Shown here: one piece after another, positions 1 through 64,000 of the stretch
Numbering within the stretch: the stretch's first letter is position 1
How the letters are laid out: every line of letters begins with the position of its first letter
Source of the DNA: Squalus acanthias
Lineage: Eukaryota
DNA: 64,000 bases
Reading direction: 5' to 3'
Assembly (NCBI GenBank): GCA_030390025.1
Contig: CM059449.1
Location: forward strand, 7,316,001-7,380,000
The notes under the pieces: generated by a model
The model's input: the letters and a program-made list of their open reading frames with translations, nothing else
Databases searched by the model: none
What the model was told of the DNA's origin: nothing
Made by a program: the position numbers and the translations under genes

Positions 1-1910
1 AACAAACCCAGAGAAAAACACACCAGGCGTATCTAAAAATGAGGTGCCAACCTGGGGAAGCTGCAACACAGGGCTACATGCATGCTAAAAAGCGGAAGCA
101 GTATGCTATAGACAGGGCTAAGCGATCCCACAATCAATGGATCAGATCAAAGCTCTGCAGTCCTGCCACATCCAGTCATGAATGGTGGTGGACCATTAAA
201 CAACTAACGGGAGGATGAGGCTCCATGAATATTGCCATCCTCAATGATGGTGGAGCCCAGCACATGAGTGAAAAAGACAAGGCTGAAGCATTTGCAACCA
301 TCTTCAGCCTGAAGTGCCGAGTGGATGATCCATATTGGCCTACTCCTGAGGTCCCCACCATCACAGAAGCCAGTCTTCAGCCAATTCGATTCACTCCACG
401 TGATATCAAGAAACGGCTGAGTGCACTGGATACAGCAAAGGCTATGGGCCCTGACAACATCCCGGCTATCGTGCTGAAGACTTGTGCTCCTGAACTAGCC
501 GCGCCTCTAGCCAAGCTGTTCCAGTACAGCTGCAACACTGGCATCTATCCAACAATGTGAAAAACAGCCCCGGTATGTCCTGTCCACAAAAAGCAGGACA
601 AATCCAACCCGGCCAATTTCCACCCCATCAGTCTACCCTCAATCATCAGCAAAGTGATGGAAGGTGTCATCGACAGTACTAGCAAGCGTCACTTACTCAC
701 CAATAACCTGTTCACTGATGCCTAGTTTGGGTTCCGCCAAGACCACTCGGCTCCCGACCTCATTACAGCCTTGGTCCAAACATGGACAAACATCAAGGCA
801 GCATTTGACCGAGTGTGGCATCAAGGAGGCCTAGTAAAACTGAAGTCAATGGGAATTGGGGGCAAAACTCTCCACTGGTTGGAGTCATACCTAGCATAAA
901 GGAAGATGGTTGTGGTGGTTGAAGGTCAATCATCACAGACCCAGGACATCGCTAAGGGCAGTGTCCGAGGCCCAACCATCTTCAGCTGCTTCATCAATGA
1001 CCTTTCCTCCAACATAAGATCAGAAATGGGGATGTTCACTGATAACTGCACAGTGTTCAGCGCAATTCACAATTCCTCAGATAATGAAGCAGTCCATACC
1101 TGCATGCAACATGACATGGATGACGTTCAGGCTTGGGCTGATAAGTGGCAGGTAACATTCGTGCCACAGAAGTGACAGGCAATGACTATCTCCAACAAGC
1201 GAAATTCTAACCACCGCCCCATGACATTCAACGGCATTACCATCGCTGAATCCCCCACCATCAACATCCTGGGGGTCACGTTTGACCAGAAACTTAACTG
1301 GACCAGTCACATAAATACTGTGGCAACAAGAGCAGGTCAGAGGCTAGGTATTCTGCGGCGAGTGTCTCACGTCCTGACTCCCCAAAGCCTTTCCACCATC
1401 TACAAGGCACAAGTAAGGGGTGTGATGGAATACTCTCCACTTGCCTGGATGAGTGCAGCTCCAACAACACTCAAGAAGCTCAACACCATCCAGGTCAAAG
1501 CAGCCCGCTTGAGTGGCACCCCATCCACCACCTTAAACATTCACTCCCTCCACCACCGGTGTACCGTGGCTGCAGTGTGTACCATCTACAAGATGCACTG
1601 CAGGAACTCGCCAAGGCTTCTTCGGCAGCACCTCCCAAACCAACGACCTCTTCCACCTAGAAGGACAAGGTCAGCTGACGCATGGGAACACCACCACCTC
1701 CAAGTTTCCCATAAGTCACACACCATCCTGCCAATCCCTGGGTCAAAATCCTGGAACCCTCCCTAACAGCACTGTGGGAGCACCTTCACCACATGGATTG
1801 CAGTGGTTCAAGAAGGCGGCTCACCACCACCTTCTCAGCGGCAATTAGGGATGGGGAATAAATACTGGCCTTGCCAGCGACACCCACATCCCATAAACGA
1901 ATAAAAGAAA
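1..1910 (+). mobile_element. Degenerate CR1-group LINE, RT region and 3' end (lineage with GCAATTAGGGATGGGCAATAAATGCTGG tail)
   Basis: KAMGPDNIP, GSVRGPTIFSCFIND and later RT motifs with stops/frameshifts; 3' tail ends in an A-rich run. Confidence 0.9.
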
Positions 1911-2362
1911 CAAAGGTTCATTTGATTGATTCCTCGGATGAGGGTTGTCCGATGAGCAGAGATTGAGCCTATACTCTCAGGAGTTTAGAAGAATCTCTTT
2001 GAAACATATAAAATATTCTGTGGGGGTTTGACAGGATAAATACTGAGAAATTGCATCCCCTGGCTGGAGAGTCTAGAACTAGGGGGCATAGTCTCAAGAT
2101 AAGGGGTCACCCATTTAAGACTGAGGTGAGGAATTTCTTCACTCAGAGGGTTGTGAATCTTTGGAATTCTCTGCCCCAAAGTGCTGTGGATGCTGAGTCC
2201 TTGATTATATTCAAGGCTGAGATCGATAGATTTTTGGACTCCAGAGGAATCAAGGGATATGGGAAGTGGAGTTGAGGTCGAGGATCAGCCTGATCTTATT
2301 GAATGGCAGAGCAGGTTCGGGGGGGCCATATGTACGGCCTACTCCTGTTCCTGATTCTTATG
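1911..2362 (+). mobile_element. CR1/L3 (HER1-like) LINE 3' fragment
   Basis: TRGHSLKI...[17 protein letters not shown]-terminus plus CR1 3' UTR. Confidence 0.9.
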
Positions 2363-3786
2363 TTGAGGCCTTCCGAGACCGGTGGGCACCGCAGGGACTG
2401 GAGGGTGTGGTGGATGTCTATGCAGTGGGTGGGTCGGTCGCAAGTGGCAGTGACCTGCGGGAGGGAGTGCGAATTGGTGTGGGCACTGGGGATGATTTGG
2501 AGACTACCGCCAGTGAGACGGTGGATTCCCTAGTTCCCCCAACCAATTCCCCCCCTCATTCCCACTGAGGAACTCCAGGAGTTTCATCGGAGGAACCATT
2601 TTCACTGCAACACGGTCCAGCTGGCTGTCGACCATTGGTCAGAGCTGCCGTTGCTCATCCAGTCCGTCCCGCCGCCGTCAAGACCTTGCGCATGGGCGAG
2701 GATGTTGACTAGGTTGAGCTGTGGTAGCTGAAACACCTCCTCACTGGGTTGCCTGAGGGTGCAGGGGTCAGGTAGTGGCCCCACTCCCCCGTCACATTGT
2801 TGGTGTTTTGGCCGAGGTTGCACTCGGCTTTTGTCTTGAAGATAGCCTTAGCCAGCCTCAACATTAATGGCAGCAGAGAGGCCCACCGCAGATTCAGCAA
2901 CTGCTCAGTCCTTCGGGAAGGGAAGTATGCAGTGTGCTTCCTTCAGGAAACCCACACCACTCTGGGAGACAAAGCCAAATGTAATCCTGGAGTGGAGAGG
3001 GGGGTCTACATGTATCACCTTGCCATGACTTCAAGCGGGGTGGCTATATTGTTGGCACCACATTTTCAACTGGACATCTTAGGGATCAGGGAGCTGGTGC
3101 CAGGTCGCTTGCTCCATCTCGCTGTTTGCCTTGGGGATGTGCCACTTCACTTATTGAATGTGTACGGACCCCAGGCCGGTGCTCATAAAGTACGCTTTTT
3201 TGAAGAAGTGTCCACTTACCTCGACTCCATCGAAGCTAGCAAATGCATAATCCTCGGGAGTGGATTTTATCTGCACCCTCGAGGCCCGGGACCGCTCCGA
3301 CCTTCCATAGAGACTGTCATCAATGGAGAGGTTGAGGGACCTGGTCCAGTCCTTCGGCTTGGTGGTCGTCTGATGAAGTCTCCATCCCGACTCCATCACC
3401 TTCACTTTCTTGGGGACTGGAGGAGAGTGGACCAGAATTGACCGCCATTCCATTTCCTGGGCGCACGTCTCCTGCGTTCCATCAACTTCCATGCGGCCGG
3501 TGCCGTGCTCAGATCACTACCTGCTGTGGATGGAGCTTGTTCTACTTCGTGTGCGGGTGGGGTCCGCGTACTGGCACTTCAACAACCTGCTTCTGAGGAC
3601 CAACGGTTCCGGGAGTCGTTCCATCACTTTTGGGTCCGCTGGAGAAGGAAGAAGTGGGATTTCTCCTCCTTGAGGCTATGGTTGAATGTGGGTAAGGCTC
3701 ATGACCGTCTCTTCTGTCAAGAGTACGCAAAGGGGTCTGAAATCAGGCGGTTGGAGAAGGAGGTGCCTGGTCTGGAGTCCTGTTGA
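2363..3786 (+). mobile_element. Tx1-like (L1 clade) LINE fragments: ORF2 C-terminal piece followed by an APE endonuclease region
   Basis: EAFRDRWAPQG; KIALASLNING, CFLQETH, SGVAILL, LLNVYGP, RIDR, SDH, WHFNN motifs with frameshifts. Confidence 0.85.
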
Positions 3787-4800
3787 TTGCTTTATTTAAA
3801 TAGGAGATCAAATCGAGGGACCACTGACATTGAGAAACTAAATCAAGGGACCACTTAGACAGAGACTATAAAATGGGAATCAGAGTGCCTCAGTATGGGG
3901 AATGGTCATGATGGAGAAACCAGCTCTAGTGAAAGAGAAAGGTGGGTAATGGGTGAAGCTCACGATGGAATCAGATGGTGATTGGTGGGACCTGCTGACA
4001 GGTTATTGTCAGAAGCCCTTTTCAGATAGCCCAATGACTGGCTGTAACCAGTATAAAACCGGGATCTGCCTGTTCTTGGGCCAAAATCCCAACGTCTAAT
4101 GTCCCTCATGTCTTTTTCTGTGAGAAATGTAGCAATTTCAATGAAGGTTGGAAATCGGACTTGTGGCAGAAGAAGATTCCTTGAATGAACAATTCATGAA
4201 CATGTTCTGTGACTTTTCTGTGTGAGACAAAAACATGAAATGCAAAAATGGCAGAAGGTCATCGAAAGAAACCTTGAAAGAAGCTAAGAGGAAGATATTT
4301 TGTTTGAGTGGAATAAAGCATGTAGATTGCCATGGGAAGGAAGGGCTCCTCTTTTCCCCTCTTGTAGTTTCCTCCCCACTGTGGGGGACCCAGAGATAAT
4401 ACTTACAAGGTGTGTGCAGCAGAGACTGTTATGTGCTTGTGGTTTCGAGCTAATAATCACTGGCCTACAAGTGATTCCAGTCCCACGCATGGTTCACTTG
4501 AAGTGGTCAAGCCATCCACTCAGTTGTATCAAACTGTTACCAGTGGTTCAAGAAGGTCCACCACCATCTTTTCAGGACAACTAGGGATGGACAATAAATC
4601 ACTTGCCAGTGATACCCATGTCCCGAGAATAAGTAAGAAAAAAAACAGTTGTGTGACAGGAAATCAAGCAAAATAGGTGCATTCCTGATTAGAATGGTAG
4701 GTGGCTCAGTGTCAAGCCCATTCTAACTTTGTGCCCTTTGTATTGGGGCTCATCCTATTCAGACACAGAGCAGTTTATGGGTGGATAGCAGACTATTTCC

Positions 4801-4921
4801 AAAAGCAAAATACTGCACATGCTGGAAATCTGAAATAAAAACAGAAAATGCTGGAAATACTTAGCATCTGTGGAGAGAGAAACAGAGTTAATGTTTCAGG
4901 TCGATGACCTTTCATCAGACT
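4801..4921 (-). mobile_element. Short Penelope-type repeat with minimal hammerhead motif
   Basis: Minus strand reads CTGATGA-AAGGTCATCGACCT-GAAA-CATT-AACT; related copies at about 18165-18272, 30175-30277, 43283-43400 and 54330-54465. Confidence 0.7.
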
Positions 4922-5297
4922 ATTTCCAGTGGTTAAGGGATCAAGAACAAGGGGCTATAGATGCAAGATTAAATGTAAGAGATTTAGAACGAGGTAAGAT
5001 AAACTGCTTTGCACAGAGAGTTGTGAGGCTGTGGAATTCGCTTCCAGTGTCAGTGGTTGAGGCACAATGTTCTGGTGTGACAAGTGGTTCTTACACTTTT
5101 ACCCAAGACAGGCTTCAGCCCAGTCAAAGGGTTGGAATTCAAAAGTGTAGAACGTAGCTCAGAAAATAACTATAGTACTGTCGTGAAACATATTCACACA
5201 GTCTTCACTTTATTAATTAAATACATGTGTTGAAGTGACAAATTATTAATCCTCTGGGGATTATCGTTCAAAGAGCAACTTTCGTGCGATTACACAT

Positions 5298-5886
5298 GAG
5301 ACCAGCCCAAACACCACTTGTGAGGAACGAGTGACTTTTACTCAATTCGGTAACTCAGTGAAAAACGAAAGTAAATGTTTTCAGGGACGAGCTGCTGCGA
5401 ACGTGCTTCCGCCTTACAGACCTGGTGGAAAAAGGCGGAAAATCTTCGATCAGATTGTCGGAAAGTAAGAGGTGAGTCCCAAATATTTTTCATTTCAGGG
5501 AAAGGTTTCATTCCCAGTGGGATTGGGCTGCTTTTATTAATGGTGAAAGGTCCCAATTTAATACAAGGCGTTGAACAGGAACCTGCTGGAGATTGTCCAG
5601 CGAAACGTTGAAAACTTTATAAAATGTTTCTTATCACCTTAACAGTGTCTCGAACTGGGTCCTATCGGTATTAGGGAACTGTAGGAAGAGGTCATTTTAG
5701 ACACAAACCGTCAGAGTCAAAGAGAGCGACCAGAGAGAGAGAGTCGGAAGTGAAAGGGAGGAACATAATCTTGCGACGGCCATTAAATGAAACCGCACCC
5801 GCTGGGAGTTTACATTCAAAATCAAAGAGTTCAGACCCTGTAGATAGTTGCACTATCTCCTCTCTTGAAAGAAACCTTTAATTCAA
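5298..5886 (+). promoter_or_regulatory. Putative promoter and non-coding exon 1 of BTN gene 1 (donor AG|GTGAGT at 5472), with IRF-like and Ets-IRF motifs
   Basis: Lies about 0.5-1.1 kb upstream of the signal exon; strong donor; GAAAAACGAAAGT at 5360-5372; GGAAGTGAAA at 5746-5755; the block recurs upstream of gene 2. Confidence 0.65.
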
Positions 5887-5889
5887 GAG

Positions 5890-6078
5890 GCTCTCCTGTG
5901 CTAAAACCACCCTACTATTGCACATCCCCGGATTTTCATTACTCCACCATTGGCGGCCGTGCCTTCAGCTGCCTGGGCTCTAAGGTCTGGAATTCCCTCC
6001 CTGAACCTCTCCTCCTTTCGAGATGATCCTCAAAACTTACCTGTTCGACCAAGCTTTTGCCCACCTGTCCTAATATGC
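5890..6078 (+). mobile_element. L2-like LINE 3' fragment
   Basis: IGGRAFSCLGSKVWNSLP...LKTYLFDQAF-type C-terminus. Confidence 0.7.
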
Positions 6079-6455
6079 GGCCCTTCACCTTGGTTTCTCA
6101 ATTAAAAGGATACTCGTGCTGTTTTTAAAAAACATCTTTTCTATTGTGACAAAATAAATGTAATAATCCGTAAAGTCAAGCATCTGAAAGCGGAATTCTA
6201 TTAATCTGCAAAACTCGGAATGTTTTCACAGAGTTATTGAACTAATTTCACAGTAGAGTTTATTTGGCCATAAAAAGGGGTAAATCTGTGGCGTCAGAGT
6301 TTTACATTTTACCAGAAAATTGGTAGAAGTGCCACACAGTCTGTTTAACAATGGCATGTTAATACTGCAGGTATAGCATAAGATTTATAACATAATGAGA
6401 ACTGTATCGATTTTCTGTGTATCAGGGATGGTTATTCTGCTAAGATATCACAAAG

Positions 6456-6513
6456 ATGGAAGAAACTCACCTCATTGTGCTTTTACTCCTTGGGATTTTG
6501 TTCTCTGTATATG
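6456..6513 (+). CDS. BTN gene 1 signal-peptide exon ([20 protein letters not shown]); exon starts at 6426
   Basis: Acceptor tttctgtgtatcAG at 6424-6425, ATG at 6456 in AAGATGG context, hydrophobic core, donor G|GTAAG at 6514; joins in frame to the IgV exon. Confidence 0.9.
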
Positions 6514-9500
6514 GTAAGAATATTAACATTTATTCATTTAATTATATTTATTGATAATATGCAATGCACGACATAGTATTCTGCTGTGAAGGTGGAACTG
6601 TCTCAAGATTGCAAAGACTAATTATTAAGTAAACATAGGCCGTTTCAGAATTTAACTGTTGCTTGGTCAGGAGTCTTTCTTTGCTCATCAGTCTGGAGGT
6701 TAGAAAGGCAGTTCAGGAGAAACCAGCATCTTAAAATTGTTTTGCAGGTGTAACAAATGCACAAAGTCTGACATGCTTGCAATGAAGTACTATTTTTTAA
6801 TAATATTACAGGAACTATCATGTTTCAAGATTTCAGACTGCAAGGAGGGGGAGATGAGAACATTAGTGTACTATATGTTGAAAATGCTGGTATTGAGCTA
6901 AACCTAGCTCTCAACAAAGAGTTAAATCACAGGCCAGCAGGGCTGGTGGGTGTAAATTAGGTTTCAGATAGAGGATCTAAACCATCATCTTTCAGACAAT
7001 GAAAGTTAGTTGTTGCTATGGCAATCCTATTCATTTGAATTTAGCAGACATCATTGTCAAGTTAACTTGGACTCTTTAGGGGGAGGGCAGGTGGAGCTAG
7101 CTATTTTGACTAAAATCTAATGCTGGAGTCAAACTTTTAAGAGGAGAGACAGAGAAAAAAAGGCTTTTGGAAAGGAAACTGCACAGGCAGTCTGATAGCA
7201 AAAAGCCGTAATAAGAGAGGAGACTGCAGGGACAGGAGGTTCTGGTCTAGACTGTAGACCAGAATGCAGAGGGACTATTCTGATTAAGTTAGACAACTCA
7301 CTGAAGAGCGCAGCATAGTGCATTCATTATTTATTCATGTGATCACACGGAGATAAGTTCTATCGATTTGAATTAAGTGAATCTGATCACAATTATTGTT
7401 CTGTATATTTGCCTTACTTTGGAATAAAGCAGATAATGCCTTGCCTAGTATTGACTCGGTCCGCTGTCAGATTGAAGAAATGCATATGCGAAAAACACAG
7501 ATGTGGTCCATATCGCAAGGAGTTGCATTGTTACCCGCTATTGTATGAATAGTTATAAAACAGTTGAAGTTCATTCCCATAAAATTAAGATGCTTGGACC
7601 ACTTATGACAGTGACTGACAGTCTAGAACACAATGTATTATTGTGCTGAAGTATAGATGTGTGACCCTATAAGTCTAATTGCTGTTAAGTAATCATTGGG
7701 CAAGGTTCATTAAGGACACTTAATAGTAAGCAAGGCTACTAATTTATAGTTTCTCTGTAATTATGGACATAATTGAGAGGTCGCACAACACCAGGTTATA
7801 GTCCAACAGTTTTATTTGAAATCACAAGCTTTCGGAGCTATCGATTGCCCCTTCTTCACCTGAGGAAGGGGCAATCGATAGCTCCGAAAGCTTGTGATTT
7901 CAAATAAAACTGTTGGACTATAACCTGGTGTTGTGCGACCTCTCAATTTTGTCCACCCCAGTCCAACACCGGCATCTCCGCATCATTATGGACATAGTCA
8001 TGGAAATTGAGCTAAAAATATGACTACTGCTCCCACAAAACAAATGCAATTTGATTTATTTACTCACTGTAAATCAATGGCCCTGATGATCTATTTGATG
8101 CTATGTGGGATAAAACAGTATATCTGCTTATTCACTGTGAGCAATGCCATTGGAGATCTGCTGTTTACATATTTGTTCCACTCTTCTGAAAGTCTTTTCT
8201 TATGCCCACATATGTTGTTAATCACGTTCCTGTTCCACTGTCACCAAGTTCCCTTCTCTCCCTCGACTTCACTCACATGCTGTTTCGTCTTCATTTTGCA
8301 CTTTAATTCTGCACTCTGCCTTTCCTAACAACCAATAGCTGAACAGAACAAGAGACAACTAAAAGACATAAGTGTGCATAATATCTCTCCCTATAACATG
8401 AAAGGATTATAGATTAATTTAATAGATGTATTTTCCCTTTAACTGTGCTTGACTATATAATCTAGGCTGACACAATGTAGGGAGTCCTACACCGTCAGGG
8501 ATGCCATCTTTCAGATCAGACATTAACTGAGATCCTGTCTGCCTCAGACCTCATGACACTATTCACAGAAGAGCAGGGTGTTTTCCTGATGTTCTGGCTT
8601 ACATGTCACTCTCAACTAACATCACCAAGAACAGTTTACCTGGTCATTCATTCATTTTGCTGTTGTTGGAACCTTGTTTTCTGCAAATATGCTGCCACGC
8701 ATACTCACAGTCGCTGGCTGTTGTGCACTTCAAAAGTAATCCACTGGTTTCAACATCCTGAGGATGTGATCAGGAGCTATATAAATACACGTTTGTTCTT
8801 CTCCCTTTCTCTCTAATATACTTAGACATGCACAGAAAATATGAATTAAAAACTATAGAGAGCTCCCTGATTAATAATTTGTTTGGTATTAAATTAGAAA
8901 TATTTATTGACTGAGTTCATAGTCTCTCTTCCAAAAAAGATTTTTAAAAACCCTTTTCTTCCAACAGCTACATAGAGTAATAGATTTTATGTTCTGTTCA
9001 AATTAAGGACATTTGTTTATAATTGTTTAAGAGGGGATTCTAATGACAACACTTATTTTTAAATGTAAGAATTAAGACAAGTGAAGTAATTTCATCCCCA
9101 ATAATTCAACAGGTAAATTCAGTGTTACTGGACCAACTCATCCTGTTGTAGCCATTGTGGGTGAAGATGTTCTGTTGGAATGTCAGCTTGTGCCAGATAT
9201 ATCCGTCAGCAACATGGTGGTGCGATGGCTTAAATCAGACCTTGGTTTAGCAGTACACATGTACAGAAACGGAGAAGATGATACTGCTGCTCAGGATCAT
9301 GATTACAGGGGAAGGACTGAACTGTTTAAAGATGAACTGACCAAAGGAAACGTTTCTCTTAGAATAAAGAACACAAGGGTGTTTGATGAGGGGAAATACA
9401 TATGTTTAGTTGATGATGAAACAGATTTTGAAGAAACTGTGATCGAGCTGAAAGTTGGAGGTTAGTGAACACATCTACTTACATGCTAATAACATTGGGA

Positions 9501-12500
9501 AAACAACAATTTTTTAAAACTAATTTTTTGGTCAAACTTCAAGTGCTTTTTAAAAAAGATTTCTTCATTCCCTGTTATTTTTGTGCACTGTACATTTCAT
9601 AAAGAAAATACTTTCAGCACAGACTGGTTCAACAAGAGTATTCAAAAGGACAGAAACTAAGGGATGTTCAAATTAAGGGCATTTGTTTATAATTATTTAA
9701 TTAAGGAGAATTACTAAATACAGTCAAATTTAAGACATTCATTAAGTTAAAGTAATTCCATCACACAGAATTCACGACCATCATTACTGGTTTTATCCTA
9801 GCGTATGCTATCATTATTCTAGAAAATGAAGAATTAGAAAGCAAGTTAGGTTAGCTGCTTTCAGTGTTGTCTTTGAATGTGGTTTATCCTCCATATACTT
9901 AATCTTCATATTCTGCTCATTGCTGTTTCACTTGTTTTTAATCTTTAAAAATAGTATTCCCTTCACTGTGTAAGTATGGTATACCCTACAGGCTGACTAA
10001 TGAAAGAATCAGAGAGTAAATGTCTTCTTTTGAGCTTGTTTTAAGGTTCTTTGTAATCCAAGATTAAATGAAAAAAGGACGAACTTTCACAGAATCACAG
10101 AATCCCCACAGTACAGATAGAGGCCATTTCGGCCCATCGGGCCTGCACCGACACATATCCCACCGTATTTAATCCCCCTAACACTAAGGGTCAATTTATC
10201 ATAGCCAAATCAACCTAACCCGCACATCTTTGGACTGTGGGAGGAAACCCACGCAGACACGGGGAGAATGTGCAAACTCCACACAGACAGTCACCCGGGG
10301 CCGGATTCGAACCCGGGTCCCTGGCGCTGTGAGGTAACAGTGCTAACCACTATGCCACCGTGTTGCCCAATACACCTTTGCGCATTGCTGGTTGGAAAGG
10401 CTCTTCATCAGACACCTGAATGAGTGGTGGTTGTATAGTGGTTTTAGCCATTCAGTCACTGGTGATGTTGGCGGCATTTAAACATTTGACATGACCATGA
10501 TCATTGTCGGCCTAAATATCCATGGCAGCAGGCAACACCACTGCAGCTTTCGGAGTTCCTCAGTCCTGAAGGAAGTACTTGGTATGTTTCCTGCAAGAAA
10601 CCCACACTGCTAGAGGAGATAAGCTCAACTGGATCCTGCAGTGAGTGTACTTGAGCCTCCTGATCACAAATTGCAGTGCGGTAGCTAACTGGTTGGCCCC
10701 ATTTTTAGAGATATTGGTCATCAAGGAGGTAGCGAAAAGTCTCTTGCTTCATCTTGGCTTTCTTCACAGTGACCTGCCGCTTCACCCTTTGAACTTGCGT
10801 CCCGTGTGATGGCACAGAGGGAGTGCACTTCTTTACCAGGTGTTCACCTATTTCAATACCATTGATGCTGGCAAATGCATGCTCCTTGACAGGGTTTTCA
10901 ACTGCACAAATCCTGGTCTTGATAGGCCTGTATCATTGGTGGAAAGGTTTAGACACCCGCTTAAGTTTTTCACATCTGATGGTATCACCATCCTAACTCC
11001 AGCCCCTTCATGTAAATGCAAGACTCCAGATCACGTAGCTCCCTTCTATAGCCATCTGGGCATGAATCTCGCTTCTTGGTCAATGTCCTCATGTACTCTT
11101 GACAGAAGAGGACGATGTGAGCTTTGCCTACATTCTACCACCACAAGAAGGGGAAGCTCACTTCTCCCTCTTCCCGTTGGCCTAGAACCAATAAAACAAA
11201 TCCTGGAAGCACGGTCTTCCAAGGATGAGTTGTAAAAACACAAATACATTAACTCCACCATGGTACAAAACAGAGCAAACTTCATCGACACCAGGTGGGG
11301 AGGGAGGCTAAGATTGTCCATGGATGGCACTGGGTGCATCCCAGAAGACCGCATGAATGTAGGCAAATGTAGAATGCAGGCAAAGCTCACATCGTCCTCT
11401 TCTGTCAAGAGTACATGAGAACATTGACCAAGAAGTGAGATTCCTGCCCAGATGGCTATAGAAGGGAGCTACTTGATCTGGAGTCTTGCCTGGCTGTTGC
11501 CATCAAAGATCCAACCTTGCAGCAGGCTATACTATTGTCTCACTAGATGTTGGGACGTAAAGGTAAGCTCCTCATCATAAGGGATAAGAGGTCTAATTAC
11601 AGGAAAGACCAGTGTTACTGAACCTGAGAGTATCTACTGCCAACCTAAAATTTGTAACCAGTGCAGCTACAAATAGGAATTAATCAAATTGGAAAGGTCG
11701 TTACAATCCAAGGGAACTAGTTTTATTTTTATATCTGTATCTATCTATACATATAACAATAAAATGTGACTTGGATGAAGGCAGCAATAGCAAAACCTTC
11801 CAGATTTGTACATGAAACCAAAAGAGGAGGCAGTGTAAATAATGAGAAATGGTGCAACCCGAATCAAAAGGTTTGAGGTATTTTAGTTAAATAGGCCATT
11901 AGGTGGCAGATCCAGTTCAACATGAATATTTTATGTCTGGCAGCAAGGAACCTAAAAAGTTCGACCCTGAAATTCCTGGGCCTGGGAGGGTGAAACAAGA
12001 ACGGAGTGGGGGGTGGAATTTCACGTGACCCAGTTCCACCTGGTCTCCCTCTTCTTCCTGCCCTGCCTCTTCTTCCTGCCCTGCCTCTTTTACATTGCAA
12101 AATTCTATTCTGACATCATTGAAGAGGTGGGATTGGTGGGAAGATATCCTTCAGCAGAAATTCTGCTAGTTCCGTTTTTCCTGTAGCAGGGGAAAATATG
12201 CCTGCATGAAGCAGGTAGGTTTACCATACCAAAATGGAGTTGGTTTCCGATTAATTACCATTAGGAAAATTGCTGTAGCAAAATGGTTAATCTTAAAACT
12301 GTCTTTAGCCTAATTGCCCACCTGGCTCCCCTTCTTGAGGGGGTGGCAAGATGTTGCCCAAAATTCCTGCCTCTTCTTCCCCTGGGCAGATGCCCAAGGA
12401 CTGTTGTGAATGGTGCAGTGCCTGTCTCCTTTATGTAAAGGACTCCTTTCCCTGGATTTGGGGTGGGGTCAATACCAGGTCATTCTGGTGGTTAGAAGTC

Positions 12501-15500
12501 CTGCCCCACCATATTTCTGGCAATGGAGTGAGGCTCCAGGAATTTCAGGGCCCATGTGTTTAAATGGAAGTGTTCACCTAGGGTTTATTGTAGATTTACC
12601 TACAAATTCATCAGCCCAATGCTTGGCTGTAGGGAAAACACAGTAAGGGTTCCATTTGCAGTAGGACAGAGTTCAAGTCAAAGAGGTTATATTGCTGCTA
12701 TATGAGACACTGGTTAGATCTCATTTGGAGTACTGTTTGCAGTGCTGGTCATCCAACCATTGGAGGATATTAATCCCCATAGAGGATATTGAGGCAAGCA
12801 GCAAAGATGATCCCACCAATTCAGTTGCGAGGTAAGGTTAAGGAAGTGGGAATTTTTCTTTTTGCAGAACAGCAGTTATGTTGACCTCACCGTTTGTCCT
12901 TCAAATACCTTTTCACTTGGCTAACAGAGATATATTGGGGAGATTTCCCAATTTGGCATTCCTGGCTTGAGTGTCTACTGGGAAATAGCACTCCAGCCCG
13001 GCTTCATCCAGCAACATTAGTGGACAAAAAATCAGCGGCTGGGCATGTGCAATTTCCTGATAACATAAGAAATAGGAGCAGGAGTAAGCCTATGGCCCTT
13101 CGAGCCTGCTCTGCCATTCAATAAGATCATGGCTGATCTACCTCAACTCCATGTTCCTGCCCTATCTCCATATCCCTTGATTCCCTTAGTGTCCAAAAAT
13201 CTATCTCCGCCATGAATATACTTAAAGACTGAGCATCTACAGTCCTTTGGGGTAGAGAATTCCAAAGATTCACAACCCTCTGAGTGAAGAAATTTCTCAT
13301 CTCAGTCCTAAATGACCGCCCCCTTATCCTAAAACTATGCCCCCTAGTTCTAGACACTCCAGCCAGGGGAAACAGCCTCTCGGCATCTACCTTGTCAAGC
13401 CTTCGAAAAATGTTATACGTTTTAATGAGATATCCTCTCATTCTTCTAAACTCCAGACAGTATAGGCCCATTCTACTCAAACTTTCTTCATAGGACAGCC
13501 TTCTCATCCCAGGAATCAATCTAGTGAACCTTTGTTGCACCCCCTCAAAGGCAAGTATATCCTTCCTCAGGTAAGGAGACGAAAACTGTTCACAGTACTC
13601 CAGGTGTGGTCTCAACAAAGCCCAATATAATTGTCGCAAGACTTCCTTACTCTTATACTCCATCCCCCTTGCAATAAAAGCTAACATACCATTTGCCTTC
13701 CTAATTGCTTGCTGTATCTGCATGTGTGCACTGGGTATCTTCAGCGCCGAAGCAGAAAATCTGAGTACACAGCACTTTCTGCATATTTCTTGATTTTTCA
13801 AAAATGGCCTGCCCATTCAGATTATCAGCTTTTGCAGTTTTTCTTTTTTTTTAATTTCAGAAATAATTTAATTGAAGTATTCAAAATTGTGAAACGTATT
13901 GACAAAATTGATCCTGGGGACACTCATTTAAAAATAGGAAGCTGGGAATAAAAAGGGAAAATTCAAAAGAACTCTTTTTGTAATAAACATGCGAGATATT
14001 TTTCCAGGGATGGCAAATGAAGTTTTTCTGGAGAAAGAAAAGACAAAAAAAAAAGGACAGGCTTGTTGGGTCTAATTAATTTTTTCCTGCTCCTTTTGAA
14101 ACGTTTTATGTTCTTTTCTTACTGAATCCACTCTCTTATCTATACAATAGCAAAATACTGCGGATGCTGGAAATCTGAAATAACTTATCTATACACCTTT
14201 TTTGAAAGTTATTTTTCCTTTTAAATTTTCCTGAATAGGGCCTTCACGTGCTCTCTGCTGCCAGGTATATTTACCATTAATTGGTCAGTCATACATACTT
14301 TTTCTCACCAATCTTTGCCTACAATCGTTTCTCCTCTTGCCGCCCTTCCTGAAGGCATTGATTCCCAGCTGGGCTACAATTCCATGGGTACCTACCTGGT
14401 GCCCTCTGGTACCTCATCCAAGTGGTCATAACTTAGTCTACAACTGATATCTCATTTATATTCATTAATCACCTCTGATTTTTATACAAGAACATATTTT
14501 GAGAAGAAATTTTGTTCATATCCTATTGGAGTCACGTCACAGAAATATTCTGATCATATTATCACTCAGTAACAGTAAATTAATATTTCCCATGGGTTAA
14601 AGGAAGCATTGTTAATAATAAATGTTATTTCTAAATATGTTTGTTGATCTTTGTAGGTTTGGGACGTGAGCACTGGATCCAGATAGAGGGATACAGTAAA
14701 AATGGAATTCAGCTTGTGTGTGAATCTAATGGATGGTTCCCTGAGCCAGAGATACTGTGGACTGGTGGAGATGGACAGAACTTAACAGCACAGTCTGAAA
14801 TAAGTTACCACCAGGACTCTAAAGGTCTTGTAACTGTCCAGAGCAACGTGGCTGTAACCAGAGATTCAACAAACAGGTTCAAGTGTCTCATACAGAACAA
14901 ACTGTTGAAAAAAGAACAAGAAGCAACTATTCAGATATCAGGTCTGTAAATTATAAAATGAAGTTAATTAAAGGGAATAGTGATTGATTTGCAATTTCAA
15001 TTCTGCCATACATCAAACCGGGTCTGATGGTAAACTAACTGCGCTCCAAGATATTCTCATGTTATAGTTATTGTGGGAACAGTCTTTGGTATTAATTGCA
15101 CTTGATGATTAATTTACCGCAGTATATTTGTGTAAACGAGTTGGTCCTGAAATTCCTGGATATTGGTCGACTGCCGAAAATGTGGCGCGGTGGGACTTAC
15201 TGACGCAGACTATTCCAAATCACAGGACAGGGATCATTTACATAAAGGGGGTGGGCAATTGTGCCATTTGCAGTGCTTCCTGGGTCTATCCCACCAGGGC
15301 CAGAAATAGCCAAGTAGGGTGGACTGTTACGGCCAAAGATAGAAATATTTTTAAAGAATTTTGCCCCAATGGAAGTGATGTTGTTTATTTTCTTGTGAGT
15401 TCTTCCCAAGTACCTCTGGCTTCTGGAGATTATAATCTTAACCTACTGTTACATGTTGGTGCTTAAAGCAGGCTTTGATGATTTGTTCCAGCAACAGATT

Positions 15501-18500
15501 AAATATTGATCATCTTTCTTTCTTTCTTTTTCCCCAATGGGGCTGTTTAAAAACACTGCACTTTTTACCTTTTTTAATTTATATTTTTCATTTTATGTAT
15601 TTTATTTGCAAAATTCTCCTCCTCATTATCCACTTGTGTTGCATTTGTTTCTGTCGGTATGTATCTGAAATTTTTCTTCATTTCGTTCTTGCTCTGTAAA
15701 GATGCTGTATTCTTCATTACGCTGTAGGGTTAAGTAGTACAGGAGAGATTTTCTGCTCCTGGTCAGAAGCACGTGCTGAGCATGGGTGGGAGTGGGAAAT
15801 CGGGTGCAAAGGCCAAGCGCTTGAAATGTACTGTGAGCAGCAACCTGATGCTGGGGGAGTGGGAGGCTCACGTCACTCGAGTGCACAAGCCGCAGTGGAG
15901 CTTTAAAAATGAAGGCGGTGCTTCCCTGTCCACCACCTTAAACATTCATTCCCTCCACCACCGGCGCACCGTGGCTGCAGTGTGTACCATCTACAAGATG
16001 CACTGCAGCAACTTGCCAAGACTTCTTCGACAGCACCTCCCAAACCCGCGACCTCTTCCACCAAGGGCAGCAGGCGCATGAGAACACCATCACCTCTAAA
16101 TTCCCCTCCAAGTCACACACCATCCTGACTTGGAAATATAACGCCGTTACTTCATCATCGCTGGGTCAAAATCCTAACAGCACTGTGGGAGTGTCTTCAC
16201 CACACGGACTGCAGTGGTTCAAGACGGAGGCTCACCACCACCTTCTCAAGGGCAATTAGGGATGGGCAATAAATGCTGGCCTTGCCAGCGACGCCACATC
16301 CCAGGAATGAATATATAAAAAAAAATCACTGCAGTTCTTTGTAGCTGTTTGATAAAACTGAGTGGCTTGCTCGGCCACTTTAGAGGGCAGTTAAGAGTCA
16401 ACCATGTTGGTGTAGGACTGGAGTCACATATCGGCCAGATCAGGATGGCAGGTTTCCTTCCCTGAAGGACATTAGTGAACTAATTGGGTTTTTATGACAA
16501 TCTGACTGCTTCATGGTCACTTTTTCATTGTTTAAAAAAAAAGAAACAAAATTTTACCATGAAATGAACTGAATTCAAATTCTCAGTGGGATTTGAACAC
16601 ATTTCACAACATTGAAATTTAGTCAATTAATTCTCTTTTTTTGTATGTTTTAATACTTTCATTTAAAGTTACTGTTTGAAGGCCTCAGCTGTCAAAATCC
16701 TAGTGGGCGGTGGAATTCTCTACCCCAGAGGACTGCGGAGGCTCAGTCGTTGAGTATATTCAAGACAGAGATCGATAGATTTTTGGATATTAAGGGAACC
16801 AAGGGATATGGGGATAGTGCAGGAAAGTGGAGTTGAGGTAGAAGATCAGCCATGATCTTGAAAGGCGGAGTAGGCTCGAGGGGCAGAATGGCCGACTCCT
16901 GCTCCTATTTCTTGTGTTCTTGTGAAGTAGAGTTTAACTCTGGGCAGGTTTAAAACAGTTGGAAACTCAGCTGCTGCTGCAGAAATCAGGCCAGGGCTAT
17001 TTTAACTCCCGGACCTCATTAATATGCCACCAGTCCACCTCCTGCCTGTGGAAAATTGGACAACCTATGGCTGCCCACCGGCATGCAGGTAGGTGTGGGG
17101 AAAGGGTGGAGGTCAGGGAGTCTGGGGTAGGGGGGCATAAACTTTCCTTGTGGGACCTGGAGGAGCACGCCTGCTCCTCCCAGCCCCACAAAGATAAGTG
17201 AATAACTTACCTTTCAAGGCCTCTTCACATCCCTGTCCTCTTCTGACTTGGCTCAGCCTGGCTTCCCAGAGTTAAAATTACAGTCTAGGTCCAAGAGCGC
17301 AATTTTTAAAGAAGGACCCCGCCAGCTTTGGGCGGGTGGATTCGTCTCGCATTAAGAAGCCGGTGCAAAAATCGTGGTTGGCGGGATCCGAGGGGCTCGA
17401 GAACAGGTAAGTAACCTGGGCGATTTTAACTGCCCACTCACCCGGCGGAAACCGTAGTCTTTAACCCGGGGTCATAAACTTTTAACTATGTTTTGCTAAT
17501 ATTGGGCATTTGAAAAGAATGATTTCTGTGAGATATGTTACAGGTAATATTATTATCTAACTCACTGACATTTACTTTGCAGACGATTTCTTCCCGGCTG
17601 TCTCAGGCTGGCTGGTGTTTCTATCTGTGTTCCTCTGTCTTCTAATAGTAGCTTTTGCTACTGGGATCTTTCGGACTGTGAAACAACATAGATACATCAA
17701 AGGTACGGTCTCAGTCTAACAGTGACAATGGAGATTATAGATTCAGGATTGAACAGAAATGTGGAAAGAGAACCAGGTTTTTTTATTCTCATGTTAAATT
17801 TGGAAGAGAAAATAACATGGAAGGAAAAAGGTTTGCAGGGCTACGGGGAAAGGGCGGGGGAGTGGGACCAGCTGAGGTGCTCCTGCAGAGAGCCGGCACG
17901 GACTCGACGGGCTGAAAGGCCTCCTTCTGTGCTGTAACCATTCTATGATTCTAAGTGAAATATAAGCAAATACATTTCCACTTGTCGGCTGACTGGAAGA
18001 CTCTTCAATATTTATTTTCAATAAATCTTTCATACAGTTAGGTTTGTGCAGTTAAGCTGCCCATTGAATAATTGTGATTATGTTACTGTTACAGGAAATG
18101 TACCTTTTAACATTTCCTTCAGCAAGCTGTGAGAAAGGATAATTCAGAATCAAACTCAAATGTAGAAAACAAAACCAGAAAAAAGCTGGAAATACTAAGT
18201 AGGTGAGGCAGCGTCTATGCAGAAAACAGAAGTCCCGTCAACATTTCAGGTCTCGGACCATTCCTCAGGATCTATGAAATAAATTCTTTAGATATCTACA
18301 CTCTGCCTTTTTTAGCCCCCTTACCTCTGCTAACTCTCATCTTGATCCAGACTTTTCTGTGATTCCCAGTCATGATTACATTTTAATTCCTGCTAACTTA
18401 TTTTTTTCCCCTTCAGTATTACAGGTTGAGCGTCCAAAATCCGGAGTTCCGGAATCTGGAATGTTCCGGAATCCAGACGATTGGTGGCAGGGTCGTCCGG

Positions 18501-21500
18501 AATCCGGACACCCTGTCAAACCGCAACCTGGGCCCAAGCATTTCCGGACTCGGAACGTGTTTCTGCTGTCCGAAGTCCGGAAACGCCCGAGCCCAGGTTG
18601 CGATATTTCCGGACTTCGGACATCAGAAACACGTTCCGAAGTCCGGAAAAACACGAAAACCGGCTCGGCCTCGGTCCCGAGGTTGCCGGATTCAGGACAC
18701 TCGACCTGTATTACCCTCCAATGAAGGGCACACACCCTCTATTTCCTTTCTGATGTATGACACGATGGGTCGAATGGCCTCCTTCTGAGCTGTAAAGTTC
18801 TATGATTCTATCTTTACATCCCACAGGGGTTCTCTGGCTGGCCATTAGGCAACACACAGTAGCTACCTACTGAAGTCAACCCACCCAACTTTCCTGCCCA
18901 GGACAGTTCGTGTTTCCTTGTATCTTTAAAAATTCAGCCACTATAGTTTTGGTCTCGATCGTGCTATTTTAATTATTTTCCACGTGGGGATATCTTTGTT
19001 TTTATTTTTCTCCACTATCTTCAAAATATTTTGTTCAATTTGTACTTCCACCTCCCACTTAATCCTCCCTAGGACTAAACCAATTACACAATATAGCACC
19101 ACGTGAACTGTAGCACGGTCTATCACTTAAACACCTAAATATGATAGAAGTGGATGTATGGTGTACAGAAAAAAGAAAGTGCATGATTTTTTTTTGAATG
19201 GAAATTAATCCTATTTATTCATGTTTGTAAGTGAAAGCATATCTAATTACATAAGTTATTGTTTGATAGTAACTGCAATTTATGTTTGTTGAATTTTTCC
19301 AGAACTAGAACTTGACCAGTCTATCAAACAATTCGGTAAGGGTTTAACATTGAAGTTTCTGCAATACGGCGAAGAATGTTGGGCTTGGCTATTAAGATGT
19401 AGAGATGGCACAGCTATACTGCTAAACAATGGCTATTAAACTGACTCTTTAAATATTATTTTGTCCATAATTCACCATATGAGCAGTACCTTTGCATAAT
19501 CTTCCATTTTTAAAAATTCATTTATGGGATGTGGGTGGCGCTGGCAAGGCCAGCATTTATTGCCCATCCCTAGTTGCCCTTGGTGGTGAGCCGCCTTCTT
19601 GAACCGCTGCAGTCCGTGTGGTGAAGGTACTCCCACAGTGCTGTTAGGTAGGGAGTTCCAGGATTTTGACCCAGCGACGATGAAGAATCAGCGAAATATT
19701 TCCAAGTCAGGATGGTGTGTGACTTGGAGGGAAACTTGGAGGTGATGGTGTTCCCATTCATCTGCTGCCCTTGTCCTTCTATGTGGAAGAGGTCGCGGGT
19801 TTGGGAGGTGCTGCCGAAGAAGTCTTGGCGAGTTGCTGCAATGCATCTTGTAGATGGTACACACTGCTGCCACGGTATGCCGGTCATGGAGGGAGTGAAT
19901 GTTTAAGGTGGTGGATGGGGTGCCAATCAAGCGGGCTGCTTTGTCCTGCATGGTGTCGAGCTTCTTGAGTGTTGTTGGAGCTGCACTCATCCAGGCAAGT
20001 GGAGAGTATTCCATCACACTCCTTACTTGTGCCTTGTAGATGGTGGAAAGGCTTTGGGGAGTCAGGAGGTGAGACACTCGCTGCAGAATACCCAGCCTCT
20101 GACCTGCTCTTGTTGCCACAGTATTTATATTTGATATAAATATATAACTACAAAAAACAGGTTACAAGTAAATTTTAAAAATCGATGAATAACTTCTAGT
20201 TACCTAAAATATTTCAACCTATACCTCACACATATTTGAACAGTAAAACATTAACACACACTGATACAACAATGAACCTTGTTTCAAAATTGAAAAGAAC
20301 ACCCTGCTGTACCAGTGTCACAGTTCTATTTCTCACACCACTAATCCTTTTGACTATTCTGATTTACATTGACAGTATAACTTGTCCAGAACCATGAGCA
20401 CATAACTACTGTACAATCACATCCACTAGAAACTAGATTGTTTGGCACAAGCTCATTTCATGTAGAACTACAATAGCCAGCAAGGAGAAGAGACTTTCAT
20501 TACATCAAGCCTAGAACCGTACCCACGACCCAAAGGTAAAAGGATAGGGATCGTCCACTGTGCCACTCAAGTTACCAACTCAACAAATCTTTTGATGAGC
20601 CTTTAGCCAGTATGCCTTTTGATTAATATTACCTTCAAGGGGCCACAGGGAGGGGGGAACTAAAGACAATCATTATCACTAAGGAAAAAGAACTTGGTAA
20701 AATAATGGGACTGAAAGACAGAGAGTCGGGATAAATGGGTCATTTTCCAGTTGGCAAACGGTAACTAGTGGGGTGCCACAGGGATCGGTGCTGGGGCCTC
20801 AACTATTTACAATCTACATTAATGACTTAGCGGGAACATTGGCTGTAGTGTCCACCACTAAGAGTGGCTTGGTAGTTCCAGCACTGACCGAGCTGGATGA
20901 ATCCTGAAGGGCACAGCTGCCAGACTAGGCCTGTGTCAGCTGGTGAGGGAACCAATATGAGGAAATAATCGATCTGACGAACCAATACGAGGAAATAATC
21001 GACTTGACTTTGTTCTCACCAACCACCGATTGTGACACATCTGTTCATGATAGCATTAGTAGACAGACCACCTCACGGTCCTTATGAAGACAAACTCTCA
21101 TCTACTCACCCTCCATCATATATTGTGGCACTACCATCATGCTAAGTGGGACAGGCTAAGGAGAGGTCTAGCAGGCCAAAACTGGCCATCTATAAGGTGT
21201 TATGGGTCGTCAATAGCAGCATAACTGTTGACCACCACAATTTGTAACCTTATGGCGAGGTACATCCCTCACTCCTTCATCACCATCAAGCCGAGCGACT
21301 AACACTGGTGCAATAGGGATTGTAGAAAGACATACCAGGAGCAGCAGCAGGCACACCTTATATTGGGGCACCAACCTGGTGAAGCTACAACACAAGGCTA
21401 CCTGCATGCTTAACACCAAAAGCAGCAGGTTATAGACAGAAATAAATTTTCCCATAACCAACTGATCAGAGCAAAGCTCTGTAGCCCAAAACATCCAGTC

Positions 21501-24500
21501 AAGAATGGTGATGATGGACAATCAGGCAACGAATGGAGGAAGAAAATACCCATCCTTAACCATGGTGGAGGCAGCAAGTGACTGAATGATACAAGGCTGA
21601 ATTGTATGCAAGTGTTTCCATCCAGAAGTACCAAGTGGATGATCCTACTCGGCATTTCCCCAAGATGCTCACCATCATAGATGGCAGTGCCCAGTCATTT
21701 TGGTTTACTCCATGTGACTTTTAAGAAGCTACTCAGTATTGCCTATGCCCCTGCTGCCCCCCTCCCCTCCCTATTGCATGAGATCCCAACCATTTCTACT
21801 TTGGCCCCCTGGTCAAGGGAATCGATCCAATATATTAAAAAAATTACCATTTCTTAAGGGGTCCAGCCACCCCTCTTGTCTGTACCCAAACCCCTCGGTG
21901 GGGTCGATGTCAGCTCAGCTGGAGGCAGCTATGCAAGATCTCACTCGGCATACCAGCCTCCAGTCCTCCGGCACAACCGGGTCCCTGCTGTTTTTCCGCT
22001 GGAACCCCGGAGGAAATTTGGGGGTTGTGTAATTAAATGTTGAGAATAACTGAAACGGGCAATTCAATGCAGCCAATCGTTAGGACAATAGCTAAAAGAT
22101 GCCAGCCATTATCACTGTGGGTAAGGAATAGACTTCAGGATGTACCAAAGCACTTTACAAACAAGGTATTTCTGAAGTGTAGCCACTGTTCTAATGTAGG
22201 AAACACGGCAGCCAATTTCTACACAGCAAGGTCCCACAAACAGCAGAGTTAAATGAGCAATTAAACTGTCATGGTGATGTTGGTTGAGGGATAAATATTA
22301 ACCAGGACATCGGTAGAACTCCCCTGCTCTTCTTCGAAATAGTGCCATGGGATCTTTTACGTCCACTTGAAAAGGCAGATGGGACCTTGGTTTAACCCCT
22401 CATCTGAAAGACAGCAACTCTGACAGTGCAGCACTCCCTCAGTACTGGCACTGAAATACAGTCTAGACTATGTGCTCAAGTCTCTGACTCGGAGGCGAGA
22501 GTGCTGCCACTGAGCCAAGGCTAACACCTACATGCTAAAATTTCAATGCTCAAACCATTTGAAATGTGGGGAATGTGTCAATATTTTAATGTTTGTGACA
22601 ATCAGATTAATAAAGTGTATTTACAGTATTTTTTTTATTTTTTAGACCAGTGGAAGCCTCTTGTTGAATCAGGTATGATGTTCTCTTACGTAAACTGTTT
22701 TATATTAATGCACCTAGTAAGTTGTAGCATCAGTTGTATTCACTGATGCATCTGCTGCACGAACAACTCATTTAATCTGATAAGAAATACAGGGTCAGAA
22801 TTTGCTGTCGCAGGGCATAGTTAGACTTGCCCCTGCACCCTTCAAATATTTTTTGCTCACAAAGTTGCTGAACGTGCCAGCTGATAACAGCGGAGCGAGG
22901 AAAACAGGGCATCTGGGACCGGAGTGAACAGTGGGACAAACAGTCAGTCTTCTTTACTAATGAGATTTAAGGATTGGGGAAACAAGAAATACTGACAAGG
23001 AGGGTAAATTAAAGGGGGTGAGCTCAATGCCAAATCATGTACAGAAAGAGAAATAAAGAGGGAAAGAAAGATTGGATTAAGAGAGAGAGAAAAGAGAGAC
23101 AGAAAGGAAAATAAAAAATAAAATTTAATAGTTGACATTTTTTAAATGTCCTCGCAAAATTCAAAACCTGAAAGAATGAGACTCCACACTTGTAATAGTT
23201 AATTTTCGGTGCCAGAAAGGTTGATCGTCAGTCATCAACAATTATCACGTTAAAAGGGTACTTGCACTGATAATGACAAGACTTAACTTTCTGTGGTGAG
23301 TTTAATGGGCAAATACAGAAAGTTCCTTTCAAAAAACAGGGGAGGCTAACGGCGAGATGCCGTTTTGCGCAGCTATCAGCGAGCGACACAAGTCGGACAG
23401 CAACTTTTGGATATTCACATTTAACAGCACAGCTGCTGCTCACCTGAAGTGGCTGTACCGTTTACCCATAAATAATGGGGAGCGCCATTAGCCTCACCGT
23501 TATTTTGACAGCAAATTCTGGCCCATTGCTACTGTGCTTTGTATCATCTGACTACAAAGCTTTCATGGATTTTCACACAGCCGTCAAGGTTGTACTAATG
23601 ATTTTGCTTAAACTGGTATTTCACCCCATGTTCAGACTATTTTCATTGGTCCTTCCCTAAGTCTGGGAAATTGGCTACATTTTTTCAGTGCCTGTTCCCA
23701 GTGACAGGATTCAGATTAGAAATTGATGGCGCCCATCTATTATCTCGTAAAATCACGAAATGGGTTGCAATATTCCATTTGAAAATGCATTTAAAAAGTC
23801 CTATGTCATACTATCTCAATGGGAAAAATGCATAATAAAGGAGTCAATAACAATTATGCCCGTGGAGGAAAGGTCCAATTCAGCCCTGCTCCTCTCTCCA
23901 CACCCCCCACCCCCACGCAAACTGAGAAGAGGGCAGGTGTAACTCGCCACATTCTCCCTCCCCCCGCCCCCGGCCATCCTCCTTGACCTGAATGCTACAC
24001 TTGGTCTCGACTCCCCATGTGCAATGCCACAGGGGATTGACTAGTATTAGGTAATAAATATAGAGGATTACCTGTTCAAATCTTTGAAGGTGGTAATACA
24101 AGTTGATAGTGCTGTTAAAAAAGCATATGGGATCCTTAGTTTTATAAATAGGGACATTGAGTACAAAAGCAAGGAAGTTATGCTAAATCTTCACTGGTTT
24201 GGCCTCAGCTGGAGTGTTGTGTTCATTTCTGGGCACCACACTTTAGAAAGGATGTCAAAGCCTGGGAGAGGGTGCAGAGGAAATTTACCAGAGATGAGGG
24301 ACTTCAGTTATGCGGAGAGATGAGAGGCTAGGATTGTCCTCCTTAAAGTAGAGAAAATTAAGGGGAGATTTAATAGAGATGTTCAAAATTATGAGCGGTT
24401 TTGATAGAGTAAATAACGGAAAACTGTTTCCACCGGCAAGAGAGTTAGTAACCAGAGGACACAGATTTACAATTGGCATAATAACCAGAGGGGAGATGAG

Positions 24501-27500
24501 GAGAAATTTTTGTATGATTGTTATGATTTGGAATGCGCTGCCTGAAAAGGTGGTGGAAGCAGATTCAATAGTAACTTTCAAAAGGGAATTGGATATATAC
24601 CTGAAAAGGAAAAATCTGAGAGTGGGGGAGTTTTAAAAAAAAATTCATTCACAGGATACGGTTGTCGCTGGCCAGGCCAGCATTTATTGCCCATCCTTAG
24701 TTGCCCTTGAGAAGGTGGTGGTGAACAGCTTGGCTAAAAGCACAGCTAGTTGTGGAGCACAAGTCTACAGCTGGGATGTTGTCAGGGTCCATAGCCTTTG
24801 CTGTATCCAGTGCACTCAGCCATTTCTTGATATCATGTGGAGTGAATCGAATTGGCTGATGACCGGCTTCTGTGATGGTGGAGACCTCGGGAGGAGGCCG
24901 AGATGGATCATCCACTTGGCACTTCCTGGTTGCAAACGCTTCAGCCTTGCCTTTTGCACTCACGTGCTGGGCTCCGCCATCATTGAGGATGGGGATATTC
25001 ATGGAGCTTCCTCCTCCCGTTGGTTGTTTAATTGTCCACTACCATTCACGACTGGATGTGGCAGAACTGCAGAGCTTTGATCTGATCTGTTGATTGTGGG
25101 ATCACTTAGCTCTGTCTATAGCATGCTGCTTCCGCTGTTTAGCATGCATGTAGTCCTGTGTTGTAGATTTCCCCAAGTTGCCACCTCATTCTTAGGTACC
25201 CCTGTACTGCTCCCGGCATGCTCTTCTACACTCCTCTTGAACCAAGGTTGGTTCCCCCAGCTTGACGGTAATGGTAGAGTGAGGAATATACCAGGCGATG
25301 AGGTTACAGATTGTGGTGGAATACAATTCTGCTGCTGCTGATGGCCACAGCACCTTATGGATGCCCAGTTTTGAGCTGCTAGATTGGTTTTGAATCATTT
25401 AGCACAGTGGTAGTGTTACACAACACGATGGAGGATGTCCTCAGTGGGAAGACTAAATTCGTCTCCACAAGGACTGTACACTGGTCACTCCTACCAATGC
25501 TGCCATAGACAGATGCATCTGCGACAGGTAGATTGGTGAGTACGAGGTCAAGTAGTTTTTTCCCTCCTGTTGGTTCTCTCACCACCTGCCGCAGGCCCAG
25601 TCTGGCAGCTATGTCCTTCATGTCGGCCAGCTTGGTCAGTATTGGTACTACCGAGCCACTCTTGGTGATGGACATTGAAGTCCCCCACCCAGAGTACATT
25701 CTGTGCCTTTGCTTCCTTCAGTGCTTCTTCCAAGTGGTGTTCAACATGGAGGAGTACTGATTCATCAGCTGAGCGAGGGCAGTAGGTGGTAATCAGCAAG
25801 AGATTTCCTTGCCCATGTTTGACCTGATGCCATGAGACTTCTTGGGGTCCAGAGTTAATATTGAGGACTCCCAGGCGCACTCCCTCCCAATTGTATCTCT
25901 CACTGTGCTGCTACCTCTGGTCATAGGACATACCCAGGGATGGTGATGGGGAGTCTGGGACATTGGTTGAAAGGTATGATTCTGTGAAAATGAATCCCCA
26001 GATGTTAGAGAGAACTTTGCAGGGTTGACTGGGCTGGGTTTGCCTTTGTCGTGTCCGAATCCGGTGCCTATGTCGATGCTGAGTGATCCGTCTGGTTTTA
26101 TTCCTTATTATTGTTTTTCGTAGCGGTTTGTTACAACCGAGTGGCTTGCTGGGCCATTTCAGAGCACAGTTAAGAGTCAACCACATTGCTGTCTGGAGCC
26201 ACATATAGGCCCAACCATGTTGAACACCACTTGGAAGAAGCACAGCAGATTTCCTTCCCTAAATGACATTAGTGAACCAGATGGGTTTTACGACAATCCG
26301 ATAGTTTCACAGTCACCATTGCTAGCTTTTTAATTCCAGATTTATTTAATTAACTGAATTAAATAACCCAGTTGCTGTGGTGGGATTTGAACTCCTGTCT
26401 CCGGACCATTAGTCCAGGCCTCTGGATTACTAGTCTAGTAACATAACCACTATGCTACTGTACCCCAAGTGGAACATTGGGTAGCTCTTTTGAAGAGCCA
26501 GCACAGGCACGATCGGCCGAATGGCCTCTTTTTGTGCTGTAACATTCTATGAAATGTTTCCTTTTCAGTCTATATTCTGAAAACATTGAAGATTTTGCAG
26601 TGAGGGCAATTTTACATACTCATAATTAGTGTAATTATTCAGCCCTTTTGTACAACGTGTATTTGTGTGTGTGCAATTGCACATATATGTTACTATGTTG
26701 CAATCATTATGTGAAGACATGTTAAACTTCTCCCAGTTCTGCTGAGGCTGCCTAAAATCAATTTTCACCAGGAGGAAATTGTTAACGCAGACATTGAAAT
26801 TCATGCACGGACTTAAATTTGCATTTCCCAGACAGTCTTAATAAGCAAAACAGGCCCACTTCCCCTGGGACCAAGTCCTGGCAGGCTGGTGTGCAGTGGT
26901 ATATAATGTTGAGTGCAACTGCCAGGATCACTGGCTGATGATGTCAGCCCACCTGCTCCACCTCTTTGTGCTCCCACACAGGAGTCTGACGCAAAAAGCA
27001 TCTGGTCCAATTGCCATGAAATTTTGAATGGGTCATGAAAAGGGTGAGAGACCCAATGTATCCAGATTATGATCCAAAATCCTCCCTTGCCCACCCACAC
27101 AATGGCAGCTTTGTATTACCAGGGTCCCAGTAATTTCGGGGCCTATGTCTTCCAATTTACAATGATTGTGAATTTTTTTTCCTATGGAATTATTTGCATG
27201 CTGATACCCCGTGAAAACTTCTCCAGTCTAATTGGTTTATTATTTCTGTTTTCAGATTGGAAGAAGATTTGTGAGTGTAAAGGTAAGATCTGCAAGATAG
27301 GTTGTAATAAACATTTACATAAATTTGATTGTAACTGATCTACTCTCTTGATCATAATCACTATAGTACATGAAATTGTGTTTGAAGAGACCTCCTCTTG
27401 TCACTCTCCACCTTCACTCTGGATAATTTTCTGAGTTCATGCTGCTGCCTGCGAGCCTCAAACATTAGCAGTACACATTAGGAAATAGCAGATGCACTGC

Positions 27501-30500
27501 CCACGATTTTCCATCCATTAATTGGAATGGATGGCAAATTGAGGGCAGCATGCATACAGTTTTCCAATGTGCCTGGCTGCTGGGTGACCCTCCTAGCCAG
27601 CAGTGTGAACTCTGAAAACCAGCTCTTAAATGTGCAAAATTAATTGATTTCTTTGGGTGAAAATCAAGGCCATCCACACATCAGCCTCTTCCTCTTCCAT
27701 CCTCTCTGCTACCCTTTTCCTGATTAAGTTTCCAGCCACACTGCATTCTGCAGTTTCTCCCCATCTCCCACCCAACCCTCATTAGGCTCAATTCGTCTAT
27801 CAGCTCCCTCTAGCCCCTTATGTCCCAGCTCCTGAACATCCAATTTCCTCTTTTCAGCCCCATGCTCACTGACATTTCCCGTATTGTCCTCATCATCTTG
27901 CAAATTACTATCATCCCTTCACAAAACACCCATCTTTAACTCCTCCATTTTCTCCAACTACCAATCTATCTCCAAACTTTGCTTTTTCAAAGACCGGGAA
28001 TGTATTATGCCTCGCAAGTAGGATCCCACCTCTCCTATCACTCCCTGTTTGTGACCCTCCAATCCAACTTCCACCCACTCACAGCATTGAGATTTAGCAA
28101 ATCAAAGTCACAAGCGACATCATATGCAATTGTGACAATGGCTCACTTCTCCTCATCCTCCTTGACCTTTTTAACAGAATAAGCTCTCCATCCTCCACCA
28201 ACATTTGTTGACTGCAGTCCATCTCCATGGCACTGCTCTCTCCAGGTCCCACTCATACCTGTTGAGACAGACATCGTGGGTAAATTTCTCAATTCAATCA
28301 ATTAGCTCCCTCAATCCCCTTATGTCTCAACTCCTAAGCATCCCATTTCCTCTCGTCAACTCCATGCTCACTGACATCAACTATGTATCTCTCTTCTCCT
28401 GAAGCAGAATATTTTTTAAAAGGTGAGAGACTGGGAAATGTTGGGATTCAGAGGGACCTGGGTGACCTTGTACACAAATCACAAAGTTAACATGCAGGTA
28501 CAGCAAGCATTTAGGAAAGCAAATGGTATGTTAGCCTTTATTACAAAGGGATTGGCATATAAGAGTAAAGAAGTCTTATTGCAATTATATAGGGCCTTGG
28601 TGAGACTACACCTGGAGTACGGTGTACAGTTTTGGTCTCCTTACTTAAGGAAGGATGTGCTTGCCTTCGAGGGAGTGCAACAAAGGTTCACTAGACCGAG
28701 TCCTGAGATGAAGGGATTGTCCTATGAGGAGAGATTGAGTAGACTAAGCCTATATTTCAGAGAGTTTAGAAGAATGAGAGGTGATCTCATTGAAACATAC
28801 AAAATTGTTAAGGTGCTTGACCGGCTAGATGCTGGGGAGACTAGAACTAGAGGTCATAGTCTCAGGATAAGGGATTGGCCATTTAGGACTGAGATGAGGA
28901 GAAATATATTCTCAATGGTTTGTGAATCTTTGGAATTTTCTACCCCAGAGGGTTGTGGATGCTCAGTCATTGAGTCTATTCAAGACAGAGATCGATAGAT
29001 TTTTGAATACTAAGGGAATCAAGGGATATGGGGATAGGGCGGGAAAGTAGAGTTGAGGTAGCGATCAGCCATGATCTTATTGAATGGCGGAGCAGGCTCG
29101 AGGGGCCGATTGGCCTACTCCTGCTCCCGTTTCTTATGTTCTTGTGAATCTCAAGTGAATAGGCCCGCTCTTGACCATATGATGGATGGAATGTCACTGA
29201 TGAAACAGCTCAAGATGGTTGGGCCACAGACGCTGCCCTGACAAACCTTGGCAGTGATTACCTGGAGTTAAGATAATAGGGCTCCAGCACAACCATCTTC
29301 CTTTGTATTAGGCATGACTTTAGCCACTGAGGGGTTTCTCTATGATCCCCACTGACCTCAGTTTTACCAGGGATCCTTGCCATATTTGATCAAGTGCGTC
29401 TTGATGTTGACCACAGTTACTCTCCTCTTTCCTCTGCATGCAACTCGTGTCCAGGCTTGTATCAAAGCTGTGACATCGTCTGGACCTGACTGGTTCTGGC
29501 ACAACCCGAGCTGAGTAGGTGTTGCTTGATTTCTCATTCATTAATTTACTGATGATTAGGAGGAGCCAAATATAATGATTATTAGCCAAGTAAGATTTCT
29601 CCTGCTTTTTGTGGGCTTGACATACCTGGGCAATTTTTCATATTGTCTGGCAGGTGCCAGTGTCATACTGGAATAGTTTGGTTGGGGGGTTGAGCTGATT
29701 TGGCTGGATGCTGCCATTTATGATGGTGGGGATCTTGAAAGAAGGTAGATTAGGCTTGTCCACTCTGCACTATTGGCTAAAGAGGCTTTCAAATAGTTCA
29801 GCCTTGTCTCTTGCACTCACCTGCAGGGCTCCACCATAGTTGAGGATGCTCACGGATATGGTAGCACTACAGAGCTTTGTTCTGATCTGTTGGTTATAGG
29901 ACTGCTTAGCTCTATCTACAGCCTACTGCTTTTGGTGTTTAGCATGCAGGTAGCCCTGTATTGTAGCTTGACAAGGATGGTGTCTTATTCGAAAAGATGC
30001 TGGTGCCGTTCTTGGCTCGCCCTTCTGCACTTTTTCTATTAAATCAGGGTTGGTCTTCTGGCTTGATGGCTATGTTGGGCCATGAGGTTACAGAGTGTGA
30101 TGGTATATGATTTTGCTGCTGATGCTTCGTGGATGTTTGGTTTTGGATTGCTAGATCAATATTTTTTTACGATCAATAAAAACAGAAAATGCTGAAAATA
30201 CTCAGCAGGCCAGGCAGCAGCTGTGAAGAAAGGATGGCAGGCTTAACATTCCAAGTTGATGACATTTTGTCAGAACTTTTTGCTTTCTATTTTTTACCAT
30301 TTCTGTTGCATTGACCACCTATACTTCTACATCCACTCCACCACTGCTAAAACCCTAATTTGCAGTTTTATCAACTTGAGCCTTGCTTTCTCCACTCTTC
30401 ACAAATTAAAATGTATTACCAGCTCTTTCATCCACCACACCCCTTCCCTTTGGAACTCTCTCCCCAAATCGGTCCACTCTGACACTTTCCTCCCTACTTT

Positions 30501-31263
30501 AAAATCCCTCCTAAAAGGCTTCCTGTTGAAACCCTGCCGCTCCCTATTTGCTGCCTCTCTGTAAAGTGCTTTCAGGCATCTTTGTGTCGGCCAGGAGTGC
30601 TACAGAGGTGTAAGTGGTTGTTCTCCGAGTTGTGATTCTTGCTACAATTCCTCTTGCTTTATTTGGTATTTACAGTTGATTGGTTTAATCTAGCCTCAGA
30701 ATCTGTACTTCAGCTTTAACTCTGCCCTTTTCTTCCCAGTCTCTGTAACCCTGGATACAGAAACAGCAAATCCATGGCTTGAGGTGTCCAAGGATCTGAA
30801 GAAGGTGAAATTGACCCAGACAGCGAGGAGTCTCCCTGAAAATGAGGAGAGGTTTACAGCCTGGGAATCTGTGCTGGGATCAGAGGGATTCACATCGGGG
30901 AGTCACTACTGGGAGGTGGAGGTGGTGGGGAATCGCCGCTGGACTCTGGGAGTGGCCACAGAGTCTGTGGAGAGGAAGACAGAGATGAAACTGATACCGG
31001 GGAATGGATTCTGGACCATCGGGCAGGTTGAAGATCAATTTCAGGCAAACTCCGCGAATCAATCAGATATCCCTGCCCGTGAGATTCCCAGGAAGATTGG
31101 AGTTTATCTCAGTTATGAGTCCAGGATAGTTTCATTCTACAGTGCAAACACAAAGTCTTACCTCTACACTTTCACTGGGAATGAATTCACAGAGAAAGTT
31201 TATCCTTTTTTCTACACGGCTCATCGTAACAAATGGCTGAGAATCTGTCCAGTGCAGCATTAG
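6456..31263 (+). CDS. Butyrophilin-like gene 1 (complete, 8 coding exons, 473 aa: SP-IgV-IgC-TM-juxtamembrane-B30.2)
   Basis: Exon lengths 58+348+285+120+33+27+27+524 = 1422 nt, open through to TAG at 31261-31263. All introns are GT-AG and phase 1. Domain order is diagnostic of the BTN/BTNL family; the orthologue cannot be assigned from sequence alone. Confidence 0.93.
7772..7984 (+). mobile_element. Penelope-derived palindromic element with hammerhead motif and TSD ATTATGGACATA
   Basis: Perfect 84-bp inverted arms (7771-7854 / 7865-7948) plus a short tail; TSD at 7760-7771 and 7985-7996; second copy at about 39495-39693. Confidence 0.85.
7856..7897 (+). ncRNA. Minimal type I hammerhead ribozyme motif
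   Basis: Helix I TCAC/GTGA, core CTGAGGA (7860-7866), helix II GGGGC/GCTCC, GAAA (7886-7889), palindromic helix III (AAGCTT) with a CUU triplet. Confidence 0.75.
8440..8800 (+). mobile_element. Degenerate DeuSINE (SacSINE1/AmnSINE1-like)
   Basis: Similar to the Deu domain in the better-preserved copy at 22135-22525 (tctttcagat...cactatt...gaagagcaggg). Confidence 0.7.
9113..9460 (+). CDS. BTN gene 1 IgV exon
   Basis: [23 protein letters not shown]...VRW...[21 protein letters not shown]...DEGKYIC; 348 nt, caacAG acceptor, GTTAGT donor. Confidence 0.97.
10088..10368 (-). mobile_element. HE1-type tRNA-derived V-SINE
   Basis: Minus strand: A box TGGCATAGTGG, B box GGTTCGAATCC, V domain TGTGTGGAGTTTGCACATTCTCCCCGTGTCTGCGTGGGTTTCC, CR1-like (ATTCTGTG)n tail. 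Confidence 0.92.
10495..10930 (+). mobile_element. Highly decayed Tx1-like endonuclease fragment
   Basis: ttcctgcaagaaacccacact (FLQETHT) and flanks are colinear with 2840-3290. Confidence 0.6.
11018..11489. repeat. Inverted repeat, arms about 120 bp (11018-11138 / 11369-11489), spacer about 230 bp
   Basis: agactccagatcacgtagctccc...cattctac is reverse-complementary to gtagaatg...gggagctacttgatctggagtct with few mismatches. Confidence 0.9.
13062..13727 (-). mobile_element. CR1/L3 3' fragment
   Basis: RPHLEYC...TRGHS...WNSLP plus 3' UTR on the minus strand. Confidence 0.92.
14657..14941 (+). CDS. BTN gene 1 IgC exon
   Basis: [12 protein letters not shown]...[18 protein letters not shown]...FKCLIQN; 285 nt, ttgtAG acceptor, GT at 14942. 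Confidence 0.97.
15925..16325 (+). mobile_element. CR1-group LINE 3' fragment (same family as 1-1910)
   Basis: [23 protein letters not shown] and the shared 3' tail. Confidence 0.9.
16705..16925 (+). mobile_element. CR1/L3 3' end fragment
   Basis: WNSLP region, 3' UTR and (TTCTTGTG)n tail. Confidence 0.85.
17583..17702 (+). CDS. BTN gene 1 transmembrane exon ([40 protein letters not shown])
   Basis: tttactttgcAG acceptor, FFP..S.W motif followed by a hydrophobic span and basic stop-transfer residues, donor AG|GTACG; missing from the ORF track. Confidence 0.93.
18422..18708. mobile_element. Tc1/mariner-superfamily (pogo/Tigger-like) MITE
   Basis: TIRs CAGGTTGAGCGTCC / GGACACTCGACCTG flanked by TA on both sides; internal TCCGGA-rich palindromic subrepeats. 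Confidence 0.8.
19303..19335 (+). CDS. BTN gene 1 juxtamembrane micro-exon A ([11 protein letters not shown]), 33 nt
   Basis: gaatttttccAG acceptor, G|GTAAG donor, frame-preserving phase 1. Confidence 0.8.
19508..20128 (-). mobile_element. CR1-group LINE 3' fragment (family of 1-1910)
   Basis: [11 protein letters not shown]...[15 protein letters not shown] on the minus strand, plus tail. Confidence 0.92.
20636..21740 (+). mobile_element. Internal CR1 fragment (20636-20828) followed by a decayed CR1-group LINE
   Basis: [19 protein letters not shown] segment, then sequence colinear with 1-420 and 24900-25750 but heavily mutated. Confidence 0.75.
22135..22525 (-). mobile_element. DeuSINE (SacSINE1-like)
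   Basis: Minus strand: tRNA-like head TGGCTCAGTGG, Deu core GTAAAAGATCCCATGGCACTATTTCGAAGAAGAGCAGGGGAGTTCT...ATTTATCCCTCAACCAACATCAC. Confidence 0.88.
22646..22672 (+). CDS. BTN gene 1 juxtamembrane micro-exon B (DQWKPLVES), 27 nt
   Basis: Long T tract plus AG at 22644-22645, CAG|GTATG donor, frame-preserving. Confidence 0.8.
22792..23524. mobile_element. Non-autonomous DNA transposon (MITE), possibly PIF/Harbinger-like
   Basis: 18-bp TIRs GGGTCAGAATTTGCTGTC / GACAGCAAATTCTGGCCC; no clean TSD. Confidence 0.7.
24080..24632 (+). mobile_element. CR1/L3 fragment, interrupted by the LINE below; its tail resumes near 26470-26552
   Basis: KKAYGIL...TRGH...[11 protein letters not shown]; aagtggaacattgggtagctc...ttctatgaa 3' UTR further downstream. 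Confidence 0.75.
24633..26465 (-). mobile_element. Internally deleted CR1-group LINE (endonuclease to 3' tail)
   Basis: [35 protein letters not shown] on the minus strand, joined directly to the 3' tail. Confidence 0.85.
27256..27282 (+). CDS. BTN gene 1 juxtamembrane micro-exon C (DWKKICECK), 27 nt
   Basis: tttctgttttcAG acceptor, AAG|GTAAG donor; a WKK-containing 27-nt exon just before B30.2 resembles mammalian BTNs. Confidence 0.85.
27720..28400 (+). mobile_element. Decayed L2-like LINE fragment
   Basis: Pyrimidine-rich sequence with NYQSISKL and LQSNF..HS-like RT remnants. Confidence 0.55.
28405..29147 (+). mobile_element. CR1/L3 3' fragment
   Basis: ORF 28423-28998 ([18 protein letters not shown]) plus 3' UTR. 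Confidence 0.92.
29155..30160 (-). mobile_element. Decayed CR1-group LINE
   Basis: Colinear with 1-960 in reverse complement. Confidence 0.75.
30740..31263 (+). CDS. BTN gene 1 B30.2 (PRY/SPRY) terminal exon
   Basis: [17 protein letters not shown]...[18 protein letters not shown]...WTLGV...KIGVYLSYE...VSFY...VYPFF; ccttttcttcccAG acceptor, TAG stop. Confidence 0.97.
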
Positions 31264-31511
31264 TTCTTTAAAAGGTCGCTGGCCTCGAGGTTTCTCCAAA
31301 ATACTTTCCAGTTCAACAGTCAGTCAAAGGAACCTGTCAAATATATAAATATTAAAGTTAATCTACCCTTTTAAGAAAAGATTATATAAAATATCTAAAA
31401 TGCTGCTGGGTGACTGACAATTATTGTGGGATTTTGCTGGAATCTGCCCTTTAAATAATGTAAATTCAGTTTCCAGCAGGGCAGCCCACTCCATGTTTGT
31501 GTTTGATATAA

Positions 31512-31517
31512 AATAAA
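31512..31517 (+). terminator. Candidate polyadenylation signal of BTN gene 1 (alternative AATAAA at 35797-35802)
   Basis: AATAAA about 250 nt after the stop codon; usage cannot be shown from sequence. Confidence 0.4.
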
Positions 31518-31585
31518 AACTAGGAACAGATTAAAGATCCCATATTTCATCAGATACAGAGTGGGGAGTGAAGGTTTCAGCCCTT

Positions 31586-32405
31586 TAAACCACTGATAAG
31601 CCAGGAGAACATCAGTGATGGATTTGCCACCCATCTGCTACCAGATTATAAAAGCATCCCTGTAACCTTAGGTCTTTAATTAGTTTGCAGTCTGTTGATG
31701 TCACTTGTGTCTGTCAGCACAGAATCAGATCCACAGTTCACTTTGAGAAAGTGTGTCAGATTGTTGGCCACCATAATGGTGATGTAGCACTGTACAAGAA
31801 CATTGGCGAGAGATTTTCCTCAAGTGTGGGATCACTACAGTGAGTGGGACTTTTGCACACTGGGCCAACCACACACTGACCCTGTCCCATTTTCTTGGGT
31901 ATGGTCAACTTCCAGCGTTATCTCCGCTCTTCCACTGGGACTCTGCTGCTGCGGGATTGGGAAATGTTGAGCTTCTGTAGTGGGACATCTGTTGCAGCAA
32001 CTGAAATAACTGCAGCCAGTTTAAAGGGGGCAGAAGTCTGCTAAACGTTTCAGATCAATATTTAGAATTGCCACTTAGTGAGCCAGTTGGAAGAAAAATA
32101 GCAGTCAGAAGATTTGGAAGAGGGAGAGGTGGCTATATCTCGTACCTGGCATCAAGAAACTCTTGACACACTCTTGCACAGTGTTACATCACCATTATGG
32201 TGGCCAACAATCTGACACACTTTCTCTTAAAGTGAACTGTAGATCTGATTCTGTGCTGACAGACACAAGTGACATCAACAGACTACAAACTAATTGACGA
32301 CCCAAGGTCTCAGGTTACAAGAACGCTTTTATAATCTGGTAGCAGATGGGTGGCAAATCCATCACTTACCGGAGCCTGATGGTCTCCTGGCTTATCAGTG
32401 GTTTA
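31586..32405. repeat. Long inverted repeat, arms about 215-230 bp (31586-31799 / 32173-32405), spacer about 370 bp
   Basis: aaccactgataagccaggaga...gatgtagcactgtacaaga matches the reverse complement of tcttgcacagtgttacatc...tctcctggcttatcagtggtt. Confidence 0.92.
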
Positions 32406-33018
32406 TATGTCTGTTGCCACCACAGTCCCCCTACCACTTCCTTCCTTCTGGCCGCCTCCACCCCCCACTCGCCACCCCACCCCACTCCACTCCACTCCAC
32501 TCCTTCATTGGCAGCAGAGAGGTGGGAATGAAGGAAATTGTCTGGATTCCTCGACCTCACCCCCTCACTATTGATTTACATGCAGCGGGGCAGGTGGGCA
32601 GCTGTCTGCCATCCGCAGCAGTGGGAGCAGAGAAAATGTTAGTGGAGATTTGATGGGAGGCCTCCCCATCTGATTTTCCTGCACACTCTGCCTCAGGACT
32701 GCTCATTTTCAGGCAGGAATTTGGGGGGAAAATCCTCCCTTCAGTTTTTATAACTATTACTAGGTTTATATAGCAGGGTCAATCAAGGTACATAAAGGTC
32801 ACACAAGGTTCAGGGATACACATGAAGCGCTATGTAGATAACTCTGGAAGTACACATAAACAATGCTTTTTTTTGAATGGGCTGCGCTGGAGGTGGGGAG
32901 GGACACATTGTTCTTCCACTTGCTCCCTTCTCAAAGCAGTGGCTTATGCTGGTGTTTGAATCCAAGGGCAGCACCAGTCCTCCAGTACCTCGCTCAGGTG
33001 GTCATAAATTATGTGAGA

Positions 33019-33308
33019 CTAACTCAGCACAGACCAGCATTCCCAACACTGAGCTAAACTAACTCAGCACAGGCCAGCACTCCCAACACTGAGCTAAACT
33101 AACTCAGCACAGACCAGCATTCCCAACACTGAGCTAAACTAACTCAGCACAGACCAGCACTCCCAACACTGAGCTAAACTAACTCAGCACAGACCAGCAA
33201 TCCCAACACTGAGCTAAACTAACTCAGCACAGACCAGCATTCCCAACACTGAGCTAAACTAACTCAGCACAGACCAGCACTCCCAACACTGAGCTAAACT
33301 AACTCAGC
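33019..33308 (+). repeat. 40-bp minisatellite (CTAACTCAGCACAGACCAGCAHTCCCAACACTGAGCTAAA), about 7 copies; 2 more at 35434-35518
   Basis: Exact 40-nt periodicity, no spacers. Confidence 0.97.
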
Positions 33309-33417
33309 TGTTAGAAATTAGGGGTACCTAGAATATATATGGTTATACAAATGAACTCATGAGGCAAATAATACTGTTTAAATGATTGTATTAGAGCTCG
33401 AGACAAGTAAGGGGTTA

Positions 33418-33716
33418 GAAACATGGAAGATAGGAGCAGACCATTCGGCCCCTTGAGCCTGCTCCGCCATTTAATGAGGTCATGGCTGATCATCCAAATT
33501 CAGTACCCTGTCCTGCTTTCTCCCCATATCCCTTGACCCCTTTAGCCTTAAGAAACATATCTAACTCCTTCTTGAATATATTTACTGAATTGGCCTCAAC
33601 TGCCTTTTGTGGTAGAGAATTCCACAGGTTCACCACTCTCTAGGTGAAGAAATTCCTCCTCATTTCTGTCCTAAATGGCTTACTCCTTATCCTTAGACTG
33701 TGACTCCTGGTTCTGG
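33418..33716 (-). mobile_element. CR1/L3 3' fragment nested in the solo LTR
   Basis: Reverse complement of the 48390-48690 type of tail. Confidence 0.9.
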
Positions 33717-34274
33717 TTAATGTATAAGTTGTGTTTTACTGGAACTGTTTAAGCTTCGGTTTCCTGGAAACATGCATTAGAGCTTGAGACAATGTGTCTT
33801 CAGACTAACATTAGATTAGATGGATAGATGCTTAGCATCCCATCCAGGGAAAGCCACATATGGCCTTGACTCCCAGCTAGCTGTCTGCTGTTTGTAAGTT
33901 AGGATTTTGACTTTGTTTAATGTATCTTTAATTTGGCCAACCAAGGCCCAACGCCTATGTTTCTTATAATGCAAAGTTAGGATTTTGACTCTATTTAACA
34001 AACTGCTCGCTAAGATGCGCAAGTTAACCAGTGTGTAAGAATAGAATAGAATTTAATGATTCATTTCACGGTACAACAGTCTGATAATGAATCGAAATAG
34101 TTAGGTTGTACGGTTGGCTGCCTGCATGGACGGCTTTGAACATAAACAACTGATAAGCAATTACGAACAATGAGGCCCCTGACTGGAAGAGCCTCTAGCT
34201 TTGGGGAGGAAAGGGACAAAAAGTTCTTAACCAATTAAGGCCTTTCAGTATGCTAAGTACAGAAACCATGTGTA

Positions 34275-35195
34275 CTCTTTTGATGGGGGTGATTGAACAA
34301 ATGAACTGTAACTTAATAAAACGTTAAATAAAACTAGAATTTTGTTGGCTGGGGTGATGATGCACTCCAGTCCTGCGGCGCCCACCGGTCACGGAAGGCC
34401 TCAAGTGTGCCGGCGGACACCGCGTGCTCCATCTCCAGGGCCACCCAGGCGCGAACATTGCCTGCCTCTCTTCCGCGGCTATCAGGCCGAACGACCCCCT
34501 CGACCGCCCGCTGCCTGGACCTGTTGATGGCTATTTTCGCCAGGCCCAGTCCTACGAGGAGGTCCTCCGATCCGCCCGCTCCCCTCCGCACCAGGTGACC
34601 ACAGATCAGGAGCGTGGGACTGAAGTGCAGCCAAAAATCGAGGAGCAGCCCCTTCAAATAATGAAAGTGGGGCTGCAATCTCTCACACTCCTATAAACAT
34701 GGAACACTGACTCCTCCAGGCCGCAGAAAAGGCAGATGGCCTGGGAGTCCTTGAACTGACTTAAAACCATATTGCACAGGACTACTCCATGCAACACCCT
34801 CCAGGCCAAGTCCCCAATAGATAAAAGGAGGACTCTCACTTGGGGACCCCTCACCTCCGCCGGACGGCAAGATGGCACGCCAAGGCGTGTCCAGGCGGCA
34901 GACGAAAATGGTAAAGTGGAGCGTGTGCAGGAGTAGCCCGTACAGGAAACCCCTCCGTGCAGAATGAGAAGGCATGGAGGGCATTTCCCCGAGACGGCTC
35001 AAGTTGTGAGGCGCCGGTTCCCGAGAGGGGTTTCGGGGCCGCGCGCCGATGAGAATTCCGTCCGAACGAGGGTCAGCTCGGACGGGATCGCCCCACGTGC
35101 TTGAGCCTCCTCGATACACCTGGTGGAGTCGGGGCCCAGTGCCACTTTCAGCGACTCGATGGCTTTGGCCGCGAGCCGGACGTTGGCTCAGGACT
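34275..35195 (-). mobile_element. Tx1-like LINE 3' fragment nested in the solo LTR
   Basis: GDLAWRVLHG, C..CGLEESVFH zinc-binding motif, GLAKIAI, EAFRDRWAPQ. Confidence 0.9.
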
Positions 35196-36149
35196 GACTT
35201 CGGTCTAACACTCTTGGGTAGTTCGGGAACAGAGAGGAAGAGTTGTTCGTGCATGCCGGCCGTCTGTCCGTCCGATCAGGTCGGTACCAGCTACTTGTTC
35301 TGGTCGTATATCTTTGCTGTATAACTAGTGTATTATATTCCGTCCTAAACTCTGATTAAACACAATATACCCACAGTATTGGTTTGCACTCAATCTGTTT
35401 ATTTGAAGTATCAGAGAGAAGTTAATCTCTACACAGCACAGACCAGCATTCTCAACACTGGGCTAAACTAACTCAGCACAGACCAGCAATCCCAACACTG
35501 AGCTAAACTAACTCAGCAGAGGTGTTGTATTGCAGGAGTTAGAATAAAGCTGCCTCCTTGTTGTCCTATTAACATGCTTAAAATCACTGAGAAGGACCCC
35601 TACAACTACACCAGAGAGATTTTTTAATTTCTAACAATTATCCCTTTAATCTCTGGCACCTTTGTGCCAAATTATGTTCTTATCTCTATAATTTTCTCCT
35701 TTTACATTTCTTGTATTGGATTATTTTCTTTTATAGTTCTTGACTACAGACTGCATCTGTATCAAAACTATCAATGTACTTGTTATTGCTTGAAATAATA
35801 AAACTGTTTTACAACAGTGCACACTGCCCCCTGGAATTGTAACTGGAAGGTGTAAGTAACAGACTAAACTGATCTTTATTAACATGCAGACAGCTGTGGT
35901 TTCACACTGGGAATCAGGATTGTATTTAAAATATATTAAACCTCACTTTAATTTTCAAATTATTTATTGTATTTTCTGATGCATTGAGCAGTGATGTGCA
36001 TGAAAGAAAGACAAGTAGCTCTTTAAAAAGTGCAAACTTACCGTGAAGTAGGTAAAATCTAAATTATAAACAGAATTAACACAAAAATAAACTTTGAATT
36101 TAGATTTTCTGGTTATGTCTCACTTCAGAATCATAAGTAAATAAGTGGA

Positions 36150-36615
36150 AACCCCACTTCAGAACTTGAGCACAGAGCCTAGGTTGGCATTTCAGTGCAG
36201 TACTGAACAAGTGTTAGATTGTCAAAATGTGTTATCTTTCCAATGAGATGCTAGAACGAGGTCCTGTTCTGGTGGTTCGGCAGGATATAAAAGATCCCAT
36301 GGCACTATTTAAAGAGCAGGGAGTTCTCCTGGCCCATATTTATCCCCAAACTAATCAAGAATCTCCCACCCCAAACAACCCCATTATTAGCTGGTCATTT
36401 GCCTCATTTGCTGTTCATGTGACCTTGCTGGGAGTAAATTGGCAATCACATTCAAAAGAAAGTCTTGCATTTCTACAGCGCCCTTCACGACCACCGGACG
36501 TGCCAAAGCGCTTTACAGCCAATGAAGTACTTTTTGAAATGCCTACATAACAGCAGTGACTTCACTTCAGAAGTTATTTATTGGTTGTGAAGTGTTTTAG
36601 GATTCATTTGGGGAG
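36150..36615 (+). mobile_element. DeuSINE (SacSINE1-like) with a nested inverted fragment
   Basis: ataaaagatcccatggcactatttaaagagcagggagttctcc Deu core. Confidence 0.75.
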
Positions 36616-36894
36616 ACGAAAGGATACTTGTACAAGTTTGCTGGTTCCTTAGACTGAAATGAAAAGCAAACGTTTAATTCCAATGGGGAGCTGCCATTTG
36701 GCTCATTGTGTGTCCATGTTCTATTCCATTAATGTACTTGGACCATTGATCGATCTAATTAACCAGAGCGGCCTCTTCCCAGCCTGTCCGATGTCACCCC
36801 TTATGGTCCTTCCATTCCCTCAAGGCTAAGGTGTGCCGGTGCTGTTTGCTTCATGTCTGTGCTGCAGTTCTGGTGTGAAAGCAGCTTGAATCCA

Positions 36895-37925
36895 GAGGCG
36901 GGGCGGCTAACCTGACCATGTGAAGTGAGTGAGACTGCCCCGCCTGGAGGAGGGAGTCTCGCTCTGCTTCACTCCGGAGTCGCTCCGGGCCTCGACACCT
37001 GGTTTACACTGCACACGTTCGGTGTGGGTGTGAAGGGGAAACAGCTTCACTCTGACGCTAATGTCCTGGTGTGAAGACACCCGGGACAGTCTCGGGTGTC
37101 CCCCCGTCTGGTGTCCAGTTCCTTGTCCTCTCTCCCGGTGTTTGCAAGAAGCCAGAGGGCAATTTCCGATAAACAAACTAGTCCGATTGAGGGAATATAT
37201 CGGCAGCAGCTGGACCAAGGGGTGTCAAACGTGCGGACCCCGGGGACAGCTTCATCCGGCCCGCCGACTTACCCTCCGAGGCGGACTGACTGTGGGGAAA
37301 TGTCGCCCGGGCCCGCGACCGCTGAATTCCGACTCCGCAACTTTCTGCAGCCGCTCCGTCCTGGAGCTCGGAGGCCGCTCCCGCGCATGCTCAACAATCA
37401 CAGCTCCGGCCGCTCGCGCTTTGGCCGTTGGGCTTTGAGCGCTCAGCCCCTCCCTCCGCTCGTGCTCGCCGATCCGCCAATCACAGCTCCGCTCCGTCCC
37501 GGGGCTCTGAGGCCTCTCCCGCGCATGCTGAACAATCACAGCTCCGGCCGCTCGCGCTTTGGCCGTTGGGCTTTGAGCGCTCAGCCCTTTCCTCTGCTCA
37601 TGCTCGCCGATCCACCAATCACAGCTCCGCTCCGTCCCGGGACTCTGAGGCCAATCCCGCGTATGCTCACCGATCCGCCAATCACAGCTCCGCTCCGTCC
37701 CGGGGCTCTGAGGCCAATCCCGCGTATGCTCGCCGATCCGCCAATCACAGCTCCGCTCCGTCCCGGGGCACTGAGGCCAATCCCGCGTATGCTCACCGAT
37801 CCGCCAATCACAGCTCCGCTCTGTCTCGGGGCACTGAGGCCAATCCCGCGTATGCTCACCGATCCGCCAATCACAGCTCCGCTCCGTCCCGGGGCTCTGA
37901 GGCCTCTCCCGCCGAAAGGCCGACA
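36895..37925. promoter_or_regulatory. CpG island with a tandem CCAAT array (putative promoter)
   Basis: Strongly CpG-rich against an AT-rich background; about 10 CCAAT boxes; GCGCATGC (NRF1-like) motifs; minus-strand donor GG|GTAAGT at 37272. Confidence 0.6.
37350..37912 (+). repeat. Compound GC-rich minisatellite: two units of about 138 bp, then about 4.5 units of 63 bp
   Basis: Unit CCAATCACAGCTCCGCTCCGTCCCGGGGCTCTGAGGCCAATCCCGCGTATGCTCACCGATCCG. Confidence 0.95.
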
Positions 37926-38048
37926 ACTGGAGCCATGTCCTTCACGCATGCCTCAATTGGCATGTTGGGGGAAACATACCTCTTGACCCTGTGTTTTTTT
38001 TGTAATCAGTCTAAATGATGCTGGGTGCAGCAGGAGCAACGGTGTCCT

Positions 38049-40510
38049 CATAAGAAATAGGAGCAGGAGTAGGCCATTTGGCTCTTCGAGCCTGCTCCAC
38101 CATTCAATAAGATCATGGCTGATCTTCTACCTCAACTTCACTTTCCTGTACTATCTCCATATGCCTTGATTCCCTTAATATCCATAAATATATCGATCTC
38201 TGCCTTGAATATACTCAACGACTGAGCCTCCACAGCCCTCTGGGGTGGAGAATTACAAAGATTCACCACCCTCTGAGTGAAGAAATTTCTCCTCATTTCA
38301 GTCCTAAATGGCCGACCCCTTATTCTGAGACTGTGACCCCTGGTTCTAGACTCGCCAGCCAGGGGAAACATCCTCCCTGCATCTACCCTGTCAAGCCCTA
38401 TAAGAGTTTTGTATGTTTCAATGAGATCACCTCTCATTCTTCTGAACTCTAGAGAATATAGGCCTAGTCTACTCAATCTCTCCTCATAGGACAATCCCCC
38501 CATCCCAGGAATCAGTCTGGTGAACCTTCGTTGCACTCCCTCTATGGCAAGTATATCCTTCCTTAGGTAAGGAGACCAAAACTGTACACAATACTCCAGG
38601 TGTGGTCTCACCAGGGCCTTATATAATTGCAGTAAGACTTCTTTACTCTTTTGCTTTCCTAATTGCTTTCTGTACCTGCATGTTAATTTTCAGTGATTTG
38701 TGTATAAGACACCCAGGTCCCTCTGAACACCAACATTTCCCAATCTCTCACCATTTAAAAAATACTCTGCTTTTCTATTTTTCCTACCAAAACTTCACAT
38801 TTCTCCACATTATATTCCATTTGCCATGTTATTGCCCACTCACTTCGCTTGTCTATATCCCATTGAAGCCTCCTTGCATCCTCCTCACAACTTACATTCC
38901 CACCTAACTTTGTATCATCAGCAAACTTGGATATATTACATTTGGTCCCCTCATCCAAATCATTGATACAGATTGTGAATAGCTGAGGCCCAAGCACTGA
39001 TCCTTGCAGTACCTCACTAGTTACAGCCTGCCAACCCGAAAATGACCCGTTTATTCCTACTCTCTGTTTTCTGTCCGTTAACCAATCCTTAATCCATGCT
39101 AGTATATTACCCCCAATCCCATGAGCCCTAATTTTGTTTAATAACCTCTTGTGTGGCATCTTATCAAATGCTTTCTGAAAATCCAAATACGCCACATCCA
39201 CTGGTTCCCCCTTATTCTGCTAGTTACAACCTCAAAAAACTCTAACAGATTCGTCAAACACGATTTCCCTTTCATAAATCTGTGTTGACTGCCCAATCCT
39301 ATTACTATTTTCGAAGTGCCCTGTTACCACGTCCTTAATAATAGATTCTAGCATTTTCCCTACTACTGATGTCAGGCTAACTGGTCTGTAGTTCCCCATT
39401 TTTTCTCTTCCTCTTTTCTTAAATAGCGGGATTACATTTGCTACATTCCAATCCGCAGGAACCGTTCGAGAATCTATGGAATTTTGGAACATGATGCGGA
39501 GATGCCGGTGTTGGACTGGGGTGGACAAAATTGAGAGGTCGCACAACACCAGGTTATAGTCCAACAGTTTTATTTGAAATCACAAGCTTTCGGAGCTATC
39601 GATCGCCCCTTCCTCAGGGGTGATCGATAGCTCCGAAAGCTTGTGATTTCAAATAAAACTGTTGGACTATAACCTGGTGTTGTGCGACCTCTCAATTTTG
39701 GAACATGACAACCAATGCATCCACTATCTCTATAGCCACCTTTTTCAAAACCCTAGGATGTAGGCCATCAGGTCCAGGGGATTTATCGGCTTTCAGTCCC
39801 AATAATTTCTCCAGTACTTTTTTTTTACTAATACTAATTTCTTTCAGTTCCTCATTCTCGCTAGACCCTTGGTTCTCCATTATTTCCGGGAAGCTTTTTG
39901 TGTCTTCTTCCGTGAAGACAGACACAAAGTATTTGTTTAATTTCTCTGCCATTTCGTTATTCCCCGTTATAATTTCTCCTGTCTCAGCCTGTAAGGGATC
40001 CACATTTACATTTCTGAATATTTTCCTTTTTACATACCTATAGAAGCTTTTACAGTCTGTTTTTATGTCTCTCGCTAGTTTACTCTCATATTCTATTTTC
40101 CCTTTCTTAATCAATTTCTTGGCCCTCCTTTGCTGAGTTCTAAAATCCTCCCACTCCTCAGGCTTACTATTCTTTTTGGCAACCTTATAAGCCTCTTCCT
40201 TTGATCTAATACTAACTTTAACTTCTCTTGCTAGCCACGGTTGTACCACTTTTCCTGTGGAGTTTTTGTGCCTTAAAGGAATGTATATTTGTTGTAAATT
40301 ATGTATTAATTCTTTAAATGCTAGCCATTGTTTGTCTACCGTCATACCTTTTAATGTAGTTTCCCAATCTACCTTAGCCAACTCGGCCCTCATACCTACA
40401 TAGTTTGCTTTGTTTAGATTTAAGACCCTAGTTTCGGATTTAACTAAATCACTTTAAAACTCAATATAAAAATATCATATTATGGTCACTTTTCCCTAAA
40501 GGCCCCTTTA
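38049..40510 (-). mobile_element. 5'-truncated CR1/L3 LINE
   Basis: KSPGPDGLHP, NYRPVSLTS, YLDFQKAFD, QGSVLGP, FADD and HLEYC in the minus-strand ORFs. Confidence 0.95.
39495..39693 (-). mobile_element. Second Penelope-derived palindromic hammerhead element, inserted in CR1 with TSD AATTTTGGAACATGA
   Basis: Near-identical to 7772-7984 in the opposite orientation; TSD at 39480-39494 and 39694-39708. Confidence 0.88.
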
Positions 40511-40514
40511 GAGA

Positions 40515-42534
40515 AGCTGTGGGACCTGGTCCGGTCACTCGAATTGGTGGCTGTCTGGTGAAATCTCCATCTGACTCCATCTCCTTCACTTTCCTGGGGA
40601 CTGGAAGAGGAAGGACCAGAATTGACCAGCTTTATATTTCCCGGGCGTACCTCTCCTGCATTCTGGCCTCTTCCATGCAGTCGGTGCCGTGCTCGGATCA
40701 CCACCTGCTGTGGATGGAGCTTGTTCTACTCTGTGTGTGGGTGGGATCCGTATCCTGACACTTCAACAAACTGCTGCTGGAGGATGAGTGGTTCCGGGAG
40801 TCGTTCCGTCACTTTGCGTGGGTCAACTGGAGAAGGAGGAAGGGAGGCTTCTCCTGCTTGAGGCTATGTGCTGGGACGTGAGCCAGTATGTGCATGGGTT
40901 GACTAAGAGGCAGGAGTCTGAGATCAGGTGGTTGGAGAAGGAGGTGCTTCATTTTCCTAGATTGCTGGACAGGACTGCTCCGAGTGCTGTCCACAGGGGT
41001 CGAGTGCTGGTCATAAACCAACTATTGCTGCTATGTTATGGTACCGGTTGGTCACTTTAAAAGGAAGCTTGTCGACTTCTGGGACAAAAGGAAGCATTGG
41101 GTCACCGCTGTAGTGCTGAGTCTCCCACTTAGGGAGGGCAGTCAGACGCTGGTGTGCATTCGCACCCAAGTAGCAACTGTCCACCTTCAGGCCCTGCAGT
41201 GAGAACTGAACGAGAGGATCCTCCTAGATGCTCTGCGCTGGTGACGTATCTCTTTCGCCAGCTACATGGCCTGAATTATGACATTCAGCGCCTGTTTGTT
41301 AAGTTGCTGAATATCCACACGTTCTTGCAGGATCTGATCAGGGTCTGGAATATGGTTGCCTTCAGCTGGAGCTCTCTCCCATCAGGAGCAGTGGCCATCC
41401 AATGGGAGCTCCTGCTCAGGAATCCGCACCTCCGCATGATCGGTTTCGGCGATAGAGAGGAGAGCTCTGAATGCGAAGATAACCAAAGTCAGGGACGCAC
41501 TGGATGGCGGAGGGCAGGCTGGCTGTTGCCAGAGGCATTGACAGAACGGATGTCATGTTGTTACATCTGGCCCGCGACCAAAGCCATCGAGGTAGTAATA
41601 GTTGCACTTGGTCCTGACTCCACTCGGTGTGTCGAGGAGGCTCAAGCATGTGAAGCGATCTCGTCTGAGCTGACCTGCGTTCAGACAGAGTTTCTTATCG
41701 GCGCAAGGCCCCAAAACCTCCCTCGGGAGCCTACACTTAACAACTTCAGCCGTCTCTCGGAAATTCCCTTGTGCCATTCCACTCTGTCCGGAGGGGTTTC
41801 CTGTACAGGTTGCTCCTGCACACTCTCCACTTCCTTGCCCTCCTCTTCCATCCGGACAAGCCTTGGCATGCCATCTTGCCATCCTGCGGAGGCGGAGGTC
41901 CCCAATGGTGGGTTCTCTATGCAGAGTCCTCTCCTGTACCATTGGGGATCTGGGTCGAGAGTGTTGCACGGAGCTGTACAGACAAACCATTTTTTAAGTC
42001 ACTTCACGGACTCCCAGGCTGCCTGCAACTTTTGCGGCCTGGTTGAGTCCGTGTTCAATGTCTAAATGGAATGTGAGAGGTTGCAGCCCCTCTTCTATTA
42101 GTTAAACGGGTTACTCCTCAACCTCTGGCTCCACTTAAGTCCCATGCTTCTAATCTTTGGCCACCTGGTGTGGGGGAGGGGAGTCGGAGGACCTTCTCAT
42201 GGGTCTGCTCCAAGATGGCCCATTGGTGGGGGCGTTGCTCTGGCTGCCTGCCTCTTTTCCGTGGTCATGTCCGTGCGCAGGTGGCCCTGGAGAAGGAGCA
42301 CATGGTGTCTGCCGGTACGCGTGAGGCTTTGAGCGACCGGTGGGCACCGCAGGGACTGGAGTGCGTAGTCGACACTGTAAATAATATTATGATTTAATTG
42401 ATTAAGTTTCCTTTCTTTTGTATGATTTGGGTTTTATTAGTTGTGCCCTCTAAAAAGGGGGCACTTTTGTCAGGCTTTTTGGGTTGATGACACTGAGGCA
42501 ACCCAGAGTCTCCTTAAGAGTTTAATTAAAAGAG
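40515..42534 (+). mobile_element. Internally deleted Tx1-like LINE (endonuclease end, post-RT region, 3' UTR)
   Basis: TRIDQLYIS, SDHH, RVLHGAV, CNFCGLVESVFNV, DRWAPQGLEC. Confidence 0.88.
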
Positions 42535-42538
42535 ACAC

Positions 42539-43105
42539 GAGACCAGCCCAAACACCACTTGTGAGGAACGAGTGACTTTTACTCAATTCGGTAACTCAGT
42601 GAAAAACGAAAGTAAAAGTTTTCAGGGACGAGCTGCTGCGAACGTGTTTACGCCTTACAGACCTGGTGGAAAAAGGCGGAAAATCTTCGATCAGATTGTC
42701 GGAAAGTAAGAGGTGAGTCCCAAATATTTTTCATTCCCAGTGGGATTGGGCTGCTTTTATTAATGGTGAAAGGTCCCAATTTAATACAAGGCGTTGAACG
42801 GGAACCTGCTGGAGATTGTCCAGCGAAACGTTGAAAACGTTATAAAATGTCTCTAATCACCTTAACAGTGTCTCGAACTGGGTCCTATCGGTATAAGGGA
42901 ACTGTAGGAAGAGGTTATTTTAGACATAAACCGTTATAGTCAAAGAGAGCGGCCAGAAAGACACGGAAGTGAAAAGGAGGAACATAATCTTGCGACGGCC
43001 ATTAAATGAAACCGCACCCGCTGGGAGTTTACATTTAAAGTCAAAGAGTTCAGACCCTGTAGATAGTTGCGCTATCTCCTCTCTTAAAATAAACCTTTAA
43101 TCCAA
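42539..43105 (+). promoter_or_regulatory. Second copy of the promoter/exon-1 block (putative 5' end of BTN gene 2; donor at 42713)
   Basis: About 95% identical by eye to 5298-5886 apart from an 18-nt deletion; both IRF-type motifs retained (GGAAGTGAAA at 42965-42974). Confidence 0.65.
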
Positions 43106-44668
43106 TAGCTTCATGTTAAGTATTCTTTAATCTGCACAATGCAGTTTGCTACTTTGCTTAAGTACAGTCTCTTCAAAGTGTGGTCGGGAACATTAATTTC
43201 AATCTCTGAAGTGTCATACGAGCTGATCCACGGTGACACTGCACACAATAGTTCAGTCGATGTTAGTAAAATGTACAATAATACAGACGCTGGAAATCTG
43301 AAACAAAAGCAGAATAAGTTGGGAAACGCACAACAGATGAAGCAACTTCTATTGCAGAAAAGGATCTCCATTTCGGGGTGTGTCCTCTTCATCAGAACTG
43401 ATAAAGGGTTATAGACACTTCAAGTGCCCGAACACGAAGGCAAATATTCTTGGAGCCATTGGAAACTATTTCAACCTATTGGGAGCCTTTGCGAGGCTGA
43501 AGGGGAGGGGAAATAAACGACAAGTACAGATTAACTGAATGAAAACCCAGTGTGGAGGCACAAAATGAAATCTGCAGACCAGTGACCTTGTTTGATGGCG
43601 GATGAAGTGGAAGTGGCCCTGCTTCCCAATCTGTATCCCCCTCCCCATGGGACTGCTGTGATAACAACGTACTTTTTGTCTGTATTCAATTTTTGATTTG
43701 GATTTTTTTATGGCTCCAATCAGCATGCAAGGGCTTAAAATCCCACAAGCAAGAAGAGTACTTTTGGAACAGAAAAACTATCAGCTCAGAGACCAGGCAG
43801 GCTGGCTGTGAGTTACTAAGAAAAGCACAATGATTTGTCTAAAGTGTTACCTTTCCACAAGACTCTTTGCAGCTCTCTGTCCTTAACTATAGCTGCCATT
43901 TCATCACTGGTTAGTCTTTAAATAAAGGGTAGTTCTTAGTCTTTAAATAAAGGGTAGTTCTTAGTCTTTTAAATAGTCTGTTCGATAAAGGGATGACAGG
44001 AATGGCAGGGCAGCTCAGTCTAGCGGAGTGCACATCCTGTGGCATATGGAAAGTCATGGACGCTTCGCGTTGCATGGATGACTACATGTGCAGTAAGTGT
44101 CACCAGCTGCAACGACTCGAGCGACGGTTTACGGAGCTTGAGCGGCGACTGGAGTCACTGTGGTGCATCCGCGAGGCTGAGATCTACGTGGATAGCATGT
44201 TTAGTGAGGTGGTCACCCCGCAGCCTCAGCGAGCAAGTGGGTGACCACCAGGCAGGCAGTGCAGGAGGCCCCAGAGGGCATCTCGCTCTCCAACCGGTAT
44301 TCTATTCTGAGTACTGGTGGGGGCAATGGACCCGCTGAGGAGTGCAGTCAGAGCCAAGTCCTCGGCACCACAGGTGGCTCCGCTGCACAGTGGGGGAGGA
44401 TAAATAGCGGAAGAGCAATAGTGGTAGGGGATTCAATAGTGAGGGGAGCAGACAGGCGTTTCTGCGGACGCAGACGTGACTCCAGGATGGTATGTTGCCT
44501 CCCTGGTGCCAGGGTCAAGGATGCCACCGAACGGTTGCAGAGCATTCTAGGGGGAGAGGGTGAACAGCCAGATGTCGTGGTCCATATCAGTACCAATGAC
44601 ATAGGTAGAAAGAGGGATGAGGTCCTGCAGGCAGGGTTTAGGGAGCTAGGAGTCAGATTAAAAAACAG

Positions 44669-45077
44669 GAGAGCGCCAAAACCCGGGAGAGTTCAAACGC
44701 AGCGGGAGCAGAGTGAGAGCGCCAAAACCCGGGAGAGTTCAAAAGTAGCGGGAGCAGAGCGAGAGCGCCAAAACCCGGGAGAGTTCAAAAGTAGCGGGAG
44801 CAGAGCGAGAGCGCCAAAACCCTGGTGAGTTCAAAAGTAGCGGGAGCAGAGCGAGAGCGCCAAAATCCGGGAGAGTTCAAAAGTAGCGGGAGCAGAGCAA
44901 GAACGCCAAAACCCAGGAGAGTTCAAAAGCAGCGGGAGCAGAGCGAGAACGCCAAAACCCGGGAGAGTTCAAAAGCAGCGGGAGCAGAGCGAGAGCACCA
45001 AAACCCGGGAGAGTTCAAAAGCAGCGGGAGCAGAGCGAGAGCACCAAAACCCGGGAGAGTTGAAAAGCAGCGGGAGA
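44669..45077 (+). repeat. 46-bp tandem repeat, about 9 copies (GAGAGCGCCAAAACCCGGGAGAGTTCAAAAGYAGCGGGAGCAGAGC)
   Basis: Direct periodicity; forms the 5' end of CR1 B. Confidence 0.95.
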
Positions 45078-47249
45078 CGCTGAGATACAAAGGACCGGTG
45101 AGTGTAAAGAAGTAAAAAATAATCGAAGTGTGACATCACCAGAAAACAGGTAAGTGATTGGTTGGTGAGTATTTCGCTATTTCTCGCTTTTTTTCCAAAC
45201 TTGAACGTCTAAATTTAAGTGCTTTGGTGTAGATTAAAAGATATAAGTGTTCCAAATTTTAAAACTAATTAATTAATTGAGATGGGAGACCAGGCAATGT
45301 GTTATTGTTGCATGCGGGAGCTCGTGGACACCATTGAGGTCCAGGGCGACCACATCTGCAGCAAATGTTGGCTGCTCGAAGACCTTCGGCTTAGAGTTGA
45401 TGAGCTGGAGTCCGAGCTTCAGACACTGTGACACATTAGGGAGGGGGAGCGTTACCTGGACACTATGTTCCAGGAGGCAGTCACAACCACAAGAGTAATT
45501 ACTTCCAATTTGGCCCATGGTCAGGGACAGAAGGGTGTGACTACAAGCAAGGCAGGTATTGGGATCCAGGCGGTAGTGATGGAGGAGCCTCAGCCCTTGG
45601 CCTTGTCTAACAGGTACGAGATTCTTACTCCCTGTGTGGACGAGTGCAGGGACTGCAGGGAGGATGAGCAATCTGAACACAGCACCGTGGTACAGGGAGC
45701 CATTCAAGTGGGGGGAGCAAAAAGAAATGTTGTAGTGATTGGGGATAGTATAGTGAGGGGGATAGATACTGTTCTCTGCAGCCGAGAGCGTGAGTCCTGA
45801 AGGCTGTGTTGCCTGCCCGGTGCCTGGGTTAATGACCTCTCCTCTGGGCTGGAGAGAAACTTGGAGTGGGAGGGGGAGATCCAGTTGTCATGGTCCACGT
45901 AGGTACCAATGACATAGGTAGGACAAAGAAAGAGGTTCTGCTGAGCGAGTATGAGCAGCTAGGGGCTAAATTAAAAAGCACAACCACAAAGGTAATCATC
46001 TCTGGATTGCTACCTGAGCCACGAGCGAATTTGCATAGGGTAAATAAGATCAGAGAAATGAACGAGTGGCTCAAAGACTGGTGTGGGAGAAATGGGTTTC
46101 AATTTGTGGGGCACTGGCATCAGTACTGGGATAAGAGGGAGCTGTTCCGTTTGGACGGGCTTCACTTGAACCATGCTGGGCTAGAGTCCTGGCAAATCGA
46201 ATAACTGGGGCTGTAGAGAGGGCTTTAAACTAAATAGTGGTGGGGGGGGGGGGGGGGAGGATCCAGGTGAGCCGGAAAATAAAAAGTCAATGAGAAAGCA
46301 ATAGAGCAGGATAGAGATGGGGAAATAATAACCAGAGTGTGACAGGAAGGGACAGAATGTTTAAAAATAAGAGTGTAACAGCAAAAAAGGCCAAAACAAG
46401 GAAAAATGGTAAAAATTACAAGGTTAAAAGCTCGATATCTGAATGCACGCAGCATTCGCAACAAGATAAATGAGTTGACGGCACAAATAGATACAAATGG
46501 GTATGATCTGATCGCCATTACAGAGACATGGTTGCAAGGTAACCAGGGCTGGCAACTGAATATTCCAGGGTATAAGATAATTCGGAAGGATAGAAAGAAA
46601 GGAAAGGGAAGTGGGGTGGCTTTGTTGGTAAAAGATGGGATCAGTGCAGTGGTGAGAAGTGATATTGGCTCAGAAGATCAAGATGTAGAATCAGTTTGGG
46701 TGGAGATAAAAAATAATAAGGGGAAAAGTCTCTGGTGGGCGTAGTCTACAAGCCCCCGAACAGTAGCAATGCTGTTGGACAGAGTATAAATCAACAAATA
46801 ATGGAGGCCTGTAAAAAAGGTATGGTAATAATCATGGGTGATTTTAATCTCCATATTGATTGGACAAATCAAATTGGCCATGGTAGCCTGGAGGAGGAGT
46901 TCATAGAGTACATCCGGGATGTTTTCCTAGAACAGTATGTAATGGAACCAACCAGGGAGCAGGCTATCTTGGATCTGGTACTATGTAATGAGACAGAATT
47001 AATAAATGACCTCATAGTAAAGGATCCTCTAGGAAAGAGTGATCATAGCATGGATGAATTTCAAATTCAGTTGGAGGGTGAGAAAGTTGTATCCCAAACC
47101 AGTGTCCTGATCTTAAACAAAGGCAATTATAATGGCATGAGGGCAGAGCTGGCTAAAGTGGACTGGAAAAACAAATTAAAGGGTAAGAAAGTTGAAATGC
47201 AGTGGCGGATATTTAAGGAGATATTTCATAACTCTCAACAAAAATATAT

Positions 47250-48691
47250 GTAACCCCACTATTTTAAAAAAAGGTGCTAGAGAGAAAATGGGGAATTATA
47301 GACCAGTAAGCCTGACATCGGTAGTGGGGAAAATGCTAGAATCCATTTATAAAAGATGTAATAGCAGAGCACTTGAAAAACAGTGACAGGATCTGACAAA
47401 GTCAACATGGATTTACAAAAGGTAAATCATGCTTGACTAATCTACTGGAATTTTTTGAGGATGTAACTGGTAGAATAGATAAGGGAGAACCAGTGGATGT
47501 GGTGTATTTGGACTTTCAGAAGGCTTTCGATAAGGTCCCGCATAAGAGATTAGCGTGCAAAGTTAAAGCACATGGGGTTGGGGGTAAGGTACTGACTTGG
47601 ATAGAAAACTGGTTGGCAGACAGGAAGCAAAGAGTTGGAATAAACGGGTCTTTTTCCGAGTGGCAGGCAGTGACTAGTGGGGTACCGCAGGGATCGGTGC
47701 TAGGACCCCAGCTATTCACAATATATATATTAATGATCTAGACGAGGGAACTAGATGTAATATCTCCAAGTTTGCAGACGACACAAAGCTGAGTGGGCGT
47801 GTGTGCTGTGAGGAGGATGCAGAGAAACTCCAGTATGATTTGGACAGGTTGGGTGATTGGGCAGATGCATGGCAGATGCAGTATAATGTGGATAAATGCG
47901 AGGTTATCCACTTTGGTGGCAAAAACAGGAAGGCAGATTATTATCTGAATGGCAATAGATTGGGAAAAGGGGAAGTGCAACGAGTCCTGGGTGTCCTTGT
48001 GCACCAGTCGCTGAAGGTAAGCATGCAGCAGGCGGTTAAGAAGGCAAATGGTATGTTGGCCTTCATAGCGAGAGGATTCGAGTACAGGAGCAAGGATGTC
48101 TTGCTGCAGTTGTACAGGGCCTTGGTGAGACCACACCTTGAGTATTGTGTGCAGTTTTGGTCCCTTATCTGAGGAAGGATATTCTTGCCATGGAGGGAGT
48201 GCAACGAAGATTTACCAGACTGATACCTGGGATGGCAGGAATGACGTATGAAGAGAGATTGGGTCGATTGGGCTTGTATTCGCTGGAGTTTAGAAGAATG
48301 AGAGGGGATCTCATTGAAACTTATAAAATTCTAACAGGACTAGACAAACTAGATGCAGGAAGGATGTTCCCGATGGCGGGGGAGTCCAGAACCAGGGGTC
48401 ACAGTCTAAAGATAAGGGGTAAGCCATTTAGGACTGAGATGAGGAGGAATTTCTTCACCCAAAGAGTGGTGAACCTGTGGAATTCTCTACCACAGAAGAC
48501 AGTTGAGTCCAATTCATTAAATATATTCAAGAAGGAGTTAGATATATTTCTTAAGGCTAAGGGGATCAAGGGATATGGGGAGAAAGCAGGGACAGGGTAC
48601 TGAATTTGGACGATCAGCCATGATCGCATTGAATGGCGGAGCAGGCTCGAGGGCCCGAATGGCCTACTCCTGCTCCTATCTTCTATGTTTC
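47250..48691 (+). mobile_element. 5'-truncated CR1 'C' nested in CR1 B, TSD TATAT
   Basis: Host ORF2 ...QQKY|IPVRKK is split; TATAT at 47245-47249 and 48692-48696; has its own RT and 3' tail. Confidence 0.9.
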
Positions 48692-51600
48692 TATATTCCA
48701 GTGAGAAAGAAAGATTTTAAGAGAAGGGAGCACCATCCGTGGCTAACTAAGCAAGTAAAGGATGGTATCAAATTGAAAACGAAGGCATACAATGTTGCCA
48801 AGATTGGTGGGAGACCAGAGGATTGGGACATTTTTAAAAACCAGCAAAGGCTGACTAAAAAAATAATAAAGAAAGAGAAGATGAATGATGAGAGTAAGCT
48901 GGCAAGAAACATTAAAACAGATAGTAAGAGCTTCTACAGGTATATAAAAAGGAAGAGGGTAGCTAAAGTAAACATTGGTCCCTTAGAGGATGAGACTGGG
49001 GAATTAATAATGGGGAACGGGGAAATGGCAGAGACTCTGAACAATAATTTTGCATCTGTCTTCACTGTAGAAGACACTAACAACATCCCAATAATGGATA
49101 ATCAAGGGGCCACAGGGAGTGGGGAACTAAAGACAATCACTATCACTAAGGAAATAGTACTCGGTAAAATAATGGGACTAAAAGATGACAAGTCCCCTGG
49201 ACCAGATGGCCTGCATCCCAGGGTCTTAAAAGAAGTGGCTGCAGAGATAGTGGATGCATTGGTTGCAATATACCAAAATTCCATGGACTCTGGAGAGGTC
49301 CCAGCGGATTGGTAAACCGCTAATGTAACACCCCTATTTAAGAAAGGAGGGAGACAGAAACCAGGAAACTATAGACCAGTTAGCCTAACATCTGTTGTTG
49401 GGAAAATGCTGGAGTCCTTCATTAAGGAAGCTGTAGCAGGGCATTTAGAAAAACATACTGCAGTCAAACAGAGTCAGCATGGTTTTAGGAAAGGGAAATT
49501 ATGTTTAACAAATTTGCTGGAGTTCTTTTGAGGATGTAACAAGCAGGATGGACAAGGGTGAGCCAGTGGATGTGGTGTATTTGGATTTCCAGAAGGCATT
49601 CGATAAGGTTACTGCATAAGATAAGAGCTCACGGAGTTGGGGGTAATATATTAGCATGGATAGAGAATTGGCTAACTAACAGAAAGCAGAGAGTCGGGAT
49701 AAATGGGTCATTTTCTGGTTGGCAAACGGTAACTAGTGGGGTGCCACAGGGATCGGTGCTGGGGCCCCAACTATTTACAATCTACATTAATGACTTGGAT
49801 GAAGGGATTGAGTATAATGTAGCCAAGTTTGCGGATGATACAAAGATGGGTGGGAAAGCAAGTTGTGCAGAGGACTCAAAGAATCTGCAAAGCGTTACAG
49901 ACAGGCTAAGTGAGTGGGCAAACATTTGGCAGATGGAGTATAATGTGGGAAAGTGTGAGGTTATCCACTTTGGCAGGAAAAATAAAAAAGCAAACTATTA
50001 TTTAAATGGAGAGAGATTACAAAATACTACAGTTCAGAGGGACCTGAGGGTCCTTGTGCATGAAACACAAAAAGTTAGCATGCAGGTACAGCAAGTAATC
50101 AAAAAGGCAAATGGAATGTTGGCCTTTATTTCAAGGGGGTTGGAGTATAAAAGCAGGGAAGTCCTGCTACAACTGTACAAGGTATTGGTGAGACCACACC
50201 TTGAGTACTGCGTACAGATTTGGTCTCCTTATTTAAGGAAGGATATACTTGCATTGGAGGCAGTTCAGAGACGATTCACTAGGTTAATTCCAGAGATGAG
50301 GGGTTTGAGTTGTGAGGAAAGGTTGAGCAGGCTGGGCCTATACTCATTGGAATTTAGAAGAATGAGAGGTGATCTTATCGAAACATATAAGATACTGAGG
50401 GGGCTCAACAGGGTAGATGCAGAGAGGATGTTTCCCCTCATGGGGAAATCTAGAACTCGGGGGCACAGTCTCAGAATAAAGGGTCGCCCTTTTAGAACTG
50501 AGATGAGGAGGAACTTCTTCTCTGAGGGTCGTAAATTTGTGGAATTCTCTGCCCCAGAGAGCTGTGGAGGCTGGGTCATTAAATACATTTAAAGTGGAGA
50601 TAGACAAATTTTTGCAAGATAAGGGAGTGAAGGGTTATGGGGAGCGGGCTGGGAAGTGGCTTTGAGCCCGAGATCAGCCATGATCTTATTGAATGGCGGA
50701 GCAGGCTCGAAGGGCCAAGTGGCCTATTCCTGCTCCTATTTCTTATGTTCAAAGGTAGTAATCTCTGGATTACTCCCGGTGCCACGTGCTAGTGAGTGGA
50801 CAAATAGGAGGATAGAGCAGATGAATGCGTGGCTGGAAGGATGGTGCAGGAGGGAGGGCTTTAGATTCCTGAGGCATTGGGACCGTTTCTGGGGGAGGTG
50901 GGACCTGTACAAGCCAGACGGATTGCACGTCAACAGAGCTGGGACCAATATCCTCGCGGGGGCGGGGGGGGGGCTGGGACCAATATCCTCGCCGGGGCGG
51001 GGGGGGGGGGGCGGAATCAAGGGCTAGATAGTAGTCAACAAGGAGGTTTGCCTGTACTAAATGGTATATACTTCAATGCAAGGAGTATAGCGAACAAGGT
51101 AGATGAGCTGAGGGCACAGGTAGATACTTGGGACTATGATATTATAGCTATTACAGAGACATGGCTGAAAGACGGGCAGGTATGGCAGCTCAACATTCCT
51201 GGTTACAGGATTTTCAGACGGGATAGAGAGGGAGGTAAAAAGGGAGGGGGGGTGCTCACGGTATTGATTAAAGAAACTATTACAGCTGTGAGGAGGGATG
51301 ATATGTTGGAGGGATCATCAAACGAGGCCATATGGATCGAATTGAAAAACAAAAAAGGGGCGATCACACTGCTGGGAGTGTACTATAGATCTCCGAACAG
51401 TCAGAGGGAGATAGAAGAGCAAATATGTCGACACATTTCTGAGAAGTGCAAAAACTATAGGGCAGTAATAGTAGGGGATTTCAACTACCCCAATATTAAC
51501 TGGGATAAAATTAGTGTGAAGGGTACAGAGGGTGCGGAATTCCTAAAATGCATCCAGGAGAACTTTTTTAGCCAGTATGTAGCAAGCTCAACAAGGGAGG

Positions 51601-54329
51601 GGGCGGTTCTGGACTTAGTTTTAGTGAATGAAGTTGGGCAGGTAGAAGGCATATCAGTGGGGGAGCATTTTGGTGCCAGTGACCATAATTCAGTTAGATT
51701 TAAGGTAATTATGGAAAAGGACAAGGATAGACCAGGAATAAAACTTCTAAATTGGGGAAAAGCAAATTTTGCTAACCTCAGAGGGGATTTAGCCATAGTG
51801 GACTGGAAACAGCTACTTGAAGGTAAATCAGTGTCAGAGCAGTGGGAGGCATTCAAGGAGGAGATCCGGAGGGTTCAGACCAAATATGTGCCCTTAAAGA
51901 AAAAAGGTGGGACTAACAAATCTAGAGCCCCCTGGATGTCTAGGGACATACAGGGTAGGATAAAGAAAAAAAGGGAGGCGTATGACAGATACCGAGGGCT
52001 AAATACTGCAGAATCTTTAGAGGAGTACAGAAAGTGCAGGGGTGCAATTAAAAAGGATATTAGGAAAGCAAAGAGCATGAAAAATTCTTGGCAAGTAAAA
52101 TCAAGGATAACCCAAAGATGTTTTATCAATATATTAAGAGTAAGAGGATAACTAAAGAAAGGGTAGGGCCTATTCGAGATCATGAGGGTAATCTGGTGTG
52201 GAGGCGGAAGACGTCGGTAGGGTTCTTAATGAATACTTTGCGTCTGTTTTCACAAAGGAGAGTGGCGAAGCAGACATTGCTGTCAGGGAGGAGGAGTGTG
52301 AAATAGTAAATGAAATAAACATAGTGAGAGAGGAAGTATTAAGGGGTTTAGCAGCTTTAAAAGTGGATAAATCCCCAGGCCCGGATGAAATGTATCCCAG
52401 GCTGTTAAGCGAAGCAAAAGAGGAAATAGCAGAGGCCCTGACCATTTTCCAATCCTCTCTGGCTTCAGGTGTGGTACTGGAGGACTGCTAATGTGGTACC
52501 CTTGTTTAAAAAGGGAGAAAAGGATAGACCGAGTAATTACAGGCCATTCAGTCTAACCTCGATGGTGGAAAATTATTGGAAAGAATTCTGAAGGACAGGA
52601 TAAATCTTCATTTAATCAAGGATAGTCAGCACGGATTTGTTAAGGGAAGGTCGTGTCTGACAAACTTGATTGAATTTTTTGAGGAGGTAACAAGGAGGGT
52701 AGATGAGGGTAGTGCGTTTGATGTAGTGTATATGGACTTTAGCAAGGCTTTTGATAAGGTTCCACATGGCAGACTGGTCATGAAGTTAAAAGCCCATGGG
52801 ATCCAGGGCAAAGTGTCAAGTTGGATTCAAAACTGGCTCGGAGACAGGAAGCAGAGTGTAATGGTTGATGGGTGTTTTTGTGACTGAAAGGCTGTTTCCA
52901 GTGGGGCTCCGCACGGCTCAGTACTAGGTCCCTTGCTTTTTGTGGTATATATCAACGATCTAGACTTGAATATAGGGGGTATGATTAATAAGTTTGCAGA
53001 TGATACTAAAATTGGCTGTGTGGTTGATACTGAAGAAGGAAGCTGTAGACTGCAGGAAGATATCAATAAATTGGTCAGGTGGACAGAACAGTGGCAAATG
53101 GAATTCAATCTGGAGAAGTGTGAGGTAATGCATTTGGGGAGGGCTAACAAGGAAAGGGAATACACATCAAATGGTAGGAAACTGAGTAGTGTAGAGGAAC
53201 AAATGGACCTTGGAGTGCATGTCCACAGATCCCTGAAAGTAGCAGGCCAGGTAGATAAGGTGGTTCAGAAGGCATACGGAATGCTTGCCTTTATTAGCCG
53301 TGGCATAGAATACAAGATCGGGGGGGGTCATGCTTCAACTGTATAAAACACTAATTAGGCCTCAGCTAGAGTACTGCGTGCAGTTCTGGTCACCACATTA
53401 CAGGAAAGATGTGATTGCACTAGAGAGGTTACAGAGGAGATTTACAAGGATGTTGCCGGAAGTAGAGAATCTATGAGGAAAGACTGGATAGGCTGGGTTT
53501 GTTTTCCTTGGAACAGAGGAGGCTGAGCAGAGACCTTATTGAGGTGTATAAAATTATGAGGGGCCTAGATAAAGTGGATAGAAAGGACCTATTTCCCTTA
53601 GCAGAGGGGTCAAAAACCAGGGGGCACAAATTTAAAGTAATTGGTGGAAGGTTTAGAGGGGATTTGAGGGGAAATTTCTTCAGCCAGAGGGTTGTGGGGG
53701 TCTGGAACTCACTGCCTGAAAGGGTAGTAGAGGCAGAAACTCTAACTACATTTAAAAAGTACTTGGATGTGCACTTGGGATGCTGTAACCTGTAGGGCTA
53801 CGGACCAAGAGCTGGGAAGTGCGATTAGGCTGGATAGCTCTTTGTTGGCCAGCGCGGACACGATGGGCCGAAATGGCCTCCTTCCATGCTGTAACTTTCT
53901 ATGATTCTATGGCTGTAGGTGTTGACAATGTGGGATCGGCATTTACAGGGATGGGGATGAGGACCCTTGTCAGAACACTATTGGCAGGTGATCTGTATCC
54001 TTGGTCTCAAACTGCTTTTTTTTCCAACCAGACTCCCAAGCCACTGGAGCCTTCTCTGCTTTGCTGGTTTTTCATGTTTCCCTTTCTACCTATCCTCCTT
54101 TAGCTGTTCACGTACTCTCTGTGTCTCATAAATATATTTTATTTCTTTGATTTCTCTCATGCCTCATTTTGTCTCGTGCAAATATCACTTCTGCCATTTA
54201 ATCATCTCTTGTTCTCCACCCAAGCACTTCACAGGCCATTCTGTTTCTTTTCCTGTGTGTGTGTTTTATTTCCATGTCCCTTTTCCTTGTTCTTTTCCTT
54301 TTTAAATGCTGTTCATCTGTAATATCTTC

Positions 54330-54465
54330 CTGTCCTGAGGAAGGGTCCTAGAACTGAAATGTTGACTAACTTCTGTTTCCTCCACAGATGCTGCCTGACC
54401 TGCTGAATATTTCCAGCATTTTCTGCTTTTGTTTTCTGATTTCCAGCATCTGCAGTATTTTGTGT
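54330..54465 (+). mobile_element. Penelope-type short repeat with hammerhead motif
   Basis: GTC-CTGAGGA-AGGGTCCTAGAACT-GAAA-TGTT-GAC followed by the cacagatgctgcctgacctgctga family body. Confidence 0.7.
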
Positions 54466-55604
54466 TTTGCCTACAGTGTTAATTGTTTAATTGAATGTGA
54501 TGGCTTCGGTCAATCACAAACATCATTGCCATTGTCACAGGTTGGGCTACCCATTCAGTAATGATAAGAGAAATGCAGCATCTTTTGGATAGTTGTTGAA
54601 AGATGCAGTTGTCTATTGACATTAGTTTCAGTAGGACGTTAAAGATGTTTGGATCATATTTCTGCAGCAAGCCAACAAAAATCATCCCACACCACCTTGA
54701 CACAGATGATCAAAAAAAAGGCTTGAGTAGTGGGTTTGATTGACAGCTGTGACCAAGACTTTTGAGATGGGTGCAAGGTCATTGATTAGCTGTAGTCCTC
54801 TTTGATGGCTAGCTTGATGGCCAGGAGTTATATTGGGCTTCATGTGTTTTGTCTGCAGTCAGTTTCAGTTTTGCAACCAGAATGCTCAGTGTTTAAGTTG
54901 TGTGTTTATCAGCTAAAGAGCTGGGCTACTTTTGAGGCTGTGATATGTTCCACAGCACAAGAAGTAAGGTTATGTTTATAAGTCAATGTTTAGAGAGAAA
55001 GTGAGTGGTGTCTTTATCATTTTCTGTATTAAGGAGCGCAAAAAAATCATGATTCACTGTGTAGATAAAGCTACTTGTTGGTTTAGAGTCTGAAAATTAG
55101 TTTGGCTAGAGTGTATATATTCAGTTTTCTTTCCAGAGAAAGGAGGTTCTCATGATGGTACATGTTACATTCTGCCAGCCAATGTAGTGTAAGGGCTATC
55201 TTTCATGAAAGAAAAAAGCTATGCTTTGGGTTGTGGGGGCCATGAAAACCAACAGATGGGAGGGAGGGTGCTACTGAAACTGAGAAAGTATCTAGTATAA
55301 AAACCCAAATATGTGACCACAGTTGCAGTATACAGCACCTGGAAGCAGATAGAGACAGACTTGAGCCTGTTTCTGACAGTTACTGCCTCTGGCTGTGTCA
55401 GTACTACATTGTATGTTAACTGCAGGTGTCCTTGCATCTGGTTCTCTGCTCACCTCACCCAGACCCTGGGAAGACAACTCTCCATAGTTATTGCTAGGTG
55501 TGTGTGCTGTTGATTTTCTCTCCCTGACAAGCCTTCTTTCAATCAGGAATAATTTAAGGCATGAAATACAGTGAATGGTGTGTTTGTGAAAAGTGATCCA
55601 GCGT

Positions 55605-57115
55605 TGGTGTTCAGAGAGTTTTAGGTGTCCTCGTACAGGAAACACAGAGTTAGCATGCAGGTACAGCAAGCATTTAAGGGGGGAAATGGCATGTTGGTCT
55701 TTATTGCAAGGGGGTTGGAGTACAAGAGTAAGGAGGTCTTGCTACAGTTGTACAGGGCGTTGGTGAGACCACACCTGGAGTACTGTGCACAGTTTTGGTC
55801 TCCTTATCTAAGGAAGGATATACTGGCTTTAGAGGCGGTGCAATGAAGGTTGACTGGATTGATTCCTGGGATGAAAGGGTTGTCCTATGAGGAGTGATTG
55901 AGTAGATTGGGCCTATACTCTTTGGAGTATATTAGGCCTATACTCTCTGGAGTTTAGAAGAATGAGAAGTGATCTCATTGAAACATATAAGATTCTGAGG
56001 GGGATTGACAGGGTAGATGCTGAGAGGCTGTTCCCCCTGGCTGGAGAGTCTAGAACGAGGAGGCATACTTTCAGGATAAGAGGTCGGCCATTTATGACTG
56101 AGATGAGGAGGAATTTCTTCACTCAGGGCTGTGAATCTTTGGAATTCTCTACCCCAAAGGGCTGTGGATGCTGAGTATATTCAAGGCTGAGATAGATAGA
56201 TTTTTGGACTCTAGGGGAATCAAAGGATATGGCGGTTGAGCGAGAAAGTGGAGTTGAGGTTGAAGATCAGCCATGATCTTATTGAATGGCGGAGCAGGCT
56301 CGAGGGGCTGTATGGCCTACTCCTCCTAATTCTTATGTTAAACATAGAAACATGAATAGGACAAACAGCCCCTCGAGCCTGCTGCCATTCTATTAGATCA
56401 CGGCTGATCTGTACCTCAACTCCATTTACCCACCTTTGCTCCATATCCCTCGATACTCTTACCTAACAAAAATCTATCGACCTCAGTCTTGCAAATTTAA
56501 ATTTACCCAGCATCACAAGCTTTTGGGGAGAGAGAGTTCCACACTTCCACTGCCCTTTTATGTGAAAAAATACTTCTGGATTTCAGTCCATAATGGCCTA
56601 GCTCTAATTTTAATATTATGTCCTCTTCTGGATTCTCCCACGAGATAAAATAGTCTCTTTGTATCTGTGCTACTGAATTCCTTAAACAAAGTTTAAGCAA
56701 CCTGTCCTCATAATTTAACCCTTTGAGCCCCCATGTCATTCTAGTGAATCTGCGATCTACCCCAACCCCCAGGCCAAGATATCTTTCCTGAGGCGCAGTG
56801 CCCAAAACTCAATGTAGTGCTCCCGATGGGATCTGACCAACACTGTACAACTGAAGCATCACTTCCTCCATTTTGTATTCTAACCCTCTTGAGATGAAAG
56901 CCAACATTTCATTAGCCTTTTTGATTGCATTTTGTACCTCTGCATTAGTTTTTAGTGATTTTGTTTGCATGGACACCCGAATCCCTTTGCTGTTCCACAG
57001 CTCCTGGTCTCTCACCATTAAACAAATATTCAGATTTATCTTTCTAGATTCTGAAGTGGATGACCTTGCACCTCCCCACATTGAACTCCATCTGCCATAG
57101 TTTTCCCCACTCAAA
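55605..57115. mobile_element. Tail-to-tail CR1/L3 3' fragments (+ 55605-56339; - 56340-57115)
   Basis: RPHLEYCAQFWSP and TR.H motifs on each strand; the tails abut at about 56340. Confidence 0.88.
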
Positions 57116-59010
57116 ATTAATGTTTGCTAAGCAGCCTCTTTATGCTGCGGCAGTCAATTTCTCAGAATGTGACAAATGAATTAAAATAAATTAAAGAAAA
57201 GAAATGAGAGAAAAATGATCCAGTCAGTGTTGAGTTAGCTGACCTCAGCCAGGGCCTCATTGCTTGTATACATGTGGGCATACCGACGAGTCAGTTAATC
57301 TAATCAACTACGTGGTGTGAGTGTTATCTGGCACTTGTCTGTCCAAGCCTGGATTTTGACCAGGTCTTGTTGTAAGCTGGCATAGGCTGTCTCAGAGCTG
57401 TTGTGAATGGAGATGAACACTGACCAGCCCCACTCCTGACAGTATGACAGAATGAAGGTCATTGATGAAGCGGCTACAGATGGTTGTGCCAAGGATGCTC
57501 CCCTATGGAACTCTGGCAGAGATACCCTGGGATTTTGATGATAAGCCCTCGGCAACCATAACCATCTTACTGTGTGTCAAGTATGACTTGAGCCACTGAA
57601 GAGCTTTCTCATTGACTTGCTTGCTGATGCTTAGTTTGGGTTCTACCAGAACCATTCAGCTCTAGGTCTCATCACATCCTTGATCCAGACATGGATACAA
57701 GAGCTGGCTGCCAGAGGACCAGTGAGAATAGCTGCCCTTGACATCAAGGTAGCATTTGCCCGGATATGGTACCAAGGAGAGCTAGCAAAATTGATGTCAG
57801 TGGGTACAGTCAAGGTTAAGGACTCGCCTACAATTTACCAGATTTATTGAATACCATGGTGCAATTTTACCTCTCAAACTTTGGGTTGCTAGTCCAGTAG
57901 CATAATCACTATGCTACCATACCCTGATCACTAAAGTTAATGGAGGGAAAATCATAGCGAGGGTATGGAATATCCACATATATACTCTCAGCAGAGATGT
58001 GCACGCAACATGTGAGTGAAACAAAACGAGAGAGGTAGACAGACGAGGAGAATGCCAGAAACAGTAGGGTAATTTTTCTAATTGGTTATGCCCAGTTTTC
58101 ATGTAGAAAATGGGCATTTCTGACTGTGCATCACTCACTTTTCTGGTGGGGAAATTGTTTGGCACCTGAAAACAGGTGGGAGTTTAATTTTAATATGAAA
58201 TGTCATTGCAAATTCAATTGAATGTCTACATAATTTCAGAGTGATTGTGCCTGAATTACTCCAAGTGATCTAGTCATTCATATAAAATGGCTTCTAGAAT
58301 TGCTAGGGTCTGAGGTTCATTTAAAGAGATGTTCAAGAAGACTGAACAATTTTCAGTCCATTTCTCCACATGATTTGTTTTTATTTGCTTTTTGCTGTTA
58401 TCATTTTGGAGCATTTGTGGTGATTACTGTAATACACCCTTACAACAATGGGTTTCCCCATGGGAATCCCCCTATGTCTGAGCTCTTCAGAGGGTGAGAA
58501 GGACTAATGGAGGGTAGCCAGGCAAGTCAGAGATGTTGAGTGTTCACCATCAGTATGGCCACACCAGATTCGACAGGCACAGCGCACTGACCTCCATTCA
58601 TCAGAGGAGCAGCTCCTGTTGGCACCAAATCTTAAAGGAGGCAACACACTGGATAATATTAATATCATACATGAAGGCCTGACTCATAATGCAGGATCAT
58701 TCTTCAGATGCACACCATGATTGCACATCATTTTATGAAAGACTCCCAAGAGAAACACACAGCTCAATACATAGCGGTAAAAGAAATGCCACACAAATGT
58801 TCATAAGATATAATACAAACACAGTTCAGGCCCAGAGAGTTTTATATTTCACTAAAACTTAGTATAAATGGTGCACAGCCTGTTTAACACTGGTATGTGA
58901 GCACTGTACATATAACATAAGATTTTAGACATAATTTATGACAATTAATGAGGCTATCACTTCTCTCTCTCTCTCTCTCAGGCGATGGTTCTTCGGCTAA
59001 GATCTCAAAG

Positions 59011-59068
59011 ATGAAAGAAGTTCACCACATTGTGCTATTACTGCTTGTGATTCTAATCTCAGTATATG
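59011..59068 (+). CDS. BTN-like gene 2 signal-peptide exon (MKEVHHIVLLLLVILISVYG); gene continues beyond the window
   Basis: 47/58 nt identical to the gene 1 signal exon, same length and phase, (CT)n-CAG acceptor at 58980-58981, G|GTAAG donor, homologous upstream intron sequence. Confidence 0.88.
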
Positions 59069-59914
59069 GTAAGGATCTTTATAACTTGTTTATTTATATT
59101 TGTATATAACACCAGTAGACCTCCCTTACTTGCAGTGAGTCAGAAGATTCACTTTCTTTTATAACAATAGCAACATTTAAGAAATGTCGGGGATAATGTC
59201 AGGGCCACTGATTTTCAGTGATTGAATAAGTCCAATTTCATTTTTATTAAATCATATTCTGGGATTTTTTATTGGCACTTTGAGAATTCCATTTCACAAC
59301 TCTGGCCATTAATCTGTGAAATCCATAAATGACTGGCCTTTATATGTATTAATATATTAAATTTTGGTCCTGAATTTCATTGTGGGTTCCGTCAGACTCT
59401 CGCTGTAACTCTCGTGTAACCTACGGGAAACTGGCGAAGACCCGGTGACGCCAGGTTCCACCGATTCCAAGATTTCTTGGTTGGCCTTGTAAGGAGCGTA
59501 ACCTCTATCCACCAGTAACATCCGGGGAGCGGAGATAGCCTGCACCGGAGGTTCCCGTTCCCAGTTTCAGGACAAGACGTATTACTGGAAGCCAGTACAC
59601 ACAGTGAGATGAGGCATACCACTCTCCAAATGGGTGTAAGTGGGTCCCAGCAGGAGATCCTGGTTCTCTCCTGATGCCTGTGGGCGGCCTTAGACTGTAT
59701 GCAAAGCAGGTCTATGAAGATTTTAGCAGATGAAACAGCGCTCTTGGGCCCTTACCATTTCCCTCCCTGGCTTTGACCATTCCTTTCAGTTCACATGGTG
59801 GTTTTTCAGGCATGACTATGGTTGATCTGCTAGAGCTCTGTACATGGAATTATTGGCCCACACTGGCATTGTAGTGCACAGCTCATCTATAATCGGGCAG
59901 AGAGTGTCCATAAC

Positions 59915-62900
59915 TAACAATAAACAGGTTCGAGGTTCTTACTCCCTGTGGGGACGGGAGCAGGGACTGCAGGGAGGATGAGCAACCTGGCCACAGCACC
60001 GTGGAACGGGGGGCCATTCAAGAGGGGGGAGTAAATAGAAATATTGTAGTGGTAGGGGATAGTATTATTAGGGGGATAGATAGAGTTCTCTGCAGCCGAG
60101 AGCGAGAGTCCCGTAGGCTGTGTTGCCTGCCCGGTGCCAGGGTTAAGGACATCTCCTCTGGGCTGGAAAGAAACTTGTAGTGGGAGGGGGTGGATCCAGT
60201 TGTCGTGGTCCATGTTGGTACAAACGACGTAGATAGGACAAGGAAGCTGGTTCTGTTAAAGGAGTATGTGCAGCTCGGGGTCAAATTAAAAAACAGAACC
60301 TCAAGGGTAATAATCTCTGGATTATTACCTGAGCCACGAGCGAATTTGGCTAGGACAAATAAAATTAGAGAGTTAAATGAGTGGCTCAAAGACTGGTGTG
60401 GGAGAAATGGGTTTTGCTTCCTGGGACACTGGCACCAGTACTGGGGCAGGAGGGAGCTGTTCCGTTGGGACGGACTTCACTTGGCCAGTGCTCGGACTAG
60501 AGTCCTGGCGGATCATATAACTAGGGCTGTAGAGAGGGCTTTAAACTAACTAGTGGGGGGAAGGTTCCGAGAGAGCAAATAATAAAAATGACAACAGAGA
60601 AGGTCATAGACTTAGGTAGCAGTGGGGAAATTAAAAAACAGAGTGTGTCAGGAAGGGGCAGAAGGTATGGAGTAAAAGGTAAATTAATAAAAAGGGCAAA
60701 AGCAGGAACTAAGTGTCACAAAACATATTTGAAAGTTCTCTATCTGAATGCACGTAGCATTCGTAACAAAATAGACAAGTTAATGGCACAAATAACTACA
60801 TATGGGTATGATCTTGTGGCCATTACAGAAACATGGCTGCAGGGTGACAATGCCTGGGAATTAAACATACCAGGTTATTTAATGATCAGGAAGGACAGGC
60901 AGGAAGGAAGGGGAGGTGGGGTGGCTATGTTAATAAAGGAAGGAATCACTGTAATACAGAGAAAGGATATTGGGTAAAAAGATCAGGATAATGAAACAGT
61001 TTGGGTGGAGATAAGGAATAATAAGGGGTAAAAAACACTAGTGGGCGTAGTCTATAGGCCTCCGAACAGTTGCAACTCTGTTGGACGGAGTATCAATCAG
61101 GAAATAGTTGAGGCTTGTAATAAGGGAACATCTATAATTATGGGGGATTTTAACTATCATATTAATTGGACAGATCAAATTGGGCAGGGCTGCCTTGAGG
61201 ATGAGTTCATTGAGTGTATTAGGGATGGGTTTCTTGAGCAGTATGAAACTGAACCGACCAGGGGGCAAGCAACCTTAGATCTGGTCCTGTGTAACGAGAC
61301 AGGATTAATTAAAAATGTCCTAGTAAAGGATCCCCTTGGAATAAGTGACCATAGCATGGTTGAATTCCATATTCAATTAGAGGGTGAGAAGGTTGGATCT
61401 CAAACAAGCGTGCTAAGCTTGAATAAAGGAGACTATGAAGGTATGCGAGCGCAATTGAGTAGAGTGGATTGGGAAAATAGATTAAAGGGTAAGACGATAC
61501 ATGATCAGTGGTGTACATTTAGGGAGTTATTTTACAACTTCCAAAAAATATATATTCCACTGAGAAGAAAAGGGTGTAAAAGAAAAGACAGTCATCCGTG
61601 GCTAAGTAAAGAAATTAAGGATCGTATTCGACTAAAAACAAGGACATATAAGGTAGCCAAATCTAGTGGGAGGATAGAGGATTGGGAAAACTTTAAAAGA
61701 CAGCAAAAAATAACAAAAAGTTTGATTAAGAAAGGGAAGATAGATTATGAAAGTAAATTAGCAAAAAATATAAAAACAGATAGTAAGAGTTTTTATAGTT
61801 ATATAAAAAGAAAAAGGGTGGCTAAAGTAAATGTTGGTCCCTTAGAGGATGAGACCGGGAAATTAATGGTGGGAAATATGGAGATGGCAAATACACTGAA
61901 TTAATATTTTGTATCAGTCTTTACAGTAGAGGACACTAAGAATATCCCAACACTGGACAAACAGGGGGCTATGGGGGGGAGGAGGTAAACATGATCAAAA
62001 TCACTAAGGAAGTGGTACTCGGTAAAATAATGGGACTCAAGGCGGATAAATCACCTGGACCTGATGGCTTACATCCTAGGGTCTTGAGGGAAGCGGCGGT
62101 AGGGATTGTGGATGCATTGGTAATAATTTTCCAAAACTCCCTGGACTCAGCAAAGATCCCGGCAGACTGGAAAACTGCTAATGTAACACCCTTATTTAAA
62201 AAGGGCAGTACTCAGAAGGCTGGAAACTATAGACCGGTTAGCCTAACATCTGTGGTAGGTAAAATTTTGGAGTCCATTATTAAGGAGACAGTAACGAGAC
62301 ATTTGGATTATCATAATTTAATAGGACAAAGTCAGCATGGTTTTATGAAGGGGAAGTCATGTTTGACAAATTTGCTGGAGTTCTTTGAGGAAGTAACATA
62401 CAGGGTGGATAAAGGGGAACCAGTGGACGTGGTGTATTTAGACTTCCAAAAGGCATTTGACAAGGTGCCACACAAAAGATTATTGCTTAAGATAAAAAAT
62501 CACGGGATTGGGGGTAATATTCTGGCATGGATAGAGGATTGGCTATCTAACAGAAGGCAGAGAGTTGGGATAAATGGTTCATTCTCAGACTGGCAATCAG
62601 TAACTAGTGGTGTTCCGCAGGGGTCAGTGCTGGGTCCCCAACTCTTTACAATCTATATTAACGATTTGGAGGAGGGGACCGAGTGTAACATATCAAAGTT
62701 TGCAGATGATACTAAGATGGGAGAGAAAGTAATGAGTGAGGAGGACATAAAAAATCTGCAAGGGGACATAGACAGGCTAAGTAAGTGGGCAGAGATTTGG
62801 CAGATGGAATACAATACTGGAAAATGTGAGGTTATGCACTTTGGCAGGAAAAATAGTAGAGCAAGTTATTATCTTAATGGCAAGAAATTGGAAAGTACTG

Positions 62901-63770
62901 AAATACAAAGGGATCTGGGGGTCCTGGTGCACGAAACTCAAAAGGTTAGTATGCAGGTGCAGCAAGTGATTAAGAAGGCCAATGGAATGTTGGCTTTCAT
63001 TGCTAGGGGGATAGAATATAAAAATAGGGAGGTATTGCTTCAGTTGTACAAGGTATTGGTGAGACCGCACCTGGAATACTGCATACAGTTTTGGTGTCCA
63101 TACTTAAGAAAAGACATACTTGGTCTCGAGTCAGTACAAAGAAGGTTCACTCGGTTAATCCCAGGGATGAGGGGATGGACATATGAGGAGAGGTTGGGTA
63201 GATTGGGACTCTACTCATTGGAGTTCAGAAGAATGAGAGGCGATCTTATTGAAACATATAAGATTGTGAAGGGGTTGGATCGGGTGGATGCAGGGAGGAT
63301 GTTCCCGATGATGGGTGAAACTAGAACTAAGGGGCATAGTCTTAGAATAAGGGGCTGCTCTTTCAAAACTGAGATGAGAAGGAACTACTTCACTCAGAGG
63401 GTGGTAGGTCCATGGAATATGCTGCCCCAAAAAGCTGTAGAAGCTACATCATTACATAAATTTAAAACAGAAATAGACAGTTTCCTAGAAGTAAAGGGAA
63501 TTAAGGGTTACGGGGAGCGGGCAGAAATTTGGACATGAGTCTAGGTTCGGATCGGTCATGGCCCTGTGGGTAGCGGAGCTGGCCCAGGGGCCGTGTAGCC
63601 TGATCCTGCTCCTATTTCGTGTGTCCAATTCTGTTAGGTTCAGGAGATGGTTCTGTGATAGTAGATTGGCGGTTAGGATCAGATCAGCCATGATCTTATT
63701 GAATGGCGGAGCAGGCTTGAGGGGCCAATTGGCCTACTCCGGCTCCTATTTCTTATGTTCTTATGTTCTT
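59915..63770 (+). mobile_element. 5'-truncated CR1 'D' in intron 2 of gene 2; RT segment open for 515 aa
   Basis: Esterase ORF1 remnant, endonuclease (YLNARSIRNK, GDFN, SDH) broken by TAA stops, ORF 61991-63538 with all RT motifs, (TTCTTATG)n tail. Confidence 0.95.
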
Positions 63771-64000
63771 TGGAATGAAGGTGTGCTGCAGAAAGGAAAC
63801 AAAGCTGTGTTCTTGCTTAGCTGGAAATCTGCTTGAGGGTCCAGCTAATGGGCAGTTGTAATGGGGCCACACCTTGTATGAAGGAATAGTAGCAATGTAT
63901 GGAAAGGTGCCTGCACTTGTGTTGGCTCTTCTTTTGATGAAGAGAGAAAGATAATGTTATGTGGCAGTTTACTGCTGACCTTCCAGAGTTTCTCTGGTCT

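Follow-up and report, generated by a model that had tools for sequence, protein, structure and literature searches.

Introduction

Conversion between paralogues is a known mechanism, with precedents in HBD/HBB, SIGLEC11/16, chicken BG and BTN3A. In galago, cat and microbat, HBD owes its beta-like promoters to conversion by HBB (PMC4390247). The conversion between SIGLEC11 and SIGLEC16 covers upstream and 5′UTR DNA, recurs per primate lineage, and is proposed to alter expression (PMC5701461). Among the butyrophilins and their relatives, the chicken BG region contains hybrid genes, the promoter/5′UTR and 3′ parts have separate histories, and the 5′ end tracks expression (PMC4046983). The IgV domains of hominoid BTN3A are reported to be under concerted evolution (Afrache 2017, as cited in PMC6790196), and the BTN3A promoters are highly homologous (PMC7753138). 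Proteins of this family can act as heteromers, with BTNL3/BTNL8, Btnl1/Btnl6 and BTN3A1/BTN3A2 as the precedents (PMC5798315).

Butyrophilins are recorded in cartilaginous fish, in a paper whose text at hand does not contain the word 'promoter' (PMC12841164). The literature searched (mainly open papers) yielded no description of a 5′ block shared between shark butyrophilins. Such a block is described here.

The two butyrophilin genes

The window analysed is a 64-kb stretch of DNA (C26:7316001-7380000) from a genome of 3.7 Gb. It contains a complete gene of the immune-regulating butyrophilin family (gene A) and the 5′ part of a second one (gene B), both on the plus strand. The signal-peptide exon of gene A (6426..6513, ATG at 6456) is defined by the sequence and by spliced contigs. 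It is joined to the IgV exon (9113..9460, a Pfam V-set match) through 6513 to 9113, and the IgC exon (14657..14941) is of the butyrophilin-type C2-set_3. These are followed by a predicted transmembrane exon (17583..17702), three short putative heptad-type exons (19303-19335, 22646-22672 and 27256-27282), placed by their AG/GT borders and frame, and the B30.2 (PRY/SPRY) exon, which includes the stop codon (30740..31263), is recognized by Pfam and is present in public runs. For gene B, the signal-peptide exon (58982..59068, 87 nt) is located by the sequence and by length accounting on contigs, and the IgV, IgC, transmembrane and B30.2 exons are outside the window, at C26:7384856-7436900.

The domain plan is that of a butyrophilin, with a signal peptide, IgV and IgC domains, one transmembrane segment and a PRY+SPRY B30.2 domain, to which the three candidate in-frame heptad exons of 27-33 nt would be added. 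The closest named proteins are elasmobranch butyrophilin-like models, the top one at 97% identity over the IgV domain, among 77 matches of 203 candidates.

Intron 1 has 954 nt in gene A and 16.3 kb in gene B. Nested stacks of LINEs, which we take to be CR1-like, enlarge introns 1 and 2 of gene B (43990-53900 and 59920-63760). Palindromic MITE-like elements and long inverted repeats are located at 7764-7986, 39491-39700, 11018-11489 and 31578-32413. A CpG island at 36880-37950, which contains tandem repeats rich in CCAAT and, near 37266, a splice donor on the minus strand, is positioned head to head with gene B; its paralogue at C26:7450012 is 76% identical. A D-type gene (C26:7286001-7305000) directly precedes gene A and has IgC, transmembrane and B30.2 exons, the last with a stop codon; no IgV exon was found in this interval.

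A near-identical block at the 5′ ends of both genes

The block extends over 5294..5889 in gene A and 42535..43108 in gene B (plus strand in both), and comprises the 5′UTR exon 1 and the start of intron 1, with a putative core promoter. In a global alignment of 5298-5886 with 42539-43105, 545 positions match, 22 are substituted and two gaps (18 and 4 nt) are needed, corresponding to 96.1% identity over the aligned columns and 92.3% when gap columns are counted. The earlier note had given roughly 25 substitutions, an 18-nt indel and about 95% identity; the near-identity is real, while the substitutions number 22 and the 4-nt gap had been overlooked. The 18-nt deletion (42728-42729, against 5486-5503) is flanked by short direct repeats and is private to this B copy.

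The exons of the same gene pair are much less alike. The coding part of the signal-peptide exon has 47/58 identical positions (81%, reproducing exactly the figure given earlier), and the identities are 83.6% for IgV, 84.4% for IgC and 78.1% for B30.2. The block has 22 differences in 567 positions, against 115 in 719 for the signal-peptide, IgV and IgC exons together (Fisher P 3e-13). The intron flanks were said to be more diverged still, and this holds: the old A/B intron homology ahead of the signal-peptide exon (6296..6425, plus strand) is 75% identical (97/129), and the other flanks show patches of 73-89% at best or are unalignable.

Both boundaries of the block are sharp. The DNA upstream of it is completely different between A and B. 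In four B copies (B1, B2, B3 and B5) the 5′ edge is abutted by the 3′ end of a LINE, presumably Tx1-like (41563..42534, plus strand, in the window); in B4, B6 and B7 another LINE breaks in at the equivalent of position 5351. On the 3′ side, A genes have a high-copy repeat fragment directly after the block (5890..6075, plus strand), which we take to be L2-like and which has very high contig depth and matches elsewhere. B copies have instead a B-type continuation of intron 1 (43108..43990, plus strand) that is absent from A; its first stretch is also found in two copies on C1 (see below).

Exon 1 is spliced to both gene types

Exon 1 of the block (5338..5471, plus strand) is non-coding and ends at a GT donor at 5472; the equivalent donor of the gene B copy follows 42712. 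One contig reaches 5338, which is a lower bound for the 5′ end, the contigs being simplified graphs, so the exon has at least 134 nt. The first 418 nt of intron 1 are also in the block.

This exon is spliced to both A-type and B-type genes. Four public runs, drawn from two studies, supplied contigs that were placed on the 5′ part of gene A; none of the runs is recorded as RNA, and they were counted as transcripts because their contigs skip GT..AG introns. The gene A joints, 5471 to 6426 (GT..AG) and 6513 to 9113, are present in runs X1 and X5, one from each study. The block donor is also joined to a B-type IgV exon in X1, X2 and X3, again from two studies. At the 13 listed sites, the letters of this joint agree with B1 at all 13 and with A1 at none, and five B copies fit them equally well. 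In X1, the 143 unplaced nucleotides are the sum of 27 from IgV, 87 from the signal-peptide exon of B and 29 from exon 1. The contig that reaches 5338 bears three variants that occur together only in B1. A failure of 42712 to splice to 58982 had been named beforehand as evidence against a shared 5′ end; splicing to the B type is instead supported by three runs. Both gene types are found in 3/4 runs, X5 having A letters only among those listed, and the contigs are no measure of expression.

The block had been called a promoter block. It does provide the spliced exon 1 of both gene types, but it consists mostly of 5′UTR exon and intron 1, and no more than 44 of its shared bases precede the most distant 5′ base seen in a transcript. 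Little of the shared DNA may lie ahead of the start site.

Sequence signs of regulation

A first spliced exon lies inside the block and its CpG is retained, while contigs of this kind cannot show a transcription start. The observed/expected CpG ratio is 0.81-1.08 in the 12 copies of the cluster, with 0.80 for 5294..5889, and falls to 0.17 and 0.52 in those on C1. The median over 108 tiles of the window is 0.35, and 5/108 are as high as the block.

Three motifs were scored against consensus sequences that we take to be the accepted ones. An IRF/ISRE-like motif (5362..5372, plus strand) is identical in 12/12 copies (shuffled-block P ~0.05), and an Ets-IRF (EICE-like) motif in intron 1 (5746..5755, plus strand) is found in 9/12 (shuffle P ~0.05). 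A GAS-like motif (5494..5502, plus strand) is present in 8/12 copies, not above chance (P 0.25); the 18-nt deletion removes it from the B copy of the window, and it is altered in B4, B6 and B7. Taken singly, the three motifs are close to chance level or at it. The block has four IRF half-sites (P 0.01 by shuffling), and the exon 1 donor is invariant in 12/12 copies. CCAAT/ATTGG boxes occur in the block, without an established SXY module. A and B are predicted to respond to the same inputs, with the invariant IRF-like motif as a candidate.

Copies of the block in the genome

A genome-wide search, the counts of which are lower bounds, gave 15 candidates, and all 15 belong to 12 copies in the butyrophilin cluster (one split by an insertion) and two old copies on C1. 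The cluster copies are 89-100% identical and are located at C26:6.0-7.36 Mb and on contig C2738; the C1 copies are 68-72% identical. Genome searches with the C1 copies or with the 5′ part of the block as query found no further family members. The block is not a dispersed high-copy repeat unrelated to butyrophilin 5′ ends, an outcome that the earlier note had named as speaking against its reading. The block also differs from dispersed repeats, solo LTRs and MITEs in its few copies, and no TIR or target duplication was seen at the gene copies. An LTR reading, considered for the TG...CA ends, was rejected on the absence of a target duplication and the low copy number.

The block heads all five A-type and seven B-type genes of the cluster. 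A copy is located upstream of 5/5 A-type and 6/6 B-type IgV exons, and the twelfth heads B5 (C26:6012275-5987286), in which the block, intron 1 and the transmembrane exon are present and searches for signal-peptide, IgV and IgC exons found none. The IgV exon of A2 (C26:6266044-6266388) has two stop codons. The C- and D-type genes, with 50-54% IgV identity, have no block match upstream in the 8-60 kb searched for each.

Tandem A-B units recur in both orientations over C26:6.0-7.6 Mb and C2738. The latter contig resembles an inverted C26:6.0-6.3 Mb and may be an allele of it, and some of its copies may be alleles of those on C26. More distant IgV/IgC genes are numerous at C26:0-2.5 and 5.4-5.6 Mb.

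The two C1 copies (C1:200216264-200216914 and C1:25770257-25770866) correspond to the 3′ part of the block and are CpG-depleted. Each has up to ~190 nt of a dispersed TIR-bearing element, followed, at an identical junction, by block homologue from ~5415. No butyrophilin exons were found within 100 kb around each copy, and 80 of the 147 unmasked sense-strand ORFs of these surroundings were scanned, with a Myb/SANT domain as the one Pfam match. The MITE left end had no match near the gene copies. The C1 copies are best read as old captured fragments, possibly a Pack-type capture. The reverse origin is conceivable.

The block is younger than the duplication

The IgV+IgC tree was made with 5 rows of our own and 48 of the 77 matches (49 picked, one dropped for coverage). 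It has separate A and B clades (support 98, starred, for B; 88, unstarred, for A), and since each includes sharks and batoids, the A/B duplication predates the shark-ray split. The mean A-B dS over IgV+IgC is 0.35 and the mean dN 0.14 (30 pairs). In the block, the p distance between types is 0.052 (range 0.028-0.076, 35 pairs), and 0.046 for the intron part alone. With a dS of 0.35 against ~0.05 in the block, and lineages older than the shark-ray split, the block is ~7 times younger than the duplication.

The site patterns agree with this. Over 594 columns and 12 copies of the block, one variant is fixed between A and B and 10 are shared; over 726 exon columns, the fixed ones number 104 and none is shared (Fisher 1.5e-13). 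Exon divergence is 16-19% between types and 0.4-3.3% within types, while the block diverges by 4.8% within B, much as it does between types (5.2%), and by a not much lower 3.2% within A. Among A genes, the flanks show 2.0% upstream and 2.7% and 1.0% downstream, compared to the 3.2% of the block.

The trees of the block and of the exons are discordant, each with full support. The exon tree separates A from B (100/100), whereas the block tree places A with B1, B2, B3 and B5 against B4, B6 and B7 (100/100). B as a single clade is weakly rejected in the block tree (p-AU 0.045); A forms one side of a 55/85 branch. The block thus shows the following properties of a conversion tract: ~5% divergence against a dS of 35% and introns at ~25%, a tree conflict, and few fixed but many shared variants. 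The earlier note had proposed a homogenisation or copying of the block that took place long after the gene duplication, and divergence, site classes and tree conflict all support this.

A second shared module, the B30.2 exon of B and C

The B30.2 exon of B1 is 93.3% identical to that of a neighboring C gene, and the Ig exons of this pair are 67% identical. The likeness extends over ~3 kb at 91.5% (C26:7434880-7438400 and 7280070-7283575). In a B30.2 tree of 31 rows, one C label of which was assigned by identity and not by the tree, the B and C rows of one species group together in Heptranchias (99, starred), Stegostoma (99, starred), Heterodontus (88), Carcharodon (87) and the present species (87). 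As exceptions, the Cetorhinus pair is in one open fork, Mustelus is unpaired, and three of the B rows group in a clade of their own. Nine of the 10 A rows are in one clade (90). The B/C clade also takes in additional B30.2 copies, located at C26:8.2-8.7 and 11.8 Mb. The pairing by species indicates that module-wise conversion is a habit of this cluster, and this raises the odds that the 5′ block was converted repeatedly as well.

Proposed mechanism and direction

That the block was transferred after the duplication by some recombination route, the three readings with a transfer taken together, is very likely. The main reading, to which we give a probability of roughly 0.6, is mainly one replacement of gene-conversion type from B to A. 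The block would be the shared 5′ module of the two lineages (the non-coding exon 1 with the beginning of intron 1 and, probably, the core promoter), copied by non-allelic recombination, probably from a B gene to an A gene. The tract would have replaced the older homologous 5′ end of A in place, and its edges may have been set where transposon insertions break homology, by the LINE upstream in B and the repeat fragment on the 3′ side in A. Multiplication of the A-B tandem unit would have followed, possibly with further patchy exchange.

B to A is the simplest direction on the sequences. Beyond the block, the C1 copies go on with the 3′ flank of the B type, and at 3-4 of 7 polarisable sites the outgroup state is retained in B4, B6 and B7, whereas A has a derived letter in common with the remaining B copies. 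The outgroup-rooted block tree does not fix the root. The B4/B6/B7 branch reflects decay in part, because 8 of the 22 changes private to these copies are at CpG sites. Between B1 and B4/B6/B7, divergence is 3.6-4.4% in the 3′ flank and 6.4-7.4% in the block, which counts against the main reading.

Alternative explanations

The readings differ in how often, and by which route, the block moved. A and B may have kept converting it in both directions since the duplication, with no single transplant; we consider this standing concerted evolution unlikely, though worth serious attention. The 10 shared variants and the 139 incompatible site pairs of 903 exceed the single-tree expectation (P 0.03-0.05), the nearest neighbors of the A copies shift along the block, and the species-wise pairing of B/C B30.2 exons in five sharks implies repeated conversion in the cluster. 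Simulating 500 times on a tree that keeps A together gave P 0.054 for the 10 shared sites and 0.028 for the incompatibility. Repeated A/B exchange of the block is suggested by these patterns, but the recombination tests are borderline (PHI-like P 0.011, 0.14 and 0.095; best conversion tract P 0.0015 uncorrected among 66 pairs, ~0.1 corrected), monophyly of A is not rejected in the block tree, and exchange within A or within B could yield equal incompatibility. The array also contains the B-then-A order from which a deletion or unequal crossover between head-to-tail genes could have fused the 5′ end of B to the coding exons of A, the hybrid, of a kind known from chicken BG genes, then replacing the older A copies. 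Such a breakpoint needs no homology, and the short intron 1 of A (954 nt) and its abrupt junction at the repeat fragment would fit. A fusion of this kind predicts B-type DNA upstream of A, however. A genes have their own flanks, and the CpG island found ahead of 5/5 B copies examined is absent from the upstream stretches of A that were searched. Replacement in place is for these reasons favored over a deletion hybrid, which we judge improbable. The 5′ flank of A was sought near the B copies and not found, and the search for a trace of the old 5′ end of A or the old upstream flank of B gave none.

The remaining explanations dispense with transfer between the two genes. Independent delivery of the block to A and B by a mobile element is very improbable: the two C1 copies do join a TIR-bearing MITE left end to the block homologue at one identical point, and the A copy runs TG...CA, yet there are just 14-15 candidates genome-wide and the gene copies show no MITE end or target duplication. 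The C1 copies themselves, 70% identical and CpG-depleted, look more like old captured fragments, and it is the B flank that continues the C1 sequence. Strong purifying selection could be held responsible for the IRF-like motif and the donor, invariant in 12/12 copies. Nevertheless, within-type variation is higher in the block (3.2% in A, 4.8% in B) than in the exons (0.4-3.3%), and the block puts up with deletions and one insertion, so selection alone cannot explain its likeness; with synonymous sites and other introns diverged by 25-35%, it is an even poorer candidate than the mobile element. Least credible of all is a collapsed or chimeric repeat in the assembly. A tandem array of recent origin, with a similar contig that has no placement (C2738), would invite such an error, but the 12 copies have distinct variants, and the splicing of the exon to both gene types is seen in independent contigs of two studies.

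A broader picture, which we regard as rather doubtful, would make the cluster a modular network under lasting domain-specific conversion. B would share its promoter and exon 1 with A and its B30.2 signalling domain with C, across three distinct ectodomains. The A/B island would be re-homogenised in every shark and ray lineage, keeping an A/B heteromer co-expressed; such a heteromer would be a forerunner of the butyrophilin pairs that gamma-delta T cells have as ligands.

Comparison with known systems

Under the main reading, B-to-A replacement of the 5′ end, the shark cluster resembles HBD/HBB. In both, one of two old tandem paralogues received a promoter-proximal tract from the other, which for HBD happened separately in several lineages; the HBD tracts enter coding exons, whereas the shark tract ends in intron 1 and includes no coding base, and the shark paralogues are older (PMC4390247). 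SIGLEC11/16 are likewise immune receptor paralogues with converted 5′ DNA, but their tract of ~2 kb includes the ligand-binding V exon, while the shark ectodomains stay distinct (84%) (PMC5701461). BTN3A resembles the shark cluster in module-wise homogenisation and shared promoters, and differs in being a set of young primate duplicates with homogenised IgV domains; the shark block is without an established SXY module (PMC6790196, PMC7753138).

Chicken BG is, like the shark cluster, a tandem array of the butyrophilin family. It has two unlike promoter classes over similar V exons, and shows no promoter recombination; in the shark, one 5′ module serves two unlike ectodomains (PMC4046983). The BTN/BTNL heteromers have the same domain plan, and shark A and B stand in tandem pairs (PMC5798315). 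A comparison of A/B with BTNL3/BTNL8, an obligate heteromer that engages the gamma-delta TCR, would be a functional analogy only.

If the transfer took place as proposed, two different proteins would come under similar control. What differs from the known systems is a tract without coding bases between very old paralogues. It would be an unusually clean case, in which a purely non-coding 5′ module moved between paralogues older than the shark-ray split, with splicing evidence for both of its users.
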